Made by a program: the position numbers and the translations under genes
Notes under the pieces: model-generated
What the model saw: the letters and a program-made list of their open reading frames with translations, nothing else
Databases searched by the model: none
Told to the model about the DNA's origin: nothing
Shown here: positions 1-64,000 of the stretch, one piece after another
Layout: every line of letters begins with the position of its first letter
Position numbering within the stretch: the first letter of the stretch is position 1
Virus record (IMG/VR): IMGVR_UViG_3300042554_002438
DNA from: a virus
Taxonomy: Duplodnaviria; Heunggongvirae; Uroviricota; Caudoviricetes
DNA length: 64,000 nucleotides
Strand: one strand, 5' to 3'

Positions 1-68
1 CTGGTTGCGAACAGGAAACCAAGAACAAAATTAATAACGATGCAAATTTTTTTGTCATAACCAAATTT

Positions 69-338
69 TTATTGTTTTACTTTTACCATATGATCGTTGA
101 AACTATCCACATCCACAAACTCCCGCTCAAGATATTCAATCACCTCACGCATTGCCTTGGCATCATTGTCAGAACTCTTTATTGTCAGAGCGACTGCACC
201 AGCCAGAATCATTCTTATCTCATGAAGAGTTAATTCATCCTGTTCTTTGGGTTGTACAATATTAAAATAAGACATCCCATCCCTTCGTGTCATCTGAACA
301 ACAACCGTCCGTGTCGTTTCATCGAATTTACTGTCCAT
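69..338 (-). CDS. hypothetical protein
   Basis: 89 aa ORF in the minus-strand gene tiling; no recognisable motif. Confidence 0.45.
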   Translation of the reverse strand: MDSKFDETTRTVVVQMTRRDGMSYFNIVQPKEQDELTLHEIRMILAGAVALTIKSSDNDAKAMREVIEYLEREFVDVDSFNDHMVKVKQ

Positions 339-341
339 GTT

Positions 342-554
342 TTATTTATTGTTCAAACGTTTTTGCTTCTCGTAATAAATCGAATCGTGCTTTCCTTTCC
401 AAGCCACCCATTGCACATCACCCCTCTTTATATCCCTGTGCGTTTTCCTCGCACCAAGATAACTCAACCCCACGATGAAACCAATTCCAATTTTAAACCA
501 TAGCGCTGCCATAATTATTTCCTTAAATGTTCTGGGTGAATGGGATTCTTGCAA
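342..554 (-). CDS. hypothetical small protein
   Basis: 70 aa ORF; overlaps the next minus ORF by 40 nt. Confidence 0.3.
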   Translation of the reverse strand: MQESHSPRTFKEIIMAALWFKIGIGFIVGLSYLGARKTHRDIKRGDVQWVAWKGKHDSIYYEKQKRLNNK

Positions 555-742
555 TTACCCTTATGTTCAAAGATCGCCCCCCTATCATAATCAGCAAAGA
601 AATATTCACAACCCTCAATCTCAACAATGTTTAATTTGGAATGTCCGTTGTTGATCACAATGTTTGTTTGTCTCTTCTCAACCGTTGATTGTGTGCAAGA
701 AACCAATCCGATTAAAATCACCGCAATTAATATCTTTCTCAT
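515..742 (-). CDS. putative lipoprotein
   Basis: N-terminal signal peptide with lipobox-like LVSC (MRKILIAVILIGLVSC). Confidence 0.45.
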   Translation of the reverse strand: MRKILIAVILIGLVSCTQSTVEKRQTNIVINNGHSKLNIVEIEGCEYFFADYDRGAIFEHKGNCKNPIHPEHLRK

Positions 743-1599
743 GCTGTTTCCCTTTCCGCATTAAGAGACTTCAATTTCAATCCTGGTGTGGACAACCATT
801 TGATGATTTCCTCAGCGGTGTACCAACCAAAGTTATCATCATCGTCAGAGTAGTTCACCCAAAACATAATATCATACTCCGTGTTCGCTTTTCTCTTCTT
901 CTCTTCCCTCGCAACAGCATCCTTATAATCAATCCACCTCGGTGAACAAGCCATAAAATACTTATTACCTTTGTAACCACTGTTACGTCTTGTCTCCTCC
1001 TTCAACTTGGTGACGCCAATCTCTTTCTCATACTCAATGAGATCATATGCTTCCTTATCCACGTTGTACATCTCATCCAATACGTCTTGTGGCAACTTAT
1101 CCAGAATGAGAACGGACAATGATGAATTTGAGAACGCTGGCACCTCAGACTTTAGAAATGTGATGGCGATGTTCTTATTCTTGAACGCCTCATACAACTC
1201 CCTCATCTTAGGGAAATCTTCCTTGTTCTTGCTAGCGATACAAAAGTCACCCTCGTCCCAAGCGCACTCAAGGTCGTTGTAAACATTCTTAATGTCATAG
1301 CCCAAAAGATCCTTGGCCTTATACTTCTCCTTCAACCCATATGGTCTTTCAGATGTCAACACACAAAGGTCTTTATCTTCTTTGAACAGAACCTCACCGA
1401 TTGTCATTCTTCGGTTATCAATCCCAAGCAATGGTTTCTTAATCCCCAAGATGTTTGTCTTGTCGGACTTCAATCCAAACTTGTTTTTGATTCCCCTGAT
1501 TCCCCATTCGTGTTCCGATGTGAAATCCCAACCGAGTGATACCCCATAAAAGTTATCACCCTCAACGATGAACGATACGTTTTGATATGCTCTTCTCAT
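739..1599 (-). CDS. hypothetical protein
   Basis: 286 aa ORF; 4-nt overlap with the downstream gene; no recognisable family. Confidence 0.55.
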   Translation of the reverse strand: MRRAYQNVSFIVEGDNFYGVSLGWDFTSEHEWGIRGIKNKFGLKSDKTNILGIKKPLLGIDNRRMTIGEVLFKEDKDLCVLTSERPYGLKEKYKAKDLLGYDIKNVYNDLECAWDEGDFCIASKNKEDFPKMRELYEAFKNKNIAITFLKSEVPAFSNSSLSVLILDKLPQDVLDEMYNVDKEAYDLIEYEKEIGVTKLKEETRRNSGYKGNKYFMACSPRWIDYKDAVAREEKKRKANTEYDIMFWVNYSDDDDNFGWYTAEEIIKWLSTPGLKLKSLNAERETA

Positions 1600-1782
1600 G
1601 ATATATTATTTTTTTGTGTATTTTTTTAAATCCTTTGCTGAAATATTCAACTCACAATTTCCGTGTGCTTTCAATGAAACGAAAATTTCGCCACGCTCGG
1701 TTATCCAGACATTGGTTGCCTTGGTTTTCACACCATCGATGTAAAAATCCTTATCCTTTATGTTTGTTGCGTCTCGCATGTC

Positions 1783-1825
1783 GCAAATATATAACAGGAA
1801 TTTTTAATACGCAAATTTATTTCGT
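1783..1825 (-). promoter_or_regulatory. recurrent AT-rich promoter-like motif (plus-strand form ACAAA-ATAAG ... TTTTTAAT-GCAAATTT)
   Basis: one of at least 12 similar intergenic copies, each placed just upstream of a minus-strand start. Confidence 0.4.
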
Positions 1826-2053
1826 TAATTTTATAAAGATTCCAGCTGGCCCATGTGATACATGATAACCACAACATCTATTGTCCAAAGTCATACCATA
1901 CGATTTAAGACGAAATATTATCGCGGACTCAGCCTCACCATAAAAAATAGCGTGAACCGTGCTATCAGCGTAATCAATTGAAACGCCAATTATTTTATTT
2001 ATTGCCCAAGATGGGTTTATGTCCAACTCTTCAACTGGTATGTGTACTAACAT
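1817..2053 (-). CDS. hypothetical protein
   Basis: 78 aa ORF. Confidence 0.35.
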   Translation of the reverse strand: MLVHIPVEELDINPSWAINKIIGVSIDYADSTVHAIFYGEAESAIIFRLKSYGMTLDNRCCGYHVSHGPAGIFIKLTK

Positions 2054-2877
2054 TGTATTCTTTTTAATACGTCTAATATTCTTGAGTATGCTTCAACACC
2101 AACTGGTATCGACATTAATGAGACCAAAAAGTTACTGATGTATGAGTACATTGCGATGATATCCCCTTGAGATAACTTGTCAGATGTCTTGATGAAGACA
2201 ATCAAAGCTGTCACAAGAAATGTATATTTAACCGCATTCACCCAGAACCAATTCTTTCCTTGTAATGTTGAACCGTATATCCATAACTTTCTTCTTCTGT
2301 TAAAGAAACTTGTTATCTCATCCTTATTGGAACGATTGATAACATCAACTTTTTTCTCATATTGATTGTTCCCAACAACAGTTGCTTGTTTTATCTTCTT
2401 GTAAAACTTAAACACAATAAACATAATTGGGAACACACAACCCAACACAATGAAACCTGTTATCAAACTTCCCCTCATCACAAAAACCAAACTACCCAGA
2501 ACCGTGACAATAACGGAAATGTAATAATGAACGTAACTCTCGAGAACATCCACAATCTGGTGAGCCATATCTGTCCTGGCTACCTTAGATGAGTTATCAA
2601 CATCGGTCTTATGTATAAACTCCATCACGATGTTGTTATATATCTTTGTGTATACCTTTGTGTCATAAACCATTCTCTTGTATATGAACATGGTTGATCC
2701 AGCGTAAACCAGAACCAAACCAATCAACCAATTCCAGTTACCAACCAACAAACCATCAATCGTCTTTCCAAGAAAATAGGGTTGCAATAAAAGCAAACCC
2801 TCGGCAATTAACATGTAAGTGTATATTAATAATAACTCATACTTATATTGCTTAAATATATTAATCAGATGTTTCAT
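2047..2877 (-). CDS. multi-pass membrane protein
   Basis: 276 aa with several hydrophobic helices. Confidence 0.5.
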   Translation of the reverse strand: MKHLINIFKQYKYELLLIYTYMLIAEGLLLLQPYFLGKTIDGLLVGNWNWLIGLVLVYAGSTMFIYKRMVYDTKVYTKIYNNIVMEFIHKTDVDNSSKVARTDMAHQIVDVLESYVHYYISVIVTVLGSLVFVMRGSLITGFIVLGCVFPIMFIVFKFYKKIKQATVVGNNQYEKKVDVINRSNKDEITSFFNRRRKLWIYGSTLQGKNWFWVNAVKYTFLVTALIVFIKTSDKLSQGDIIAMYSYISNFLVSLMSIPVGVEAYSRILDVLKRIQC

Positions 2878-3427
2878 CGTTTTCAGTTTCCCCTTTCAGT
2901 TTTTCATAATAATCTTTTAGTTCACATAAGCTATACCAGTCCTTATCGAATGTCGGTTCCATTTCCTTTATGTTCTCAACCAGCTCGGCTTTGTAGCCTC
3001 TGTGATATACATAATGTTCTATCGCATCAGCCAAATCCTGAAGATGCTTCGGTGCCCCTATGCTTATTCTCAAATCGTAATCAGACCATTTAGTTTTATA
3101 ATCCCACATTCGAATCCCCTTGGTTATTTTTCTCTCAATATTATGTAAGAACCTGTTCCTTACTCTAACGATTGAGTTATCCGATCCAAATAAATGCAAG
3201 AACCTTAGGAACCACCTTGGGCACCACCAGGGTTTGGCTTCAGCATCCATTGCCATTACCAATGCGTGAATCATTCCACGCTTCTCGTAAGCATCCTCGA
3301 AAGGAACATAGCCTAGGTAGCCATACTTTTCATGGAAATTCTTTGGAAAGAAAACCGCTCGCAGGTCATCCAACCTTATATCCATTGTGTGGATCATCCC
3401 TTTATTTTTACCCTTGAATATTTTCAT
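2861..3427 (-). CDS. hypothetical protein
   Basis: 188 aa ORF. Confidence 0.5.
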   Translation of the reverse strand: MKIFKGKNKGMIHTMDIRLDDLRAVFFPKNFHEKYGYLGYVPFEDAYEKRGMIHALVMAMDAEAKPWWCPRWFLRFLHLFGSDNSIVRVRNRFLHNIERKITKGIRMWDYKTKWSDYDLRISIGAPKHLQDLADAIEHYVYHRGYKAELVENIKEMEPTFDKDWYSLCELKDYYEKLKGETENDETSD

Positions 3428-3764
3428 TTCGAATGTTGTTAAATTCTTCTCTTATTCTTCTGATTATTTCAGCATCGATATTTCTCATTAGTTCTTCTGT
3501 CAATGCTCTGGTCAATTCTTTCTCAACATCTTCATCACATCTAACACGAGTTATTAATTTATCTTTCTCATAAAACCAAATAACCTTGAATCTTTCATAT
3601 GAAAAGTTCGATTTGATTTTTGGATATCTAAACTCTTCGGTTTTGGGAAATGGTTCTTCAAGTTCATTGTTGAATAAAATAACATAATGGTCACCAACAT
3701 CAATGATATCATCACACAATAGGTAGGTTCCATACTCATCATTTAATAACCATTCTTTAGACAT
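3408..3764 (-). CDS. hypothetical protein
   Basis: 118 aa ORF. Confidence 0.45.
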   Translation of the reverse strand: MSKEWLLNDEYGTYLLCDDIIDVGDHYVILFNNELEEPFPKTEEFRYPKIKSNFSYERFKVIWFYEKDKLITRVRCDEDVEKELTRALTEELMRNIDAEIIRRIREEFNNIRNENIQG

Positions 3765-3767
3765 AAA

Positions 3768-4133
3768 TTACTTCTTAGTGTCATCCTTTATGACAATACT
3801 GTAATCCAATTTATTTAGTTCATCAGATAATCTTTTCAAGAAAGTTTCTTCACCATCATCACCAGACAATAACCAATCAACACGCTGTGCGTATATCTCA
3901 GCAATTCTCAAAATCTTTACAGCATCCCTGAATTTTTTGATGACCTCATCGGGATATTTGTGGTGGGTTCTCTCATCTGGGTATCTTTCAAAATACTCAA
4001 CGCCATACCATCTAACCTTTTCTCTGAACTCCTCATCGGTTAAAGGTCTGCCACTTCGTTCTATTTCACTTTCAATGCTATCAGCAATGTTGCGAATCTT
4101 ATATTGGTCGTAATCAAATGCTCCTCCACTCAT
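3768..4133 (-). CDS. hypothetical protein
   Basis: 121 aa ORF. Confidence 0.45.
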   Translation of the reverse strand: MSGGAFDYDQYKIRNIADSIESEIERSGRPLTDEEFREKVRWYGVEYFERYPDERTHHKYPDEVIKKFRDAVKILRIAEIYAQRVDWLLSGDDGEETFLKRLSDELNKLDYSIVIKDDTKK

Positions 4134-4684
4134 ATTTTATTTGTATAAATTTCTTTTATTGTACCATCTTTATAAAAAATTCTGCAATCAGGTTTTGTCC
4201 ACCCATAGAGGTTAGCCATAACTTGCGCATACTGCTCAATGCTATCCAATTTAAGTCTACCAACAACTCTTGTTGAACTATATTTATTTTCAACAATTGG
4301 TTCAACCAACCAAGTGGCGCCAGGATATTGGCTCTTCAAGTTTTTAATAGCGACATCTTTCTGAATGGTTCCTTTTTTACCATCGGTCAGCCATTGAGAA
4401 ACCTCGTAACCATTCCATTTTGTGTTCATCTCCTCGATGTTGGTGGCATAAGATGCTGGGTACCAACGATCGCCACAGCAAGGGCAATCCATACCCTCAT
4501 CACAACCATTCCAATAACAACCCAAGTCCTCGGCAATTCTTAGAGCCTCATCCTCCGAAACGGCCTCAATGTACAATCTGTGGCATAGTTTATCATCGGT
4601 GATGAATGAACCACCACTGTTGTTCTGTGTAATTTCGTAAAATTCGGTTGATTTTGCCTTAATCGCTGATTTTTCGCTGACCAT
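4130..4684 (-). CDS. hypothetical Cys-rich protein
   Basis: 184 aa; CPCCGDRW cysteine cluster suggests metal binding. Confidence 0.5.
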   Translation of the reverse strand: MVSEKSAIKAKSTEFYEITQNNSGGSFITDDKLCHRLYIEAVSEDEALRIAEDLGCYWNGCDEGMDCPCCGDRWYPASYATNIEEMNTKWNGYEVSQWLTDGKKGTIQKDVAIKNLKSQYPGATWLVEPIVENKYSSTRVVGRLKLDSIEQYAQVMANLYGWTKPDCRIFYKDGTIKEIYTNKI

Positions 4685-4697
4685 AATTTTTATTTTA

Positions 4698-4738
4698 GGT
4701 CACAAATATAAAGAAATATTTTTAAATATCCAAATCTT
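4698..4738 (-). promoter_or_regulatory. promoter-like motif copy
   Basis: ggtcacaaatataaagaaatatttttaaatatccaaat immediately upstream of the 4684 start. Confidence 0.35.
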
Positions 4739-4749
4739 ATTGAAACATT

Positions 4750-5010
4750 TTAATCAAAATTATATTTGACTGTAACCAGATAATTTTTTTTGATATCTTC
4801 TGGTATAAAACACCAGACAATATTAATCATCTTGTGGCGCGAAAAAAATGTTGATGGTTTCTCATCTATTTGTTTCAACGCATCGGAATTTTCTATAATA
4901 TGTTTCTCATCGTTTGATATCCAAACGTATTGATCACCGATTCTATTTGGTTTTTTATCATCAACCAAAAGAACCATCTTGTCAAGCATTATAAATCTCT
5001 CATTCAGCAT
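4750..5010 (-). CDS. hypothetical protein
   Basis: 86 aa ORF. Confidence 0.4.
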   Translation of the reverse strand: MLNERFIMLDKMVLLVDDKKPNRIGDQYVWISNDEKHIIENSDALKQIDEKPSTFFSRHKMINIVWCFIPEDIKKNYLVTVKYNFD

Positions 5011-5039
5011 AATCGTATTGAAAATCTAAGTAAAACAAT

Positions 5040-5288
5040 TCACCCCCTTGGGCTGTCCATTGGTTGGACAGCCACTAAATCTTGTGAAATAAATGTATGC
5101 GTAACACCAGTCGCATAAGGCATAAAGATCATGTCATAGTAAACGGAAACGTGTGTACCGAATGTTTCGTAATACCAAACTACTTTGTGGTTTACACCAT
5201 CGATTGTGATGTACTCATCACCATCTTTTAATTGATCATCCGTAACAATATAATGATTGCCCTGGTACTTTATGAACTCACCAATCAT
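5040..5288 (-). CDS. hypothetical protein
   Basis: 82 aa ORF. Confidence 0.4.
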   Translation of the reverse strand: MIGEFIKYQGNHYIVTDDQLKDGDEYITIDGVNHKVVWYYETFGTHVSVYYDMIFMPYATGVTHTFISQDLVAVQPMDSPRG

Positions 5289-5539
5289 ATTGAAATGTCA
5301 TCATTCTTTGGGGATGCGAAAGTATAATTAGCTGCCATAGCAACTTCAAACTTAGTTAAAAGTTCTTTTATATCAGTCGCACCCCAACCCGTACCAACCG
5401 TTCTGTTTTTTGCGGTGTGTTCGATTGTGTATCGCACAACTCTATCGTGTGTTACACTAACGGACACTCGGAAGTCAGACCTATCAGTGTATTTCCTTTC
5501 AATCTCAGCAACTTTATCCGCTAGTTCAAGTAATGTCAT
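5285..5539 (-). CDS. hypothetical protein
   Basis: 84 aa ORF; 4-nt overlap with neighbours. Confidence 0.4.
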   Translation of the reverse strand: MTLLELADKVAEIERKYTDRSDFRVSVSVTHDRVVRYTIEHTAKNRTVGTGWGATDIKELLTKFEVAMAANYTFASPKNDDISI

Positions 5540-5540
5540 A

Positions 5541-5804
5541 TCAGTCCCACTCTGTTATGTCCATATCTCTGTCGTTGATCACACAATCTAATGCTCTTTC
5601 AATGTCCCAAAAATATGTAACGAAATTACCATCAATCATTGTAATTGTGTTCACACCAAGTGCAGTGTAAAACTTGTCTGGGTCAATATCGTTATCGACT
5701 AACATTGTGACGATCTCATCACTAGTGAAACCGACCTCATATTTTCTTTTGCTATTTTTAATTATTTCTTCTGCCGTCATATTATTTCTTATTTTTACGA
5801 GCAT
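5541..5804 (-). CDS. hypothetical protein
   Basis: 87 aa ORF. Confidence 0.4.
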   Translation of the reverse strand: MLVKIRNNMTAEEIIKNSKRKYEVGFTSDEIVTMLVDNDIDPDKFYTALGVNTITMIDGNFVTYFWDIERALDCVINDRDMDITEWD

Positions 5805-5858
5805 TCGGTAGCACCAGGAAAAAATACCATAGTATTACCAGTATCGTTAATGTATGCA

Positions 5859-6464
5859 TTAATTAATTTTTTCTATGTAACTTAAAACCTCTTCTTTAGT
5901 ATTAACCCAATCCAATAGTTCGTAGTGTTCGCCTTTGGCGTTTATAAACTCGGCGTTGATTATTTGCAAACTATCTTCAACATTGTGAATGTTTCCGATG
6001 TATCGCTCACGTGCTTCATCGTCATATTCAAAAAGACAACCATCGGAATCTTCCTCAACTCTGATCGTGCTTCCCCATTTAACAATGTTCCAGAAAGCGC
6101 CACCCTCGGATATTGATGTTGCAAAATCATCCACATCGAATGATTCAGCATCTTCTTTGATTGGCATGTCCCAAGTTTCTTTCAACATTGGTAGCAACTC
6201 GTTCCACCATTTAACATCACCATCAAAATTATCCTCAACGGTAACAACAACCTCGGCAATACCATGCTCTTCTTCATCATCCCAGTATAATTCATCACCC
6301 TCGGTGGATATCCATTTCTTGGTGAAATCCTCTGAGAATCTGATTGAATCGAGTAGTTCTGTTAAAAATCTAACCCACGCTGACTCATCCGATTCTAACT
6401 CCTCAAACAAATCGTAATCAGTAATTTTGTAAGTTAATGTGTAGGATACTTTAAACTTTTTCAT
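5859..6464 (-). CDS. highly acidic hypothetical protein
   Basis: 201 aa, very rich in D/E (DDEEEH, EEDSDG, DVDDF runs). Confidence 0.5.
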   Translation of the reverse strand: MKKFKVSYTLTYKITDYDLFEELESDESAWVRFLTELLDSIRFSEDFTKKWISTEGDELYWDDEEEHGIAEVVVTVEDNFDGDVKWWNELLPMLKETWDMPIKEDAESFDVDDFATSISEGGAFWNIVKWGSTIRVEEDSDGCLFEYDDEARERYIGNIHNVEDSLQIINAEFINAKGEHYELLDWVNTKEEVLSYIEKIN

Positions 6465-6468
6465 TGTA

Positions 6469-7920
6469 TTAAATTTTAATCTTTATGTTTTCGATAATTA
6501 AATCACCAGTGTGAATACCGTTATGTTTATAAATTTCAACATGGTATCTGTTAGATGAGTTGACCTCAAATTCAAATTGCATTGTTGGTCTACCGTCAGC
6601 GTTGAGTGTTCTACAACAACCCTTTTCACAAGACTCACCAGGCATTTTATGATCGGCTCCGAAGAAAGACATATAACCCGCGAAGCTCTCAACCATATTC
6701 GGGTGTGCTGTTGTTAATTTATTTCGATTAACGTAAACCTCATAGACACCTTTAGGTATCTTCGTGAATGAAACGGTTAATACTAATTTAACTCTATTTG
6801 GCGCACCTAGCTGGCCACTTGTTGGCGTAACCTGTGTGACAGCATCTGTGATTTGACCATTAATTGGTATGCTGAAATTATTGCTATGTAAAACATTGTT
6901 GTATGCTCTAGCCATCATCGGTTGATCAGCTTTTTCATATACCTCAACATCATCATAATCATAATCAAGTTTGTATATTATCTTTATCACATCTTCCATT
7001 GTATAGGTAACTTTCTTACCATTCTCATCGAAGAAAACATAAGACCAGTCAGCTGATTTTAACATCTCCAATGTAACTTTCTCCCCATTCGGAGAATTAG
7101 TCCATTGCTGCCATAGTCTATCAATGTTTGAGTGATGTGTCCAGAAAACTGGATCAAACCCAGCTGTCGGAACCCAACCCATCAACCCTGTCTCACTAAT
7201 TTTACCAGTGATTGGGTTGTTGAACAACTTACCAGTTTGTACATTACCAGCGCCGATGTAATCGTGCATCGCACCATGTGGGGCATTGTTAATCTGCGAG
7301 TTAAACATTTCGTATGAGGTGTAACTCATTAATTTATCTGTCTCCAAAGCTCTTTGGATTTCACCTGCAATAGGATAACCATAGTTCAAGCTATCAAATC
7401 TACAACGTTCATATAGGGATGATTTCGGATCTCTGAATTTTTCTTGTAAAAATTTGTCGTAGTCAAAATTATTTGTGTAGCCCCAATAAGGTAATGCGAA
7501 ATCTTTATATCCAGACAATTTTCTAACTATCTTTTCTAAATGGTGAATGTATAATCTATGCCAAACCAAGAAATGAATTTTTTCTTTACCACTTGGTGTA
7601 TGTGTACAATTATCCCAAGCTTCTTTTAAATCGGCTGGGGTCTTATAGCTTGGGCACAGTGGGTTATATAAGATTGTGTCGGGAACCCAATGAATTGCAC
7701 CTTGATAATACCAACTCAATGGGTTATCACAAGGCATATTACGCATAATTTTAAAGGCTTTGTCCATGGCTTCAACGTCCATTTGTGCCTCTGGTGTGTG
7801 AATTTCTTTTCGGAGATATCGTTTTCCAACAACATCTCCAACGCTTTCGGTTCTGTCTTTACATGATATTAGCCATAATAGGCCAAACATCAAAATGAAT
7901 AGTATTAATATTTTTTTCAT
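6469..7920 (-). CDS. tyrosinase (type-3 copper oxidase), secreted/lipoprotein
   Basis: CuA signature HFLVWHRLYIHHLE and CuB signature DPVFWTHHSNIDRLW; N-terminal signal peptide ending LISC. Confidence 0.75.
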   Translation of the reverse strand: MKKILILFILMFGLLWLISCKDRTESVGDVVGKRYLRKEIHTPEAQMDVEAMDKAFKIMRNMPCDNPLSWYYQGAIHWVPDTILYNPLCPSYKTPADLKEAWDNCTHTPSGKEKIHFLVWHRLYIHHLEKIVRKLSGYKDFALPYWGYTNNFDYDKFLQEKFRDPKSSLYERCRFDSLNYGYPIAGEIQRALETDKLMSYTSYEMFNSQINNAPHGAMHDYIGAGNVQTGKLFNNPITGKISETGLMGWVPTAGFDPVFWTHHSNIDRLWQQWTNSPNGEKVTLEMLKSADWSYVFFDENGKKVTYTMEDVIKIIYKLDYDYDDVEVYEKADQPMMARAYNNVLHSNNFSIPINGQITDAVTQVTPTSGQLGAPNRVKLVLTVSFTKIPKGVYEVYVNRNKLTTAHPNMVESFAGYMSFFGADHKMPGESCEKGCCRTLNADGRPTMQFEFEVNSSNRYHVEIYKHNGIHTGDLIIENIKIKI

Positions 7921-7930
7921 AATTTTTAAT

Positions 7931-8131
7931 TTATTTTACAACATTAAGTAAAAAAAGTGTGATGTAAACCATAGATACAACTGTCATAAATTTAATTGTC
8001 ATGGCGATGATGGGTTTAGTACCGTTAACTTTAGCAACAAGCATGAAGGATCCTGTTGCATAGAACCAAATGATGGTTATGATCTTAGCAATGTCTAATA
8101 TGTTCATAGTTTTAATTTTTAAATAAATCAC
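7931..8131 (-). CDS. small membrane protein
   Basis: 66 aa with two hydrophobic segments. Confidence 0.35.
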   Translation of the reverse strand: MIYLKIKTMNILDIAKIITIIWFYATGSFMLVAKVNGTKPIIAMTIKFMTVVSMVYITLFLLNVVK

Positions 8132-8723
8132 TCAGGTATTGAAACATTTCAAAGTAAGGTTCGGTGGCATACCAAGTAAACCCCAACTTAGTCATGAATT
8201 CCTCATTTTCTTTTTTATACATCTCAAACATACGACTACCAGTCATCTTAGAGTATTGTACATTAGCGATACGATCACATAATTTAACAAATACAGCGCC
8301 TTTGGTATTACGAATACCCTCATAGTATTTGTCATTGGCACGTTCCTTACGGTTCTTACCCTTTTCATTGGTTACAGCATAAATAATCTCAGCCGCTTCC
8401 TGACCCAAAATATCTTTAACATCGTTATATGACACACGACAATCTTCGATCAAATCGTGGCCCCAACAAGCAAGCATACATGCGTGTTTAGTCGAAACCT
8501 GTGTGGTTGGATTAACAACCACATCACCAGTAAAGTATTCTTTATCGTCTAAAAGATGGTTGTACTTCTCACCGACATGGGCCACCATTCTCAAGTGGAA
8601 CTCATACGGTAAGTATGTGTCGTACATGTGGTTTGTTTCATTGTGCTTCTCAATGCACCATTTTTTCTTATCCATAATTTCTCTTGTTGTTACAAAGGTA
8701 AGAAAGAAAAATTTAATAACCAA
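8112..8723 (-). CDS. HD-domain phosphohydrolase
   Basis: H...GHDLIED metal-binding motif of HD hydrolases. Confidence 0.55.
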   Translation of the reverse strand: MVIKFFFLTFVTTREIMDKKKWCIEKHNETNHMYDTYLPYEFHLRMVAHVGEKYNHLLDDKEYFTGDVVVNPTTQVSTKHACMLACWGHDLIEDCRVSYNDVKDILGQEAAEIIYAVTNEKGKNRKERANDKYYEGIRNTKGAVFVKLCDRIANVQYSKMTGSRMFEMYKKENEEFMTKLGFTWYATEPYFEMFQYLSDLFKN

Positions 8724-8726
8724 AAA

Positions 8727-8752
8727 AAGGGGATAATTATTTCTAATTACCC
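8727..8752 (-). terminator. rho-independent terminator (minus strand)
   Basis: ggggataattatttctaattacccc hairpin preceded by an A-run on plus (T-run on minus). Confidence 0.4.
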
Positions 8753-8774
8753 CCCAGCACTTGACATGGCATGC

Positions 8775-9131
8775 TTAAGATTTTTTGTAATAGATCGTAT
8801 CAGGTAAAGACCCAAACACGAACTTGGTTACGTCACATAACCACATTTTAATATCAAATGGTATACCCATGTAAGACTCAACCTTATATGTGGCACCAGA
8901 ACCATTCCCCTCATCATACAACCAACCATCCGAAATTTTTTTGAGCTCCTCAGCACCCTCAAATGGTTTATCGGACAATGCTATCCAAATATACCACTCA
9001 CCTTCACATAGCAAATCAAGCCAGGTGTCAGCACCAAGAACCATTTGTAGATCGGCTTTAGATCCTTCCCATTCTGGAAGATCAACAAACCAACCATTAA
9101 ATTCTTTATCAAATCTTAATCTTTGTTTCAT
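8775..9131 (-). CDS. hypothetical protein
   Basis: 118 aa ORF. Confidence 0.45.
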   Translation of the reverse strand: MKQRLRFDKEFNGWFVDLPEWEGSKADLQMVLGADTWLDLLCEGEWYIWIALSDKPFEGAEELKKISDGWLYDEGNGSGATYKVESYMGIPFDIKMWLCDVTKFVFGSLPDTIYYKKS

Positions 9132-9514
9132 AAACTACATTTAAACATATAGTTAAATATCTCACAATTTGAATTTAGTTTAGATAAATCTGGAAAGGTC
9201 ACATCACCTATATAGTTATTATCTATATGTGATATGTGTAACTCGGTGAACATGTGTGCATATTTTTCATATGTTTTTTTGCCACCAATGCACCAATCAA
9301 TAACTTCGATATCTGGATTCCAAAGTCCCCTGGTATCGATTACAACTTCACGACCCTTCAATGGTGGTAACTCTAGTGATGTGTTGTAGCCAACGAGTAA
9401 TCTACCACCCATGGTTTTTTCTTTGAAATGTTTGAAATCTTCGGAACTACGCCATAGCATTTTATTACCGATTCCTATGAACCCGAGATTATTTACAGCA
9501 ATTATAGCTTTCAT
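9128..9514 (-). CDS. dihydrofolate reductase
   Basis: IIAVNNLGFIGIGNKMLWRSSEDFKHFKEKTMGGRLLVGYNTSLELPPLKGREVV aligns to the DHFR N-terminal consensus (E. coli FolA, T4 Frd). Confidence 0.7.
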   Translation of the reverse strand: MKAIIAVNNLGFIGIGNKMLWRSSEDFKHFKEKTMGGRLLVGYNTSLELPPLKGREVVIDTRGLWNPDIEVIDWCIGGKKTYEKYAHMFTELHISHIDNNYIGDVTFPDLSKLNSNCEIFNYMFKCSL

Positions 9515-9825
9515 TTTGATAATAAATCAATTAGTATGTAAGACAATTTATAACCAGCGAATGCACCTAAAGCTGATGGTATTGGAAACACAATTAACTT
9601 ACCAAGTGATGTAACATACTTCGGTCGGTTAACAATTCTACCCATATAAAAGTAGTAGGTTATATAACCAAGAAGAACCGCTAGATCTGTTTTGGTTGCG
9701 ATAAACACAACCAACATAGCACCGATAAAACCAAACGTAAAATTGTCTCTGGACTCGGTAAAAACCTCACCAGGAGTTGCATCTTTATATTCTTTAACTA
9801 TTTGTTTTATCGTTGTCTTGCCCAT
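9511..9825 (-). CDS. membrane protein
   Basis: 104 aa with hydrophobic helices. Confidence 0.45.
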   Translation of the reverse strand: MGKTTIKQIVKEYKDATPGEVFTESRDNFTFGFIGAMLVVFIATKTDLAVLLGYITYYFYMGRIVNRPKYVTSLGKLIVFPIPSALGAFAGYKLSYILIDLLSK

Positions 9826-10081
9826 TTTGTTTTATTTTCTCAAGATATTCAATCATAGTTTCGGCGTCTTTTGGGTTAATGATTATTTCATCAAATGCGC
9901 CGTAATTTGACTGTCTACCGAATATATAATCAATAGCATATAAAATCCTATCACGCAATGATTTACGTTTCAAGTGTGGCTCGATGTATAGCGTATTATC
10001 TTCATCATCATACCAAATGGCAAATTGATGTTCGAGCGATTCACATTCACACACCAAGATTTCTCTATTAATCTTTTCCAT
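9794..10081 (-). CDS. hypothetical protein
   Basis: 95 aa ORF. Confidence 0.4.
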   Translation of the reverse strand: MEKINREILVCECESLEHQFAIWYDDEDNTLYIEPHLKRKSLRDRILYAIDYIFGRQSNYGAFDEIIINPKDAETMIEYLEKIKQNGQDNDKTNS

Positions 10082-10298
10082 CTTCTTTTTTAATATCCTC
10101 TCGAGTTAATTCTTTTTCAGCTTGGTGCATGAAGATAATCTCTTTTGTTTGTTCATCAACTGTGCAAGCGGCAATTGGTTTATCAACTCGGTAATGATAT
10201 TCTTCTCCTAGCATACCAACTTCTCCGTTGACAACTTCAAAGGCATCAAACTCCTCTGGTAGGGTGTTGAGCCACGTTTTTAATTCTCCTAAATTCAT
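10068..10298 (-). CDS. hypothetical protein
   Basis: 76 aa ORF. Confidence 0.4.
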   Translation of the reverse strand: MNLGELKTWLNTLPEEFDAFEVVNGEVGMLGEEYHYRVDKPIAACTVDEQTKEIIFMHQAEKELTREDIKKEDGKD

Positions 10299-11320
10299 AT
10301 ATCGTAAGGTGTTGTACTGAATGTTATCTTCTCGATACTCAAACAGTTTGTGTTTATTATTTTTTCGATAAACATAATAAAATCAGAAACAATATCAAAT
10401 GATTTTATTTGTTTGTTCAGGTATAGGTTGTAAACCCCAATTTCTTGAAGAACATCTGATTTATTGATTATTAAATCAGTCACACCGTTGATGTTAATTG
10501 CTTTGATCATATCGTCCAAGTCCAACCAATCAACTTGCCTCGGTCTACCAGTTGTTGCACCAAACTCATTACCAACTTCTCTTATCTTCACAAACAATGG
10601 GTCTGCACCTTCAAAGTTTTTGGCACCAACATATGTGCGATAAGCTTTTGCAACGCCGTACACTCTGTCAATTTTTTGTGCTGGTATTCCATTAAGGATG
10701 GCCCCACCAATTGTGCAATGTGATGATGTAACATATGGGTAATCACCCCAATCAATATCCAACTCAAAACCCTGAGCCCCTTCGCAAAGTATACTACAAC
10801 CGTCTTGCCCATTAAATAATCCGTATGTATCAACAACCATGTCGGCTAACATAGGAACATCAACAGCTCTAAGACCTTTTCGATAATACTTATCTCGGTA
10901 AGCTGGGCCATTCCCAGTTTTAGTCGTACCGATTTTACTATCCAAACTATCTTCGTGTAGATGTTGCTCGGTGATGATGTGAACACGTTTATCAATCAAT
11001 AAGTTCTCACGAACTTTAAATCCAGCTAATTCGAGTTCATCAATTTCTTGAATAAGTTTGTCTGGGTTGACCACACAACCAAGTCCAATAATTGATTTGA
11101 TTCCATACAATACACCAACTGGTATGAAATGTGTTACATATTTTTCACCATTGTGATATATCGTGTGACCAGCATTACCACCACCATTGTAGCGCATAAC
11201 ATAATCATACTCATCTGGCTTCTTAGCCAGAGCGTGGGCAACCTTGCCCTTTCCAGTGTCACCCGCTTGCAGGTCAACAATTACATCAGCTTTGCGTATC
11301 ATAGTGCGTGGTTTTCCCAA
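10295..11320 (-). CDS. purA: adenylosuccinate synthetase (short form)
   Basis: LQAGDTGKGKVAH P-loop and GGGNAGHT motif, as in PurA. Confidence 0.8.
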   Translation of the reverse strand: MGKPRTMIRKADVIVDLQAGDTGKGKVAHALAKKPDEYDYVMRYNGGGNAGHTIYHNGEKYVTHFIPVGVLYGIKSIIGLGCVVNPDKLIQEIDELELAGFKVRENLLIDKRVHIITEQHLHEDSLDSKIGTTKTGNGPAYRDKYYRKGLRAVDVPMLADMVVDTYGLFNGQDGCSILCEGAQGFELDIDWGDYPYVTSSHCTIGGAILNGIPAQKIDRVYGVAKAYRTYVGAKNFEGADPLFVKIREVGNEFGATTGRPRQVDWLDLDDMIKAININGVTDLIINKSDVLQEIGVYNLYLNKQIKSFDIVSDFIMFIEKIINTNCLSIEKITFSTTPYDI

Positions 11321-11796
11321 TAACCGTTAGGGTAATCAATATTAACATAAAGCATATAAGTTGTGTAACCTTTGCGCTCATCTTTTTTATAGTGATTCCA
11401 GGTAGCATCTTCATCCATAAATGGTCGCAAACCAATAGCTTTGAATTTCTCAACAAACCACTTACAAAGTTCATGGTGAATGACCATATCTTTTGTCTCG
11501 AGTTCAAAACGAACACAAACCCATGGTGTTGTCATATAACCATCGGATCCCCCACCATAACTCAAAAGTTCTGGATATAAAACGATACCGATTTTTGGTT
11601 TCCATTCGTCATTTTTAGAGTCTGGGTTAATCAAAAAAGGTGTTTTAACTTCCAAGTAATGTTCATCAACCTGTTTAAAATTTGGGTCGTGTAATTGTAA
11701 TCGATCAATAATTTGGTCGATTTCTTTGTCGATTTGTTCTCTTATATTTACTAACATAATTTTATTTAAAATAGGATTGGGTTGTTTCCAACCCAA
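11299..11796 (-). CDS. hypothetical protein
   Basis: 165 aa; overlaps the purA start, so the true start may be internal. Confidence 0.45.
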   Translation of the reverse strand: MGWKQPNPILNKIMLVNIREQIDKEIDQIIDRLQLHDPNFKQVDEHYLEVKTPFLINPDSKNDEWKPKIGIVLYPELLSYGGGSDGYMTTPWVCVRFELETKDMVIHHELCKWFVEKFKAIGLRPFMDEDATWNHYKKDERKGYTTYMLYVNIDYPNGYWENHAL

Positions 11797-11809
11797 TCCA
11801 TTGTTTTAA

Positions 11810-13672
11810 TTATTTTACCTCGGTTACAGTACCCTGTTCAGATTCTTTTTTCTCTTGGATTTGCTTTAACAATTCCATTCCAAGTAAGCCATTGATTGGG
11901 CTACTATCACCACTACCTGTGATAAGAATCTCAGGGATGATTTTGATACCATTTGTACCAATCATTTCGGTAACTTTAAGTTTACCAAAGTTTTCAACAC
12001 CCATAGCTTTAACTTGCTTTTCGTAAGCCTCAGCAGTTGATTTACCAATCGCGGAAATCTTAGATGCTTCAGCATCACCAGTCAATTTAATCTGCGTAGC
12101 ATCAGCTTCAGCGTTCAATTTCTTAGCTTCAGCTTGAGCGGCAGCTTTTAATTTCAAGGCTTGTGCTTCACCCTCAGATTTCTTAACAGCGGCCTCAGCT
12201 TCACGTTGAGAAATCTCAACCGATTGTTGTGCTGACACCATTTGTCCTTGCATATCGGCAAGTGCTTTAGCCGATTCAAGCGTCTTACGTTTATCTTGAG
12301 CTTTGCGTTGAGTGTCAAATGTTACCTCTTCTTCTTGTGCAATCTTACGGTCAGTAAGAGTTTTCATCAGAGAGTCTGGTGGTGTGATGTCACCAATAAG
12401 CGTATCAACCGCATGCACGTTGTATTCTTCAAGAACCGTGCTGATCTTATCTTTAGCAGCATTCTGTCTTTGTTGACGAGTTGATAAGAACGCAATCACA
12501 TCAGAATCTTGTGCCGAGTTACGGAAATAGTTACCGATGGTTGGTTCAAGAACTTGTGACACAAGGTTCTGCATTGAGCCGAAACGAGCAATTACTTTAG
12601 GCGCTTCGGTTGATGGGATGTGGATAATCTGTGAAACATCCAAATTGAATGGGAAACCGTCTTGTGAACGTACTGTGATGGTACTCAAGTTCTTATCAAG
12701 ATTGTGTGATTCATTACGAGCATTTGCCCAGTTAAGAACCAAGTTTGTTGTTGGTACTATCTCAATCTTCTGTGTATAAGGATTGATTGCGTATTTACCT
12801 GGATCCAATGGGGTTGCCCACACACCTTTCTGACCTTTTTTAACGATGTTACCGTGTTTAAAATCACTTCCAGTGGTGTCTTCACCATCTTCACCAACAT
12901 AAGAGATAACAACACCAACATGACCGATAGGAATGGATGTCATTTCTTTCTTCTCAACTTCGATTGCCCATGGGTTCAATGAATAAGAACCAGCTTGAAT
13001 AACTTGGATTTGTAAACCCCTTTGTCCACCATTAGCCAAAAACTTATCAAAGTCTTGGAAATTATTGTGACCGCTAACCACAGAACCAGCGATTGAACCA
13101 ATCTCAAGTGGTGTACCATCAAGTGCTGTAACAACGCCAACCATACCATCTTCAATGTATGTGATGTCAGCGAGGAATATCTCGAATAAATGGGTATTAA
13201 CACGATACACACCGTTGTTTAAATAACCAACTTGTTTACCACGTTGTCCACCTGTTGATAAAAACGCTCTAGCATCTTGGTAATCATCACAATCAACGTG
13301 TCGAGCCAAGATAGCACCCTTTGGTAACTGTGCGCCATCTTTAGCTGATAACAAGCCGATCTTACCTTTAGGTATTGTTGTTAAAGGGGCTTGTTCGATT
13401 TCGAATTGCCATATCCAGTAAGCCCAATATAAACCTGGGGCTAATGTGTCGGCCTGAAAGCCTGGTTCATTGTTTAAGGCGATAATCTTACCATCGGGTA
13501 ATTGTTTATTGGGGCCAAAAAGTACAAATTTTTTGGTCACCAAACCAATTTTGTCTTCAGGTATGATAACCATACCAAAGAACACTCGTAGTACGAACTT
13601 GTAGAATACTACCATGAGGATCGGGATTAAAACCCATGCGTAACCCAATACGCTAGTTAATTGTTCTGTCAT
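11810..13672 (-). CDS. SPFH/band-7 (flotillin-like) membrane protein
   Basis: N-terminal TM helix, SPFH core and a long Ala/Lys/Glu-rich coiled-coil C-terminus, as in flotillins. Confidence 0.7.
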   Translation of the reverse strand: MTEQLTSVLGYAWVLIPILMVVFYKFVLRVFFGMVIIPEDKIGLVTKKFVLFGPNKQLPDGKIIALNNEPGFQADTLAPGLYWAYWIWQFEIEQAPLTTIPKGKIGLLSAKDGAQLPKGAILARHVDCDDYQDARAFLSTGGQRGKQVGYLNNGVYRVNTHLFEIFLADITYIEDGMVGVVTALDGTPLEIGSIAGSVVSGHNNFQDFDKFLANGGQRGLQIQVIQAGSYSLNPWAIEVEKKEMTSIPIGHVGVVISYVGEDGEDTTGSDFKHGNIVKKGQKGVWATPLDPGKYAINPYTQKIEIVPTTNLVLNWANARNESHNLDKNLSTITVRSQDGFPFNLDVSQIIHIPSTEAPKVIARFGSMQNLVSQVLEPTIGNYFRNSAQDSDVIAFLSTRQQRQNAAKDKISTVLEEYNVHAVDTLIGDITPPDSLMKTLTDRKIAQEEEVTFDTQRKAQDKRKTLESAKALADMQGQMVSAQQSVEISQREAEAAVKKSEGEAQALKLKAAAQAEAKKLNAEADATQIKLTGDAEASKISAIGKSTAEAYEKQVKAMGVENFGKLKVTEMIGTNGIKIIPEILITGSGDSSPINGLLGMELLKQIQEKKESEQGTVTEVK

Positions 13673-13690
13673 TTTTTTATTTTTTTAAAT

Positions 13691-13730
13691 GTTGTACAAA
13701 GGTAAGTTAAAATTTTTAAATCACCAAATT
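13691..13730 (-). promoter_or_regulatory. promoter-like motif copy
   Basis: gttgtacaaaggtaagttaaaatttttaaatcaccaaatt just upstream of the flotillin start; near-identical to the copy at 16538. Confidence 0.45.
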
Positions 13731-13741
13731 TTTTTATAAAA

Positions 13742-13996
13742 TTATTTAATGGTTTTGTTGAGTGAATCAATCATATGCATCGCATCATTCCAAGTAACTT
13801 CTTTTGAAAGCTGGATTGTGTAATCAGCGGCATTTTCAACATTTACGTTGATGGCTGGTACTCCGTGTGAGTACCTACCATCAAGTTCGTATGCTACAAC
13901 TTTTTTTGGTGATAGAATAAAATAAATCCCAACCGATAGGACTGATGCTACAACTAGCATCAAAAAGTATAACCAAGATTTTTCCATTGTGCTCAT
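13742..13996 (-). CDS. small membrane protein
   Basis: 84 aa with an N-terminal hydrophobic helix. Confidence 0.4.
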   Translation of the reverse strand: MSTMEKSWLYFLMLVVASVLSVGIYFILSPKKVVAYELDGRYSHGVPAINVNVENAADYTIQLSKEVTWNDAMHMIDSLNKTIK

Positions 13997-13997
13997 C

Positions 13998-15527
13998 TTA
14001 TAATTTATTTAAACGTTCACGAATTTCAGTTAATGTTGTTTGGTTGTGGAACTTACCATCTTCATAAATGGTTTGTAAGATTCCAGTTCCCTCTTGCTCC
14101 CAAGTACATTGAGTTAATACCTCATGGTCTTCAGTTACACAGATCAAACCTTTCAAAGATTTCTTGGTACCATCATCAGTTACTGGATCTTTGTAGATGT
14201 TGTAACCAACCTTTCCTTTTGGAATTAAAGCACTTCCCAAAAGTCCATCGGCTGAAGGTATAGTATCAAACTCCTCAACTTCAAACCAAGCACCTTTGGC
14301 TGCGAAACCTAAAGTGTCACGGGTATTCATTTGGTAAGTAAATGAACCAACACCCAATACAATGTTTGTTGCCGCAAATCCTTTTGCTTCCAATCTCTTG
14401 TAGATTTCAATTTGACGGTCTAATGTGATTGAATCTCCGTAGATTGCTCCGATGTGTGGGTCAAGAACCTTGTAACCTTGTTCATTGATTGTTCCACCAA
14501 AGATGTCCCAAAGTAATTCTATTACCCCGACTTCAGCAGGTGTTTTATACTCACCAGGCGCATCGGATAATTGTTCTTCTCTACCACAAATAATATCAAC
14601 TGGATCACCAGAGTCAGGACGAATTACTAACTTACCGTCACGAGCCATGATAGCTTCTTTGTTTGCTGGTAAGTATTCAGTAATCAACTTCCACAAATCA
14701 AATGTGTCAGATACAATTGATAGGATTCCATTCGGAAAATCTACCAACCAATCGGCAATCATTTGTTGTTCACCAACAGTAAAGATTTTTGTTGTTGATA
14801 CAGAGTGTTCAGATGCGTTAACCGAGTTAATGCACACTTCGTCTTTTGGTTCATTATAGAAATAACGAGCCCCTGGAATACAGATGATTGTATCTGAACC
14901 ACGGAACGATGTTGCATGTCCCATTCCACTAGTCAACATATCCCATGGTGATAAACCACGTGCTGAAAAGTCATGACACATAAAAGGAATTAACCAAGCT
15001 GTTGATGGGTCGGTTTTCATAACCCACTCAACAACATTACGTTTGTATTGCAATGCTATTGTTGCTGATGTGGATGGTTTCCAAGCCAACGAACTGATAA
15101 TTGTTTCCAAATACAATGTCAACCACGCAAACCCATCGACAGTATTGATGAAAGTCATGTGTGGAACATTTGGGTTTGTTTCAATACCTTCAGGTAGTGC
15201 TTTAACACGAATAGGTAAGTAACCTAATCTGTGTAGTGCAACGAAGTGTGATGCATCGTAATCCATTCCAAGATACAATGACATATCTTTTCCAAAGTTA
15301 ACCGCAACTTCCTCGGGTAAACTGAAAAAGTTCTCTTGAAATTCATCATGTAACCATTTAACAACCAATTGTTGTCCGAATGAAACGATTTTTGACACGC
15401 CTTTAGGTGCATACTTAACACTACGTGGAATCCATGTGCCGTACAAACGGGTGGTTCCAGGAGCTAACATTTTCTTGTGACCGATCTTATATCCGTCAGT
15501 GTAAAATAAACTTGTTGGTTTGAACAT
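13998..15527 (-). CDS. nadV: nicotinamide phosphoribosyltransferase (NAMPT/NadV)
   Basis: 509 aa; typical NAMPT start MFKPTSLFYTDGYKIGHKKM and family-wide similarity. Confidence 0.85.
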   Translation of the reverse strand: MFKPTSLFYTDGYKIGHKKMLAPGTTRLYGTWIPRSVKYAPKGVSKIVSFGQQLVVKWLHDEFQENFFSLPEEVAVNFGKDMSLYLGMDYDASHFVALHRLGYLPIRVKALPEGIETNPNVPHMTFINTVDGFAWLTLYLETIISSLAWKPSTSATIALQYKRNVVEWVMKTDPSTAWLIPFMCHDFSARGLSPWDMLTSGMGHATSFRGSDTIICIPGARYFYNEPKDEVCINSVNASEHSVSTTKIFTVGEQQMIADWLVDFPNGILSIVSDTFDLWKLITEYLPANKEAIMARDGKLVIRPDSGDPVDIICGREEQLSDAPGEYKTPAEVGVIELLWDIFGGTINEQGYKVLDPHIGAIYGDSITLDRQIEIYKRLEAKGFAATNIVLGVGSFTYQMNTRDTLGFAAKGAWFEVEEFDTIPSADGLLGSALIPKGKVGYNIYKDPVTDDGTKKSLKGLICVTEDHEVLTQCTWEQEGTGILQTIYEDGKFHNQTTLTEIRERLNKL

Positions 15528-15546
15528 AATAATTATTATTTTGGGG

Positions 15547-16518
15547 TTAAAATACGTTTAATTGTTTAACTAATGAGTGAATTGTTTTGTGCCTTGAAAG
15601 CGTGTCAACGATAGTTCCGTCTTGAACATCCTTCACACTATTTGTTGTGTAGATACCATCAAAATATTCACTTAGGAAATCAAACCCAGCGCTGAAGATG
15701 CCATGAGTAACTATCAAATAGTTTTTACCGTGGTGTTTTGGGTGAACAGTACTTGATATTTTTCTGGCATCATTGACAGCTTTAGCGATTTCAATGAATG
15801 TTCTACCACCATCGCAGATGTCATCAATAATGAAAATATCTTTGTCGGCATCGTTTACTGAAATTGGTACGTTAGTGTAATCAATCTTACCAGTTTCAAT
15901 ATTACGATGTTTTGATGCGATGATAACTTCATGTCTATATTTGAGTTGTTCAGCACAATGAAACACTTTTTTCAAAGCACCAGCATCGGGTGATACTAAA
16001 CGTACACCATCGAAATTCATGGAGTCCCAAATTTCAAATCCTTTTGATAAAAAGTAATCTTTAAATGCGAAATAAAGTAAAACGGTATTGTCCCGTTTCT
16101 CAAAGTTATTGATGCATGCCTCAAGAACATCTGAGTGTGGGTCAAGGACTGTTACCTTTTCGTAACCCTGTGAGTTAATGATTGGTGCGATTACGTTCTT
16201 AACATAATTGATACCACCTTCCGTAAACTTACGGTCGCTTCTAGCACCCATACAATAAGGAATGTAAAGACGAATACGATTAACACCAACCTCTTTTAAC
16301 GCTTGTGTTGCACAGATAATAATTTCCAAATCCTGGAATGTATTTAAACGAGATTTGATTGTTATACCTTGCGAATTATCTTTAAGTGAACAAAAGGTAT
16401 TGTATCCATTTTCAACCAATCTCAATGATTGTTGTCCATCGGGAAAACGACTAATCTCATATTTGAATGATAGCTTATCGTTATCGTTATGGTTAACTAA
16501 ATTTAAAAGTTCCGCCAT
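15547..16518 (-). CDS. prs: ribose-phosphate pyrophosphokinase (PRPP synthetase)
   Basis: 323 aa with PRPP-binding motifs (DDICDGGRT, DAGALKK). Confidence 0.8.
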   Translation of the reverse strand: MAELLNLVNHNDNDKLSFKYEISRFPDGQQSLRLVENGYNTFCSLKDNSQGITIKSRLNTFQDLEIIICATQALKEVGVNRIRLYIPYCMGARSDRKFTEGGINYVKNVIAPIINSQGYEKVTVLDPHSDVLEACINNFEKRDNTVLLYFAFKDYFLSKGFEIWDSMNFDGVRLVSPDAGALKKVFHCAEQLKYRHEVIIASKHRNIETGKIDYTNVPISVNDADKDIFIIDDICDGGRTFIEIAKAVNDARKISSTVHPKHHGKNYLIVTHGIFSAGFDFLSEYFDGIYTTNSVKDVQDGTIVDTLSRHKTIHSLVKQLNVF

Positions 16519-16537
16519 TTTTTTATTTTCTTTAAAT

Positions 16538-16578
16538 GTTGTACAAAGATAAGTTAAAATTTTTAAACCACCAAATTA
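16538..16578 (-). promoter_or_regulatory. promoter-like motif copy
   Basis: tgttgtacaaagataagttaaaatttttaaaccaccaaatt upstream of the prs start. Confidence 0.45.
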
Positions 16579-17085
16579 TTTAATTTTTCCAATGATATCC
16601 AACATTCTTTCGAGTTGTGGATTCTTGTGGGCTGTGGACTCATTTAAATTTGAAGTGCCCTTGGAGATGTTAACTGGTGCTATGTTCGCACCGCTACTGA
16701 GTAAGTCTTGTAATTCACTATCCGATAATTTTTCAGCATCTATTTCTACAAATGTACGTGGGTCATACCTTCTACCACGAAAAGATATTGGTCTATCGTA
16801 AGACTGTTGATATGCTGTACTTGCGAATGGCATCATGGACGTCCCATTATTACCAATAGTTTCAGATCTAACCATGGTTGTTGCCCCAGTTAAAATATCA
16901 CCACTAGTGCCAGTTTTTTTACTTATGAACTCCTGTGACGCAGCGCTAGTTTGCTTTGGGTTATTGTTCTTTATTTTTATCGCAGATACAGTTTCGTGAT
17001 TTATAGTTGCACTCGAACTCTTGGGTTCGCCAGTTTGATTTATCAACTTGATAAATTTTGCAAGTAATCTAAAAAGAATATTCAT
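16576..17085 (-). CDS. hypothetical low-complexity protein
   Basis: 169 aa, Ser/Thr/Asn-rich. Confidence 0.4.
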   Translation of the reverse strand: MNILFRLLAKFIKLINQTGEPKSSSATINHETVSAIKIKNNNPKQTSAASQEFISKKTGTSGDILTGATTMVRSETIGNNGTSMMPFASTAYQQSYDRPISFRGRRYDPRTFVEIDAEKLSDSELQDLLSSGANIAPVNISKGTSNLNESTAHKNPQLERMLDIIGKIK

Positions 17086-17193
17086 TTAATCTCTATCAAA
17101 AAATGTTGTAAATACCGATAAAATAAAAATACAAACGACAATACCAATAACTATTATCGCTGTGACTTGAGCTGCTGGGTGTAAACTTTCCAT
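17086..17193 (-). CDS. possible 35-aa single-TM peptide
   Basis: ATG at 17193; MESLHPAAQVTAIIVIGIVVCIFILSVFTTFFDRD; abuts the upstream gene; below the ORF-track length cutoff. Confidence 0.25.
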   Translation of the reverse strand: MESLHPAAQVTAIIVIGIVVCIFILSVFTTFFDRD

Positions 17194-17205
17194 ATTATTA
17201 ATTTT

Positions 17206-17760
17206 TTAATTATCAAACCAAACTATCATTCTAGAAACATAACCATTTTCCTCAAAGGTTTTCATGGCCGATAGCAAAACCACATACTCAATAGGTGCAC
17301 CAAAATCATACTCAGATGATGAGCAATATTTAGTGTAGCGATTGATTGCGGTTTCAAATTCTTTTGTGGTTAACCAAGTGTGTGAGTGCCAATCAGGATG
17401 TTCGACCCAACAAGGTTTATCATTTCTGTCCTTGATTATTTTAAGACGACCACTCTCAGCCCATCTCATCGCAGTTTCTAATGTAACGCTATTCTCAGAT
17501 GGCGAATCACTTATGTAACAAACAGAATCGTTCCTCGAATAGTAACCAAGTTCCTCAAATGGTGGTAATCCTTTAGGTAATAATCCATTTTTATGATTGG
17601 ATCTAACACCCTGTGAGATAAAGCCAAACATATCATAGTTTCTACCTGGATTAATGGCACCAGCAAAATCACGCCAATATGCTGGTTTACCAGTTTTTTT
17701 AGCTTCTTTTAATTCTTCTTTTGTGGTGTACTCAAGGTACATATGAATATCACATCCCAT
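17206..17760 (-). CDS. hypothetical protein
   Basis: 184 aa ORF. Confidence 0.45.
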   Translation of the reverse strand: MGCDIHMYLEYTTKEELKEAKKTGKPAYWRDFAGAINPGRNYDMFGFISQGVRSNHKNGLLPKGLPPFEELGYYSRNDSVCYISDSPSENSVTLETAMRWAESGRLKIIKDRNDKPCWVEHPDWHSHTWLTTKEFETAINRYTKYCSSSEYDFGAPIEYVVLLSAMKTFEENGYVSRMIVWFDN

Positions 17761-17775
17761 ATTATTTTCTATTAG

Positions 17776-17849
17776 TGGGCCCTGCTGGGTTCGAACCAGC
17801 GACCACCTGATTATGAGTCAGACGCTCTAACCGACTGAGCTAAGGGCCC
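17776..17849 (-). tRNA. tRNA-Met (anticodon CAT)
   Basis: hand-folded cloverleaf: GGGCCCT acceptor, GCTC/GAGC D-stem, CTCATAA anticodon loop, TTCGAAC T-loop; no encoded CCA. Confidence 0.8.
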
Positions 17850-17879
17850 TAATTTTATACAAAGATAGTAATTAATTTT

Positions 17880-18383
17880 TTATTTTCCAAATCCAGTATC
17901 GGTAAAAAATCTGAGCGTCTCGGCCATAAATGTATTTGTATCAAAATTTGGGTCGAATGTTAAATTATCATCCACAATAATATTATCATCCTCATCAACT
18001 TTATATTGGTACATTTCAAAACTGTTTGGGGTAGTTTTTATAGGATCAACTTTAATAATATCACCCTCAAATTGAACCCCACATAGTTCACAAAAATGTA
18101 CAACTTTATAACTATTCGTATCAGGCATTGGGATTAGAATGTCTTTATGTGTTAAACTCATCGCCTTTGAACCATCTTCATTTGTGTGATTGCAACTCAA
18201 TTTTATCTCATAAATTTGTTTTTCATACGAAGTTATGTGATTATTTTTCGATTCGATTAAAATATCAACTTTTTTCTTGAGCTCTCGTTCAATGGAGTTT
18301 AGATCTCGAGTAACCTTTTCTTTATTAATCTCAAGTTCGATTATTTTTTTACGGCCCTCTATAAACGGATTCTTTGATTCCAT
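17880..18383 (-). CDS. hypothetical protein
   Basis: 167 aa with a possible C-x-x-C zinc ribbon. Confidence 0.45.
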   Translation of the reverse strand: MESKNPFIEGRKKIIELEINKEKVTRDLNSIERELKKKVDILIESKNNHITSYEKQIYEIKLSCNHTNEDGSKAMSLTHKDILIPMPDTNSYKVVHFCELCGVQFEGDIIKVDPIKTTPNSFEMYQYKVDEDDNIIVDDNLTFDPNFDTNTFMAETLRFFTDTGFGK

Positions 18384-18388
18384 AAAGA

Positions 18389-18823
18389 TTAACCATTTGT
18401 ATTTTTTAATTCTAATTCATAATATTTTACCATCAGAGATGCGCTGGCATAATTGGTGGCAAGTGGTATGTTATGTACATTACATATCCTCAAAAGCATG
18501 CTCACATCCACCTGATGTGGGTGGGCTTCAAGTGGGTCGATGAAAAAAACAACACCGTCAATTTTACCGTTAACAATCATAGATGCTATCTCCGCATCAC
18601 CACCGTAAGGCCCAGAGTTTAACTTGGTTACATTCGTCAAACCAGCGTGTTCAACGTGTTTACCTGTGGTTCCAGTAGCATATATGTTTACGTTGTTTTT
18701 AAAGAAATCGAGACGTTTCATAATGAATGAGACCATATCCGCTTTCTTACCATCATGTGCGATAATAGCAACATTAAGTTTTTTCCGATTCTCTTTGTCA
18801 GCTAAAAATTTATTCAACAACAT
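18389..18823 (-). CDS. mgsA: methylglyoxal synthase
   Basis: IAIIAHDGKK...YATGTTG...GPYGGDAEIASMIVNGKIDGVVFFIDPLEAHPHQVDV...NIPLATN aligns along its length to E. coli MgsA. Confidence 0.8.
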   Translation of the reverse strand: MLLNKFLADKENRKKLNVAIIAHDGKKADMVSFIMKRLDFFKNNVNIYATGTTGKHVEHAGLTNVTKLNSGPYGGDAEIASMIVNGKIDGVVFFIDPLEAHPHQVDVSMLLRICNVHNIPLATNYASASLMVKYYELELKNTNG

Positions 18824-18825
18824 AA

Positions 18826-19347
18826 TTAAAATTTAATTCTAAGACCCATTTTTTGCATAGCCAATAATGCCTCGGCGTTACCCATAGCATCATCAACGGG
18901 ATTGTGAGTATGTTTTGTTTTTCTATACAAACGTTTCCACTCCTGGTTCTTACTAGCATCCTTAACCAAACCACAATACAAATCACCGATACGTCTGCCA
19001 GAAAACCCGAATGGGTTTCTACCGCAGTACTTATGCATGTACCAGTTAATCCACTGCCAATCAAAGGCTAAGTTATCGCTGATAAAGGTTGGTTTACCTT
19101 CGGAATTTTTAACTAACCATTTTTCGAACTCGCTCATAACCTCATATGGTTCCCCAAACTGTTCATGCTCAGACCTTGAAAACCCACTGACAGCTAACGC
19201 ATCTGGTTTGTATTGATCAGTTAATGGTCTGATCTTACCATAAAACGTTTTTGATGTGTCGGACACTTTAACAACACCGAAACATACAATTGAATGTGTA
19301 CCAACTAATTCACCATCAGCCTCAACATCCACTACAAAATAACTCAT
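18826..19347 (-). CDS. DEDDh 3'-5' exonuclease (DnaQ-like)
   Basis: VVDVEADGE Exo I motif and HNPVDDAMGNAE Exo III motif. Confidence 0.55.
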   Translation of the reverse strand: MSYFVVDVEADGELVGTHSIVCFGVVKVSDTSKTFYGKIRPLTDQYKPDALAVSGFSRSEHEQFGEPYEVMSEFEKWLVKNSEGKPTFISDNLAFDWQWINWYMHKYCGRNPFGFSGRRIGDLYCGLVKDASKNQEWKRLYRKTKHTHNPVDDAMGNAEALLAMQKMGLRIKF

Positions 19348-19778
19348 ATCTTTACTAATTTTTTAATTTCTCTGTCAATATCGCGCTTTTTAATTGTCTC
19401 GCGTTTATCGTAATTCTTTTTACCCCTAGCAATAGCGATTCTACATTTTATCTTACCAGAACCATTCAAGTAAAACCAAAACGGAACGATTGTTAAACCT
19501 TTTGTCAAACTGTTCTGAATCTTTCGGATTTCTGTTCTGTGTAAAAGTAATTTTTTATCACGATTCTCATCATGACCAAAAAATTCGCTATTTGTGGTTA
19601 TTTTAAAATTTTTGATGAACATTTCGTCATCCTTGATATAGCAAAACGCATCAACTATGCTAATTTTACCATCCTTAATTGCTTTAACTTCAGAGCCAAA
19701 AAGAATAATACCAGCCTCATACTCTTGAAGGTATTCATAATCAAATTTTGCTTTTCTATTTGTAACTAAAGTTTTCAC
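19344..19778 (-). CDS. smpB: SsrA-binding protein SmpB
   Basis: NRKAKFDYEYLQEYEAGIILFGSEVKAIKDGKISIVDAF...KLLLHRTEIRK...IARGKKNYDKRETIKKRD collinear with E. coli SmpB. Confidence 0.85.
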   Translation of the reverse strand: MKTLVTNRKAKFDYEYLQEYEAGIILFGSEVKAIKDGKISIVDAFCYIKDDEMFIKNFKITTNSEFFGHDENRDKKLLLHRTEIRKIQNSLTKGLTIVPFWFYLNGSGKIKCRIAIARGKKNYDKRETIKKRDIDREIKKLVKI

Positions 19779-19811
19779 AATACAAATATAGTAAATGATT
19801 TGAATAAAAAC

Positions 19812-19840
19812 AAAAAAACCCCGTAATTTTTTACGGGGTT
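19812..19840 (-). terminator. rho-independent terminator (minus strand)
   Basis: ccccgtaattttttacgggg hairpin with a flanking A-run on plus (T-run on minus), downstream of the ferritin-like gene. Confidence 0.6.
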
Positions 19841-19864
19841 TAGTTTATTCGATGATACGCTCGA

Positions 19865-20500
19865 TTAAAAGTAAGTTTGTTCGAAATACAATACTTCAAA
19901 TTTGTTCTCTTCGTTAATTAATTCAATTGCATTAATTAAATCATTATATTCAACGACAGATTCTTTTTGACCAGTTCTATAAGTTTGTAAGAAATCAAAT
20001 GTAGTTAAGTCATTCCCGAATAGTTTTGAAGATGTTGTGTTGTACTTCATCATCAAACCTAACTCTAACTTATAAGCTTCTCTAACTATCTCACATAATC
20101 CAGAGAAAGTTCTCTTAGTATCAACTGATGGTATAGTTGGGATAATATTAAATCCAACCATATACTCTTGTAACCCTTTAGCGTGTACTAATTCGGTATC
20201 AGCCTCAGCGTCAAAGAAAGCGCCAGCTTTTTTATAGTTTCTATCGTGACACCAGTTAGCGGCGTTTCTATAAAAATAATGGGCTTCATATTCATCGGCA
20301 ATTCTACTAGTCAATTCAGCGACAGTTTCGCCAGGTAAGTTATACAACATTTGGCCCTCATCTTCCATCGGTTCAACGGAAACAGCAACGGGGGTGACAT
20401 CTTCAGCATCTGGTGTCATTGTAACCTCAGCCTCAGGTAATTTATTATCCCTTGCAATGTTCATAATCTTACTTTTCATTTCTTCTTTTGTAACATTCAT
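19865..20500 (-). CDS. ferritin-like protein
   Basis: EYEAHYFYRNAANWC...AEADTELVHAKGLQE resembles ferritin di-iron helices; about 60-aa N-terminal extension. Confidence 0.45.
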   Translation of the reverse strand: MNVTKEEMKSKIMNIARDNKLPEAEVTMTPDAEDVTPVAVSVEPMEDEGQMLYNLPGETVAELTSRIADEYEAHYFYRNAANWCHDRNYKKAGAFFDAEADTELVHAKGLQEYMVGFNIIPTIPSVDTKRTFSGLCEIVREAYKLELGLMMKYNTTSSKLFGNDLTTFDFLQTYRTGQKESVVEYNDLINAIELINEENKFEVLYFEQTYF

Positions 20501-20545
20501 GATTAAATCTTTTACATAAATAGTTTGATTTTATAATAAATCCCC

Positions 20546-21325
20546 TTACAAATCATTAAATAACTTGATCATATCCGAGATATCAACAACACCCTTTTTC
20601 TGAATCACATGAGTTGCACATTCGTTTGCAAAGAAAATGCTAGTCTCAACATGCCTTGTTTTAATTAACGCAGCGGTGAACGCGGCGATAAAAGTATCAC
20701 CAGCCCCAGCCACATCCCTAACATCAACCTTTTTTGTTGGATAGTTATTGCCATTAAGGTCACAACCATCACCACCTTTAGTGATTAATAATTTATTACT
20801 TATCTTATTGATAACGTTATTATTATGCGCTGGGTTCTTACTTTCTGAATGATTAACTTTGATATATGTTGCATTAGTTATCCACGACCCGAAAGGTTTC
20901 TTAGTGTCAACTGTCGATATGTTGCTATTCGCTATGATATACTCAATCATCTCTGTCGTTAAAAATCCCTTGTCGTAATCGGATATAATAACAGCATCAT
21001 AGTTAGCAAACTCAACGCTTGATATTTTACTGAAAACCAGCGGTTCAACAACATCACCATCATCAACTCTCAATAAAATGTAATTGGATTTCTCATCTAC
21101 ATAACGAGTCTTAACCATGTTTGTTTCTTGGTAAATAAAATCAACATCAATACCCAATGATTTTAAATTAGCAACAACATTACCAGCCATACCTGGATTA
21201 GTTTTGGTATCGATTGGTTTAAATACTGGTGTGGGGGCTTCTGGGTTTAACCTGGAACACTCTCCATAGATAAATTTATCTATACAAATTTCACCGATAA
21301 CTAAAATTTTCATATTAAATAACAA
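20546..21325 (-). CDS. PfkB-family sugar/nucleoside kinase (ribokinase-like)
   Basis: GAGDTFIAAFTAAL PfkB C-terminal signature and GG anion-hole motif. Confidence 0.7.
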   Translation of the reverse strand: MLFNMKILVIGEICIDKFIYGECSRLNPEAPTPVFKPIDTKTNPGMAGNVVANLKSLGIDVDFIYQETNMVKTRYVDEKSNYILLRVDDGDVVEPLVFSKISSVEFANYDAVIISDYDKGFLTTEMIEYIIANSNISTVDTKKPFGSWITNATYIKVNHSESKNPAHNNNVINKISNKLLITKGGDGCDLNGNNYPTKKVDVRDVAGAGDTFIAAFTAALIKTRHVETSIFFANECATHVIQKKGVVDISDMIKLFNDL

Positions 21326-21495
21326 AATTGCGATTCTTTTTCTGAAGACCTAACCTGATGAATTATACCTCGGTCTGTCCTCACAACTAATTTATTTTCT
21401 TTTGGTAGCACTTCTAAAACTACACCTGTTTTATGTTCACCGAGGAACGAGAAATTAACTGGATCCCCAACTTTATAGTCCGAAATCTTTTTCAT
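21310..21495 (-). CDS. hypothetical small protein
   Basis: 61 aa ORF. Confidence 0.35.
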   Translation of the reverse strand: MKKISDYKVGDPVNFSFLGEHKTGVVLEVLPKENKLVVRTDRGIIHQVRSSEKESQFCYLI

Positions 21496-22140
21496 TTAAT
21501 CCCACCAACCTCTAATGTCTCTGTTTAATAACTTGAACAAAATATCCTGAGCCCTTTTTTCGTTGTAGTGACTAAGATTCATCGCCAATCTTCTTTTATA
21601 TTCATCTTTGGTTAATTCAAAAATTTGATGTTTTTTATTGGCCAAAACTTTCCTAACAGCAGCTTTATGTTGATTAAAATACTCGTCATATCTCTCAGAG
21701 ACCTCAACAATTTCTAGTTCCTTGTAATCAGGTTTATCATCCATATCCAACCAATTGTAATTTGATTCGTGATAATCCATGTATTCCATTGAATAATATT
21801 CTTCTTGAATTTTATCAATAAGCCTAACACATAACATCATTCTTTGAGCATCGTATTTGGCTGATGTATGGATATCCCTATCACCAATATATTTGGATTG
21901 ATTTTTAAGTTTAAACTTTAATATCTCCCAGATAAAATGATCATCCCAATCCCTATCTTTCCAGATAACTGGGAACCATCTGACTAAATTTTTAATGTTA
22001 CGCGAAAATTCCCTGAATCTCCACCCCAGGTTTTTCCAATAATAATCGTAAGTTTTATCCCATAAAACTTTTAATTTATTGGGTTCCTTAACATTTTCAT
22101 CAGTATCAAAATCAATATTTAGTTTATGGCTATTTCTCAT
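21496..22140 (-). CDS. hypothetical protein
   Basis: 214 aa ORF. Confidence 0.45.
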   Translation of the reverse strand: MRNSHKLNIDFDTDENVKEPNKLKVLWDKTYDYYWKNLGWRFREFSRNIKNLVRWFPVIWKDRDWDDHFIWEILKFKLKNQSKYIGDRDIHTSAKYDAQRMMLCVRLIDKIQEEYYSMEYMDYHESNYNWLDMDDKPDYKELEIVEVSERYDEYFNQHKAAVRKVLANKKHQIFELTKDEYKRRLAMNLSHYNEKRAQDILFKLLNRDIRGWWD

Positions 22141-22521
22141 TCAGTTAAATAATTTAAGTTTTGTGTGTTTAAATGTTTTCTTTGTGTAAATACTTACTCG
22201 GCGTTTAAAACAACGGAATCTAATTTTCAACTCATCAATACCATCAACACCAGCACAAACTGTTTTGTGAAACTTTAGTAGTTCTCTGATCATTTGTGGC
22301 CTCTTCTTAGCTGACTTTAAAAAGACATCGTTAAACTTACCAAAGTGCTTAATTTCGTACTTGCAACCATCAAAGTCAGCCACATTGTATGTGATGGAAA
22401 ATTGATGGTCTGTGACCATAATTGATGTGGTGTCAGGTACATTTGACGTAATCCAAACGGTTAACCCATCTTCCGTATGAAAGATAGATTTGGAAACTTT
22501 TTGATTTACATTACTTTCCAT
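22141..22521 (-). CDS. hypothetical protein
   Basis: 126 aa ORF. Confidence 0.45.
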   Translation of the reverse strand: MESNVNQKVSKSIFHTEDGLTVWITSNVPDTTSIMVTDHQFSITYNVADFDGCKYEIKHFGKFNDVFLKSAKKRPQMIRELLKFHKTVCAGVDGIDELKIRFRCFKRRVSIYTKKTFKHTKLKLFN

Positions 22522-22529
22522 TTTTATAT

Positions 22530-23138
22530 TTATATTAGATGTTTCAATATTTTTTCTTTAATACCAGATTGTTTTATACCCTCGAAATCTCTAGGCGTCC
22601 AGACAAAATTTTCTAAACCCCAATCGCGATCAAATGGGCCATATGAACTATTCTCAACATGTATACCCATGTGTAAATCATCAACAGCGACCCAATGAGT
22701 AACTTCTGGATGATCTCTTAACCAACGAAGGATTTCAAAATGTCTTTCTTGCTCCCTATCAGAGGTTCGAGTCCACGGAAAATCGTTATGGTCAGGGACA
22801 AACCCTTCCTCTAACCAATTTGTAAAATGAAACACCTCTGTTCCATCAATTGGTCTTTTAATAATACCTTTAGATTCATAGTAGTCACCTAATTCTTCAA
22901 TTGTCGCGTGTAATCGCCAATCGGAACTAACAACAATTTCAGCGCCAGTTTCTTCAAGTATTTCATTGAGCACTTTAACAGCTTTATCGTCAAAATTATC
23001 GAACCTATATTCAACAGGAATCTCTTTCGAGGTCATGGACAACTTTCTACCACCCCACTTTTCTTGTTTTTTGTATCGACTACCCCAATTGTTTGACAAA
23101 CAAATGACCCCGTCATTATCTAAAAATATAACTTTCAT
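22530..23138 (-). CDS. HAD-superfamily phosphatase (paralog 1)
   Basis: MKVIFLDNDGVI motif I (DxDGV) and VVSSDWR motif II. Confidence 0.55.
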   Translation of the reverse strand: MKVIFLDNDGVICLSNNWGSRYKKQEKWGGRKLSMTSKEIPVEYRFDNFDDKAVKVLNEILEETGAEIVVSSDWRLHATIEELGDYYESKGIIKRPIDGTEVFHFTNWLEEGFVPDHNDFPWTRTSDREQERHFEILRWLRDHPEVTHWVAVDDLHMGIHVENSSYGPFDRDWGLENFVWTPRDFEGIKQSGIKEKILKHLI

Positions 23139-23139
23139 C

Positions 23140-23712
23140 TTAATAATTTAAATCAATGATATCTTTTTCCAACATTGCTTTTGCAATTTCATAGTAATGT
23201 TGGTTAAACCCATCTTTATTTCTTGGTGATGGTAATACATGCACAAAATGATTACGTTGCCCGTAAAGCATATCAGAATCATCATCTATGATGATATAGT
23301 TTTCAACACCAGACTTATCCATGTACTCTTGCTGTACAACTTCATCCCAATTAATATGGTGGAATTGTAGATCGTTATTTAGGTAATACTCTATCTCCAT
23401 TCCTCGCGGAATTGAATAACCTTTGGCTCTCATACTAGGCGTGATGCCAATGATTTTACCTGCCATCTCTTCCATCTCCCAAACCTTTCTCATAAAGTCT
23501 ATACCACCGTGTCTCCAGGTTGAACTAACGACAATTTCGGCGCCAGTTTCAAGAATTAATTTGTTCATTAACTCTTTACTCCAAGAGCAAAATGTTTGAT
23601 AATGATCTTTGCGGCCATCTTCCCAAACCCATTCTTTGTATTGACACTCACCACTTCGATAAGCATTCTCGCAGTTCAACACACCGTCTATGTCAAGGAA
23701 TATTACTTTCAT
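23140..23712 (-). CDS. HAD-superfamily phosphatase (paralog 2)
   Basis: MKVIFLDIDGVL and VVSSTWR; tandem paralog of the preceding gene. Confidence 0.55.
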   Translation of the reverse strand: MKVIFLDIDGVLNCENAYRSGECQYKEWVWEDGRKDHYQTFCSWSKELMNKLILETGAEIVVSSTWRHGGIDFMRKVWEMEEMAGKIIGITPSMRAKGYSIPRGMEIEYYLNNDLQFHHINWDEVVQQEYMDKSGVENYIIIDDDSDMLYGQRNHFVHVLPSPRNKDGFNQHYYEIAKAMLEKDIIDLNY

Positions 23713-23921
23713 TTTTTATCATTTGATGAGAGTGAAGAATAACCGAGCAAACCAATTAATACTTTGATACCAAGAGCTTGCCAAAACCCAATCTTTACTA
23801 AGATAGTGGGCATAGCTGGAACCAAACAAAAGTTCCATAACCACATTATAGGTAACGCCAAGATAACCGCTAAAAGAAGCAGTAATCCGATCACAATCAA
23901 GAACGCTAATAATTTTTCCAT
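23709..23921 (-). CDS. small membrane protein
   Basis: 70 aa, hydrophobic. Confidence 0.35.
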   Translation of the reverse strand: MEKLLAFLIVIGLLLLLAVILALPIMWLWNFCLVPAMPTILVKIGFWQALGIKVLIGLLGYSSLSSNDKK

Positions 23922-23964
23922 GTTACAAATATAATATTTTTTTATTTAACAACAAAATTTATTT

Positions 23965-24294
23965 TTATTTTATAGTTACTTTTATGCTAACACCAATCGT
24001 ATCTATTTGATAATCCGAATATATCTTGATTGTTTTTTCATTATCTTCGTAGGTACCAGCATCACCATTAAAAAACAAAATAAACTTTTCACCAAAATAA
24101 ACCTCGTTAGATTTATAATTTGTATCTTTATTGATTATCTCGTACTTATATTCTAGTTTGTCTTTTTTATGATGGTTGTATAATAAAAAAGAAAATCCTA
24201 TCAATATATGCACTGATAGGAACACACTTAAAATGAGTTTAAAATTTTCTTTGAAAAATTCTAAGATTCGATTAGTTTTCGTCTCCTGGTTCAT
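23965..24294 (-). CDS. membrane-anchored hypothetical protein
   Basis: 109 aa with an N-terminal TM helix. Confidence 0.4.
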   Translation of the reverse strand: MNQETKTNRILEFFKENFKLILSVFLSVHILIGFSFLLYNHHKKDKLEYKYEIINKDTNYKSNEVYFGEKFILFFNGDAGTYEDNEKTIKIYSDYQIDTIGVSIKVTIK

Positions 24295-24817
24295 AATTCA
24301 ATTGTTTAAGTATTATATAGTCGTTCGTTTGAATGTATAAGTTGTTTTTACGCATCAGGGTAATAAATGAGTCTAACGGACTTGTTAATGGGAAATATTC
24401 GATGACATCGGATGGTATCCCATAATTTATATAATTAAACCCAGATAATCTGCGATATTTCTTCTCTCTACCCATTTGTTTATAAGGTCGACCAGAATCA
24501 TCAATAAAATTAAACTCTTCCCAGCCATCTGGATCGCGTTTAGGTATATCCCAAGTTTCCTCGTATTTTGGTAACTTTTCAATAACCTCATTCAATAATT
24601 CTGGGTTTTCACCACATTGTGTGACAGTACCCATTAGTTTGTAATTTTTCGATTCCCCTGGATTAAATTCAAACAAGATGTTACCATCGCTGGTGATTTT
24701 GCCCCATGCGTGATCCATTGTGATGTTTTCTCTAGGTGAATCAATCTCTATCAACAATAATTTGTTCTTTATTGTGTATACTTCAATTGGATTCCATATC
24801 GCTTTTAAGTCTTGCAT
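24272..24817 (-). CDS. hypothetical protein
   Basis: 181 aa ORF. Confidence 0.45.
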   Translation of the reverse strand: MQDLKAIWNPIEVYTIKNKLLLIEIDSPRENITMDHAWGKITSDGNILFEFNPGESKNYKLMGTVTQCGENPELLNEVIEKLPKYEETWDIPKRDPDGWEEFNFIDDSGRPYKQMGREKKYRRLSGFNYINYGIPSDVIEYFPLTSPLDSFITLMRKNNLYIQTNDYIILKQLNYEPGDEN

Positions 24818-24818
24818 A

Positions 24819-25280
24819 TTAACTATTCTTTAATGTACTATCCCAAGCTACATAACAAACTAGATCGTAATTAACTTTACTGGCATCATTGTTCAATATA
24901 TATGGTTCACTTGGTTTAAATTTAACGTATTCGAGTATATCCTCAGCGGGTAATAACTCACTAAGTTGTACTAATTGTTTTAAACTTAATGACTTAAAAA
25001 CCAATTTACTCAACATCAAATTCTCTGGATGGAGTCTACTTGAGAAGTGATAAAAGATATTGTCTTTAGTTACTAAGTGTTCGTTTAAACAATAGTCAAC
25101 CAAATACATGAACCTCAGATCTTTGAACCATTTCGGTATTGCCTGATCATTCACATCAATACCATGGACAATCTTAAATTGAATCTGGTCAATATAAACA
25201 CCACGCTCAAATTTACCAGCAGTCAAGCCGTTAAATGATGGGTTTTTGGGATTCGTGGTTATGTAATTGTTTAAATCCAT
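24819..25280 (-). CDS. hypothetical protein
   Basis: 153 aa ORF. Confidence 0.45.
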   Translation of the reverse strand: MDLNNYITTNPKNPSFNGLTAGKFERGVYIDQIQFKIVHGIDVNDQAIPKWFKDLRFMYLVDYCLNEHLVTKDNIFYHFSSRLHPENLMLSKLVFKSLSLKQLVQLSELLPAEDILEYVKFKPSEPYILNNDASKVNYDLVCYVAWDSTLKNS

Positions 25281-25307
25281 ACCACAAATATAATCAAAAT
25301 TTTTTAA

Positions 25308-26018
25308 TTACAAAACTTTAATGACATTTTCTGGACTAATTGCATGATAATTAGTGCCAACCGTTATTATCTTAATCCCATCAATCTCCATAATAATAGG
25401 TTTTGGGGCATCGTTTGATAAAATCATTAACTCGGAATCATGGGTGTAGCCACACTCAACCAAAGCGGTTGTTAGCCTATGAATAATATAAACGCTGAGG
25501 TAATAATCTAAAACTTTCATATGGTAATTATAATCAAGCTCCTTTTTACCCGTCATACTACCCTGTCCGCTACCATCACATTCTTTACAATCAACAATAC
25601 TCTCGCAACATTCGCACTCAATCTTACCATCACCATCACATGCATAACAATCATCGTATTCATCAATCATTGGAACCGTGTTCAACTTAGTAATTAAATC
25701 ACCTAATTTTACTGGTACATTATTATCCAGTTTCTGGTTCTTTAATACAAATGAAAAATCTGGCATACCATCGGTTTTAATTGTGATCTCATCATCTGGT
25801 ATTTGCTCTTTTGGTACCATAATTAAAAGTCGAGAGTCTGTTGCGCAATAATAATCTTCGTACTCAAAATACGCATTTAGTTTGTCCGCTGCAAACATTT
25901 TAGCTGCATCTAGTAATTTAATCTTACTCATGTTGTCTTTTATTTTTAAATTCTTCAAGTTGTTTTTCCACAATTCTATTCCAATCCATTTCATCGTACT
26001 TTGAGCCAATGGTTCCAA
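25308..26018 (-). CDS. Cys-rich hypothetical protein
   Basis: CYACDGDGKIECECCESIVDCKECDGSGQG zinc-finger-like cluster. Confidence 0.45.
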   Translation of the reverse strand: MEPLAQSTMKWIGIELWKNNLKNLKIKDNMSKIKLLDAAKMFAADKLNAYFEYEDYYCATDSRLLIMVPKEQIPDDEITIKTDGMPDFSFVLKNQKLDNNVPVKLGDLITKLNTVPMIDEYDDCYACDGDGKIECECCESIVDCKECDGSGQGSMTGKKELDYNYHMKVLDYYLSVYIIHRLTTALVECGYTHDSELMILSNDAPKPIIMEIDGIKIITVGTNYHAISPENVIKVL

Positions 26019-26214
26019 AATCTTTCTTATACTCGAATATTTCTTTAACCATTAAATCTTTATCAATTGGTGTAAACTTGTCCCAGTTTGTTAATATCAT
26101 ATCAACCGTTCGGCTAACAATAGGGGTTCTTCTCCCTAATGCATATCTAAAAGCTGATATCATTATAACAGAGTCGACTCTAAATATTTTTCTAAATCTC
26201 GGATCTTTCGTCAT
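25924..26214 (-). CDS. hypothetical protein
   Basis: 96 aa; overlaps the upstream ORF by 95 nt, so the true start is uncertain. Confidence 0.35.
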   Translation of the reverse strand: MTKDPRFRKIFRVDSVIMISAFRYALGRRTPIVSRTVDMILTNWDKFTPIDKDLMVKEIFEYKKDFGTIGSKYDEMDWNRIVEKQLEEFKNKRQHE

Positions 26215-26215
26215 G

Positions 26216-26617
26216 TTATTCTCTATAATAATCGTTTTTTATATGAATATGGCCATTATATATTGGTGAAAACCCATCGAAAGATTCAGCAGGTTCTTCC
26301 AATGCAAATCCCAGTAAAACCAATTTGACATCAAATTTATCGTTCACCGATGAGTAAACCAATTCTTTACCACAAAAAAATAAACAATTTTCTAAAAAAT
26401 CTGGTATTATTTTTTTAAAATCGTAAGAAGCATCAAATGCTTCAATCACATCAATACCCACCCTATCAACAATATAATCAATTTTAACACCGAAATAATT
26501 TTTTCTAATCGATGTTAATGACTTAAGTGATAAAACATAAGCACCCAGTTTACCTGTGAGTTTGTTTAATGGATCGTCTATATTAAAATTAGTATCAAGA
26601 TAATGAAAAATATTCAT
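26216..26617 (-). CDS. hypothetical protein
   Basis: 133 aa ORF. Confidence 0.4.
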   Translation of the reverse strand: MNIFHYLDTNFNIDDPLNKLTGKLGAYVLSLKSLTSIRKNYFGVKIDYIVDRVGIDVIEAFDASYDFKKIIPDFLENCLFFCGKELVYSSVNDKFDVKLVLLGFALEEPAESFDGFSPIYNGHIHIKNDYYRE

Positions 26618-26915
26618 GGTTTTTTATTACAATGTAATTTATAATCTTATGTTTCAACACCAAATCGACAATATTTTTTTTCAAAACAAGTTTTTTAACT
26701 TTAGATTTGGATCCATCATATATGTGAAAATAAAAATCAAAGATTTCTTTATCATAGTAATGGTAGGGCCCGATTAAATCCACCAACCCAGCTTTTTTTA
26801 GCGCCAGATAGTATTCCTCGATTTTTTCATAGTCACTTTCAGATAACGGATTCTTTATGTTATCTAACAAAATTTTGTTGACAGAAACTTCTCTTTCTAT
26901 TTCTAATACATCCAT
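26595..26915 (-). CDS. hypothetical protein
   Basis: 106 aa ORF. Confidence 0.4.
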   Translation of the reverse strand: MDVLEIEREVSVNKILLDNIKNPLSESDYEKIEEYYLALKKAGLVDLIGPYHYYDKEIFDFYFHIYDGSKSKVKKLVLKKNIVDLVLKHKIINYIVIKNHEYFSLS

Positions 26916-26916
26916 A

Positions 26917-27513
26917 TTAAATTATTTGATCGATAACACCATTTTTCAAAGCTTCTTCTGCCGAAAAATACCAATCTTTTTTAAGATTTTTGATTTGGTC
27001 AAGTTGTTTCTGTTTCAGACGAGTACAATCAATTAAATGTGCGTCATAAACCATCATAATCCTTTTGGTTTCTTCAAGATTTTCCTTCAATATACTAAGT
27101 TTATCGTATGGCATTTGATCCAAACACTCATGATACATGTATGTCGATAACTTGTGTCCGTATCTTTTATCCCCAGATACTAATACAAGTAGAGCCATCG
27201 ACATAGCAGAACCAAAACAATAAGTATAGACCTCGGTATTCGAACTCTCTATTGCCGCGATTAAAGCAAAGCCATCATATACCGATCCCCCAAAGCTATT
27301 CACAATCAATTTTATTGGCTTACGTTCATAATCAACCAAATTCTCTTGGTTCTCGTCATCATACTCATTAATCTCAGCAATATATTGGATTATATCGCCT
27401 ACGGAAGATTCATCTATCTCGCTACTTAGTGTGATCGTCCTTGATGGATTTTCCCTATCAAAAGAAAAATACCTATTCTTCTTTTTGTTCTGGTTTTTTA
27501 ATTTCATATTCAT
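26917..27513 (-). CDS. ClpP-family serine protease
   Basis: LIVNSFGGSVYDG...CFGSAMSMAL...YMYHE aligns to the ClpP Ser/His catalytic region (INSPGGSV...GQAASMG...MIHQP). Confidence 0.65.
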   Translation of the reverse strand: MNMKLKNQNKKKNRYFSFDRENPSRTITLSSEIDESSVGDIIQYIAEINEYDDENQENLVDYERKPIKLIVNSFGGSVYDGFALIAAIESSNTEVYTYCFGSAMSMALLVLVSGDKRYGHKLSTYMYHECLDQMPYDKLSILKENLEETKRIMMVYDAHLIDCTRLKQKQLDQIKNLKKDWYFSAEEALKNGVIDQII

Positions 27514-27811
27514 ATGTCAACCATGGTTTTTTTTGTTGGGTGTTTAGTGCCTCAACTATCTTATTATAATTTTCTTCATAAAATCTTTCACCGTCTTCCG
27601 AATTTGCCCAAAATAGAAATCCTGGTTCAGTCTGCGTCCTCCCCAGGATTTCTTTTGTTGCTCTTCTATCTTTTTTAAGAAATGAAATACTAACATAGTT
27701 CAGTATAAACTTCCCATCAGTCTTTGACCAATACGCCAGTTGGCCAAATTTTTGTTTGTTCTTTACTCTGGCATTTTCAATAATCTCTATTAAAAATTTA
27801 ACATTTCCCAT
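27473..27811 (-). CDS. hypothetical protein
   Basis: 112 aa ORF. Confidence 0.4.
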   Translation of the reverse strand: MGNVKFLIEIIENARVKNKQKFGQLAYWSKTDGKFILNYVSISFLKKDRRATKEILGRTQTEPGFLFWANSEDGERFYEENYNKIVEALNTQQKKPWLTYEYEIKKPEQKEE

Positions 27812-29193
27812 TAACTAGATTCTTCCATATCAACCACACCCGAGTCTTTAACTATACCCTCAAGAACCTTAAACTCAAAAGATTTGTGTTTGTAAATTCT
27901 AGGTACCAGACCAGATTCTAATCTGACACATACACCCTCACGGATATGGGTATCATCGAGCATTGATTTACCTTTAGAATAAATATCAACAAGTTCAGTA
28001 ATCTTGTCATTAAAATCCCTATCACCGTTTATACTTGGATAGGTTAATTCCATTTCAATTCTTCTGAAACGTGTTATCTCTGGAACATGTTTTACACCTA
28101 TCTCATTACATCTTTTAACAACATCATCCCAAGTGTAATCAACTGATTGGCCATCTGGGTTGGTCATTGTCATACGGTACACATAAAAGTCTTGTTGGGC
28201 TGTCGAACAACCATATGAGTAAACCATGTGCTTTTTATCGCCCATGTTGGAATACTGTTTCGTGAATTCCTTATCACCCATTTTACTTGTATCAACAGAT
28301 GGCATGATTGGCGTATTCTCATTCTCATAACCAACAATCTCAAGATAAACAGTCTCACCTTTTCTTAGATTACCTTTGAAAAGAGCGAAAGCTTTATCTC
28401 TTATGGTTGGATCATGGAATTGGGTTGCATTTGATTTAGCCTCCTCCAAAACAACTCTGCGTGTACCAGTTAAATAAGCCCATTCAGTCTCGTTTATCTT
28501 GATACCAAGCTTAATCAATAATCTTTCAAACCAATTTAAATCACGGTCAACCAACACATGCCCAACTCTATGAGAAGTTCCGTGTAGTTTTTCTGTGATG
28601 ACAACCAAATCCTCACGATTTATTTGATGTACATTCTTACCAAAATGTTCGGTATCAATATGTTCCTTGAACATAACCGAAGTTTTTGCCACTCTGGTTT
28701 TTTTACCTTGGTTTTGTTGAGCGGCTTTTATTGTGTTCGGGTTGATGTACTTATTACAAATTGGTACACCACCCCATTCATCAATCTCAAGACCCTCATC
28801 AACCAGACCAGTCACATAAATGAAACCAAAACTGTGTAATGGTGTCCAGAAACCATCTGAGATTTCCCCACGAAATCTCTGGGCCCTAACCCTACGGTTA
28901 TCATCAAACATACCAGCTTTATCATCTGGGAATTTGTTCTTTGTTTTATCTCGATATAAGTTATTCGCATGGCAAAACTCATGAGATAACTGACCATCAC
29001 ATGGGAAGTATACCCCCCAATGATCTTCTTTGCAATCTAAACCAACCACCACTTGATTACCGTGGCATGTCGCTAATTGCACCTTATCCGCATTAGGATG
29101 CGGTCTAACGTTTTTAAGTTTTGTTACTATTCCTTTATACATATTTTTTACTTTGATTCTACCATTACGTAAGTACCCTCTACCATACCCCAT
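27811..29193 (-). CDS. ATP-dependent RNA ligase (Rnl2/Rnl5-like) with an N-terminal OB/tRNA-binding-like domain
   Basis: nucleotidyltransferase motif I ITEKLHGTSHRV (KxHGxx, as in T4 Rnl2 EKIHGTN); N-terminal ...RPHPNADKVQLATC... resembles tRNA-binding OB folds. Confidence 0.6.
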   Translation of the reverse strand: MGYGRGYLRNGRIKVKNMYKGIVTKLKNVRPHPNADKVQLATCHGNQVVVGLDCKEDHWGVYFPCDGQLSHEFCHANNLYRDKTKNKFPDDKAGMFDDNRRVRAQRFRGEISDGFWTPLHSFGFIYVTGLVDEGLEIDEWGGVPICNKYINPNTIKAAQQNQGKKTRVAKTSVMFKEHIDTEHFGKNVHQINREDLVVITEKLHGTSHRVGHVLVDRDLNWFERLLIKLGIKINETEWAYLTGTRRVVLEEAKSNATQFHDPTIRDKAFALFKGNLRKGETVYLEIVGYENENTPIMPSVDTSKMGDKEFTKQYSNMGDKKHMVYSYGCSTAQQDFYVYRMTMTNPDGQSVDYTWDDVVKRCNEIGVKHVPEITRFRRIEMELTYPSINGDRDFNDKITELVDIYSKGKSMLDDTHIREGVCVRLESGLVPRIYKHKSFEFKVLEGIVKDSGVVDMEESS

Positions 29194-29429
29194 GAAGATT
29201 CTTCATGAAAGTAATATGTTTCTGGTACGTCTTTGTCTGTCATAGGTCTTGTCAGATACCATAATTGTGACCCTTTCCAAGTGACATTTAACAATTTTTG
29301 ACCTTTTGGTAAATGCAATGTGGCCTCACCGCCCCAGTTTTTAACCCGAGAGTTATCAGTACAGGATGTAAATAAACAAACTGAAATAATGGCCGCCCAA
29401 ATAGATGCGATGATAATAATTTTTCTCAT
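29148..29429 (-). CDS. putative lipoprotein
   Basis: MRKIIIIASIWAAIISVCLFTSC signal peptide with lipobox; the ORF-track start at 29450 is a TTG, so the internal ATG at 29429 is preferred. Confidence 0.45.
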   Translation of the reverse strand: MRKIIIIASIWAAIISVCLFTSCTDNSRVKNWGGEATLHLPKGQKLLNVTWKGSQLWYLTRPMTDKDVPETYYFHEESSWGMVEGTYVMVESK

Positions 29430-29440
29430 ATTATTTTTAT

Positions 29441-29480
29441 TAAGGTACAAAGATAGTGATTATTTTTTTAATTCGCAAAT
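29441..29480 (-). promoter_or_regulatory. promoter-like motif copy
   Basis: aggtacaaagatagtgattatttttttttaattcgcaaat. Confidence 0.4.
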
Positions 29481-29506
29481 AAAAAAACCCCACAGAGGGG
29501 GTTTTT
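29480..29506 (-). terminator. rho-independent terminator (bidirectional hairpin)
   Basis: A7-ccccacagaggggg-T6; downstream of the thioredoxin gene. Confidence 0.6.
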
Positions 29507-29528
29507 TAAAAAAAAATTCATATTAAAT

Positions 29529-29855
29529 TTAAATAGAGAATATTTCTGCGAGTTGATCTATGAATTTATTCTTTGGTACATAACCGCTTTTAGTAGCGAT
29601 TTTTGCCCCATTCTTGTAATATAAAAGGGTTGGAATTCCTCTTACATTATTTTTTGCAGCTAACTCTGGACAATTATCCACGTTAACTTTGCATATTTTA
29701 ACGATACCAATTTGATCCGCAGTTTCTTCTAGAACTGGGGCTAAAGATTTACAAGGGCCGCACCATTCAGCGTAGAAATCAACCACTACCTTATCTTGAC
29801 TTGAGATTATTTTTTCGAAATCGCTTTCATTTTCAATTGAAATTACATTTGACAT
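29529..29855 (-). CDS. trxA: thioredoxin
   Basis: WCGPCK active site; 108 aa. Confidence 0.85.
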   Translation of the reverse strand: MSNVISIENESDFEKIISSQDKVVVDFYAEWCGPCKSLAPVLEETADQIGIVKICKVNVDNCPELAAKNNVRGIPTLLYYKNGAKIATKSGYVPKNKFIDQLAEIFSI

Positions 29856-29910
29856 ATTAATTTTATTAATTTTTTATTATTTTATACAACTATAAATATA
29901 CAAATTTTGT

Positions 29911-30702
29911 TTATAATGATAAATCGTTTAATGAATAAATTCTTTTATAGCCAACATTATATCTTCGGTTATGTTCGCAATCCATAAGAAATGTGCATAT
30001 ACCAGCGTTGTTCAATTCAACAAAATTTTCATATCTATCATCAACAAACCAATCGATACCAGATTTTTTTGCTACCTCAACTTTTGATTGGTCAAACCCG
30101 ATACTATAAACTGGAACCGCTGGGAAATTCCACTTTTTTAACCACTCTTCAGTCCATTCCCTGGGAATTGATCTTGATGTGATATAACAATGTGGCTCAA
30201 ATGGTAGGTCTTTTGGGGTCACTTTGGGCTCAATGTTGAGCCAGAAATCCTTATCATCTCGCATTAATTCGAATTTTTCCTTAATATTTCTATCAAAATT
30301 CCAAAATAACACTGGTTCAATGATACCATGTCTTTTTGTCCAAGCGCCTAACCAATCAGCTAAAACTTCATCAATATCCAACCCTATCTTTGGTGGGTTA
30401 AGGTACCGATGTCGTCTATCATCACCTTGTGGGTGTATCTTATAGAACTCGGTTAAAAAAGCTGCGTTTGTTAATACATGTGAAATATGTAACAATCCAC
30501 TTTCAGGATCATGGTCTTCACCGTTCTTAAAAGCATTCAAGTGCCTCTCAAGTGATGCTATTACCTCAGACCATTGTAGGCCGTTCTCCCAATCCCTTTC
30601 GCCGTATATCTCAGCACCCTTCATAAGTGCTGTCGCTAACTGGTTATACGCAAATGGGGGAACCAGGTCATAGCGAGGTTTATCTTTTTTTTCTCTATTC
30701 AT
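29911..30702 (-). CDS. fusion: dNTP pyrophosphohydrolase-like N-domain and 5'(3')-deoxyribonucleotidase (NT5C-like HAD) C-domain
   Basis: N-terminal DKPRYDLVPPFAYNQLATALMKGAEIYGERDWENG (phage dATP/dGTP diphosphohydrolase-type motif); C-terminal KIGLDIDEVLADW (DxDxV HAD motif I of NT5C). Confidence 0.5.
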   Translation of the reverse strand: MNREKKDKPRYDLVPPFAYNQLATALMKGAEIYGERDWENGLQWSEVIASLERHLNAFKNGEDHDPESGLLHISHVLTNAAFLTEFYKIHPQGDDRRHRYLNPPKIGLDIDEVLADWLGAWTKRHGIIEPVLFWNFDRNIKEKFELMRDDKDFWLNIEPKVTPKDLPFEPHCYITSRSIPREWTEEWLKKWNFPAVPVYSIGFDQSKVEVAKKSGIDWFVDDRYENFVELNNAGICTFLMDCEHNRRYNVGYKRIYSLNDLSL

Positions 30703-30704
30703 AG

Positions 30705-31286
30705 TTATTGATTAATGTTGAAGGCTCGATCATATGCCCCATCTAGTATAATCTTTTTATGGAGTTTCATTGTTATTTCAGCATCATATAAAGCATTATG
30801 TTGACCACCATTCTTATCCAAGCCAAGTATTAGGTGCCTATTTTTTTTAGGATCGTGATACCAAATCTTTAAAACTGTTGCCATATCATATGGTTGATAT
30901 CCGTTAAAATTATTTGGTAATTTTCTGGACGGTTCTCCCATAAAATATAAATCCATGAATAAAACCCAATCAAAAGCTAAAGTATCACCCCAAAACTCAA
31001 TATCCTTAAATTGTTTTAACCAAGTAACTAAAGCATCTGATATTGTTTGTTTATCTTGTTTTATGGTGAAGGATTTATTCTCCTCGTCATTTTCAAAAAA
31101 ATGAACGTATTCGGAATATGTGAGCTTGGGTATAACATTATCTTTAATCCATTGGTCACATTGTGATTCATCGTAGTCATTAAATTCAGCGTAAAATTTA
31201 TGACCATTTTCTGTTATCATCCCTAAAGAAATGGGTGTGGTTGCTTTATGCAAACCAGTAAATTCAAAATCAAAAAATATTCTCAT
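30705..31286 (-). CDS. DEDDh 3'-5' exonuclease
   Basis: FFDFEFTGL Exo I motif and HNALYDAEIT Exo III motif. Confidence 0.65.
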   Translation of the reverse strand: MRIFFDFEFTGLHKATTPISLGMITENGHKFYAEFNDYDESQCDQWIKDNVIPKLTYSEYVHFFENDEENKSFTIKQDKQTISDALVTWLKQFKDIEFWGDTLAFDWVLFMDLYFMGEPSRKLPNNFNGYQPYDMATVLKIWYHDPKKNRHLILGLDKNGGQHNALYDAEITMKLHKKIILDGAYDRAFNINQ

Positions 31287-31310
31287 GGTACAAATATAGG
31301 TTATTTATTT

Positions 31311-31727
31311 TTATTTAGCAACTTTATTTAATTTTAATACAAATTCAGTTAAATCAGTCGTATTGTAATTAGCCATTTTCTCATCAATCGAACCATTAAT
31401 AGAATCTTTAATTAAATTGTAATTTTCTTCTTTTAAAAATTTCAAAGACTCATCATCAGACCATATTTTATCGCCCCAGGGATGTATAAAAAATTGTTTC
31501 AAAGTCATATTGATTGTTGGTACTGGTTGTTTATGACCAGCAACAATTTCAGGTATTCCTATTTCTTCGGTTAAGTAAAAAAATAGAATCGCTTTACGCT
31601 CACTAAGAATGGTGATTAATTCTTCCATCTTTGGAAGAGCTAAACGATCGTGTATATTGCGATGATGATTAATCGTTCTATGTAAATCGTTTAGCTTTTC
31701 TACAACCTGTTCGTTTGTATAAAACAT
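31311..31727 (-). CDS. hypothetical protein
   Basis: 138 aa ORF. Confidence 0.45.
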   Translation of the reverse strand: MFYTNEQVVEKLNDLHRTINHHRNIHDRLALPKMEELITILSERKAILFFYLTEEIGIPEIVAGHKQPVPTINMTLKQFFIHPWGDKIWSDDESLKFLKEENYNLIKDSINGSIDEKMANYNTTDLTEFVLKLNKVAK

Positions 31728-31728
31728 G

Positions 31729-32172
31729 TTAATCGATTATAGTTTCAATTGTATGGGGCACTACCCATCTAGCGCAGTCTTGGGGTAAGCGATGGATATG
31801 TTTATAGTTATTTATATAACCCATCATGTTTGCTGAACCGACAGCATTAGCTGAATGAACCATTACCTTACAAACAGGCGCACCATTCAACCACTGTTCA
31901 ACTAACCATTTAGTGCAGTCCATACCAGTTTTTTCGGTGATGTTATCATAGTTCAATTGATAATTGTGATAAACATTTGTGTGCCATTCTTTCATCGCAC
32001 TATCACCAAGATCATGATCAAGTGATATTAAATCAATATTCTCTAAACCAATTTCGGTTATTTTGGAAACAAACTCATCGTAGTCTCTGACAACAGTCCA
32101 CTCGATTGTCATGTGTGTTGACGGGTTAGGTAAAGGCGTCCTAAGATCGTCTAAGTATATATTATATCTCAT
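31729..32172 (-). CDS. hypothetical protein
   Basis: 147 aa ORF. Confidence 0.45.
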   Translation of the reverse strand: MRYNIYLDDLRTPLPNPSTHMTIEWTVVRDYDEFVSKITEIGLENIDLISLDHDLGDSAMKEWHTNVYHNYQLNYDNITEKTGMDCTKWLVEQWLNGAPVCKVMVHSANAVGSANMMGYINNYKHIHRLPQDCARWVVPHTIETIID

Positions 32173-32567
32173 AATTTTATCTCAAATCTATTTTTCATTA
32201 TTTCTAATTTATCTTCTGGTACACCGTGTATGTTTTTACCACCATGCCTATTTTCTACGATTAAAGATGTTACTTTGTAATCGTAGTATTTAGCTTTTTC
32301 GTAGTAGAAATCCATTTCCCATTCTTGGGTAAATGTGTTAGATACTATGATTATCGATGTATCGTTAGCCATAGCTTTTTCCGTTTGGATCATACACCAG
32401 TTGTGTGCCATTTTAATATCGGCTGGGTTAAACTTGTATTCTCCGTCCTTCATGAAATACATGTCAGCTTCAAAGTGAGCATATCCAGCACCCTTTGCAC
32501 CGATTAAATCAGCGACTGTTGACTTACCACTTCCAGGCAATCCGCGTAATAATATTAAATCTTTCAT
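32169..32567 (-). CDS. polynucleotide 5'-kinase (T4 Pnk kinase-domain-like P-loop kinase)
   Basis: GLPGSGKST Walker A; HFEADMYF and IIIVSNTF...NRHGGKNIHGVPEDKLEIM collinear with the T4 Pnkp N-domain (GCPGSGKST...NRDDYR...ISDTN...RNSKRGTKAVPIDVL). Confidence 0.55.
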   Translation of the reverse strand: MKDLILLRGLPGSGKSTVADLIGAKGAGYAHFEADMYFMKDGEYKFNPADIKMAHNWCMIQTEKAMANDTSIIIVSNTFTQEWEMDFYYEKAKYYDYKVTSLIVENRHGGKNIHGVPEDKLEIMKNRFEIKL

Positions 32568-33025
32568 TTTTTTACTTCTTTTGTTTTTATTTCTCTTAAA
32601 TCTTCTGTTGGTACAATTGTTAAAACATCATACCTACCTCGTCTGCGATACATTTTATACGGTTCGGGTTCATCTGTAACAACCATCATTAATTTATCCT
32701 CAACCATCTTAATTAAATTGTCTCGTTTAACAACCAACCAAGAATCATCAGTTTCGAATGAAATGTAATCAGCCATACCATATAACCAACCAGGTTTACC
32801 GTGAACATTTTCGATCTCAACCCAATGTATAGCTGGGTCAACACTTGCATCCGAACGGCTAATTTTTTTCAAACCCTTTATATCAAACTTAATATTATCT
32901 ATTTGAACATCCCAATGTTCATTAATATCTTGTTCGGTTGTTGGGTAAACAAGTTCGTGACCAGGTTTACTAACCAAATCAACAAACTCTTTTTCTTTTA
33001 ATTTACCATCAGACAAAAACCCCAT
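32564..33025 (-). CDS. hypothetical protein
   Basis: 153 aa ORF. Confidence 0.45.
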   Translation of the reverse strand: MGFLSDGKLKEKEFVDLVSKPGHELVYPTTEQDINEHWDVQIDNIKFDIKGLKKISRSDASVDPAIHWVEIENVHGKPGWLYGMADYISFETDDSWLVVKRDNLIKMVEDKLMMVVTDEPEPYKMYRRRGRYDVLTIVPTEDLREIKTKEVKK

Positions 33026-33504
33026 TACGCCAATCTAAACTGATTTATAAATGTTCTAATTTTATAGTTAGTTTCACCACCAATAGCTTCAATAAACAAA
33101 TCAATCTCTTCGTTAGTTGCGAATGGTTGCGGTTCTGGGTATTTTGTTTTATTAAAGATTCGTTCATCGATAATAAAAACAATCGCCGTTAACTGGTCAC
33201 CCAAATCTGGTTCATAAAATGCCGCATGTGGAATACCCAGGTCTAATAAAGCCATCAAGTGTCTATTCATAGAACCAAACGGTAGGCCATCGTCAGTACT
33301 CATATTGGTATTTGTTGTACCACCATTCAGAATAATGAATGTCTTCCAATTATCAGCCCAATCTTTATAGATAGCTTCCATGTTTTTCACACCATCACAA
33401 TTTCTACTATACTCAACAACAGCGTGTCCAAATTGGATGCCTTGTTGAATTGGTGATATATTATACGGAACCAACCCGTACATTCTAAGTTCTAATCTTT
33501 CCAT
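33025..33504 (-). CDS. hypothetical protein (weak PTH2-like GxIxxQxxHA pattern)
   Basis: IQQGIQFGHAVV loosely resembles the peptidyl-tRNA hydrolase 2 motif; not confirmed. Confidence 0.35.
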   Translation of the reverse strand: MERLELRMYGLVPYNISPIQQGIQFGHAVVEYSRNCDGVKNMEAIYKDWADNWKTFIILNGGTTNTNMSTDDGLPFGSMNRHLMALLDLGIPHAAFYEPDLGDQLTAIVFIIDERIFNKTKYPEPQPFATNEEIDLFIEAIGGETNYKIRTFINQFRLA

Positions 33505-33809
33505 TAAAAATCTAATTCAAGTTGTTTAAGTTCGGTATCAATTTCATTTAACACCAATTTATTGTATGATTTGGTTACATCGCGATCATTCAAATCAATA
33601 ATAGTTGGCCCATCCTTTGATTTACCATGTGCCGCAGAAATCAATTCATTATTCTTGTAAACGAAAACAATAGGTTGATACATCTCAAAATATTTTTGAG
33701 ATTGCTCTGGTTGAGCTGGGTTACAAATATCCCAAAGGACTTTGGCGTTAGCTAATCTAACTAATTCAATCGCGTGAGCAGCATTTTTCGGTTTTCTGTA
33801 TGTGTACAT
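33504..33809 (-). CDS. hypothetical protein
   Basis: the ORF-track start at 33851 is a TTG lying inside the promoter-like motif, so the internal ATG (MYTYRK) is preferred. Confidence 0.4.
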   Translation of the reverse strand: MYTYRKPKNAAHAIELVRLANAKVLWDICNPAQPEQSQKYFEMYQPIVFVYKNNELISAAHGKSKDGPTIIDLNDRDVTKSYNKLVLNEIDTELKQLELDF

Positions 33810-33816
33810 AATTTTT

Positions 33817-33858
33817 TTTACAAAGATAAGAATAAAATTTTTAATATGCAAATTTATG
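33817..33858 (-). promoter_or_regulatory. promoter-like motif copy
   Basis: tacaaagataagaataaaatttttaatatgcaaattt. Confidence 0.4.
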
Positions 33859-34369
33859 AAAAAGTTAAAATTATATCCTTAACGGTATCATCGTTTGTGT
33901 GTGTCCTGGCCGTTAATAACTTATACTTCTCAAAAAATGGGTCGTACTCTGATGAAAAATATTGATATTTATTCAACTCGTCTATATTTTTCGCAAAATA
34001 TTCATTGACCATAATTCTTTCACTTGATGTGGTCTGCATAAGCATTATGTAAACCAAGAAACCATCATCAGTTGTTAAAAAAACAACGTTATTTTTAAAA
34101 TTGATTGATATGAAATTTAAAAAATCGTCATTAATCATACCCGAATATTTGAATGGGCATAATTTATACAGAACACCCATCTGGCCAATCAATATCGGTT
34201 GTATTTCTTGATTAAAAGAATTGGTGATAAATATATTATCACCATTTTCTTCAAGGATTTTTGCAAAAAAAATATCCTTGAACACATTCTTATTTAAGTC
34301 AATATAATACTTTATGATTTTGTTAAAAGCCTCATCAAAAAATTTTGGATCTTTCATTTTAACCATCAA
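33854..34369 (-). CDS. hypothetical protein
   Basis: 171 aa ORF. Confidence 0.45.
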   Translation of the reverse strand: MMVKMKDPKFFDEAFNKIIKYYIDLNKNVFKDIFFAKILEENGDNIFITNSFNQEIQPILIGQMGVLYKLCPFKYSGMINDDFLNFISINFKNNVVFLTTDDGFLVYIMLMQTTSSERIMVNEYFAKNIDELNKYQYFSSEYDPFFEKYKLLTARTHTNDDTVKDIILTFS

Positions 34370-35460
34370 CTTATCGCATATATTCTTTTTCTAAAACGAA
34401 TTAACAAGTCGTCAACAAATTTTCTATCAACAGAATTAGGTAGATCTGATTTTGCGTAAAGGTCATCCAAAAGTGTGATTTTTGATTCCGCTTCGGCAAG
34501 AAGATCCTCATATTCAGCATCACCATTTCTTATTTTAAGTAATTCCTCAGCATCTGGTCTTTTGACGATCACTTGTTTAAGTTCGGCAATCTCGGTTGCC
34601 ATACGTATCAACCTAATACAGTGCATCATATTTTTTGAATCATAACCCTTACCATGTTCTTGGTTTGTGTTATATCGATCGTCATTACGCTTTTCAACCC
34701 AATCCCAGTATTCCTTATAATCTTTACAGTAAGAAGTATAACCATCCTTGTTATAGATAATTGTCGCAACTGGCTTTTCGCCAAATGGAATGGAACTTAA
34801 TCTAACCTCATTCGATGTGTCATCATCATTGACGATGCCACGATAACCGAGCCTAGAATTTTCTTTACTGGCGTAATGATCATAAAACATGGCGTATACA
34901 TCTCTGGCATGTGGTACATTAACCAAACCACATTTGTTCTGTACATAACCACTATTGTCCAAAAATGCTTTGAGTGGGATCGATTTATAACCATCGACAA
35001 CATAGCAAAAATCCAATATAGATTTGCGCTCTTTGTCAACTGGGTTTACAATTTTTTTGTTTAACCCGCGAGCTTTTTTAATTTGTGCGACAGCGTACCC
35101 ACCAAATGAATCGCGGCAAACTTTACTGATGAACTTATCCTTATGTTGTAGAATCATATCAAACATTGGGTGTTTGTAAAGTATATTCTCTTCGGGCATA
35201 TTGAATAACTCAATTATGTTTGGGTTTTGCGATTGTAATAATTGCAAGAACCTACCAATCTCATAGTAGACAGCATCATTTGTGGCATCCGAAACTTGTT
35301 CAATATAGTCATATCCCAGTACGTTATCAAGCGGTAAGTAGTAAACTCCACGATAATCGGTATCGGATGTTGGTTTGTGTGTACCATACGCCCTTGATCC
35401 AGATATTGTTTCAAACAATAAAAGTCCATTCGTTCTTAAATAATCTATCGTTAATCGCAT
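34366..35460 (-). CDS. Pol-beta-superfamily nucleotidyltransferase (RlaP-like; RNA-repair associated)
   Basis: GSRAYGTHKPTSDTDYRGV = GS...[DE]x[DE] nucleotidyltransferase motif with a helical C-terminal domain. Confidence 0.5.
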   Translation of the reverse strand: MRLTIDYLRTNGLLLFETISGSRAYGTHKPTSDTDYRGVYYLPLDNVLGYDYIEQVSDATNDAVYYEIGRFLQLLQSQNPNIIELFNMPEENILYKHPMFDMILQHKDKFISKVCRDSFGGYAVAQIKKARGLNKKIVNPVDKERKSILDFCYVVDGYKSIPLKAFLDNSGYVQNKCGLVNVPHARDVYAMFYDHYASKENSRLGYRGIVNDDDTSNEVRLSSIPFGEKPVATIIYNKDGYTSYCKDYKEYWDWVEKRNDDRYNTNQEHGKGYDSKNMMHCIRLIRMATEIAELKQVIVKRPDAEELLKIRNGDAEYEDLLAEAESKITLLDDLYAKSDLPNSVDRKFVDDLLIRFRKRIYAIS

Positions 35461-35936
35461 ATCATTTCTAATTTAAACCATTCGGGTATTTCTCTTTTTG
35501 TCCACTTAGCGAAATCGGCTTTAGCACCTATGTAATAATTTCGGTACGATTGAACCACCGAATAACCAACTTTATATTCGTCAGGCATAGCCATCGGTGG
35601 TGTTGTTGCACCAACATCCCTGGGTAACATTGGTACGTTCTTAGCGCACCATTCAATGATCGCTTCAGATTTATGTACCTTACCGTATCGGTATGTATAT
35701 TCTTCACACAACGCTAAACCAATTTCACAAAGATACTCATAATTCTCATCACTTTCTCTGACCCATTTTGCGCAGGGGTGGTTTTTGTGGCTAAGTTTGT
35801 ATGGCGCTTCTGAACCAACCATCCAGCAAGCTCCACATAATAATTGTGCTGTTTCAAGAATCATCTTCACAACATGCTTATCACAATGATATTCAGCAAT
35901 TTTACGTGGGTTAGTGTCTAAAAAGAATATATTCAT
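35451..35936 (-). CDS. hypothetical protein
   Basis: 161 aa; N-terminus loosely resembles Pdg/endoV-type glycosylases but is unconvincing. Confidence 0.4.
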   Translation of the reverse strand: MNIFFLDTNPRKIAEYHCDKHVVKMILETAQLLCGACWMVGSEAPYKLSHKNHPCAKWVRESDENYEYLCEIGLALCEEYTYRYGKVHKSEAIIEWCAKNVPMLPRDVGATTPPMAMPDEYKVGYSVVQSYRNYYIGAKADFAKWTKREIPEWFKLEMICD

Positions 35937-35948
35937 ACCTTATTTTTC

Positions 35949-35989
35949 AACAAAGATACGCAAATATTTTTAATTCGCAAATTTTTTTG
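35949..35989 (-). promoter_or_regulatory. promoter-like motif copy
   Basis: caacaaagatacgcaaatatttttaattcgcaaattttttt, 12 nt upstream of the ATG at 35936. Confidence 0.45.
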
Positions 35990-36100
35990 TAAAATTAGGG
36001 TATTTATGATTAAAAAGCGGTGACAGTTTGTCAGTAAGCATAAAATTAAATCTAACACATATGGACAGTGAGAGTTATAGGAGTGAAAAAAAGAGTGACA

Positions 36101-36313
36101 ATGGAGACCGTTGTGTTGATGCTGGCGACATTTTTCAACCCACTTGGGTTCGATGCCCTATTCGCGTATGTAATGAAATTGACAGGTTCTTACTGGATTA
36201 CGGATTTAATTTTTTACCTTATATCAGTTTCGTTATTTATATTATACTTTTTCTTAAAGAAACGTTCTGATCATTCTTCTTCGTCAGTTTCGAAAAATCC
36301 ATCTTTATCGTAG
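36101..36313 (+). CDS. possible small two-TM membrane protein (plus strand)
   Basis: ATG preceded by a GAGTGA Shine-Dalgarno-like sequence; METVVLMLATFFNPLGF...ISVSLFILYFFLKK; lies in a minus-strand intergenic gap but overlaps the next minus gene by 43 nt. Confidence 0.25.
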   Translation: METVVLMLATFFNPLGFDALFAYVMKLTGSYWITDLIFYLISVSLFILYFFLKKRSDHSSSSVSKNPSLS

Positions 36314-36636
36314 TCGTATTCAACACAAGGGTATGGCCTACCTCGTTCATCTAAGTATTGCCAAACACCGTCATCCTTTGTAATTTTTCCCATATATTCA
36401 TCCCCTGGATGTTCAACCCATCTCCAATCTTTATTCTCAATACCTTCAGGTAACTCTGGATTATCTATTGGTGGATCATATGCATTTACATTCGTGTGAT
36501 GCCAATTACATGAGCATCCAATATCATCTGAGGAAGATATACAATCATCACAAAAATAAGGGTTTGCACCACCAGAAAAACCTGGCATATAAACATATAC
36601 GGCCATTTTACCGCAATCACATTTAGCTTTACTCAT
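36271..36636 (-). CDS. Cys-rich hypothetical protein
   Basis: CDCGKM...CDDC...CSCNWHH. Confidence 0.45.
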   Translation of the reverse strand: MSKAKCDCGKMAVYVYMPGFSGGANPYFCDDCISSSDDIGCSCNWHHTNVNAYDPPIDNPELPEGIENKDWRWVEHPGDEYMGKITKDDGVWQYLDERGRPYPCVEYDYDKDGFFETDEEE

Positions 36637-37025
36637 AAATGTATCAAAACTTTTGATTGGTGAAATAAAGGTACAAATGCAACGTTTGTTAATGGATCAA
36701 AATCCTCAATTAATTCTGTATTAATATCATCAATTTCAATCCTACAAACACCATCATTTGATTTGATTGTCTCTAAGTGATGTTTATTAAGTAGAGTGAG
36801 TCTGAATAAACCATTTTCATCCGCACCTTCATTTACCCAACCAATGTTTTTAGGTTCCACCAATACAGGTTTAGCCCATTGAATTTGTTCACCTAATAGC
36901 TCATCAAAATTAGCAACAACTAAATTATCATTGATACAAAAAACAAATAATTGATTATTAGAATCCTCTGATAATATATAATTCTCATCGTTAATCGTAA
37001 CTAATTGTACTTCTTTTAATTTCAT
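36633..37025 (-). CDS. hypothetical protein
   Basis: 130 aa ORF. Confidence 0.45.
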   Translation of the reverse strand: MKLKEVQLVTINDENYILSEDSNNQLFVFCINDNLVVANFDELLGEQIQWAKPVLVEPKNIGWVNEGADENGLFRLTLLNKHHLETIKSNDGVCRIEIDDINTELIEDFDPLTNVAFVPLFHQSKVLIHL

Positions 37026-37300
37026 TTACCGTATTCTTGCTTTAACATTTGTCTTACAAAGTGTTGTGTGGCTATCCTTTCAACATAACCACATAACAAA
37101 TCAATTTCTTCATCAGTTAATTTTGTATCACATAAAAAATTAGATAACTCCTCAATCACCTCATTACTGATGTTGAGTTGGCGTAACCTGCTTAGGTTTT
37201 TTACCTCTATATTTCTTTTTTGTCGTGTTAGTTTTTTTAGCAACGACTTCAGTTTTTGGTGAATCATTTGGTTCAGTTTTTTTATGTGTTTTATTAACAA
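37022..37300 (-). CDS. hypothetical protein (overlaps the next ORF in another frame)
   Basis: 92 aa ORF; 137-nt out-of-frame overlap with 37164..37616. Confidence 0.35.
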   Translation of the reverse strand: MLIKHIKKLNQMIHQKLKSLLKKLTRQKRNIEVKNLSRLRQLNISNEVIEELSNFLCDTKLTDEEIDLLCGYVERIATQHFVRQMLKQEYGK

Positions 37301-37616
37301 CTTTTTTTGGTACTGGGGTGAGAGTTACTTCCGTTGTTTGTGTTTTTGGTTTTTTCTTATAATACCTTTTTTTCTTTGGTTTTTCATCGGTAACCACAGG
37401 CCTATCATCAAAAACGTTCATTTTTAGTGTTATTTGATTTAAATCATCCGATTTAAACTCACCCCTTAATACATTCTCGAACTCATTTTTAATATCAACA
37501 CCGTGATATTTTTCCAATGTATCAACTGTTGATTGATTGATGTTTACTGTAACAGTTTTTTTAGGTTTCATACCTAAAATACGTCTAATAAAATTAGTTA
37601 TATTATTCATAATCAT
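37164..37616 (-). CDS. basic Lys-rich protein
   Basis: 150 aa; C-terminal KKKRYYKKKPK...KKKYRGKKPK low-complexity basic tail. Confidence 0.4.
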   Translation of the reverse strand: MIMNNITNFIRRILGMKPKKTVTVNINQSTVDTLEKYHGVDIKNEFENVLRGEFKSDDLNQITLKMNVFDDRPVVTDEKPKKKRYYKKKPKTQTTEVTLTPVPKKVVNKTHKKTEPNDSPKTEVVAKKTNTTKKKYRGKKPKQVTPTQHQ

Positions 37617-37658
37617 GTTTTTTTTGTAAATTTAAGAAAAAAAAATCAGAAAGTCAAG

Positions 37659-38108
37659 TCACTGAATGGTAAACATGGTGACCGATTGGTCTGGTTGATG
37701 CTTATCTAGTAAAACATCCAACCCACTTTCAATAAATTTAGACATTATTTTTTTTCTAACGAATATACCCAATTTCTTATGTGGGTAGAGATAAATCATC
37801 TTATTTGGTGTGAAGAATCTTTTATCTTGGCTAATATGTCCACAAAAAATTAATTTATTCTTATGTAAAGACAGTTCGTTAAAAAAATCATCATCCAATT
37901 TATGACATATGGTATTCTGTTCTTTGGTTTGTGATAAAAGTATATTAAAATTATAGTAATTTAGATATGTTGAGATACCGCCACTTTCAAAACCTTTTAA
38001 AAATACGATAGATAATTGTTTTATTGGTTGATGTTGATACAAATCTTCATTGAATAATAAATCATACAATTTCGGATCTATCTCAAAGTAATTTTTAGCA
38101 AGGATCAT
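37659..38108 (-). CDS. hypothetical protein
   Basis: 149 aa ORF. Confidence 0.45.
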   Translation of the reverse strand: MILAKNYFEIDPKLYDLLFNEDLYQHQPIKQLSIVFLKGFESGGISTYLNYYNFNILLSQTKEQNTICHKLDDDFFNELSLHKNKLIFCGHISQDKRFFTPNKMIYLYPHKKLGIFVRKKIMSKFIESGLDVLLDKHQPDQSVTMFTIQ

Positions 38109-38497
38109 TAAAATTTAAAATTGAACTTATTTTCGAAATCTTTCTTTGTGACTGTATTAATACTCGAAACAATTTCATTTGGGATAACCACAATTATACC
38201 GTATGAACGGGAGAATTTTTCACAATACCCCATATATTTGTTGGTAATTTTTCGCCCCTCGATTAAATCAAAATATACTTTACCATTGATAATAAACTCT
38301 GGTTTCATCAAAACCGTTTCGGTAATAAAAAACACCTCGTTATTTGGTTGTATCGTTAAACCATTGTCAACACACCACTGGTTTAATATGTGGTAATTAC
38401 CCATCTGGCCTCGTTTAACACCCGTAAAAACTTTAAGTTTTTCTGACATAGTGAATATTTTTTTTACAAATATAAATATAATCCAAAAAAATTCCAT
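38108..38497 (-). CDS. hypothetical protein
   Basis: 129 aa ORF. Confidence 0.45.
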   Translation of the reverse strand: MEFFWIIFIFVKKIFTMSEKLKVFTGVKRGQMGNYHILNQWCVDNGLTIQPNNEVFFITETVLMKPEFIINGKVYFDLIEGRKITNKYMGYCEKFSRSYGIIVVIPNEIVSSINTVTKKDFENKFNFKF

Positions 38498-38521
38498 ACC
38501 TTTGCGTGATATTTATGTAAA

Positions 38522-40606
38522 ATGGCACAAAAAGTATCATATACAGGGGTTTTCTTGGACAAGGATTCAAGAGCCGTATTAGAAAAAGAGTTCAAATCGC
38601 AGGTTCCTGATGGATGGGAGTGGATTGCGCATCATATGACCATAACTTTAGGGGAAATGGTTGATAAATCGGAATTGGGTAAACAAGTTGCCCTTAATAT
38701 AGTTTCATTTGGTAAAGATGATAAAGTCATGGCAATTGGTGTCAAGGGTTACCCTAGTAAAAATGAAAAACCGCACATTACTTTAGCCGTTAATCGCGCT
38801 GAGGGTGGTAAACCTTATATGAGTAATTTAATTAAGGAATGGGTACCATACTCGATCGGTGCCATATTAACTGGTGTTGTCAGTGAATACCCGCCACAAT
38901 CTAAAGAAACACTTAATGAAGCTTATGATATTAAATCATTACCGTTCTATAACGATGTTATCAATAAAAACGGTAAAATATATCAGGTTGGTGGGGCTGT
39001 TAGAGATTTGTATCTGGGTAAACAATCTAAAGACCTTGACATCGTTATTAGTGGAATACCAGCTAAGGAACTCGAAGATGTGTTGAAAAAATATGGTAAA
39101 GTTGATATGGTTGGTGCGTCATTTGGTGTTATTAAGTTCACACCACCAGATGGTGAAGAAATTGATATTGCAATACCAAGAACTGAAAAGAAGAGTGGTG
39201 TTGGTTATCAGGGTTTTGATGTGTCGGCTGATCACACTCTCCCTATCGAAAAGGATCTTGAGAGAAGAGATTTCACAATAAATTCAATCGCTAAAGATAG
39301 TGATGGGAATGTTATTGATCCATTCGGTGGGTTAAAGGATCTTGATTCGAAGGTTATCAAATTAACAAACCCTAAGGCTTTTTCAGATGACCCATTAAGG
39401 ATGTTAAGGGCGATTCAATTTGCGTCTAGGTTTGGTTTTAAAATAGATGAGGAAACGTTTGATGCTATTAAAAAGAATGCGATGACTATTGACGAAATAT
39501 CAAAAGAGAGAATATTGATAGAGTTTGATAAAATCGTAAACAAAGGTAATCCCAGAGTCGGAGCTGAGTTATTAGTTTCAAGTGGATTGTACAGGGGCAT
39601 ATTCGGTACCGAGTTTGATGGTGATTTTGAACCGTTTGACCAAGTAACTAGGAACAGTGAGTTCGCTTACTGGTTGATCCAATCGTTCACCGAACAACCA
39701 GACCAATACTATAAGAATATAATGAAAGGTGACATCGATACGGCTAGAGAGATATCAGCTTTGGCTTATATGTATAACAACTTACCTGGTAACGACAAAG
39801 CAAAACAAAGATTTGTTTATTTTAATATAAATAAGATATCACCACAGATGTTTAATAGTAATTTCGTGAGAAGTATATTGAGTGATGTTATCAATGACTT
39901 TGATTCTCAAAAATACCCAGCTGGTTATTCGGATTTAAAAGTCAATGGTAATGATTTAATGGCAATGGGTTTAAAAGGTAAAGCTGTTGGTGATATGTTA
40001 AATAAATTAATCTCTGCAATATATTCTGATAAAATTGAAAATACAAAGAATGGTTTGTTGGGTTTTGTTGAGAGGAATAAGGATATGTTAAATGAATCTG
40101 TTGGTGGTACAAATAAGAATAGAGTTGTGTTTTATGATTTTGATGGTACTTTAATGGATAGTCCACTTCCTGACACAGGTAAACAAATCTATAAAGAAAA
40201 AACTGGTAATGTATACCCACATCAAGGTTGGTGGGGTCGTGCTGAGAGTTTGGATTTAAATGTCTTCGACATAAAAACAAATCCAGATGTTGAGGCTAAA
40301 TTTAGAGCTGACTCATCGGATCCAAATACGCATGTTGTTTTATTAACCAATAGGTTGTCAAAACTTGAGGAACCAATTAAAAAAGTTCTTGACAAACATA
40401 ATATGGTATTCGATTTTTATTCTTTTAAAAATGATGGTCGTGAAAAGGGTGAACGTGTTTTGGATATTTTAGCCAAAGTATATCCGAATACGAATGAAAT
40501 TGAATTTTATGATGACGATGAGCGACACATTCAAAATGTAAGAGATAATTTAATCGACACCGATTACGATTTCAAGGTGAATCAAGTTATTGATGGTAGA
40601 TTATAA
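38522..40606 (+). CDS. tri-domain RNA end-healing enzyme: 2H phosphoesterase, CCA-adding nucleotidyltransferase (class II) and HAD 3'-phosphatase
   Basis: N-terminal HHMTIT and PHITLA = two H-x-T/S-x motifs of 2H/LigT CPDases; middle GGAVRDLYLG...DLDIV...RRDFTIN...DPFGGLKDL...DPLRMLRAIQFA = CCA-adding/poly(A) polymerase head domain; C-terminal VVFYDFDGTLMD (DxDGT), LLTNR and YDDDERH = HAD phosphatase motifs as in the T4 Pnkp C-domain. Confidence 0.8.
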   Translation: MAQKVSYTGVFLDKDSRAVLEKEFKSQVPDGWEWIAHHMTITLGEMVDKSELGKQVALNIVSFGKDDKVMAIGVKGYPSKNEKPHITLAVNRAEGGKPYMSNLIKEWVPYSIGAILTGVVSEYPPQSKETLNEAYDIKSLPFYNDVINKNGKIYQVGGAVRDLYLGKQSKDLDIVISGIPAKELEDVLKKYGKVDMVGASFGVIKFTPPDGEEIDIAIPRTEKKSGVGYQGFDVSADHTLPIEKDLERRDFTINSIAKDSDGNVIDPFGGLKDLDSKVIKLTNPKAFSDDPLRMLRAIQFASRFGFKIDEETFDAIKKNAMTIDEISKERILIEFDKIVNKGNPRVGAELLVSSGLYRGIFGTEFDGDFEPFDQVTRNSEFAYWLIQSFTEQPDQYYKNIMKGDIDTAREISALAYMYNNLPGNDKAKQRFVYFNINKISPQMFNSNFVRSILSDVINDFDSQKYPAGYSDLKVNGNDLMAMGLKGKAVGDMLNKLISAIYSDKIENTKNGLLGFVERNKDMLNESVGGTNKNRVVFYDFDGTLMDSPLPDTGKQIYKEKTGNVYPHQGWWGRAESLDLNVFDIKTNPDVEAKFRADSSDPNTHVVLLTNRLSKLEEPIKKVLDKHNMVFDFYSFKNDGREKGERVLDILAKVYPNTNEIEFYDDDERHIQNVRDNLIDTDYDFKVNQVIDGRL

Positions 40607-40640
40607 AAAAAGCCGAGAATATTCTCGGCTCTTTATTTTT
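40605..40640. terminator. bidirectional rho-independent terminator
   Basis: A7-gccgagaatattctcggc-tttattttt between convergent genes. Confidence 0.7.
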
Positions 40641-40663
40641 AGATCTGAATCTATCTATCGAAA

Positions 40664-41272
40664 TTAAACTATATCTGTTGATTCTAGCAAAGTGTAACTA
40701 AATTTGTTACCGTGTATTTTTGATGCTTTTCTACATATCTGCATAAAAATATCGAAATCAATAACTCTTTTAAAAACCTGACACCCCTCAGACCAATTTT
40801 CAACCCAAGTTGAATCTCGACCAGCTTTGTGTATATTGATACCAAACATACCAGTATCTGTTACTGTTTCTTGAAAAGTTAAATCTCTATTAGCATCTCT
40901 GTAAACCGTAACATTGCCATTTCTTTGGCATAATGCGGAATACTTTCCTTGATGTAAATCGATAGACCAAACACTTCTATATTGGCCTGGAACTAATCTA
41001 GCAACCCCTTTGTTATTGTGAAATTCCATAACGCCCTTCTTACCAGGATCAGTTGTTGCATTCCAGCAGTAGAATTTCCAAGTGCCAGTTTCGTCTTTGT
41101 ATGATATTGTCAAACAATCATCAAACACATTTGTTACTTTGTCAGCAACAGATGGTGTGTTTAACCTAACACCAACTATGTTGACATCATACGTTTTATT
41201 TTTATCATCGTTAAACCAAACATAATTTTTTGATTTAACAGCCCTCTCAATTTGTTCTCTCGTATAACACAT
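40664..41272 (-). CDS. YkuD-fold (L,D-transpeptidase-like) domain protein, putative peptidoglycan-active
   Basis: INIHKAGRDSTWVENWSEGCQVF matches the H...S-x-G-C-[IV] catalytic motif of YkuD domains. Confidence 0.4.
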   Translation of the reverse strand: MCYTREQIERAVKSKNYVWFNDDKNKTYDVNIVGVRLNTPSVADKVTNVFDDCLTISYKDETGTWKFYCWNATTDPGKKGVMEFHNNKGVARLVPGQYRSVWSIDLHQGKYSALCQRNGNVTVYRDANRDLTFQETVTDTGMFGINIHKAGRDSTWVENWSEGCQVFKRVIDFDIFMQICRKASKIHGNKFSYTLLESTDIV

Positions 41273-41274
41273 AT

Positions 41275-41565
41275 TTAATCTCTAGTTGGGAAAATACCCT
41301 GAAGGGCGATGCATGTTTCCATGTACGGTTTACCTTGGTAAATATCACCAATATTTAACTGAACCAAATTACCGTGTTCATCTTTTGGTCTTAAATCTGG
41401 TAACGCAAATGTCGTAACACCATCGCCACCATAATATGTACCCAATAGAGCAAATAATGCTGTGTTTTGTGAAATTGATAATAATTGTCCGTGGCAGAAA
41501 GCCCAACCACGTGGTGCAAATGGGAATCCAAATTGTTGAATTTGCCCTAAAAATTGTTCATCCAT
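41275..41565 (-). CDS. phage tail collar domain protein
   Basis: FGFPFAPRGWAFCHGQLLSISQNTALFALLGTYYGGDGVTTFALPDLR tail-collar (MdpB-like) motif. Confidence 0.65.
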   Translation of the reverse strand: MDEQFLGQIQQFGFPFAPRGWAFCHGQLLSISQNTALFALLGTYYGGDGVTTFALPDLRPKDEHGNLVQLNIGDIYQGKPYMETCIALQGIFPTRD

Positions 41566-41596
41566 ATTTAATTTTTTTTATTTAATTTTATTTATT

Positions 41597-41887
41597 TTAA
41601 AATTTAGCATCTGCGATAAGTTTTTTTCGGTATAATGGTGTGGTTAACTTACTCTCATTAACATATTCACCGATTATTGCTATGTAATAAAGTGGTAACC
41701 CCATTGCCATAGCTTGGCTATTAAAGTCTGGTAAAGAAAAATTTTGCGCACTATCACCACCATAAGTATTTCCAATCACAGCGTACAACGCTTTACTTGA
41801 TGGTTCCGCACGTGAACCATCACACGGGGCCCAGATCATTGGGTTTGGGGTGTAAGCAAACTGTCTTATTTCTCCAATTGTTATCAT
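41597..41887 (-). CDS. phage tail collar domain protein (paralog)
   Basis: WAPCDGS...ALYAVIGNTYGGD...FSLPDF; paralog of the previous gene. Confidence 0.65.
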   Translation of the reverse strand: MITIGEIRQFAYTPNPMIWAPCDGSRAEPSSKALYAVIGNTYGGDSAQNFSLPDFNSQAMAMGLPLYYIAIIGEYVNESKLTTPLYRKKLIADAKF

Positions 41888-42621
41888 TGTAATAAGTTAT
41901 TAAATTTTTTGAAATATTTTAGTCTATCATCTAAACCATTTGTTCCACCATTAACTCTTTTTGTTACTGAAATAACAGTTGCATCGTCAGCTCCTCTATC
42001 ACAGATAGTCCATAGTTTATTGCTATTAAAAAAATATGCCGCAGACATCATTGGGTATTTTGTTGCAACCAAATCTGGATTGGCGACACAATCTTCACCG
42101 CAGAACTTAGAAAATTTACCATAATTTGCCCTACCAGTTAATTGTATATAACCTCTTCCTTTAAATCTTACACCATCACCTGGTTGTGTGTTACCAAGAT
42201 CTTTTCTACCCTCATATGCAGCACCTGACGCAAATTCAACAACCCATTTAAAGTTACCAGATTCGTGTGCACATTGCGCTAAAAAGTGAGCTAATCTTAA
42301 ATTAGTTGTTATATTAAATTTTGCGGCTGTATCTGGTATCTGAGCTAAAACGTTATCTGGTATTTGTCCTTTTAATTTATCAAGATTTAAACCAGAGTTG
42401 TTTGAAATAACTGTTTCAGTTTTTTTAGGTTCTGGAAACATTTTACCCCAGGTTATATCACCCACAATACCATCATCAAGTAATCCATTGGCTTTCTGCC
42501 ATGCTTTCACAGCGGCCTCAGTTTTTGGGCCAAAAGTCCCAAGTGCTTTACCAGCATCTACACCCAAAAAGTTCTGTAATTTTTTTACATCTTCACCTTT
42601 TGATCCAATCTTTAACAACAT
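41884..42621 (-). CDS. endolysin: peptidoglycan-binding domain plus GH19 chitinase-like lysozyme
   Basis: N-terminal PG_binding_1-like (DGIVGDITWGKM); catalytic AHFLAQCAHESGNF GH19 signature. Confidence 0.8.
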   Translation of the reverse strand: MLLKIGSKGEDVKKLQNFLGVDAGKALGTFGPKTEAAVKAWQKANGLLDDGIVGDITWGKMFPEPKKTETVISNNSGLNLDKLKGQIPDNVLAQIPDTAAKFNITTNLRLAHFLAQCAHESGNFKWVVEFASGAAYEGRKDLGNTQPGDGVRFKGRGYIQLTGRANYGKFSKFCGEDCVANPDLVATKYPMMSAAYFFNSNKLWTICDRGADDATVISVTKRVNGGTNGLDDRLKYFKKFNNLLQ

Positions 42622-42681
42622 ACTTCTTTATTTTATTATAAATAGTATGAGATAAATAAAAGTAATAAAAAATTAGATTTG

Positions 42682-42752
42682 AGCTGGTAGTTGGAATCGA
42701 ACCAATCTCTATAAGTTTTGCAGACTTATTGCACTCCATGTACATTACCAGC
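42682..42752 (-). tRNA. tRNA-Cys (GCA)
   Basis: hand fold: GCTGGTA/TACCAGC acceptor, TAAGT-CTGCAAA-ACTTA anticodon arm, TTCGATT T-loop; short D-loop. Confidence 0.65.
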
Positions 42753-42759
42753 ATATTAG

Positions 42760-42830
42760 CACGGGTGGAAGGATTCGAACCTCCATCGCTGGTTTTGGAG
42801 ACCAGCATTCTACCATTGAAATACACCCGT
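42760..42830 (-). tRNA. tRNA-Trp (CCA)
   Basis: ACGGGTG/CACCCGT acceptor, CTGGT-CTCCAAA-ACCAG anticodon arm. Confidence 0.7.
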
Positions 42831-42837
42831 ATATTGT

Positions 42838-42989
42838 GGACACAGTGGGAATCGAACCCAAACGATCTCCTTGCAAGGGAGTCGACCTGCCTTCGGTATC
42901 TGGCCCATATGGCGGAGAGCGGAGTACTCGAAACTCATACCCGAAAGTACCACTCGCTTAGCAGGCGGTGACAGCACCCTGGCTGTGTC
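42838..42989 (-). ncRNA. atypical 152-nt tRNA-like RNA (acceptor helix and T-arm but a non-canonical core)
   Basis: 3' TGGG-TTCGATT-CCCA T-arm followed by CTGTGTC; the exact complement GACACAG lies 152 nt upstream; an internal ACTCC-CTTGCAA-GGAGA hairpin and GGTACT/AGTACT hairpin; no standard D-arm. Confidence 0.35.
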
Positions 42990-43001
42990 ACTCTCCATTT
43001 G

Positions 43002-43077
43002 TCGGGAAAGCTGGATTCGAACCAGCGATCTCTCGCGTCCAAGGCGAGCGAGGATGACCTGACTCCTCCATTTCCCG
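43002..43077 (-). tRNA. tRNA-Pro (TGG)
   Basis: CGGGAAA/TTTCCCG acceptor, CTCGC-CTTGGAC-GCGAG anticodon arm, GCTGG-TTCGAAT-CCAGC T-arm. Confidence 0.65.
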
Positions 43078-43082
43078 TTTTG

Positions 43083-43155
43083 TAGGGTAGACAGGGTTCG
43101 AACCTGCGACCCCGTGCTCCCAAAGCACGTGCGCTACCAACTGCGCTACTACCCT
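43083..43155 (-). tRNA. tRNA, anticodon TGG (second Pro-like)
   Basis: AGGGTAG/CTACCCT acceptor, GCGC D-stem, CGTGC-TTTGGGA-GCACG anticodon arm. Confidence 0.55.
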
Positions 43156-43162
43156 ATGTTTG

Positions 43163-43248
43163 TCGGAGTGGAGGGATTCGAACCCCCTGAGTTTCCAATG
43201 TGCCAGATTTACAGTCTGGTGCCCATCCGCCGTCTGAGCAGCACTCCG
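43163..43248 (-). tRNA. tRNA-Tyr (GTA), class II
   Basis: CGGAGTG/CACTCCG acceptor, CCAGA-CTGTAAA-TCTGG anticodon arm, 15-nt variable arm (bacterial type). Confidence 0.75.
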
Positions 43249-43261
43249 AAATGATATAAAA

Positions 43262-43288
43262 CAAAAAACCCTGAGATTTTGTCCCAGG
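43262..43288 (-). terminator. rho-independent terminator (minus strand) upstream of the tRNA array
   Basis: A-run then ccctgagattttgtcccaggg hairpin; followed on plus by the conserved GGGCTTCTACTAT. Confidence 0.55.
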
Positions 43289-43460
43289 GCTTCTACTATT
43301 TTATATAATTAGTTTCCAAAAAAAATCGTTAACTAAAAGACAATAGAAGCCCTGTTCCAGCTGGATATGCTGGAGCTGCTGGACAACTATACGGCCATGC
43401 CACGATATTTTTGTTCAAATTTTTCATTTTGTCTTTATAAATAGTGTGTTCTTTTAAAAA

Positions 43461-43505
43461 GTGATACAAATATAAGCACAGTTTTTTAAATAAGCAAGTT
43501 TTTTT
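43461..43505 (-). promoter_or_regulatory. promoter-like motif copy
   Basis: gtgatacaaatataagcacagttttttaaataagcaagttttttt. Confidence 0.4.
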
Positions 43506-43528
43506 AAAAATTAATCATAAATTTCTGT

Positions 43529-43572
43529 TATATCGGTCATGTGATACAAATATATCGGTCATGTGATACAAA
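43529..43572. repeat. 22-bp tandem direct repeat x2 (tatatcggtcatgtgatacaaa)
   Basis: two adjacent identical copies; the GTGATACAAA core also starts the promoter-like motif at 43461. Confidence 0.6.
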
Positions 43573-43593
43573 CCAGGCGCTTACCACTCACAA

Positions 43594-43668
43594 TTGGGGC
43601 GAACGATGAGGTTCGAACTCACGACCTCCTGAACCACAATCAGGCGCTCTAACCAACTGAGCTACGTC
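43594..43668 (-). tRNA. tRNA-His (GTG) with encoded G-1 and encoded 3' CCA
   Basis: G-1 paired to C73, GCGGACG acceptor, CCTGA-TTGTGGT-TCAGG anticodon arm; CCA is templated. Confidence 0.8.
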
Positions 43669-43682
43669 CGCCATGTAATCCC

Positions 43683-44525
43683 CTACCTGTTGGTGGGGAT
43701 TAAGTTATTTAAATATTCTCTATTTTGAGTAAAGATTGGTGTTTCGACATCCAATTCCCAAGCGCTTCTGGTGTAAACATCCTTTGGATCAATCACAACC
43801 GTATCACGATTGACTTCCGCATTGGCACTTTTACGAACAAACGTCTTTTCAATTTTTCTGATTATACCACCACGTTTTTCTCTTGGTGAGTAATCATTCC
43901 AATTTGTACCAGCCTGAAATATCAATTCTTGCATACCATCGGTCTTAACCCCATGTAATTGTTTTGGTGAGTATAAACTCTGAGCGACCGATGAAATTGA
44001 ATTTCTGGTCGCATCTTGTTGTCTCCAGATGAAATAATTCTCAACCTCAACTTTTTGTGGGATTTGAAATACCCTGGCATCAAACATAGCCAATTTAGGT
44101 TCGCTGGCGTATCTTTTATCCGTCACAGACTTTCTCTCGATAACATGTAGATTCTTAATATAACGATCCATTCTCAATTTATTAAAGATGGCTGTTGCCA
44201 TTGAGGCTGAAACGCTCGCCATTTTCTGTAAGTTATTATCGAACCAAGCTTGTGTGCCCTCATCTTCAAAATCGGTGATCAAAATTGAAATCTCATCTGA
44301 TTGCACATACGCAAACTTAGCACCCATAATGTTTTTACATAGATATGCCGCTGTCTCATCCATATCATCAATCAAATCCAAATCAAATGGCCTTCTCAAA
44401 CCTTTTGTATAGGTGTGAAAAGCCTTACCATCAATTCTGATAATGGTGTAACCTCTTCTTGGTAATGAAATACGAGTTCTATCCTCATAGTTCGATTTCA
44501 TTCTGTCTCCTAATGCGTCTTTCAT
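43683..44525 (-). CDS. Thg1-like protein (tRNA-His guanylyltransferase / 3'-5' nucleotidyltransferase family)
   Basis: RIDGKAFH, YVQSDEISIL (conserved QSDE catalytic motif) and FIWRQQD collinear with Thg1 (RLDGRNFH, YGQSDEYSF, LSWRQAD). Confidence 0.75.
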   Translation of the reverse strand: MKDALGDRMKSNYEDRTRISLPRRGYTIIRIDGKAFHTYTKGLRRPFDLDLIDDMDETAAYLCKNIMGAKFAYVQSDEISILITDFEDEGTQAWFDNNLQKMASVSASMATAIFNKLRMDRYIKNLHVIERKSVTDKRYASEPKLAMFDARVFQIPQKVEVENYFIWRQQDATRNSISSVAQSLYSPKQLHGVKTDGMQELIFQAGTNWNDYSPREKRGGIIRKIEKTFVRKSANAEVNRDTVVIDPKDVYTRSAWELDVETPIFTQNREYLNNLIPTNR

Positions 44526-44956
44526 TTTATTTCTTGGTTAATTTTATATTCTTCTTCTGTTGCTATTCTAATTGGTACGAACAGCGCATACCCATCATCA
44601 TCCTCAAAATGGTTACAATCGTCTTCATAAGTCATATTAAACTTAGTTCGATTGTAGATGAACTTGTTTTGTTTGACATCCCATTTTGCTATGGTGGCTC
44701 TCCTATGATCACCCGCATAAAACTGACCGTCAACCAAATTTTTTTTCTGAATAGCCCCAGCGCCAATTAATTTTGGTACATAAAAGTTATTCCACTCATC
44801 AGTTTCAACTCGTGGTAATTCGGGTATATCATTAACACCAGCGAATGGTTTTAATGTCTCCCAATATTCACGAATACGTTGTTCCCTTTCAGCTTTTTCA
44901 ATTTCTCGTTTAGCTTTCAGTTCAGCGAATATCATATCTTTATCAATCTGTTCCAT
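44522..44956 (-). CDS. hypothetical protein
   Basis: 144 aa ORF. Confidence 0.45.
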
Positions 44957-44960
44957 AACA

Positions 44961-45045
44961 AATCATTTTGCGGAGAGGGAGGGATTCGAACCCCCGTTAC
45001 CTTTCGGTAAAACGGTTTTCAAGACCGCCGCGATCAACCGCTCTG
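44961..45045 (-). tRNA. tRNA-Ser (TGA), class II
   Basis: GGAGAGG/CCTCTCC acceptor, CTTGAAA anticodon loop, long variable arm. Confidence 0.7.
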
Positions 45046-45107
45046 CCACCTCTCCAATATTTCACAAATATAAGAATAAAAATGTTAATTAACAAGTTTA
45101 TTTTTGG

Positions 45108-45181
45108 TAGGCATGGTAGGACTCGAACCTACGACCTTCTGCGTATCAGACAGACGCTCTAACCAACTGAGCTACATGCCT
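45108..45181 (-). tRNA. tRNA-Ile (GAT)
   Basis: AGGCATG/CATGCCT acceptor, TCTGT-CTGATAC-GCAGA anticodon arm. Confidence 0.7.
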
Positions 45182-45188
45182 ATATTTG

Positions 45189-45262
45189 TACACCCTGATG
45201 GATTCGAACCACCGACCCCCTGCATGTAAGGCAGGTGCTCTAACCAACTGAGCTAAGGATGC
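45189..45262 (-). tRNA. tRNA-Val (TAC)
   Basis: CCTGC-CTTACAT-GCAGG anticodon arm, GGTGG-TTCGAAT-CCATC T-arm. Confidence 0.7.
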
Positions 45263-45268
45263 AAATTG

Positions 45269-45342
45269 TGACCCCATCGGGACTCGAACCCGAAACCTTC
45301 GCATTAAAAGTGCGAAGCTCTAACCAATTGAGCTACGAGGTC
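45269..45342 (-). tRNA. tRNA-Lys (TTT)
   Basis: TCGCA-CTTTTAA-TGCGA anticodon arm, TCGGG-TTCGAGT-CCCGA T-arm. Confidence 0.75.
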
Positions 45343-45350
45343 ATATAAAA

Positions 45351-45386
45351 CAAAAAACCCAGGTGGTTTACCTGGGTTTTCTTTTC
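45351..45386 (-). terminator. rho-independent terminator (hairpin with T-runs on both strands)
   Basis: cccaggtggtttacctggg flanked by an A-run and a T-run. Confidence 0.6.
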
Positions 45387-45515
45387 TAACTCTATGTTCT
45401 TTAGTTTAACATAAATTAGGCAATACTAACCCAGCCCAGTTTTTCACCGAGATATGTTTAATTGACTTAATAATGTTAACCATTGTGTTCATTTTACTGA
45501 TTTTTAAATATATAG

Positions 45516-45556
45516 TGCAAAAGTAAGCAAAGTTTTTTAAATATGCAAGTTTTTTC
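45516..45556 (-). promoter_or_regulatory. promoter-like motif copy
   Basis: gtgcaaaagtaagcaaagttttttaaatatgcaagtttttt. Confidence 0.4.
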
Positions 45557-45565
45557 AAAAAAAAA

Positions 45566-45958
45566 TTAAAAAATTTCTCTTTTACCTCTAGATACTGGCT
45601 CCAAACCTTTATTTCTGTCAATATAGATCCAGTCATATTCAACCAAACCGAACTCATTGAGATGGTCTAATACGGTCTCAATACTATATTCTTTACATGA
45701 ATAAATGTCAAATTGAACCAAACTTGGTGTATTTGCATCCCAAATATGAATCGCAGCATGTGAGGTTGCAAGGGTTATTGTCCCAGTAATACCCTCATTA
45801 CCTGGCTCGTCAACATAAATGGACGTTGGGCCAGCAACGACAACCATACCAACTTTATTTACCAACGAGGTTAACCATGCGTCTAAAACCTCTTCCTTCT
45901 TTGGTGGATTTAAAACGTATCCACGGACGATTAAATGCAAGTGATTTGGATTGAACAT
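45566..45958 (-). CDS. pyruvoyl-dependent decarboxylase, SpeH-like S-adenosylmethionine decarboxylase family
   Basis: TGTITLATSHAAIHIWDANTPSLVQFDIYSCKE collinear with the SpeH core ([27 protein letters not shown]). Confidence 0.5.
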   Translation of the reverse strand: MFNPNHLHLIVRGYVLNPPKKEEVLDAWLTSLVNKVGMVVVAGPTSIYVDEPGNEGITGTITLATSHAAIHIWDANTPSLVQFDIYSCKEYSIETVLDHLNEFGLVEYDWIYIDRNKGLEPVSRGKREIF

Positions 45959-46000
45959 TTTCTATAATATTTACTGAAATAAATATTAAGAATTAGCGTT

Positions 46001-46035
46001 AAAAACAAAAAAACCGAATTATTTATTCGGTTTTT
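46001..46035 (-). terminator. rho-independent terminator
   Basis: ccgaattatttattcgg hairpin with flanking A- and T-runs; overlaps the stop codon of 46023..46406. Confidence 0.55.
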
Positions 46036-46406
46036 GCGTTATTTTTGAATTTTGGTTTTAATGATTTTTTATCAATTTCCATTGTAAAATGGTATCGTAA
46101 TAAATCATCATCCGTATAATCACCTGACGATGAAAAATTTAAAGACTTAATGTCAAAACTAAAACCACCGATGATTTCACCAGTGGGGTCAAGGTATTCT
46201 AATTCAATTCTCGATAAATTAAATAAATCGGTTGGAATAATATGGTCATTAACTGTTTCATAACAAGATGTTTCAAACATTAATCTATCACCATCATTAT
46301 ATAGTTTATATTTTGAAAATAAGTAGGGGTGAATCTCAACACCAACCGTTTTAATTAACCAGCGATTTGTTTTTTTCGGTTCAATTGGGAATTTTTCGAT
46401 ATTCAT
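46023..46406 (-). CDS. hypothetical protein
   Basis: 127 aa ORF. Confidence 0.45.
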   Translation of the reverse strand: MNIEKFPIEPKKTNRWLIKTVGVEIHPYLFSKYKLYNDGDRLMFETSCYETVNDHIIPTDLFNLSRIELEYLDPTGEIIGGFSFDIKSLNFSSSGDYTDDDLLRYHFTMEIDKKSLKPKFKNNAKTE

Positions 46407-46427
46407 GATTAAATTTTATTTTTTTTA

Positions 46428-48080
46428 TTATAAACTGTAAATTCCAAAAGGCGTAATTAAATAATCAATGATTTTATTTTTTAAATGAGTCATAGCTTCT
46501 TCGGGACGATTTACTATTGGCTCGTTATGAACATTAAATGAAGTATTTACCAAACAACCAAAACCTGTTTGATTTTTATAAGATTTCAAAATATGATAAA
46601 ATAATGGATTTGAATTTTTAGTTACAATTTGAATACGTGCCGTTTTGTCCACAGGATGGACAACAGTTGGTAACTTATCTTTCCATTCATCTCGTGTTTC
46701 AAAACATAATGTCATAAACTCAGCGGCATATCTAGATTTATTCACTATAAACAATCGATTAGCATCCTCATCTATTACTGCTGGCGCAAAAGGCATAAAA
46801 TCGTTACGTTGTAACTTATCATTAATTAATTTATAAGTTTCGGGGTGAGTGGCGTCACAAATAATACTTCTATTACCTAAAGCTCTAGGGCCGTGTTCAA
46901 ATTTGCCCTGAAATAATCCTAATATTTTTTTATTAAGTAATAAAACAGTAATAAAATCTATATTAAAAGGAATATAATTATATGTTCCTAAAATATTTTT
47001 TGCCGCTTCATCTACGTGTTCTTTATCATACTCATTCCCAAAAAACACATTATTTAATCTAAAAGGTTTAAAATCAGGATGAAGTTGTTTAATCGTTCCT
47101 AAAACACACCCTAAAGCTAACCCCTCATCACCCATTGGGGGGGCTATAAATACTTCATCCACCCATTCTAGTTCATTAATTAATTTATTCATTTTTACAT
47201 TAGCAAAAATACCTCCAGCCATTGCCACTTTTTTAACATGAGGATATTTTTGATGTAAATTATTAAGTATTTTTAAGATTTTTTCCTCAAATACTTTCTG
47301 TCCAGTATAAGCAATGTTTTTAATAGTTTCATGATTCTTCCAATATCGAGAACCCATTGATTTAAAAAAGTTTTGATAAGTTTTTAAAAAAACATTTCCC
47401 CCAGCTAAATCACTATCATCAGAAAAAGGTGAAATTTCTGTTTGAAGACCATCAATTTTAATAACTTCGTTAAAAGCATCATATATTTCAGGTATTAGTC
47501 CTCCATGCCCAGCCATACCCACTACTTTACCTTCATCTTTTAATCTTTTAAATCCTATTAATTCTGTAATAGCGGCATAAAATAGTCCTAAAGAATCTCT
47601 ATTTAATAAAATCCCATCGATATACTCTAAATTACCATTTTTACCTAAATAATACTTAGCTGAATGATTTTCTCCTGAACCATCAATAGCCACAACTAAT
47701 GTATCTTCTTGAAAGTTAGATAAGTAATATGCTGTATTAATATGAGAATCGTGGTGTTCGATTTTAATATATTTTTCTTTTTCTAAATTAAAATTAATGG
47801 TCATTTTAAAAATATCTCTGATTATTTCGTAATCGTAAAAACTAGTGAAATAATTTACTTTTCCTAAATCTACATCATGTTTAACTATTAATTCAGTAAG
47901 AGAAGCTAAAGGATATCTAAAATAATTATTTTCAAAATCTTTATAAGGTTTAATCCTATTTAATCTTTCTTCCTCTAAGACTACTTTTAAATCGCCATTT
48001 TCAAAATAAGCTAACCCACAGCTGTGAGAACCACCAATAATTCCTAATATTCGATAGGAAGAATTTTCGTACAATTTCAT
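46428..48080 (-). CDS. carbamoyltransferase (NodU/CmcH family)
   Basis: 550 aa; YRILGIIGGSHSCGLAYFENGDLKVVLEEERLNRIK N-terminus typical of NodU/HypF-type carbamoyltransferases. Confidence 0.7.
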   Translation of the reverse strand: MKLYENSSYRILGIIGGSHSCGLAYFENGDLKVVLEEERLNRIKPYKDFENNYFRYPLASLTELIVKHDVDLGKVNYFTSFYDYEIIRDIFKMTINFNLEKEKYIKIEHHDSHINTAYYLSNFQEDTLVVAIDGSGENHSAKYYLGKNGNLEYIDGILLNRDSLGLFYAAITELIGFKRLKDEGKVVGMAGHGGLIPEIYDAFNEVIKIDGLQTEISPFSDDSDLAGGNVFLKTYQNFFKSMGSRYWKNHETIKNIAYTGQKVFEEKILKILNNLHQKYPHVKKVAMAGGIFANVKMNKLINELEWVDEVFIAPPMGDEGLALGCVLGTIKQLHPDFKPFRLNNVFFGNEYDKEHVDEAAKNILGTYNYIPFNIDFITVLLLNKKILGLFQGKFEHGPRALGNRSIICDATHPETYKLINDKLQRNDFMPFAPAVIDEDANRLFIVNKSRYAAEFMTLCFETRDEWKDKLPTVVHPVDKTARIQIVTKNSNPLFYHILKSYKNQTGFGCLVNTSFNVHNEPIVNRPEEAMTHLKNKIIDYLITPFGIYSL

Positions 48081-48082
48081 AA

Positions 48083-48763
48083 TTAATCTAATTCTTTTAT
48101 AATTTCTTTTTTATTAAAATCATATTTCCACCAAGAATTTTCACCAGGTGTAGAAATGTATGACACATGAGTCATGTGCGCTTTTTTTACACACATTTGT
48201 TTATATTTATTTTGGTTTGTAATTCTGTTAGACCATTGAGCGTCAGTTGACGCGAGATATTGGGTGATGCCTTGAATATCGTTAGCGGCAATAGTGTGAT
48301 AAGGGTGTTCTAACCAAATGTGTCTCCTAATTCCAGTAAAAAACCAACCAGTAAACGACACTTCAAATTCATCTGGTAGGGCATCCATTTCATATGTTTT
48401 AAAAAATTTATTATATTTTTCCATCAAAGGAAGTTGCCCTCCCTGACAATGTATCCATTGTTTGCCTTGAGAATGAATTGTTGCTAAATAACTATTTTGC
48501 CTAACACACGACCACCCTGTAACTATTTCGTGTCTATGTAACGCTTCTTCTAAATAGGCAAAATTTTCAGGACTAATAATAACATCATCAGAAACAATAA
48601 AATAATTATCATAATTTGTTTCTTCAATGAAGGAAGGAATATGTGTATTGAGTTCATATTCCCTAAACCCCTTAAACCAAACTTTAGGGACTTTTAATTT
48701 TGAGATGGCGTGTTTTATGATTTCTTCATCTCTAACACTCATTATCATTAAACAATTTTTCAT
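48083..48763 (-). CDS. hypothetical protein, possible glycosyltransferase
   Basis: 226 aa; position within the sugar-modification cluster; weak GT-A-like features. Confidence 0.35.
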   Translation of the reverse strand: MKNCLMIMSVRDEEIIKHAISKLKVPKVWFKGFREYELNTHIPSFIEETNYDNYFIVSDDVIISPENFAYLEEALHRHEIVTGWSCVRQNSYLATIHSQGKQWIHCQGGQLPLMEKYNKFFKTYEMDALPDEFEVSFTGWFFTGIRRHIWLEHPYHTIAANDIQGITQYLASTDAQWSNRITNQNKYKQMCVKKAHMTHVSYISTPGENSWWKYDFNKKEIIKELD

Positions 48764-49443
48764 AATTTATTCGAAAAAAATCCTAAAATATCTTCAATAA
48801 TTTCTAAAGAATTTTTATTAACAATTCCATCTGGGTTATAAAAATAATCGGGAACGCTCTCCGTACCAAATTTTCCCACATTATACCCAGCATAAAATTG
48901 ATTGAAATCACTACCCCAAGGTAAATAAGCTGTAACCCAATCATATTTTTTTGTTTCGTGCAGATAACCATTAATGATAGAAATGTTACAATTATGTTCT
49001 TTTCTAAATCTATCTATTACGCACATCCAAACGTGAAGCTCTTCTGGGTTTTCACTGTGTAACGTAAAATTAACTAATTTATATCTTAAATCTAGCTTGT
49101 CTTCAAGTAAGATCTCTCTAGTATGTGGATTAAGAATTTTAACCTCATAAGGGACAAATCCTTTATAAAACCACCTTAAATACGAATGATTTGGTATATT
49201 GGCGGCTTCCCAAAGAATTTTAAAATCTTCTGAATTTATTATTTCCTCTTCAATTGACTTTGAACCTGAGGCGTTGTAATTGTACTTTAATTTTTTTACA
49301 ACTTTGGTTTTTTCAATAGATATTTCTACACGAAATTCATTAAGTTTATTATCATCATCGTGTACATGAACACATAAACCATCTCGGTAATCTACCATAA
49401 ATCTATAATTCATATTTTTGTTTTTAAAATTTATTTTATCCAA
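48760..49443 (-). CDS. hypothetical protein
   Basis: 227 aa ORF. Confidence 0.45.
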   Translation of the reverse strand: MDKINFKNKNMNYRFMVDYRDGLCVHVHDDDNKLNEFRVEISIEKTKVVKKLKYNYNASGSKSIEEEIINSEDFKILWEAANIPNHSYLRWFYKGFVPYEVKILNPHTREILLEDKLDLRYKLVNFTLHSENPEELHVWMCVIDRFRKEHNCNISIINGYLHETKKYDWVTAYLPWGSDFNQFYAGYNVGKFGTESVPDYFYNPDGIVNKNSLEIIEDILGFFSNKL

Positions 49444-50161
49444 AGCAACTCATTGTGCTATAATTTTTCATTTCAAATATATAATTAACCCTAATATCCG
49501 AAGGATCCATTTCAATAGTCCTGTTCGTATTACAAGCCATGGCAATAGCGGACGTTGCTGTTAAATTACCTAAAAAATGGTCACAAGAAGCTATTGCTGT
49601 TGTCATATCTTTTAATAAAGGTAAATATAGCATAGGTATTTTATTAAAAAAAGGAGAAGTTGTATATTGTTCGATATATGAACAAACAAAGTAAGCTTTA
49701 TCTTTCCAATATTCAATGTAATTTAAATAATATTGAATAGTATCTAAATGCGGTAAAGGTTTAAAATTTCTATTTATTAATAATAAGTCTTTGAATGCGC
49801 TGTCTTTTTTAACCTCTAACCAAGAATAATTAAAAGGTATTTCAATGTTTGGGTTAATATAATTGCGGAGGTACAATTCATTCCACGATGCTGTGAACAA
49901 ATTTGGGTCGGTTCTAAATCTGGTGAGATCAATATCTATTTCTTGGTTCGCCCAAATTTCAAAGTTATTAACATAAGATTGATTTGATACTATGGGGGAT
50001 AATTCATTAAAACTATTTTCTACCCCCGAAGCAAATACTTCATGGTCGTGATTACAAATATATATGTTAAATTTTTCCCCTGTGGTTTCAAAAAGATATT
50101 TGGGTAAAATTAAAGCGTGAATAAAATCACCTAGTTTTCCACCAATTAATATATTTCTCAT
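49436..50161 (-). CDS. hypothetical protein
   Basis: 241 aa ORF. Confidence 0.45.
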   Translation of the reverse strand: MRNILIGGKLGDFIHALILPKYLFETTGEKFNIYICNHDHEVFASGVENSFNELSPIVSNQSYVNNFEIWANQEIDIDLTRFRTDPNLFTASWNELYLRNYINPNIEIPFNYSWLEVKKDSAFKDLLLINRNFKPLPHLDTIQYYLNYIEYWKDKAYFVCSYIEQYTTSPFFNKIPMLYLPLLKDMTTAIASCDHFLGNLTATSAIAMACNTNRTIEMDPSDIRVNYIFEMKNYSTMSCFG

Positions 50162-50412
50162 TTTTTACCGTACATTTTAGTTGCACCTTGTTTATATAAT
50201 TTTTGTTGTTTTCCAGTTGCCACCATTTCATTAATACTTTCATCAATTTCTTGTATTAAATCTGTTCGATATGTGTTAGCAACATTTGTAACTCGAGTAG
50301 CATCTGCTATTTGTTTATCGGAGGCATTGGGATCACGTTTAATGTCTTCGGCCATCCAAATACGAATATTAGCTATTGTAAGTTTGTCAATTAAATTTCC
50401 TATTGTTTCCAT
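50158..50412 (-). CDS. hypothetical protein
   Basis: 84 aa ORF. Confidence 0.4.
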   Translation of the reverse strand: METIGNLIDKLTIANIRIWMAEDIKRDPNASDKQIADATRVTNVANTYRTDLIQEIDESINEMVATGKQQKLYKQGATKMYGKK

Positions 50413-50415
50413 AGT

Positions 50416-51039
50416 TTATTTTTTAATGTAAATATAATTATATTCTACAGTTTTATCCAATTTATAACCAATTAAATCCATATAATCATTATAAGATTCT
50501 AAATATATATAATTTTCAAGTATAACAACTTTAGGATTATATTTAGTATGATTAAATCCTTTCATTACTTCTAATTCCCAGCCTTCTGTATCAATAATTA
50601 GAATATCTATTTCTTGTTCTAATTTAGCTTCTTCTAAAACTAAATCTAAAGTAGTAATATTAACATTAATATTCTGAATAAAACCAGGATCTCCTTCTTT
50701 ATCTATATATTCTTGTTTTATGTTAATTGATGAAAAAGATTCATAAGTTAAATCTCCATCTTCAGGATATCTCCATTTTGTTATTTGAAAGTTAGCGTTT
50801 TCTTCAATGTAATCAGCACAAGCATAAGGATATATTTCATTTCCTACTTTTTTATGAAATTCTACAAAATATGGGTTTGGTTCAACACTAATACATCTCC
50901 ATCCATCTTCCCTAAATATTTTTGAAAAACTAAGTATTTCAGGGTGTGCTGCTCCTACTTCAACTAATATTCCTTTAGATTTAAAAAATCTACTATATTG
51001 ATCTTTTACAATATCATCTATATCAAATTCAGCGTACAT
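50416..51039 (-). CDS. FkbM-family methyltransferase
   Basis: ...GILVEVGAAHPE... and FkbM-like length and arrangement. Confidence 0.5.
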   Translation of the reverse strand: MYAEFDIDDIVKDQYSRFFKSKGILVEVGAAHPEILSFSKIFREDGWRCISVEPNPYFVEFHKKVGNEIYPYACADYIEENANFQITKWRYPEDGDLTYESFSSINIKQEYIDKEGDPGFIQNINVNITTLDLVLEEAKLEQEIDILIIDTEGWELEVMKGFNHTKYNPKVVILENYIYLESYNDYMDLIGYKLDKTVEYNYIYIKK

Positions 51040-51040
51040 A

Positions 51041-52264
51041 TTATTTTCCTCCTATAATTTCAAAACGTGGGCAAGGTACAATAAATTGCCCACCATTATT
51101 TAAATAATCTTGTTCACGAGAAACAAACTCATTAATAAAATGCCAAGGTAATACTAACATATAATCTGGTGGTGACTGTCTCATTTCTTCTTCTGAAATA
51201 ATTGGAATGTTGGTTCCAATGGTTTTTAATCCAAATTTATAAGGACTGCGTTCAACCATAGCGGAGATTAAACTGCTATCTAAACCAAAATATTGAAGTA
51301 ATGTATTTCCTTTAGTAGAGGCGCCATAGCCATAAACTGTTTTTCCTTTAGCCACCTCTTCTTTAATAAACGCTACCGTTTGTTCTTTTAAAGCATCAAT
51401 ATCTTTCTGAAATTGTTCCCACACTTCAGGAGACTCGACATCAAATTTTTCTTCTAACGATAAGATAGATTCCATTCTAAATTGGCAAACATCTCTTAAA
51501 GGAGAAGTTCCAAATGAAGTGATGGGGGCGTTATCTTTTTGAACATAAACTCTAAAACTACCTCCGTTTACATCATTTAGTTCACAATCCACCACTTTTA
51601 AATTATGTTTAGCGAATAAATTTTTAATTGTTTTTAAAGAATAGTAATATCTATGCTCGTGGCATATATTATCAAACGCTAACTGTTTTACCATTAATGG
51701 TGTATAACTTAATTGAAGTACCCAAACACCATCATCCGCCAAAATTTCATTTATATCGTTAATAAATGGATGTGGGTCGGATAAATCATAAAACATAGCA
51801 ATAGTTGTAATTACTTTAGCTTTTTTATCACCATATCCTGTTTTTTGATAGGCGTCATAACTAAAATAATCTTGAATTACTGTGCCATATTTACTAGATT
51901 CATTATAAAAAGTATCATCACAAGGATCGATCCCTAATTTAATAAATTCGTTAGGAATTTGTCTCATCATCGTTCCATCATTACAGGCAATATCTAACCA
52001 CACATCATCTTTTTTATATTTAATTCTAGAACATATTTCATTAACAATATTACCAAGTTCTTTGGTCATAGTTGCGTTGATACCAGAACGATACCAATAT
52101 TTACCCCACATTGTTTCATTTGGGGCATCCTCAATTAATCTAACAGCTCCCGTCACCTCTTCTATTTGAAGGTCAAGACTGTATTTATTTTTACCATCAT
52201 AATCGGTATCTGATTTAATAAAATCAGAGACATAATGGGAACCAATTTCTAATATTTTTTTCAT
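51041..52264 (-). CDS. class I SAM-dependent methyltransferase (sugar C-methyltransferase-like)
   Basis: 407 aa; LDIACNDGTMMRQ SAM-binding motif followed by a C-methyltransferase-type C-terminal domain. Confidence 0.5.
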   Translation of the reverse strand: MKKILEIGSHYVSDFIKSDTDYDGKNKYSLDLQIEEVTGAVRLIEDAPNETMWGKYWYRSGINATMTKELGNIVNEICSRIKYKKDDVWLDIACNDGTMMRQIPNEFIKLGIDPCDDTFYNESSKYGTVIQDYFSYDAYQKTGYGDKKAKVITTIAMFYDLSDPHPFINDINEILADDGVWVLQLSYTPLMVKQLAFDNICHEHRYYYSLKTIKNLFAKHNLKVVDCELNDVNGGSFRVYVQKDNAPITSFGTSPLRDVCQFRMESILSLEEKFDVESPEVWEQFQKDIDALKEQTVAFIKEEVAKGKTVYGYGASTKGNTLLQYFGLDSSLISAMVERSPYKFGLKTIGTNIPIISEEEMRQSPPDYMLVLPWHFINEFVSREQDYLNNGGQFIVPCPRFEIIGGK

Positions 52265-52323
52265 TTTTTTTATAAATTTTGTATAACTTAAAATTAAGTT
52301 AAAATAATTGATAAGTAAAGTAT

Positions 52324-52791
52324 TTAATACAATTTTTTATATTTAATTATAGAATCACTACAAACACCATAACAACCAGAAACGTCATCGTTATTTAATT
52401 CTGGTAAAACCGCAACGCTTTTTTTAATTGGTTGTTTACCAGGGTAAGCCCAAATATAACCTTTACTTGTTATGGTCAGTGTATCATGTTCATGCCAAAA
52501 ATAATGTAGATATGCCCCTCTCGAGTCCAACTCATTAAATCTTTCAATTACAACTATATCTTTACAGTGTAACCATAATTTGCTGTGATGCTTCTCCAAC
52601 CAATCAATATCTAATTGGTATTGTGGTTGATCGTGACCCAAAAAAAGTTTGTTGTTATGTAATCTAACATCAATTTTACAATCAAATCCCAAATTGATTG
52701 CGTTTTCTATATATGAGGGGTTATTCTCATATTCCTTTTGTACGCCATCTAAATTACCTCTGTGGGATATAAGTTTCACAATTTTAACCAC
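52324..52791 (-). CDS. glycerophosphodiester phosphodiesterase (GDPD)-like protein, short
   Basis: LISHRGNLDG...NAINLGFDCKIDVRLHNNKLFLGHD matches the GDPD N-terminal HRG...E...D...HD motifs. Confidence 0.45.
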   Translation of the reverse strand: MVKIVKLISHRGNLDGVQKEYENNPSYIENAINLGFDCKIDVRLHNNKLFLGHDQPQYQLDIDWLEKHHSKLWLHCKDIVVIERFNELDSRGAYLHYFWHEHDTLTITSKGYIWAYPGKQPIKKSVAVLPELNNDDVSGCYGVCSDSIIKYKKLY

Positions 52792-52794
52792 ATT

Positions 52795-53247
52795 CTATTT
52801 TAGGGCCTCAAATTCCATTTCTTCTGGAGTTAATAAACCCTTATTATATTTCTGAACTCGATCGAAATACCTTTGTTTTACTTTACTAGATATTGGTATC
52901 GGGTTACCTTCTTCGTCAATTCTAACAAATTTAATATTTGTGTATGTCACAATTTCTTGTGTGCCCGTGTGAACATTGTGTTTTCTAACTTCAATATATA
53001 GGGATAACGATGTTTTACCAAACTCTAAAACTTTACCATAAATTTTAAGCAAATTATTAACCTTAACTGGTTTTTTAAAAACCAGTTGATCAATCATAAT
53101 AGTAACAACTCTTGGGGTATCACAAATCTGAGCGGCGTAAGCTGCTGATGCGTCATCTATTAATGACACCAAAGTACCCCCGAACATATTATCATGGACT
53201 CCAATGTCGCCTTTTTTACAGATATACGTTGTGATTAATTCCATGCG
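52795..53247 (-). CDS. hotdog-fold acyl-CoA thioesterase
   Basis: MELITTYICKKGDIGVHDNMFGGTLVSLIDDASAAYAA; start reassigned to the second Met because the longer ORF (to 53373) would run through the terminator and the tmRNA 3' end. Confidence 0.55.
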   Translation of the reverse strand, partial: RMELITTYICKKGDIGVHDNMFGGTLVSLIDDASAAYAAQICDTPRVVTIMIDQLVFKKPVKVNNLLKIYGKVLEFGKTSLSLYIEVRKHNVHTGTQEIVTYTNIKFVRIDEEGNPIPISSKVKQRYFDRVQKYNKGLLTPEEMEFEALK

Positions 53248-53280
53248 ACAATAGTAATAAAAAATGTGGATAAAACAAAT

Positions 53281-53310
53281 AAAAAAAGGGTAAAATATTT
53301 TACCCTTTTT
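53281..53310 (-). terminator. rho-independent terminator (bidirectional hairpin)
   Basis: A7-gggtaaaatattttaccc-T5. Confidence 0.6.
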
Positions 53311-53319
53311 AAATTTCTG

Positions 53320-53695
53320 TGGAGTCGGAGGGATTCGAACCCTCGTCTCGTTTAGCCATTCAATAATTCTCATTCACATGCTTAGTTCATTTTTCTAAAC
53401 AAACAAAATATTTGTCTTCACTAACCCAGAAGTTCAATAAAACTGGAATACCTTTTTTGGAGTTCCCACCTCCCACCTGGCATCTAAGGGTTTTTGCAGT
53501 TTTAACTGACAGTTGTTGGCTTACGCCAATTCGTAGTCTGCAAACTCAACTGGCTGACCGTTCAACACGATGTTGCCTTCAGCGTCAATGTAGCTTTCGC
53601 CATCTGAAATTGTGTATAGGTTATTTAAGTGTTTCCGATACTAACACCACATGCAAATTAAAGAACGAATCTACCGATCGATTCCAGTCGACCCC
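53320..53695 (-). ncRNA. ssrA: candidate tmRNA (ssrA)
   Basis: 376-nt RNA with a tRNA-Ala-like tRNA-like domain: 5' GGGGTCG pairs with 3' CGACTCC (G3-U70 wobble, A73); GAGGG-TTCGAAT-CCCTC T-arm; 5' GGGGTCGACTGGAATCGATCGG resembles the tmRNA consensus GGGGCUGAUUCUGGAUUCGACGGG; internal frame ...GCA GAC TAC GAA TTG GCG TAA; SmpB is encoded at 19344..19778. Confidence 0.55.
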
Positions 53696-53726
53696 ATATG
53701 TATAAATACCGTAATATTTTACTTTG

Positions 53727-53820
53727 TACCGAGGATGGGAGTCGAACCCACACGGCCTTTTGGGCCAAGGGATTTTAAGTCCCTCATGTCTACCATTCCA
53801 TCACCTCGGCATTACGATGA
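53727..53820 (-). tRNA. tRNA-Leu (TAA), class II
   Basis: GCCGAGG acceptor, AGGGA-CTTAAAA-TCCCT anticodon arm, long variable arm. Confidence 0.65.
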
Positions 53821-53861
53821 TTTACACCACAATATTACGAAATTATTTTTAAAAAACAAAA

Positions 53862-54434
53862 TTATTTTCTAAATAGAAACGCATTTTTTATTCCAGGTAT
53901 CATTGATTCAGAATAAAATGAAATATTTTCTTTTAAACCGTAATATGTTTTAAAATTAATCACGTTATCTTCATTATCTTTTTTTATTGAAAATAAAAAT
54001 GGTGCGTGTGTTTCAAATTCTTTTATTTCATATGTTAAATTATATTTTTTGATTAAATCGTTAACAGCGGTTACCGATCCAGTAAAATAATAATCAACAT
54101 CAAAACCTAATGATGTTATATCATAACCAATTATTACAAAATTTAAATTATCATCATTATTGAGATAATCAGCGTAAATTTTTATACCCACAATATTTTC
54201 ATGTTCATCTGTTTTAATCGCATATTGTTTAAATACTGGTTTATCTAATATATTAAACATAGCATTAATATCATGAACTCTACTTTGTAAGTCATCAATA
54301 TTGTCTATCAAATAATATTGGCTGTTAAGTTTTTCAGTTGTGGTTAAAAACTTAGCAAAGTTATTATCCCCAGTTGATGCCTTTACATCACCATTCAGAT
54401 CAATGTAAAAATCTTTGAAGTCTGTTATTTCCAT
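53862..54434 (-). CDS. hypothetical protein
   Basis: 190 aa ORF. Confidence 0.45.
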   Translation of the reverse strand: MEITDFKDFYIDLNGDVKASTGDNNFAKFLTTTEKLNSQYYLIDNIDDLQSRVHDINAMFNILDKPVFKQYAIKTDEHENIVGIKIYADYLNNDDNLNFVIIGYDITSLGFDVDYYFTGSVTAVNDLIKKYNLTYEIKEFETHAPFLFSIKKDNEDNVINFKTYYGLKENISFYSESMIPGIKNAFLFRK

Positions 54435-54472
54435 AAAACAAATATAAACAATTTTTTTTAAAAAACAAATGT

Positions 54473-54542
54473 TGTCGGGGGTGGATTCGAACCACCGTAA
54501 ACTCCTTCAAAGGGAGTTGTCCTGCCGCTAGACGACCCGACA
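54473..54542 (-). tRNA. tRNA-Gln (TTG)
   Basis: U1-A72 acceptor TGTCGGG/CCCGACA, ACTCC-CTTTGAA-GGAGT anticodon arm. Confidence 0.65.
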
Positions 54543-54548
54543 ATTTAG

Positions 54549-54634
54549 TACCTGGAGAGGGATTCGAACCCTCACGCCCCTTTCAGAGCACTGGATTTTA
54601 AGTCCAGCGTGACTACCAGTTCCACCATCCAGGC
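54549..54634 (-). tRNA. tRNA-Leu (TAA), class II (second copy)
   Basis: CTGGA-CTTAAAA-TCCAG anticodon arm, long variable arm. Confidence 0.6.
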
Positions 54635-54639
54635 ATTTG

Positions 54640-54720
54640 TACCCTCGGTCGGATTCGAACCGACACGCCTCGCGACACTGGTTTCTAAGACCAGCGGGTC
54701 TACCGTTCCCCCACGAGGGC
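54640..54720 (-). tRNA. tRNA-Leu (TAG), class II
   Basis: CTGGT-CTTAGAA-ACCAG anticodon arm, GTCGG-TTCGAAT-CCGAC T-arm. Confidence 0.65.
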
Positions 54721-54725
54721 ATTTG

Positions 54726-54798
54726 TGGCTTTAACAGGATTCGAACCCATACTTTATCGTCCGTAGCGATAAGTGCTATCCAGTTACACCATAAAGCC
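54726..54798 (-). tRNA. tRNA-Arg (ACG)
   Basis: GGCTTTA/TAAAGCC acceptor, TATCG-CTACGGA-CGATA anticodon arm. Confidence 0.7.
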
Positions 54799-54800
54799 AT

Positions 54801-54836
54801 AAAATAAAAAACCCTGAGTTGCTTAGCACCCCAGGG
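54801..54836 (-). terminator. rho-independent terminator (minus strand) between guaC and the tRNA array
   Basis: A-run then ccctgagttgcttagcaccccaggg hairpin (T-run on minus). Confidence 0.5.
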
Positions 54837-55070
54837 TTGATTTTTCATAGTTAAAATCTTTGTTTACATATGAACATAGCTTACCCCAGGCTCTTTTGTC
54901 AAGAGTTGTAATTGTAACTGGCGTTGTAAGCTTAGTGTTCTCATGTCTATATAAATATGTTCGTTTTTAAAAAAGTGCAACTATCGGACTAACCTTTACA
55001 AACTTTCCGAAGAAAGCTTTTGGGGTTGAACCAAATTTAACCAGAGTTAGTTGCTGAATTTAGTCCCAAT

Positions 55071-55117
55071 TGCGATACAAAGATAAGAAATGTTTTTTTA
55101 ATAAACAAGTATTTTTG
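55071..55117 (-). promoter_or_regulatory. promoter-like motif copy
   Basis: gcgatacaaagataagaaatgtttttttaataaacaagtatttttg. Confidence 0.4.
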
Positions 55118-55123
55118 AAAATT

Positions 55124-63010: not shown

Positions 63011-63457
63011 TGCGCATGACGCCGCCCAGGCATGTGGTTTACCAACCGCATCGTAACCCATAGACTTAGCATATCCAATACCAGCTTCGTATAGTTGGTT
63101 TGATTTTTCATTCTGTTTTGAATTGTAATCAACATGGACTGTTATCTTTTTATCGATACCTTTAAGTTGATCCGCAACCTCAACCGATTTCACAACCTCG
63201 TTCCACAATTTGGGTTGCATGTTTGCAATTGGGTTATGATTCCTGGCTCTGGGTTCAGATTCTTTTTTATAGATAACGTGTACACCATGACCAATCTCAT
63301 ATAAACAAACCGTTGTGACATAGTTAATCTTAGCCCCAACTTCTTGTGAATCGCAGCCAATGTATATTTCACTCTTTGGGTATCTCTCAACCCAATTCTT
63401 TACATACTCAAATAAGTTTTCAATAGTTTTACCGTCTGTTTGTTTAAAATTTTTCAT
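62990..63457 (-). CDS. hypothetical protein (possible RNase H-fold nuclease)
   Basis: 155 aa; weak RuvC/RNase-H-like pattern (IYIGCDS...AASCAADNYCR). Confidence 0.4.
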   Translation of the reverse strand: MKNFKQTDGKTIENLFEYVKNWVERYPKSEIYIGCDSQEVGAKINYVTTVCLYEIGHGVHVIYKKESEPRARNHNPIANMQPKLWNEVVKSVEVADQLKGIDKKITVHVDYNSKQNEKSNQLYEAGIGYAKSMGYDAVGKPHAWAASCAADNYCR

Positions 63458-63470
63458 AAAATATTAACCT

Positions 63471-63995
63471 TTAATACTCAAAGGTCGTGAATCCCATCAT
63501 TCCCTCCGAATCTTTTACAAAATTAATGTGTTGCGCTTTACCATCCTTATGGATAATAACGTGTGATTGTAACCAAGAACTTGGGCCATTATTATAACCA
63601 ACCCTTAACTTTGTTGATGTTCCAACAGCCAAAGCACCATCTTTTCTACCTGGTGAATGGTAATGCCCGATTACAATCTTTGTGTTTAAATTTCGATACT
63701 GTTGCAACGAACCTCTGGATCCGTTTGACCCAATATCACCATGTTGCCCTAATTCCCAGTTTTTTACCCTGTATGAGTCGTTTCTACCTAAAGTTTTATA
63801 CTTGGGGTACTTCTCATTTATCAAAGCTGGGATTACACCCTTAACAGCATGTGGGTTCTCAGCATATTGGCCCAAGAGTATATCTGAGAGTTGCATATAC
63901 AATCTTGAATTTTTCGGTGTTGGTTGTTTTTTCCAATCCTCATTCTTCAACCAACGATCCAAAAAATCATCGTGATTACTTCTCACAACAACCAC
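63471..63995 (-). CDS. calcineurin-like metallophosphoesterase (likely N-terminally truncated by the window edge)
   Basis: SNHDDF (GNH[DE]) and GHYHSP (GHxH) motifs; the GDxHG and GDxxDRG motifs expected upstream are absent, so the gene probably continues beyond 64000. Confidence 0.5.
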   Translation of the reverse strand: MVVVRSNHDDFLDRWLKNEDWKKQPTPKNSRLYMQLSDILLGQYAENPHAVKGVIPALINEKYPKYKTLGRNDSYRVKNWELGQHGDIGSNGSRGSLQQYRNLNTKIVIGHYHSPGRKDGALAVGTSTKLRVGYNNGPSSWLQSHVIIHKDGKAQHINFVKDSEGMMGFTTFEY

Positions 63996-64000
63996 ATTAT

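Follow-up and report, generated by a model that had tools for sequence, protein, structure and literature searches.

The window, a 64,000-nucleotide stretch of DNA from an uncultured jumbo phage, carries a set of genes that is best explained as an RNA-break repair and ribosome-rescue complement, a reading that we hold to be probable. Functions are assigned to the individual genes from homology and gene linkage only. The features are collected in Table 1. Matches above curated cutoffs were obtained for the ligase, kinase, RlaP, cREC protein, exoribonuclease, both HAD_SAK_2 phosphatases, the CCA/HAD_SAK_1 enzyme, Thg1, SmpB and tmRNA. A sequence-only reading of this DNA had proposed a dispersed tRNA-repair toolkit. 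Every ORF that it named was recovered on the minus strand at the same coordinates, and all but one of its family assignments lie above a curated threshold, the exception being the second DEDDh exonuclease. Its domain inventory stands, but the Rnl2 architecture of the ligase and the dispersal of the genes do not, and the role of the second exonuclease in RNA repair is doubtful.

Table 1. Repair, rescue and tRNA features of the window.
Feature	Position	Strand	Basis
Lone tRNA-Met	17775-17849		ARAGORN, Rfam
Second DEDDh exonuclease	18826..19347	-	RNase_T below cutoff; phrog_192
SmpB, tmRNA protein partner (ribosome rescue)	19344..19778	-	Pfam SmpB
Tandem HAD_SAK_2 phosphatases	22530-23138 and 23140-23712	-	PF18143
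ATP-dependent RNA ligase, Rnl5-type	27811..29193	-	Pfam, TIGR02306 partial, phrog_968, Foldseek
DEDDh 3'-5' exoribonuclease, Rv2179c/RNase AS-like	30705..31286	-	PF16473
Four interleaved uncharacterised ORFs	31311-31727, 32564-33025, 33504-33851, 33854-34369	-	tblastn conservation
cREC (cyclic-phosphate-processing receiver-like) domain protein	31729..32172	-	PF20274
Stand-alone P-loop polynucleotide-kinase-type kinase	32169..32567	-	AAA_33, phrog_2071, phrog_505
Conserved 159-aa protein, tentatively PTH2-like (peptidyl-tRNA hydrolase fold)	33025..33504	-	Family without Pfam model
RlaP family Pol-beta nucleotidyltransferase	34366..35460	-	PF10127, phrog_388
Tri-domain enzyme: 2H/CPD-like phosphoesterase, CCA-adding nucleotidyltransferase, HAD_SAK_1	38522..40606	+	Pfam, NCBIfam
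tRNA arrays, 26 genes	42681-45342, 53726-54798, 57285-60404	-	ARAGORN, Rfam
Thg1-like 3'-5' nucleotidyltransferase	43683..44525	-	Pfam Thg1, phrog_4717
tmRNA gene, full-length	53317..53695	-	Rfam RF00023

The ligase matches the Pfam RNA_ligase family (PF09414; 3e-9, 37.6 bits, cutoff 27) and phrog_968 (3e-65), and its N-terminus matches the PHA02142 OB domain (28.6 bits, cutoff 27). This OB domain had been noticed from the sequence, as had the motif I EKLHGT, which is found within the string ITEKLHGTS. The match to TIGR02306 (RNA_lig_DRB0094; 4e-13) is partial, and its 48.9 bits lie far under the 151-bit equivalog cutoff, which counts against our reading. An AF2 model (pLDDT 78) was compared with the PDB using Foldseek, and its top match is NgrRnl (E 1e-14, about 445 columns), followed by REL1 (7e-7), Rnl3 (5e-6) and T4 Rnl2 (9e-6), with DNA ligases at 2e-3 or worse. 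As modelled, the protein is thus nearest to RNA ligases, well ahead of DNA ligases, and a check for assignment to a DNA-ligase or capping-enzyme clade groups it with the RNA ligases. The OB domain of the model also matches tRNA-binding OB folds (E 7e-4 to 4e-2), namely those of PheRS beta (6oz5, 1pys), GatB-YtpR (9a77), 3bu2 and the MetRS C-terminal domain (5h34).

Across the ligase homologues (37), nucleotidyltransferase motifs I, III, IV and V do not vary, with invariant K202, H204 and G205 as well as E285, E419/G420 and K435/K437. The KLHG of motif I follows the KxHG pattern that is also found in T4 Rnl2 and REL1. The earlier description of the ligase as Rnl2-like therefore holds for motif I but not for the architecture, which is that of Rnl5, because an N-terminal OB domain and a nucleotidyltransferase domain are present with no C-terminal domain. 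The same OB-like and nucleotidyltransferase domains, with no C-terminal appendage, make up Deinococcus DraRnl, of which phage homologues have already been noted, and Naegleria NgrRnl (PMC4408790), although the phage ligase exceeds these by about 100 aa, has insertions in its nucleotidyltransferase domain, and is only 16-17% identical to NgrRnl.

The kinase has 132 aa and no phosphatase domain. It matches AAA_33 (6.6e-8, 33.4 bits, Pfam cutoff 27), phrog_2071 (4e-39) and the "polynucleotide kinase" family phrog_505 (8e-9), and aligns with T4 Pnkp residues 1-37 with no gaps at 49% identity, with K15, S16 and D35 in register. These last two results agree with its earlier identification as a polynucleotide-kinase-type protein. 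Against this, AAA_33 is a generic family, and the R38 of T4 Pnkp is aligned with F38 in the phage kinase. Homologues occur in 626 phage records, and several of the best-matching ones adjoin an Rnl1-type ligase gene, in unrelated phages. The cREC gene, which the earlier list lacked, has a start codon that overlaps the kinase stop codon by 4 nt. Its product matches PF20274 (5e-22, 78.8 bits, cutoff 27) and has invariant D8, D9, D52, H53, D54, K88, H106 and S107 (30 homologues). To our knowledge, the biochemical activity of the cREC domain is a prediction for the family as a whole, which also counts against our reading.

RlaP had been named from the sequence, and the PF10127 profile agrees (3e-20, 73.3 bits, cutoff 23); residues 14-358 match phrog_388 (4e-53), and a GS...DxD motif (SGSRAYGTHKPTSDTD) is present. 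RlaP extends damaged RNA at its 3'-OH by one or two NMPs, and restores the aminoacylation of over-damaged tRNA (PMC12776372). The tandem HAD phosphatases noted earlier both exceed the HAD_SAK_2 cutoff of 27.5 (77.7 bits, 1.5e-21, for the first in Table 1 and 73.0 bits, 4.2e-20, for the second). Both have a DxDG motif I, and they are paralogous, with 38% identity across the N-terminal 78 aa. The tri-domain healing enzyme was likewise found, with matches to PolyA_pol (1e-24), PolyA_pol_RNAbd (2.5e-15), HAD_SAK_1 (1e-7) and tRNA_lig_CPD (0.002) in Pfam and to CCA tRNA nucleotidyltransferase in NCBIfam (2e-53). Its N-terminus is the 2H/CPD-like part, and the sequence contains two HxT motifs (HHMTIT and PHITLA) and DFDGT.

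Two DEDDh exonucleases had been assigned to the toolkit, and this stands for one of them. The RNase AS-like enzyme matches PF16473 over its full length (6e-11, 42.8 bits, cutoff 27) and contains D6/E8, D105 and H162/D167; its match to NCBIfam RNase_AS (1e-12) is below cutoff, and matches to PDB 6s0m/4oke (5e-6 to 1e-5) cover the N-terminal 56 aa only. The second exonuclease has visible DxE, D and Hx4D motifs, but its RNase_T score of 20.3 bits is under the Pfam cutoff of 24, its match is to phrog_192, "DNA polymerase exonuclease subunit" (2e-9), with no RNA-specific support, and it was not found in syntenic relatives. Its membership of an RNA kit is doubtful.

The cREC, 2H, HAD_SAK and RNase AS-like proteins could instead serve mainly to degrade the nucleotides with which the host signals in immunity, for example cyclic oligoadenylates, 2',3'-cyclic nucleotides or cADPR derivatives, with no healing of RNA ends. 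In the proposal of Iyer et al. (PMC7824862, section 3.4.8), cRec and 2H domains process cADPr or 2',3'-cyclic nucleotides and are tied to NAD+-centred conflict systems. NAD+ salvage is suggested by two further products of the window, NAPRTase and a PRPP-synthetase-like protein. We nevertheless regard this as very unlikely, given the overlap of cREC with the kinase, the location of both in the same block as RlaP and the ligase, and the association with RNA repair that defines the HAD_SAK families. The window yielded no sponge gene and no other gene of known anti-signalling function.

The core genes are not dispersed, as had been suggested, but form one co-directional, tightly packed block running from 35936 to 27473. 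The order is DenV-like, RlaP, four ORFs, kinase, cREC, one ORF, exonuclease, MazG-like, Trx, lipoprotein-like ORF and ligase, with most neighbours overlapping at their stop and start codons or separated by at most 55 nt. The block includes the tentatively PTH2-like gene, which was not in the earlier list. The four uncharacterised ORFs of Table 1 have no Pfam or PHROG matches, and are partly conserved with the block in six relatives (L001, L005, L006, L011, L012 and L020; tblastn). The block order is repeated in L001, a 358-kb metagenomic contig, and in L005 and L006, where the ligases are about 70% identical, and partially in the other three; the kinase-cREC pair is kept in L001 and L005. Linkage is also seen in unrelated phages: RlaP adjoins the ligase in L023, Thg1 adjoins it in L027, and Vibrio phage 496E54-1 has a CCA enzyme, a protein of the PTH2-like candidate's family and RlaP in that order. 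In most relatives with 61-66% identical ligases no other kit gene lies within 10 kb. The linkage is a clade-level synteny rather than a universal operon, which weighs against our reading, and a megablast of the phage against the phage collection gave no match.

A further point against it is that the block holds genes with no RNA role, namely those for a DenV-like pyrimidine-dimer glycosylase, a MazG-like dATP/dGTP diphosphohydrolase fused to NT5C, thioredoxin, ClpP and the lipoprotein-like ORF. The first three would suit a general region for nucleic-acid end processing and the nucleotide pool, serving DNA replication and repair, in which the ligase would seal DNA nicks with a 3'-OH ribonucleotide, the cleaning of 5'-OH/3'-P DNA ends would fall to the kinase and phosphatases, and proofreading to the exonucleases, as the resemblance of the second one to a DNA polymerase proofreading subunit might suggest. 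Characterised Rnl5 ligases do seal duplex nicks, including RNA-OH/pDNA nicks; a DNA-repair role has been proposed, and Deinococcus that has lost DraRnl is more sensitive to ionising radiation (PMC4408790, PMC5397189). These properties also count against our reading. However, RlaP, cREC, HAD_SAK, the CCA-adding enzyme, Thg1, SmpB and tmRNA are RNA-specific families, RlaP acts on RNA and not on other macromolecules (PMC12776372), and the ligase repeatedly adjoins tRNA genes. In our view a DNA-directed role is very unlikely.

The "about 30 tRNA genes" reported earlier come to 27 tRNAs (ARAGORN) and one tmRNA (Rfam). The tmRNA gene scores 78.8 bits against RF00023 (gathering score 47), covers model positions 1-374 of 374, and was not detected by ARAGORN. 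SmpB (Pfam 6e-48) is kept in L001, L005 and L006. Thg1 (Pfam 1.7e-26; phrog_4717 3e-85) has its stop codon 12 nt upstream of tRNA-His (43595-43671). Thg1, SmpB and tmRNA had not been listed before. An encoded CCA is missing from 23 of the 27 tRNA genes. Position 74 is C in every one of the 23 (chance about 2e-19), position 75 is A (18), T (4) or G (1) but never C, and positions 76-77 are mostly A, giving N73-C74 and then an A-rich trailer. The C74 pattern is found in 136/136 CCA-less tRNAs of clade relatives, compared with 19/29 in distant loci. In 11 of 27 related loci the ligase gene and tRNA genes are less than 3 kb apart; among these are lineages whose ligases are only 37-41% identical, with distances of 148, 340, 822 and 1147 nt.

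These features suggest that the CCA-adding enzyme and exonuclease may mature the phage tRNAs, and a housekeeping role for part of the kit is plausible. On this account part or all of the kit would serve maturation and quality control of the phage's own tRNAs and not repair of nuclease damage: the RNase AS-like exonuclease, whose model is polyadenylate-specific, would trim the A-rich trailer, the CCA-adding domain would complete the end, and Thg1, so close to tRNA-His, would secure its G-1. The frequent proximity of the ligase to tRNA arrays also fits. We think it unlikely all the same. Known bacterial tRNA maturation has no role for a ligase, PNK-type kinase, cREC, HAD_SAK or RlaP, and in the ARAGORN output none of the tRNA genes contains an intron. 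The tRNA-His gene already encodes G-1, C73 and CCA, so Thg1 would be unnecessary for ordinary maturation. CCA-adding enzymes and 3' exonucleases are normally supplied by the host, and the adenylate specificity is assumed from a below-cutoff match.

The sequence shows which domains are present, that their catalytic residues are conserved, and a gene order that is kept in relatives. Under the repair and rescue reading, every enzymatic step is a prediction, as are the choice of tRNA for substrate and the purpose of countering host defence. Damage by host anticodon nucleases or ribotoxins would leave 2',3'-cyclic-phosphate and 5'-OH ends. The cyclic phosphate would be opened by the 2H domain of the tri-domain enzyme, by cREC or by both, the HAD_SAK phosphatases (two stand-alone, one fused) would remove the phosphomonoester to give 3'-OH, and the kinase would phosphorylate the 5'-OH. 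Where one or two 3' nucleotides had been lost, RlaP would replace them, the tRNA 3' and 5' termini would be rebuilt by the CCA-adding domain and Thg1, and the RNase AS-like exonuclease would trim frayed 3' ends, before the ligase sealed the 3'-OH/5'-PO4 break. SmpB, tmRNA and possibly the PTH2-like hydrolase would free ribosomes stalled by damaged tRNA or mRNA, and the 27 phage tRNAs would replace those beyond repair.

A jumbo-phage RNA-repair system with the same enzyme set has been described (Iyer, Anantharaman, Krishnan, Burroughs, Aravind 2021, Viruses 13:63; PMC7824862, section 3.4.9), building on an earlier RNA repair survey (its reference 178). The shared elements are many tRNAs, an ATP-grasp RNA ligase, polynucleotide kinase, 2H and cRec phosphoesterases, "Swiss-army-knife" HAD phosphatases, RlaP, CCA-adding enzyme, Thg1 and PTH2, together with the predicted logic of countering host tRNA-cleaving defences, so that the anti-immunity role is already a published inference for jumbo phages. 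The present kit therefore adds one rich example to a class of system that was already known. It differs in having a ligase with an N-terminal OB domain (Rnl5-type), where phage ligases are classed as Rnl1 or Rnl2 in that paper, in having its core genes in one conserved block, and in having SmpB and tmRNA, which the paper does not mention but which are reported for huge phages (PMC7162821).

The kit had also been called larger than the Pnkp/Rnl1 pair with which T4 counters the PrrC anticodon nuclease. Its membership is indeed bigger than was listed, through cREC, Thg1, SmpB/tmRNA and possibly the PTH2-like protein, but T4 itself also has Rnl2, the RlaP NrdC.11 (PMC12776372) and tRNA genes. The heal-and-seal logic is the same, since both combine a 5' kinase and the healing of 3' ends with an ATP-dependent ligase. 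Here, however, healing is split between kinase, cREC/2H and HAD_SAK proteins rather than residing in a single bifunctional Pnkp, the ligase is Rnl5-type and not Rnl1, and CCA-adding, Thg1 and trans-translation components are added; the T4 role is proven genetically, whereas this kit is known from its genes. RlaP is likewise linked to an RNA ligase in the RtcB-RlaP-RtcA operons of bacteria such as Pseudomonas, where it is proposed to restore nucleotides taken by "smart" ribotoxins such as RloC (PMC12776372). Its partner here is instead a classic 5'-phosphate ATP-dependent ligase, which would avoid the RtcB end-chemistry mismatch noted by those authors.

The true start of the ligase is probably M18, at position 29142, since its homologues run to about 443 aa with 96% query coverage, and the upstream space is occupied by the small lipoprotein-like ORF (29148-29450).

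The window is phage-like, with nearly all of its genes on the minus strand, a GC content of about 35% and 27 tRNA genes. Megablast with 27000-36000 as the query found no match among 50,697 GenBank phage records. Homologues of the RNA ligase number more than 6,000 in metagenomes, and many occur on very large contigs, at 90% (307 kb), 69% (358 kb) and 63% (385 kb) identity; the best cultured match is Vibrio phage 2.275.O (349 kb), at 47% identity. Given these large contigs and genomes, the source of the window is most likely an uncultured jumbo phage.

The ligase gene belongs to a co-directional block running from 35936 to 27473 on the minus strand, in which neighbouring genes share 1-10 nt at their stop and start codons or are separated by gaps of no more than 55 nt, with one exception, the gap upstream of a small lipoprotein-like ORF. 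The order is DenV-like, RlaP, two ORFs, a PTH2-like protein, one ORF, kinase and cREC, followed by an ORF, an exoribonuclease, a MazG-like/NT5C protein, thioredoxin, the lipoprotein-like ORF, the ligase, an ORF and ClpP. The sequence-only reading had seen a dispersed tRNA-repair toolkit, suggestive of a strategy against tRNA-cleaving host immunity or toxins. All of its ORFs were found where it had placed them (Table), and the interpretation is supported in part; some labels are corrected below, and the cREC gene and other parts of the kit had been overlooked.

Predicted RNA end-repair and ribosome-rescue genes in the window
Feature	Coordinates	Strand	Evidence
Second DEDDh exonuclease	18826-19347	-	RNase_T below Pfam cutoff; DEDDh motifs real
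SmpB	19344-19778	-	
HAD_SAK_2 (PF18143), first gene	22530-23138		77.7 bits (cutoff 27.5)
HAD_SAK_2 (PF18143), second gene	23140-23712		73.0 bits (cutoff 27.5)
RNA ligase	27811-29193	-	Pfam RNA_ligase; N-terminal PHA02142 OB domain
Rv2179c-like exoribonuclease (PF16473)	30705-31286	-	42.8 bits (cutoff 27), full length
cREC domain protein (PF20274)	31729-32172	-	5e-22; 78.8 bits (cutoff 27)
P-loop kinase, 132 aa	32169-32567	-	Pfam AAA_33
RlaP (PF10127)	34366-35460	-	73.3 bits (Pfam cutoff 23)
Tri-domain enzyme	38522-40606	+	Weak tRNA_lig_CPD, strong CCA-adding core, C-terminal HAD_SAK_1
Thg1-like	43683-44525	-	Stop 12 nt upstream of tRNA-His (43595-43671)
tmRNA	53317-53695	-	Rfam 78.8 bits, full length; missed by ARAGORN

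The block order is repeated in three related loci, L001, L005 and L006, whose ligases are about 70% identical to that of the window and in which the tri-domain enzyme, HAD_SAK_2 genes and SmpB again flank the block. It is partly kept in L011, L012 and L020. Most relatives with ligases of 61-66% identity, and the loci with ligases of 37-44% identity, lack it; the exceptions are that RlaP adjoins the ligase in L023 and that Thg1 does so in L027. This patchy recurrence indicates synteny at the level of the clade together with recurrent pairwise associations, and not a fixed operon. Matches to promoter and terminator consensus sequences in 26500-38600 were no more numerous than in shuffled sequence, so that the operon structure is judged from gene spacing alone.

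Some smaller genes of the block also deserve mention. The ORF between thioredoxin and ligase (29148-29450, minus strand) has a signal peptide and a lipobox-like ...LFTSC, and L001 lacks it at this place; it could encode a lipoprotein, such as one for superinfection exclusion. A 153-aa ORF at 32564-33025 (minus strand) carries a D...D-x-K pattern (WDVQIDNIKFDIKGLKK) like the PD-(D/E)xK nuclease motif, and gave no family match. Many relatives keep ClpP (26917-27513, minus strand) in synteny with the ligase.

The ligase had been described as Rnl2-like, and this label is replaced here. The signature of Rnl2 (T4 Rnl2/REL1) is a C-terminal domain after the NTase domain and no N-terminal OB domain. 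In the window ligase, by contrast, the Pfam PHA02142 OB domain spans residues 23-119, ahead of the NTase domain, and motif V (K435, K437) lies 23 residues short of the C-terminus of the 460-aa ORF, leaving no C-terminal appendage. Across 37 homologues K202 (motif I, ITEKLHGTS), E285, E419-G420 and K435/K437 are invariant; the KxHG form of motif I is of the type found in Rnl2 and REL1. The alignment to TIGR02306 (RNA_lig_DRB0094) covers only the N-terminal half (residues 23-213), and at 48.9 bits does not reach the NCBIfam equivalog cutoff of 151.15. Rnl5 as described by Shuman consists of an N-terminal domain and an NTase domain with no C-terminal appendage (PMC4408790). The order of OB and NTase domains without a C-terminal domain is therefore the Rnl5 architecture and not that of Rnl2. 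Judged from its sequence, the ligase is a divergent, longer, phage-specific branch of Rnl5 type (phrog_968), and phage homologues of Rnl5 are already known (PMC4408790). Rnl5 seals nicks between 3'-OH RNA and 5'-PO4 via lysyl-AMP; here the lysine of motif I is conserved, as are motifs III, IV and V, and the same reaction would be predicted. The true start is probably M18 (29142), because the homologues are about 443 aa long and the lipoprotein-like ORF occupies 29148-29450.

An AlphaFold model of the ligase was built on the alignment of 37 homologues (pLDDT 78). In a Foldseek search the top match was NgrRnl of Naegleria (E = 1e-14, about 445 columns), with weaker matches to REL1 (7e-7), Rnl3 (5e-6) and T4 Rnl2 (9e-6); DNA ligases scored 2e-3 or worse. 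The N-terminal OB domain also matched tRNA-binding OB folds. At the level of sequence, direct phmmer searches of PDB sequences with the ligase, kinase and RlaP found nothing, and the ligase profile gave only a marginal match to the N-domain of NgrRnl (E = 0.16). Membership of a DNA-ligase or capping-enzyme clade had been singled out as the result that would speak against an RNA ligase; it was checked, and is rejected on the fold ranking, in which RNA ligases come ahead of DNA ligases. Genes for tRNA lie less than 3 kb from the ligase gene in 11 of 27 related loci, distant lineages included.

PHROG matches of the P-loop protein are phrog_505 'polynucleotide kinase' (8e-9) and phrog_2071 (4e-39), and its residues 1-37 align by BLASTP with T4 Pnkp (NC_000866) without gaps at 49% identity, which agrees with its earlier description as being of polynucleotide-kinase type. 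The P-loop GLPGSGKS is present, and K15, S16 and D35 are in register with K15, S16 and D35 of T4 Pnkp, the catalytic residues there; D35 stands in the place of the general-base Asp some 20 residues after the P-loop. T4 Pnkp also has a substrate-binding R38 and a fused C-terminal 3'-phosphatase, whereas the window protein has Phe at 38 and no phosphatase domain, and it is predicted to be a stand-alone kinase module, not a Pnkp orthologue. Homologues are present in 626 phage records, and several of the records that match best, from Pseudomonas and Aeromonas phages, have an Rnl1-type ligase gene directly beside the homologue; in the clade of the window the kinase is part of the block that also contains cREC, RlaP and the ligase.

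The start codon of the cREC gene overlaps the stop codon of the kinase gene. The receiver-type aspartates D8, D9 and D52 are invariant among cREC homologues. Iyer et al. pointed out that cRec is linked to RNA ligases, and predicted that its role is to open 2',3'-cyclic phosphates (PMC7824862). A search for kinase-cREC fusions, using the two proteins joined as one query, returned stand-alone cREC proteins as top matches and no fusion. A 304-aa match (P0249) was ruled out as a fusion, its N-terminus being unrelated to the kinase, and in Pseudomonas phage Pyxpy02 the ORF that follows the homologue of the kinase is not cREC.

The assignment of RlaP was borne out, by both the Pfam score and the Pol-beta GS...DxD active-site motif (SGSRAYGTHKPTSDTD). 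The protein is 32% identical over its full length to an RlaP-like protein of Vibrio phage 496E54-1. Its gene is 5.2 kb from that of the ligase, a linkage kept in L001, L005, L006, L011, L012 and L020, with direct adjacency in L023. RlaP of bacterial homologues adds one or two NMP to the 3'-OH of damaged RNA, and RlaP is also present in T4 (PMC12776372).

The tandem HAD phosphatases likewise stand as first described: both are HAD_SAK_2 proteins, a family entitled in Pfam 'HAD domain in Swiss Army Knife RNA repair proteins', and have the HAD motif I (DxDG) as FLDNDGV and FLDIDGV. The corresponding string in the HAD_SAK_1 domain (PF10307; 32.4 bits, cutoff 25.6) of the tri-domain enzyme is YDFDGT. 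The weak tRNA_lig_CPD match in this enzyme contains two HxT motifs, and its N-terminus is the sole 2H-type domain found in the window; a counterpart of a weak 2H protein of L001 was sought, and the ORF at 24272-24817 has no similarity to it.

Two DEDDh exonucleases had been included in the toolkit. The motifs are present in both, and the one within the block belongs to the Rv2179c family. It scores 48.3 against the NCBIfam RNase_AS equivalog, below the cutoff of 200, and adenylate specificity is therefore putative only. The second has phrog_192 'DNA polymerase exonuclease subunit' as its best PHROG and is absent from the syntenic relatives; nothing links it to RNA repair.

The family of the protein encoded by 33025-33504 (phrog_3668 'hydrolase') has about 3,500 members and is not represented by a Pfam model. 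It is tentatively called PTH2-like; sequence-level tests of PTH2 membership gave no confirmation. In Vibrio phage 496E54-1 (137 kb, unrelated) a homologue lies between a CCA-adding enzyme and RlaP, which ties the family to the kit independently. The SmpB gene and the full-length tmRNA, about 34 kb apart, make a complete trans-translation pair, as known from huge phages (PMC7162821). An ORF at 53412-53705 (plus strand) overlaps the tmRNA and is probably spurious.

The best-supported interpretation is the one published for jumbo phages, for which the inventory and its rationale have already been described (PMC7824862, section 3.4.9), and the locus is a well-populated further example of this known kit. 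The 2H domain or cREC, and then HAD_SAK, would heal the RNA ends together with the kinase; RlaP, the CCA-adding domain and Thg1 would restore nucleotides; the exoribonuclease would trim and the ligase seal. SmpB and tmRNA, and perhaps the PTH2-like protein, would rescue stalled ribosomes, with the phage tRNAs serving as replacements. RlaP is the only step with direct biochemistry, from bacterial homologues (PMC12776372); the others are predicted from homology and context. Readings of the block as DNA repair, and of the phosphoesterases as anti-signalling enzymes, are weaker.

A different role for part of the kit is suggested by the tRNA genes themselves (17775-17849, 42681-45342, 53726-54798 and 57285-60404), 23 of which, from 27, do not encode CCA. 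In each of these 23, position 74 is C and position 75 is some other base, with an A-rich trailer that mostly reads CAAA. This pattern occurs in 136 of 136 CCA-less tRNAs of clade relatives, compared to 19 of 29 in distant loci; besides the window, it was noted in L007, L010, L014-L016, L019 and L031. Such uniformity suggests a specific 3'-processing route. Because CCA-less tRNAs require trimming and completion, the phage may use the CCA-adding domain, and possibly the RNase AS-like exonuclease, to mature its own tRNAs. However, no role in maturation is known for the ligase, kinase, cREC, HAD_SAK or RlaP, and maturation can thus account for only part of the kit; and the tRNA-His already has encoded G-1, C73 and CCA, so that Thg1 is unneeded for routine maturation. 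In some relatives (e.g. L010, L015) the ARAGORN 3' end of tRNA-His suggests A73 and no CCA, with G-1 encoded.

We consider it rather unlikely that the phage combines autonomous tRNA maturation, in which the exonuclease trims to C74 and the tri-domain enzyme adds C75-A76, with a 'split Pnkp' composed of cREC, kinase and HAD_SAK. In such a combination cREC would be a putative new class of RNA 2',3'-cyclic phosphodiesterase, and autonomous maturation, if true, would make the phage tRNA supply independent of host 3'-processing enzymes. The C74 and A-rich trailers offer a simple discriminator between damage repair and tRNA building by these enzymes.

For the repair interpretation, the block, being compact and conserved, is a good place to test cREC, the Rnl5-type ligase of phages, stand-alone HAD_SAK and the Pfam-less family linked to RlaP. 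Since partners with known chemistry adjoin these proteins, a single locus could allow a full heal, fill and seal pathway to be reconstituted. Confirmation of the repair interpretation would widen the T4 Pnkp/Rnl1 model: giant phages would have a modular, multi-enzyme defence for the translation apparatus.

Other genes of the window are listed for completeness. A short (341 aa) adenylosuccinate-synthetase-like protein (10295-11320, minus strand), with best tblastn matches (37-43%) to a huge-phage contig and to cellular-type PurA, and a MazG-like dATP/dGTP diphosphohydrolase fused to an NT5C nucleotidase (29911-30702, minus strand) together resemble, by analogy, the PurZ/MazZ pair of phages with 2-aminoadenine genomes. 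NAPRTase beside a PRPP-synthetase-like gene (13998-16518, minus strand) points to NAD+ salvage, and a similar pairing adjoins the kinase-ligase pair in Pseudomonas phage Pyxpy02. A 483-aa protein (6469-7920, minus strand) has tyrosinase and polyphenol-oxidase domains (Pfam 1.5e-26), of which we know of no phage example. Interleaved with the tRNA arrays are genes for a carbamoyltransferase, a C-methyltransferase, two FkbM methyltransferases, GDP-mannose 4,6-dehydratase and an epimerase (46428-52264 and 56192-56800, minus strand; 61148-62958, plus strand), suggesting that a modified sugar is made, or that DNA or a surface structure is hypermodified. There are also a ferritin-like protein (19865-20500, minus strand) and a 620-aa SPFH/Band 7 protein (11810-13672, minus strand).

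Follow-up and report, generated by a model that had tools for sequence, protein, structure and literature searches.

Why would a tailed phage encode a predicted 3'-5' nucleotidyltransferase of the Thg1 family directly beside a tRNA-His gene that already supplies its own G-1? The question arises from a 64,000-nucleotide stretch of DNA from a member of the Caudoviricetes (IMG/VR record IMGVR_UViG_3300042554_002438), referred to here as the window, which has a G+C content of 35% and in which ARAGORN identified 27 tRNA genes, none of them on the plus strand. Three features make up the junction:

43683..44525, minus strand: gene for a Thg1-like protein (TLP) of 280 aa, with an ATG start and a TAG stop; predicted templated 3'-5' nucleotidyltransferase
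43676..43702, minus strand: hairpin that covers the final TLP codons with their TAG stop and ends 4 nt short of G-1
43595..43671 (43595..43672 with G-1), minus strand: tRNA-His(GUG), identified by ARAGORN and matched by Rfam RF00005 at 66.7 bits

On the coding strand, TLP is followed by tRNA-His, and the TAG stop ends at 43683, 10 nt ahead of G-1. The tRNA has G+1 at 43671, G-1 at 43672, C73 at 43598, and C74 C75 A76 at 43597..43595. Pairing of the genome-encoded G-1 with C73 is possible, and the gene includes its CCA end; an encoded CCA occurs in 4 of the 27 window tRNAs. The initial annotation had described a tRNA-His adjoining the open reading frame (ORF), with G-1, C73, and CCA encoded. 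ARAGORN, Rfam, and reading of the sequence confirm this arrangement and the adjacency, with the coordinates originally given for the tRNA (43594..43668) being 1–4 nt off.

Profile, sequence, and structure comparisons were used to identify the protein. Pfam PF04446 matches TLP at 93.1 bits (gathering score, 29.2; E = 1.7e-26; profile positions 3–130 of 130), well above the cut-off, and the Thg1 signature on which the family assignment had originally been based is present as RIDGKAFH (residues 30–37), QSDE (75–78), and WRQQD (167–171). PHROG 4717 ("tRNA-His guanylyltransferase") matches the full length of the protein (E = 3.3e-85); no model in NCBIfam matches it. A phmmer search of the PDB returned the Bacillus thuringiensis TLP (BtTLP; 4kgk) as the top match (E = 3.2e-63, ~44% identity), together with Candida Thg1 (4e-11), the archaeal M. 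acetivorans TLP (5axk, 1e-8), and human Thg1 (2.5e-5). An AF2 model built on 40 homologues (pLDDT, 90.1; pTM, 0.87) has a polymerase-like palm fold. The top 32 PDB matches to this model in Foldseek are all Thg1 or TLP structures, the best being BtTLP (4kgm; E = 9e-24, TM [target] of 0.87, 44% identity).

The type of enzyme within the family is indicated by the HINNLYN motif, which serves GUG anticodon recognition in eukaryotic Thg1 (PMC6471195). The motif is not present in the phage protein. TRNSISS stands in its place in the phmmer PDB alignment, where TLP WRQQDATRNSISS is aligned opposite Candida Thg1 WRQVDCHINNLYN. This replacement marks the protein as something other than Thg1 proper and, judged from its sequence, it is a Thg1-family member of the bacterial TLP type and not a eukaryotic Thg1.

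The active site is intact. Carboxylates D32, D77, and E78 correspond on alignment to D30, D75, and E76 of BtTLP (metal-binding and third carboxylate) and to D29, D76, and E77 of hTHG1, so the catalytic acidic residues expected from the signature are retained. Conservation was assessed in 40 TLP homologues with 41%–91% identity; D77 and E78 do not vary among these, and 39 of them have D32. Residues R30, E14, S76, R151, and R168, equivalent to R28, E12, S74, R131, and R147 in the NTP/activation site of BtTLP (residue roles are described in PMC3701042), are invariant in all 40 sequences, as is K101, the equivalent of hTHG1 K95. The ATP-positioning K43 of BtTLP is R45 in the phage protein, at a position where the family is split between R (n = 21) and K (n = 17). 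Comparison with five relatives gave dN/dS values of 0.05–0.13 with dS > 1, indicating strong purifying selection on the gene. A pseudogene or decayed enzyme was ruled out by these values and by the kept catalytic residues.

BtTLP (4kgk/4kgm; Rao 2011, PMC3061083; Hyde 2013, PMC3701042) resembles the phage protein over its full length (~44% identity) and in fold, and the two have identical catalytic carboxylates and NTP-binding residues and both lack HINNLYN. The phage protein differs in being phage encoded, in its length (280 aa versus 245), in having longer loops at about residues 123–141 and 231–250, and in having R45 for K43 and S179 for M158. Both longer loops fall in regions of variable length in the family. 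Eukaryotic Thg1 (yeast, human, and Candida; 3otb, 3wbz, and 5xox) belongs to the same superfamily and shares the palm fold and two-metal active site, but has 18%–24% identity to the phage protein, in which HINNLYN is missing. The two also differ in what they would be needed for, as non-templated addition of G-1 opposite A73 is not required by a phage tRNA-His that has C73 and an encoded G-1. With G-1:C73 already encoded, a non-templated G-1 adder is unnecessary and repair of the TLP type is the better reading. This agrees with the initial annotation, which had favored TLP-type repair over canonical G-1 addition, and with BtTLP being the nearest match and HINNLYN being absent.

BtTLP strongly prefers 5'-truncated tRNAs as substrates for repair, and its substrates extend beyond tRNA-His (PMC3061083). 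By homology, the phage TLP may likewise catalyze template-dependent addition with a preference for 5'-truncated tRNAs. A mechanism can be drawn from BtTLP (PMC3061083, PMC3701042, and PMC6471195), in which TLP would use ATP or GTP to activate a 5'-shortened tRNA at its 5'-monophosphate, or would take an existing 5'-triphosphate. The incoming NTP would be selected for its ability to form a Watson-Crick pair with the acceptor stem's 3' strand, and its 3'-OH would attack the activated end, so that the RNA would grow 3'-to-5' until the acceptor stem is whole again. Restoration of G-1 opposite C73 in tRNA-His would be one possible reaction among many.

Genes that could act with such an enzyme are present elsewhere in the window:

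19344..19778, minus strand: SmpB, the tmRNA partner (PF01668, E = 6e-48)
22530..23712, minus strand: two tandem HAD_SAK_2 phosphatase genes, encoding the "Swiss Army Knife" RNA-repair HAD (PF18143, E = 1.5e-21 and 4.2e-20)
27811..29193, minus strand: ATP-dependent RNA ligase (phrog_968, E = 3e-65; PF09414, PF21189)
31729..32172, minus strand: cREC (cyclic-phosphate processing receiver) domain protein (PF20274, E = 5e-22)
34366..35460, minus strand: RlaP-family Pol-beta nucleotidyltransferase, RNA-repair associated (PF10127, E = 3e-20)
38522..40606, plus strand: CCA-adding enzyme fused to a HAD_SAK_1 phosphatase domain (PF01743, E = 1e-24; PF12627, PF10307, phrog_2244)
53317..53695, minus strand: tmRNA (Rfam RF00023, 78.8 bits, E = 6e-29)

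The best NCBIfam match of the CCA-adding enzyme is to a CCA tRNA nucleotidyltransferase model (E = 1.7e-53, 182 bits), with all such matches below curated cut-offs; the RNA ligase matches TIGR02306 at E = 4e-13 and 48.9 bits, under the curated cut-off of 151. The window also encodes a NAMPT and a PRPP-synthetase-like protein (NAD+ salvage). RNA ligase, RlaP, HAD_SAK_1/2, cREC, CCA-adding enzyme, and the 27 tRNAs thus co-occur as a phage RNA-repair gene set, of the kind that Burroughs and Aravind reportedly described in 2016 and that Iyer et al. treated in 2021 (PMC7824862).

The reading that we favor, with a rough probability of 0.6, is that TLP is an active enzyme of the bacterial type and forms the 5'-end arm of a phage kit for tRNA and RNA maintenance. 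Its role is most likely templated repair of tRNA 5' ends within a kit that maintains translation. The CCA-adding enzyme fused to HAD_SAK_1 would be its counterpart at 3' ends, RNA ligase, RlaP, the HAD_SAK_2 phosphatases, and cREC would deal with internal breaks, and SmpB with tmRNA would deal with stalled ribosomes. Together, these would keep the 27 phage tRNAs, and probably host tRNAs, usable in infection; the purpose could be counter-defence or quality control. Several observations stand against this reading. Nothing that would shorten tRNA 5' ends in infected cells, whether a nuclease or another process, was identified, and a scan of ~35 window ORFs turned up no polynucleotide kinase that could prepare a 5'-OH end. 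The repair genes are spread over ~30 kb and do not form a single operon with TLP, and the substitution of Arg for the ATP-positioning Lys of BtTLP (K43) also counts against it.

Neighboring genes were surveyed by clustering the ORFs within 4 kb of TLP in 80 related viral loci. Recurrent neighbors are NAMPT (15–16 loci), YqeY (13), HAD_SAK_2 (12–14), a PRPP-synthetase-like protein (10–11), a nucleoside deoxyribosyltransferase-like protein (9), and the CCA-adding enzyme (7–8). In the window, TLP is immediately preceded by two further features:

44522..44956, minus strand: ORF of 144 aa with no assigned function, its stop overlapping the TLP start (ATGA); phrog_18490, E = 1.6e-16
44970..45342, minus strand: sub-array of tRNA-Lys, Val, Ile, and Ser (ARAGORN), directly upstream

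Terminator-like hairpins at 45382..45352 and 43294..43264 (minus strand) bracket TLP and the tRNA-Lys, Val, Ile, Ser, and His genes. Since TLP and these tRNAs lie between the same hairpins, they are probably co-transcribed, and processing of the flanking tRNAs would free the TLP mRNA. A sigma-70 promoter scan of 43200..45500 gave nothing above the shuffled expectation. An identity of TLP as an anti-phage defence-system or mCpol-like protein was rejected, as PADLOC (E ≤ 0.01) matched neither TLP nor the 144-aa ORF to any defence-system protein model. The 144-aa ORF also has no match in Pfam or NCBIfam. In a tblastn search of L001–L083, it was found only in L001–L003, the relatives with 91% identity; with no informative family match either, it was rejected as a conserved partner of TLP. 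As a separate observation, one contig (L167) has a called gene of 144 aa one ORF further upstream of TLP.

Conservation of the TLP/tRNA-His junction was examined in a clade of six contig lineages in which TLP is at least 74% identical to that of the window. These are the window itself, L001–L003 (91%), L167 (85%), L168 (79%), L169/L170 (75%), and L171 (74%). All six have a tRNA-His(GUG) just 3' of TLP, starting 11–12 nt after the stop (a stop-to-tRNA spacing of 10–11 nt), and the genes flanking TLP and tRNA-His differ among the contigs. G-1 is present in all six lineages, C73 in five (L167 has A73), and an encoded CCA in two. Compensatory changes occur in the tRNA-His acceptor stem among related lineages, and the tRNA-His of L171 has a very different body (87 nt, with a long variable arm) but occupies the same position and retains GUG, G-1, and C73. 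The hairpin over the stop codon has a minimum free energy of -15.5 kcal/mol (z = -4.6; 0 of 200 shuffles equally stable) and is kept in the six lineages, with one stem position varying among UA, CG, AU, and GC. It may act as a stabilizer of the TLP mRNA 3' end after RNase P cleavage, or as a processing signal, and the tight linkage itself hints at co-expression or processing.

The same junction could instead point to a module dedicated to tRNA-His identity, in which TLP would restore the C73-templated G-1 after +1 cleavage by RNase P or after 5' loss and so guarantee charging by host HisRS. Stop-to-tRNA spacing and the hairpin are kept in 6/6 lineages despite dS > 1 and shuffled flanks, and G-1 (6/6) and C73 (5/6) are retained even where, in L171, the tRNA body has diverged. 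The reaction has precedents in Dictyostelium TLP2, which adds G-1 opposite C73 in mitochondria (PMC6471195), and in BtTLP, which does so in vitro (PMC3061083). What such a module would supply is already encoded in the phage genome, however, and the A73 of L167 offers a templated enzyme no pairing for G. The G-1:C73 pair is the standard arrangement in bacterial tRNA-His and is normally sufficient.

The distribution of the adjacency also bears on this question. ARAGORN found no adjacent tRNA-His in 80 IMG/VR loci with TLP at 47%–73% identity; ~70 of these have no tRNA of any kind within 4 kb, and TLPs that do sit in tRNA arrays have tRNA-Leu or tRNA-Trp as neighbors. The 80 bacterial/MAG loci gave none either; tRNAs of any kind occur in 13 of them, and in one a tRNA-His lies ~2 kb away. 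An adjacent tRNA-His was also absent from three further metagenomic loci (L172–L174) and from GenBank phages XacN1, PK-3, and Vibrio 1.170.O, in which no tRNA lies within 3 kb of TLP. Adjacency as a family-wide trait was therefore rejected beyond the clade at ≥74% identity, being absent from ~165 distant TLP loci. Within the clade, synteny also extends broadly to the rest of the tRNA array and to an AdoMet-decarboxylase (AdoMet_dc) gene, so the adjacency is well explained by common descent as inherited clade-level synteny, and its occurrence within a syntenic array makes it weak evidence for a function specific to tRNA-His. The position beside tRNA-His, which had been singled out as notable, is kept across the six lineages and does not extend to the rest of the family. 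Given this distribution, we consider a dedicated tRNA-His module unlikely. It is doubtful, too, that in this clade of freshwater tRNA-rich phages TLP, the hairpin, and the G-1:C73 tRNA-His have been selected as a single module for expression and processing. In such a module, RNase P cleavage of tRNA-His would set the TLP mRNA 3' end, and TLP would safeguard the sole phage tRNA whose identity needs an extra 5' nucleotide. If true, it would represent virus-encoded, tRNA-specific identity repair, possibly answering trimming of tRNA 5' ends by the host.

That most related viral and bacterial TLP loci have no tRNA nearby is also what would be expected if tRNA acceptor stems were not the main substrates of TLP and it acted mostly on other RNAs, for instance the tRNA-like domain of tmRNA or structured 5' ends, with the tRNA array being only a site where accessory genes accumulate. 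Both a tmRNA and SmpB are encoded by the phage, and RNA recognition is described as broader in TLPs than in Thg1 (PMC6471195). We regard this possibility as improbable, as nothing in the window indicates a specific alternative substrate and the TLP activities characterized in PMC3701042, PMC3061083, and PMC6471195 are all on tRNA or tRNA-like substrates.

The window tRNAs themselves bear on a further alternative, mitochondria-style 5' editing, in which mismatched 5' acceptor nucleotides would be removed and then re-synthesized by TLP. Dictyostelium TLP2 and TLP3 resemble the phage protein, by their described function, in being TLP-type enzymes, and they have been shown to work on tRNAs in vivo; the substrate of TLP2 is a tRNA-His with C73, like the one beside the phage gene, and the 5' editing carried out by TLP3 is the only proven in vivo function of a TLP (PMC6471195). 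A dense phage tRNA array might appear to offer substrates for editing. Unlike the Dictyostelium case, G-1 is genome encoded in the phage and acceptor stems are fully paired (Watson-Crick or G-U) in 26 of 27 window tRNAs. The sole exception is U1.U72 in an initiator-like tRNA-Met, and a 1:72 mismatch is expected in initiator tRNA-Met. With no overlapping tRNA genes either, editing of this kind has almost no chance of being the function and was ruled out. Templated repair of 5'-shortened tRNAs remains the preferred reading.

To our knowledge, TLPs are the only polymerases that make RNA in the 3'-to-5' direction, and we know of no physiological TLP role established outside Dictyostelium mitochondria. 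Phages that combine a TLP with a full set of RNA-repair enzymes and with tRNAs of their own are a tractable system for learning how tRNA 5' ends come to be damaged in vivo, and the clade-conserved TLP/tRNA-His junction provides one concrete candidate substrate. As a sequence finding, the gene is mainly another well-supported example of a phage gene family that is already annotated.

The gene family, its occurrence in phages, and a proposed role in repair are already known. Thg1 was noted in phage 201phi2-1 by Anantharaman et al. in 2010 (PMC2904730), who suggested RNA repair against host defences. Iyer et al. in 2021 (PMC7824862) treated it as a sporadic 5'-end-restoring enzyme in jumbo-phage RNA-repair systems, alongside the CCA-adding enzyme and RlaP. 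Literature searches found no experimental study of any phage TLP, and the words phage and virus do not occur in a 2019 review of Thg1 and TLPs (PMC6471195). The initial annotation had called phage Thg1-like proteins rarely discussed, which is accurate for Thg1 enzymology and less so for phage genomics, where PHROG 4717 exists, the gene is routinely annotated, and both studies handle it as an RNA-repair gene.

A tblastn search identified TLP homologues in 164 GenBank phage records, with identity of at most 48%. Most of the carriers are large phages whose hosts include Bacillus, Prevotella (Lak), Caulobacter, Mycobacterium, Erwinia, and Xanthomonas, among others, and the gene is usually annotated as tRNA-His guanylyltransferase. 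Genes of PHROG 4717 in 201phi2-1, Xanthomonas phage XacN1, and the Bacillus herelleviruses PK-3 and TsarBomba belong to the same family and are found in large phages, frequently with NAD+ salvage or CCA-adding genes close by. They differ from the window TLP in having ≤48% identity and no DNA-level match, and the GenBank examples checked have no tRNA within 3 kb, whereas TLP in the window clade is embedded in a tRNA array 10–11 nt from tRNA-His. A megablast search with 2.1 kb from the window likewise gave no DNA-level match to GenBank phages. What is new is limited to a divergent TLP (≤48% identity to GenBank phage homologues) and the clade-conserved junction of TLP, hairpin, and tRNA-His.

We also searched a metagenomic protein database, in which TLP has >8000 matches at E < 1e-10; clustering at 50% gave 1271 clusters at E < 1e-30. 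Bacterial relatives with 40%–57% identity occur in Bacteroidota, Armatimonadota, Paenibacillus, Clostridia, and actinomycetes, the nearest being those of Bacteroidota (about 56%–57%). Several of the matches labeled as MAGs are probably mis-binned phage contigs. The closest relatives, with TLP 74%–99% identical, are metagenomic contigs of up to 177–310 kb.

CCA is encoded in only four of the 27 window tRNA genes (His, Ile-GAU, Gly-UCC, and the Met at 58209), and the 3' end of most of the genes reads N73-C-A-A-A. The scarcity of encoded CCA fits with the phage's own predicted CCA-adding enzyme. A single gene, the initiator-like tRNA-Met(CAU), has an acceptor-stem mismatch. These features are:
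38522..40606, plus strand: CCA-adding enzyme fused to a HAD_SAK_1 phosphatase domain
58969..59041, minus strand: initiator-like tRNA-Met(CAU); the mismatched pair is U1.U72, at the top of the stem
58209..58286: second, odd tRNA-Met, 78 nt, with a weak D-arm

Related metagenomic loci that carry the Thg1-like protein (TLP) gene also encode tRNAs. In L171 (TLP 74% identical to that of the window), the TLP gene is followed, at the position of the window tRNA-His, by an 87-nt tRNA (4870..4956) that has the anticodon GUG together with G-1 and C73. Its variable arm is long and both its D-arm and its T-loop are atypical; it is an unusual, class-II-like tRNA-His. The tRNA-His of L167 (5855..5929; TLP 85% identical) keeps the encoded G-1 and has A73 in place of C73, which could be a eukaryote-like G-1:A73 arrangement or else an assembly error. 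Two relatives encode a tRNA with a CUA anticodon (L169, 2520..2592; L171, 1622..1693), labeled tRNA-Pyl by ARAGORN, and these are possible amber suppressors. No CUA-anticodon tRNA was found in the window, where the TLP gene ends in TAG.

We also found TLP homologs on contigs assigned to archaea. The best "genome" matches to the window TLP lie on a 170-kb contig of a Methanobacterium MAG (L084, 62%) and on a 425-kb contig of a Pacearchaeota MAG (L099, 50%). Both are probably mis-binned large-phage contigs and not archaeal genes.

Repeats and hairpins lie near the TLP and tRNA-His genes. Shortly after tRNA-His, read along the coding strand, a 22-nt unit (TATATCGGTCATGTGATACAAA) is duplicated in exact tandem (43529..43572, plus coordinates), and its core, GTGATACAAA, has four copies in the window versus 0.3 expected. 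An 18-nt near-tandem repeat occurs at 43472..43507. Two terminator-like hairpins that resemble each other, each with 13 pairs followed by TTTTTTGTTTTATAT, precede tRNA sub-arrays and may punctuate the tRNA arrays as combined terminators and promoters:
45382..45352, minus strand: hairpin ~10-15 nt upstream of the tRNA-Lys sub-array
43294..43264, minus strand: hairpin ~10-15 nt upstream of the tRNA-Tyr sub-array

The window has a predicted complete, phage-encoded trans-translation pair:
53317..53695, minus strand: tmRNA (Rfam RF00023, 78.8 bits)
19344..19778, minus strand: SmpB (PF01668, E=6e-48)
This tmRNA was not called when ARAGORN was run on the window. L167 also has a tmRNA, for which a tag peptide was called.

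A PurZ-type match and a MazZ-like protein together suggest that the phage genome is of the 2-aminoadenine (Z-base) type:
10295..11320, minus strand: short (341 aa) adenylosuccinate synthetase homolog (PurZ PHROG phrog_1211, E=3e-69)
29911..30702, minus strand: MazZ-like protein with a dATP/dGTP diphosphohydrolase N-terminal domain (PF18909)

Other auxiliary genes of the window are:
13998..16518, minus strand: NAMPT and PRPP-synthetase-like protein (NAD+ salvage)
19865..20500, minus strand: ferritin-like protein
26917..27513, minus strand: ClpP-like protease
45566..45958, minus strand: AdoMet decarboxylase
46428..48080, minus strand: NodU/CmcH-type carbamoyltransferase

Follow-up and report, generated by a model that had tools for sequence, protein, structure and literature searches.

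A tmRNA gene with an atypical tag ending, and a partner smpB gene, in a phage genome

On the minus strand of a 64,000-nt stretch of phage DNA, the whole of which is referred to here as the window, lies a 376-nt element with tRNA-like ends. A first-pass annotation had read this element as a tmRNA with an alanine-type tRNA-like domain, an unconventional tag ending and a SmpB partner encoded in the same window. This raises the question of whether the element is a tmRNA gene that can function in the rescue of stalled ribosomes, and of whether its tag ending is genuine and alters the fate of tagged proteins. The gene and the parts of its tRNA-like domain are located as follows.

53320..53695, minus strand: one-piece tmRNA (ssrA) gene, RNA nt 1-376, ending at the discriminator A; identified by Rfam RF00023, relaxed ARAGORN and homologues
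53689..53695, minus strand: acceptor stem, 5′ strand GGGGTCG (nt 1-7), which holds G3; from sequence and alignments
53320..53327, minus strand: acceptor stem, 3′ strand CGACTCC (nt 369-375), and discriminator A376; from sequence and alignments
53328..53344, minus strand: T-arm GAGGG / TTCGAAT / CCCTC (nt 352-368); from the Rfam alignment

Every feature that had been described for the alanine-type tRNA-like domain is present, as is the 5′ end, GGGGTCGACTGGAATCGATCGG, which reads from position 53695 downwards. The 3′ part of the RNA is GACGAGGGTTCGAATCCCTCCGACTCCA; its last base, at 53320, is the discriminator A (A73). CCA is not encoded in the gene, since CAG stands directly after the discriminator. 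The match to the covariance model RF00023, a check that the first-pass annotation had proposed, spans 53317..53695 on the minus strand and is full-length (model positions 1-374 of 374). It scores 78.8 bits (E = 6e-29) against a gathering score of 47 and is far above chance level. No other Rfam family outside the tRNAs reaches threshold anywhere in the 64-kb window. The ARAGORN program, also proposed as a check, bears out the element in part: at a relaxed threshold it gives ends identical to those of the RF00023-based gene and proposes a different tag, whereas with default settings it makes no call at 53320..53695.

Viral homologues of the window tmRNA comprise four close and more than 12 distant sequences. 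The viral tmRNA family was gathered by two pattern scans of IMG/VR together with Rfam searches, and it shares the pseudoknot PK1 and helix 2 with the window. The close relatives were reached via homologues of the thioesterase gene that adjoins the tmRNA. They are the following.

L048: tmRNA 91% identical to that of the window; tag identical to the window's, ending ...YELA
L046: tmRNA 89% identical to that of the window; tag ending ...LELA
L047: tmRNA 85% identical to that of the window; tag ending ...LELA
L049: tmRNA 83% identical to that of the window; tag ending ...LEVA

Among deposited phages, a megablast search with the tmRNA locus matched the neighbouring tRNA-Leu and nothing else, and a more sensitive blastn search with the tmRNA gave no match. 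A metagenome scan with the PK1 pattern found the same phage with one SNP and nothing else, and the tmRNA sequence is identical or one SNP apart in samples from many metagenomes. No tmRNA adjoins P0139, P0145 or P0165, which are more remote homologues of the thioesterase; one of the three stands in a bacterial context. Two further loci, L075 and L076, were rejected as tmRNA relatives; they are bacterial cysN-thioesterase loci.

The wider viral tmRNA family (L001-L034) has long acidic tags of 16-34 residues and is found within tRNA arrays. Permuted (two-piece) tmRNAs (RF04321) are present in five of the 16 contigs that share the 24-nt 3′ end of the window tmRNA. Default ARAGORN misses eight of the 22 one-piece viral tmRNAs collected. 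ARAGORN is the tool of published phage tmRNA surveys (PMC7162821; PMC9004378), and the frequencies given in such surveys are therefore probably underestimated. One of these surveys reports tmRNA genes in 402 of 18,146 phage genomes (Buchholz et al., PMC9004378).

The interior of the element was analysed with two alignments: A1, of 12 viral tmRNA sequences, and a five-sequence alignment of the clade formed by the window and L046-L049. The helices and pseudoknot regions are the following.

53650..53677, minus strand: helix 2, 5′ strand (about nt 19-46); from RNAalifold
53347..53380, minus strand: helix 2, 3′ strand (about nt 316-349), partner of 53650..53677; from RNAalifold
53614..53648, minus strand: PK1, stem a nt 48-53 with 63-68, stem b nt 55-61 with 76-82; from the 12-sequence count
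53510..53552, minus strand: helix 5, CAGUUG (nt 144-149) with CAACUG (181-186) and UUGGC (167-171) with GCCAA (176-180); from clade covariation
53396..53496, minus strand: region corresponding to PK2-PK4 (nt 200-300), with helices present; from clade covariation

With A1, RNAalifold shows compensatory changes in the acceptor stem, helix 2, the T-arm, one PK1 stem and the last hairpin. The alanine identity pair G3-U70 is invariant in all 12 family members and all five clade members. Pairs 4, 5, 6 and 7 of the acceptor stem have compensatory changes, as do three stem pairs of the T-arm across the family. Helix 2, which replaces the anticodon arm, has many RNAalifold pairs that are changed on both sides, and this is found in both alignments. 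When the two PK1 stems are written explicitly for the 12 sequences, 87.7% of cells are paired, compared with at most 56.5% when partners are slid. Six PK1 pairs are changed on both sides, and none of 500 shuffles reached the covariation score. The pseudoknot and resume codon that the first-pass annotation had suggested looking for are thus both found, PK1 conserved and covarying, and the resume codon, GGC, aligned with those of relatives at a spacing of 12 nt from PK1.

Helix 5 has three compensatory pairs in the five-sequence alignment (columns 148/188, 170/183 and 172/181). The end of the tag is embedded in this helix as UUGGC-GUAA-GCCAA, with the stop codon in the GUAA loop. Single-sequence folding of the region does not recover the covariation-supported helix and does no better than with shuffled sequence (z = -0.45); the case for helix 5 is thus entirely comparative. 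The PK2-PK4 region shows two nested helices, nt 213-217/244-248 and nt 223-226/234-237, with one compensatory pair each. The posterior probability of the Rfam alignment is low there, and a search for pseudoknot partners among the five sequences established none, yielding mostly G/U-rich spurious stacks. In E. coli, PK2-PK4 are replaceable or dispensable (PMC2481249). The sole polymorphism among copies of the window phage tmRNA from different samples also falls in this region: A225G (position 53471), seen in L040, L042 and L043, changes a hairpin A-U pair to G-U, and full compensation to G-C (A225G with U235C) is seen in the more distant L048.

The tag reading frame and the nucleotide that would set its register are as follows.

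53521..53601, minus strand: tag frame, resume codon GGC (53601..53599), 26 codons GESYIDAEGNIVLNGQPVEFADYELA, stop TAA (53523..53521); from register match and conservation
53605..53605, minus strand: A91, which corresponds to E. coli A86 and precedes the resume codon by four nt; from alignment and the E. coli rule

The frame closes with GCA GAC TAC GAA TTG GCG TAA. The ending ...F-A-D-Y-E-L-A-stop is therefore present just as first described, and the frame is conserved in four relatives. GGC occupies RNA nt 95-97 and in A1 sits in the resume-codon column, where relatives have GAC, GCA or GCT. Upstream of it the window has CAGAU/GGC and relatives have UAAAU/GGC or UAAAU/GAC. In E. coli, A86 at position -4 sets the frame, and the substitution U85C is tolerated (PMC2481249); at position -5 the window has C, in contrast to the U found in E. 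coli and in relatives. For L046 and L047, which have UAAAU upstream, this frame is also the one that ARAGORN calls with default settings.

All four close relatives (L046-L049) keep the 26-codon frame. Within the clade the tag has synonymous changes, namely TAC/TAT, TTG/TTA and GAC/GAT; its other changes are conservative, with N replaced by S or A, Q by K, P by S, D by E, Y by L and L by V. Variable sites number two of 39 in the first 13 tag codons, as against 92 of 299 outside the tag (Fisher p = 4e-4), and at the protein level the first half of the tag is invariant in the clade. A degenerate pattern for this invariant half had no match in 185,579 representative bacterial genomes. A sister group with DEKSTFTFEDAMSFV... 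tags has 8, 6 and 19 variable sites by codon position, and this third-position excess is as expected for coding sequence.

The tmRNA reading thus has the support of the covariance-model match, of covariation in PK1, helix 2 and helix 5, and of the conservation of the tag frame. The analyses support the conclusion that the sequence at 53320..53695 on the minus strand represents a genuine one-piece tmRNA.

The protein partner of tmRNA is also encoded in the window.

19344..19778, minus strand: smpB, 144 aa, the tmRNA protein partner; from TIGR00086 and PF01668

The SmpB homologue, which had been paired with the tmRNA from the outset, proves to be complete. It scores 166.4 bits with TIGR00086, over profile positions 2-144 of 144 and above the equivalog cutoff of 119.1 bits, and 162.8 bits with PF01668. 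It aligns to solved structures (residues 14-158 of the 161-residue PDB chain 7ljp_A). The C-terminal tail, which is needed on the ribosome, is intact, and the alignment runs through ...ARGKKNYDKRETIKKRDIDREIKKLVK. The distance from smpB to the tmRNA gene is 33.5 kb. SmpB homologues are encoded in 68 of 50,697 deposited phage records; the best of these are 44-48% identical and come from phages of 635-735 kb and from Prevotella Lak phages. The longest contigs for thioesterase homologues and for SmpB homologues have the same sizes, 178,852 and 310,519 bp, which suggests that relatives carry both genes.

The tag ending of the five clade members is E-[L/V]-A (YELA, LELA or LEVA) and not Ala-Ala. 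In the wider viral family the endings are AVAA, AIAA, ALAA, LLAA, LVAA or AYAA, plus one AVSA. Since five members share E-[L/V]-A against the near-uniform A-x-A-A of the wider family, the departure is real, conserved and specific to the clade. The non-canonical ending noticed at first is thus a clade trait and not an error. Its unusualness is limited, however, because all five tags still end in a hydrophobic residue, Leu or Val, followed by a terminal Ala. Natural tmRNA tags normally end in a hydrophobic residue (tmRNA Website authors, PMC4131195). In a random-tag screen in E. coli, a terminal Ala-Ala was found in 91% of the strongest degrons and is critical for strong ClpXP degrons, and E. 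coli ClpXP degrades a tag with LVA at its end roughly as efficiently as YALAA (PMC10862746). Judged from its sequence, a tag that lacks Ala-Ala may differ in proteolytic targeting or target weakly.

It may be asked whether the clade-specific tag is a re-targeted signal, that is, a 27-residue acidic tag that routes proteins to a protease or adaptor other than the one that reads the host tag. The candidate routes would be a protease built on a phage ClpP homologue, Lon, as in Mycoplasma, or a sparing from degradation. The first of these routes involves the following gene.

26917..27513, minus strand: ClpP-family protein, 198 aa; PF00574, 82.4 bits

In alignment with Bacillus subtilis ClpP, Ser, His and Asp of this protein fall on the catalytic triad. 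The gene adjoins that for an RNA ligase and is located away from the structural genes. Its presence speaks for re-targeting, as do the invariant first half of the tag, the six acidic and no basic residues of the tag, and the conservation in five sequences of an ending that departs from the A-x-A-A of sister viral tmRNAs. The shortness of the native Bacteroides tag, GETNYALAA, and the need for Ala-Ala in strong E. coli ClpXP degrons can be added. Nevertheless re-targeting appears unlikely. The ending retains a hydrophobic residue and Ala, as natural tags usually do, E. coli ClpXP handles LVA about like YALAA, and long tags occur throughout the viral family, in members ending in Ala-Ala as well. 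In addition, nothing ties the ClpP gene to the tag. A more elaborate proposal is that the phage has its own 27-residue signal, with the invariant N-terminal half as a binding handle and a modified C-terminus. Stalled products might then meet a different fate than in host trans-translation, either through a phage-ClpP-based protease or through protection from host ClpXP. Such a scheme is distinctly doubtful. If it were true, the tag would act during infection largely on host proteins translated from messages that the phage has cleaved. The initial idea of an altered degron should be toned down, because the hydrophobic-plus-Ala ending is kept and because pairs of phage tmRNA and SmpB have already been published (PMC7162821).

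Is the tmRNA perhaps a non-functional passenger, a decaying copy captured from the host or another phage? Its Rfam score is the lowest but three among related viral tmRNAs, default ARAGORN misses it, and its tag ending is atypical. Decay is nonetheless highly improbable. Compensatory changes keep the helices paired, no part of the RNA is better conserved than the tag frame, which all five diverged sequences have intact, and an intact smpB is retained in the same genome. Identical or one-SNP tmRNAs moreover recur in many metagenomes. On these grounds the pseudogene reading is rejected.

The tag proposed by relaxed ARAGORN lies further downstream, at RNA nt 215-262 (ARWEVGTPKKVFQFY-stop), and it would give the C-terminal peptide ...KVFQFY, as opposed to AGESYIDAEGNIVLNGQPVEFADYELA from the 26-codon frame. 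It is preceded by UAGAU/GCC, which resembles the E. coli upstream sequence UAGUC/GCA. However, the program's own label for this frame is 'Tag not identified', and the frame lies within the PK2-PK4 region, about 130 nt past PK1. The L048 version of it differs at seven amino acids and has lost the stop, and the L048 substitutions preserve base pairs instead, e.g., A225G with U235C. As it is pairing and not the frame that is conserved, the downstream tag is rejected, and the chance that it is the real one is extremely small. That the element is a tRNA-Ala gene split by a self-splicing intron, for which the tRNA-like ends are the sole point, is almost certainly wrong and is rejected: the whole window gives no match to an intron family that reaches the gathering threshold, the element lacks an anticodon arm, and its interior, in which PK1 covaries and the tag frame is conserved, fits the tmRNA model. 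For the tmRNA reading, then, the model match is present, the pseudoknot is conserved and no intron is found, and none of the objections anticipated in the first-pass annotation holds.

The tmRNA gene and its neighbours can be placed in the context of the phage genome.

53726..53810, minus strand: tRNA-Leu(UAA), 30 nt upstream of the tmRNA and on the same strand
53283..53310, minus strand: intrinsic terminator (12-bp stem, then T-run), 9 nt past the tmRNA
52795..53244, minus strand: thioesterase (4HBT) gene, directly downstream of the tmRNA
38522..40606, plus strand: CCA-adding enzyme fused to a HAD_SAK_1 domain; PF01743, PF12627, PF10307 and phrog_2244

The arrangement of tRNA-Leu and tmRNA is conserved in L046, L047 and L048, and the two genes are probably co-transcribed. 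Relatives have a hairpin and T-run at the site of the window terminator, with different stem sequences. In the program-made list of open reading frames the thioesterase gene reaches 53373, within the tmRNA; the ATG at 53244 is most likely its true start. Most of the phage tRNA genes are without an encoded CCA, and the phage CCA-adding enzyme is a candidate source of the 3′ CCA for both the tmRNA and the tRNAs.

The phage-borne nature of the genome, as first proposed, is borne out by several observations. The window has 27 tRNA genes, all on the minus strand, a lysin gene (PG_binding_1 and GH19), two genes for tail-collar (Collar) proteins, and PHROG matches that include RNA ligase and NAMPT. 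The 298,717-bp metagenomic contig Ga0453895_0000002 / JBFDKG010002685.1 encodes proteins identical to those of the window, and such proteins recur in dozens of further samples. Capsid and terminase genes are absent from the window, and the phage assignment therefore depends on accessory and lysis genes. The thioesterase is 61-81% identical to Bacteroidota genes located downstream of cysN, and one such Bacteroidota cysN-thioesterase contig also encodes a Por_Secre_tail protein. This similarity points to recent gene transfer and gives a clue to the host, which, from this single neighbouring gene, is probably a freshwater Bacteroidota bacterium. The gene content, the 298,717-bp contig and the thioesterase similarity together suggest a jumbo phage of freshwater Bacteroidota.

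The locus has the anatomy of a tmRNA gene, conserved helices, a conserved tag frame, an intact SmpB and a phage context. It very probably constitutes a functional trans-translation module on a jumbo phage of ∼300 kb, the host of which is probably a freshwater Bacteroidota bacterium. By analogy with the established tmRNA pathway, the steps of expression, processing, charging and tagging, and the fate of tagged proteins, may be envisaged as follows. Transcription would run through tRNA-Leu and then, as the last gene of the unit, the tmRNA, and would stop at the terminator at 53283..53310; the precursor would be trimmed in the manner of a tRNA. CCA would be added post-transcriptionally, either by a host enzyme or by the phage CCA-adding enzyme, and the acceptor stem with its G3-U70 pair would be charged with alanine by the host AlaRS. 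Phage SmpB would bind the tRNA-like domain, and the complex would enter stalled ribosomes. Translation would then resume at GGC, four nt after A91, and append A-GESYIDAEGNIVLNGQPVEFADYELA; termination at the UAA in the helix 5 loop would release the ribosome. The likely benefit is that ribosomes stay recycled while infection yields many truncated mRNAs, and this would fit the presence of 27 tRNAs and of RNA-repair genes nearby.

In several respects the phage gene resembles bacterial one-piece tmRNA (RF00023). It shares a tRNA-Ala-like domain with G3-U70, a long helix 2, a SmpB partner, PK1 about 12 nt before the resume codon, an A at position -4 and a stop codon in the helix 5 loop. It differs from bacterial tmRNA in being carried by a phage, in not encoding CCA, and in having a strongly acidic tag that ends in E-L-A as opposed to A-A. 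With 26 codons against nine in the native Bacteroides GETNYALAA, the phage tag also differs from the latter in charge and ending.

tmRNAs and SmpB have been reported in huge phages (Al-Shayeb et al., 2020; PMC7162821), and the combination of phage tmRNA and SmpB is therefore of a known kind. The huge phages and the Prevotella Lak megaphages are similar to the present phage in exceeding 200 kb and in having large tRNA sets and translation genes, tmRNA and SmpB among them, and the Lak phages likewise infect a Bacteroidota host. In contrast, the SmpB of the window is just 44-48% identical to the best phage homologues on deposit, and no deposited phage tmRNA is similar at the DNA level. The lineage of the window phage is known from metagenome contigs alone. 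The viral tmRNAs of IMG/VR (e.g., L005, L014, L029 and L031) have in common with it PK1, helix 2, the register of resume and stop codons, long acidic tags and a location in tRNA arrays, but the E-[L/V]-A ending and an unrelated tag body set the window's clade apart. Hudson et al. (PMC4131195) list ssrA in mycobacteriophages of cluster C (Bxz1-like) and in Bacillus phage G. These are also complete ssrA genes in lytic phage genomes, although the host phyla are different, there is no sequence relationship, and the listing concerns ssrA only.

A tag without Ala-Ala has a parallel outside the phages. Gur and Sauer reportedly found in 2008 that the long ssrA tags of Mycoplasma and Mesoplasma are recognised by Lon. 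Those tags are similar in having about 27 residues, no Ala-Ala, and a hydrophobic residue followed by Ala at the end. There is no sequence similarity, and both the likeness and Lon as a possible protease are to be taken as analogy only.

What is new here is the lineage itself and the 26-codon tag ending in E-[L/V]-A that a small phage clade conserves. The phage adds a well-supported case in which both halves of the ribosome-rescue system are present. The tag of this small clade has left the near-universal Ala-Ala ending and yet stays under selection, and for this reason it offers a natural variant with which to probe the proteases that read such tags, in Bacteroidota and in phage infection.

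Several other features of these genomes were observed. In L047, an insert of about 770 bp (L047:1639-2430) is found directly after the discriminator base of the tmRNA. It contains one reverse-strand open reading frame of 225 aa, which has no Pfam match above threshold. After the insert comes a 22-nt copy of the tmRNA 3′ end. The insert looks like a small mobile element that targets the 3′ end of phage ssrA, by analogy with bacterial genomic islands.

The window also has an unusually complete set of genes for RNA repair and tRNA maturation, which stand among the 27 tRNA genes (22530..23712, 27811..29193, 34366..35460, 38522..40606 on the plus strand, and 43683..44525). The set consists of two HAD_SAK_2 proteins, an RNA ligase, RlaP, the CCA-adding enzyme/HAD_SAK_1 fusion and a Thg1-like tRNA-His guanylyltransferase. 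At 6469..7920 on the minus strand is encoded a 483-aa protein that combines a central tyrosinase domain (PF00264, 94.5 bits) with a polyphenol-oxidase middle domain and matches no PHROG; for a phage this is an unusual auxiliary gene. Lastly, a tRNA-Ile gene with the anticodon UAU is located at 57285..57359 on the minus strand, alongside another tRNA-Ile gene (GAU) and three genes of the tRNA-Met type (CAU). The phage appears to supply its own AUA decoding.
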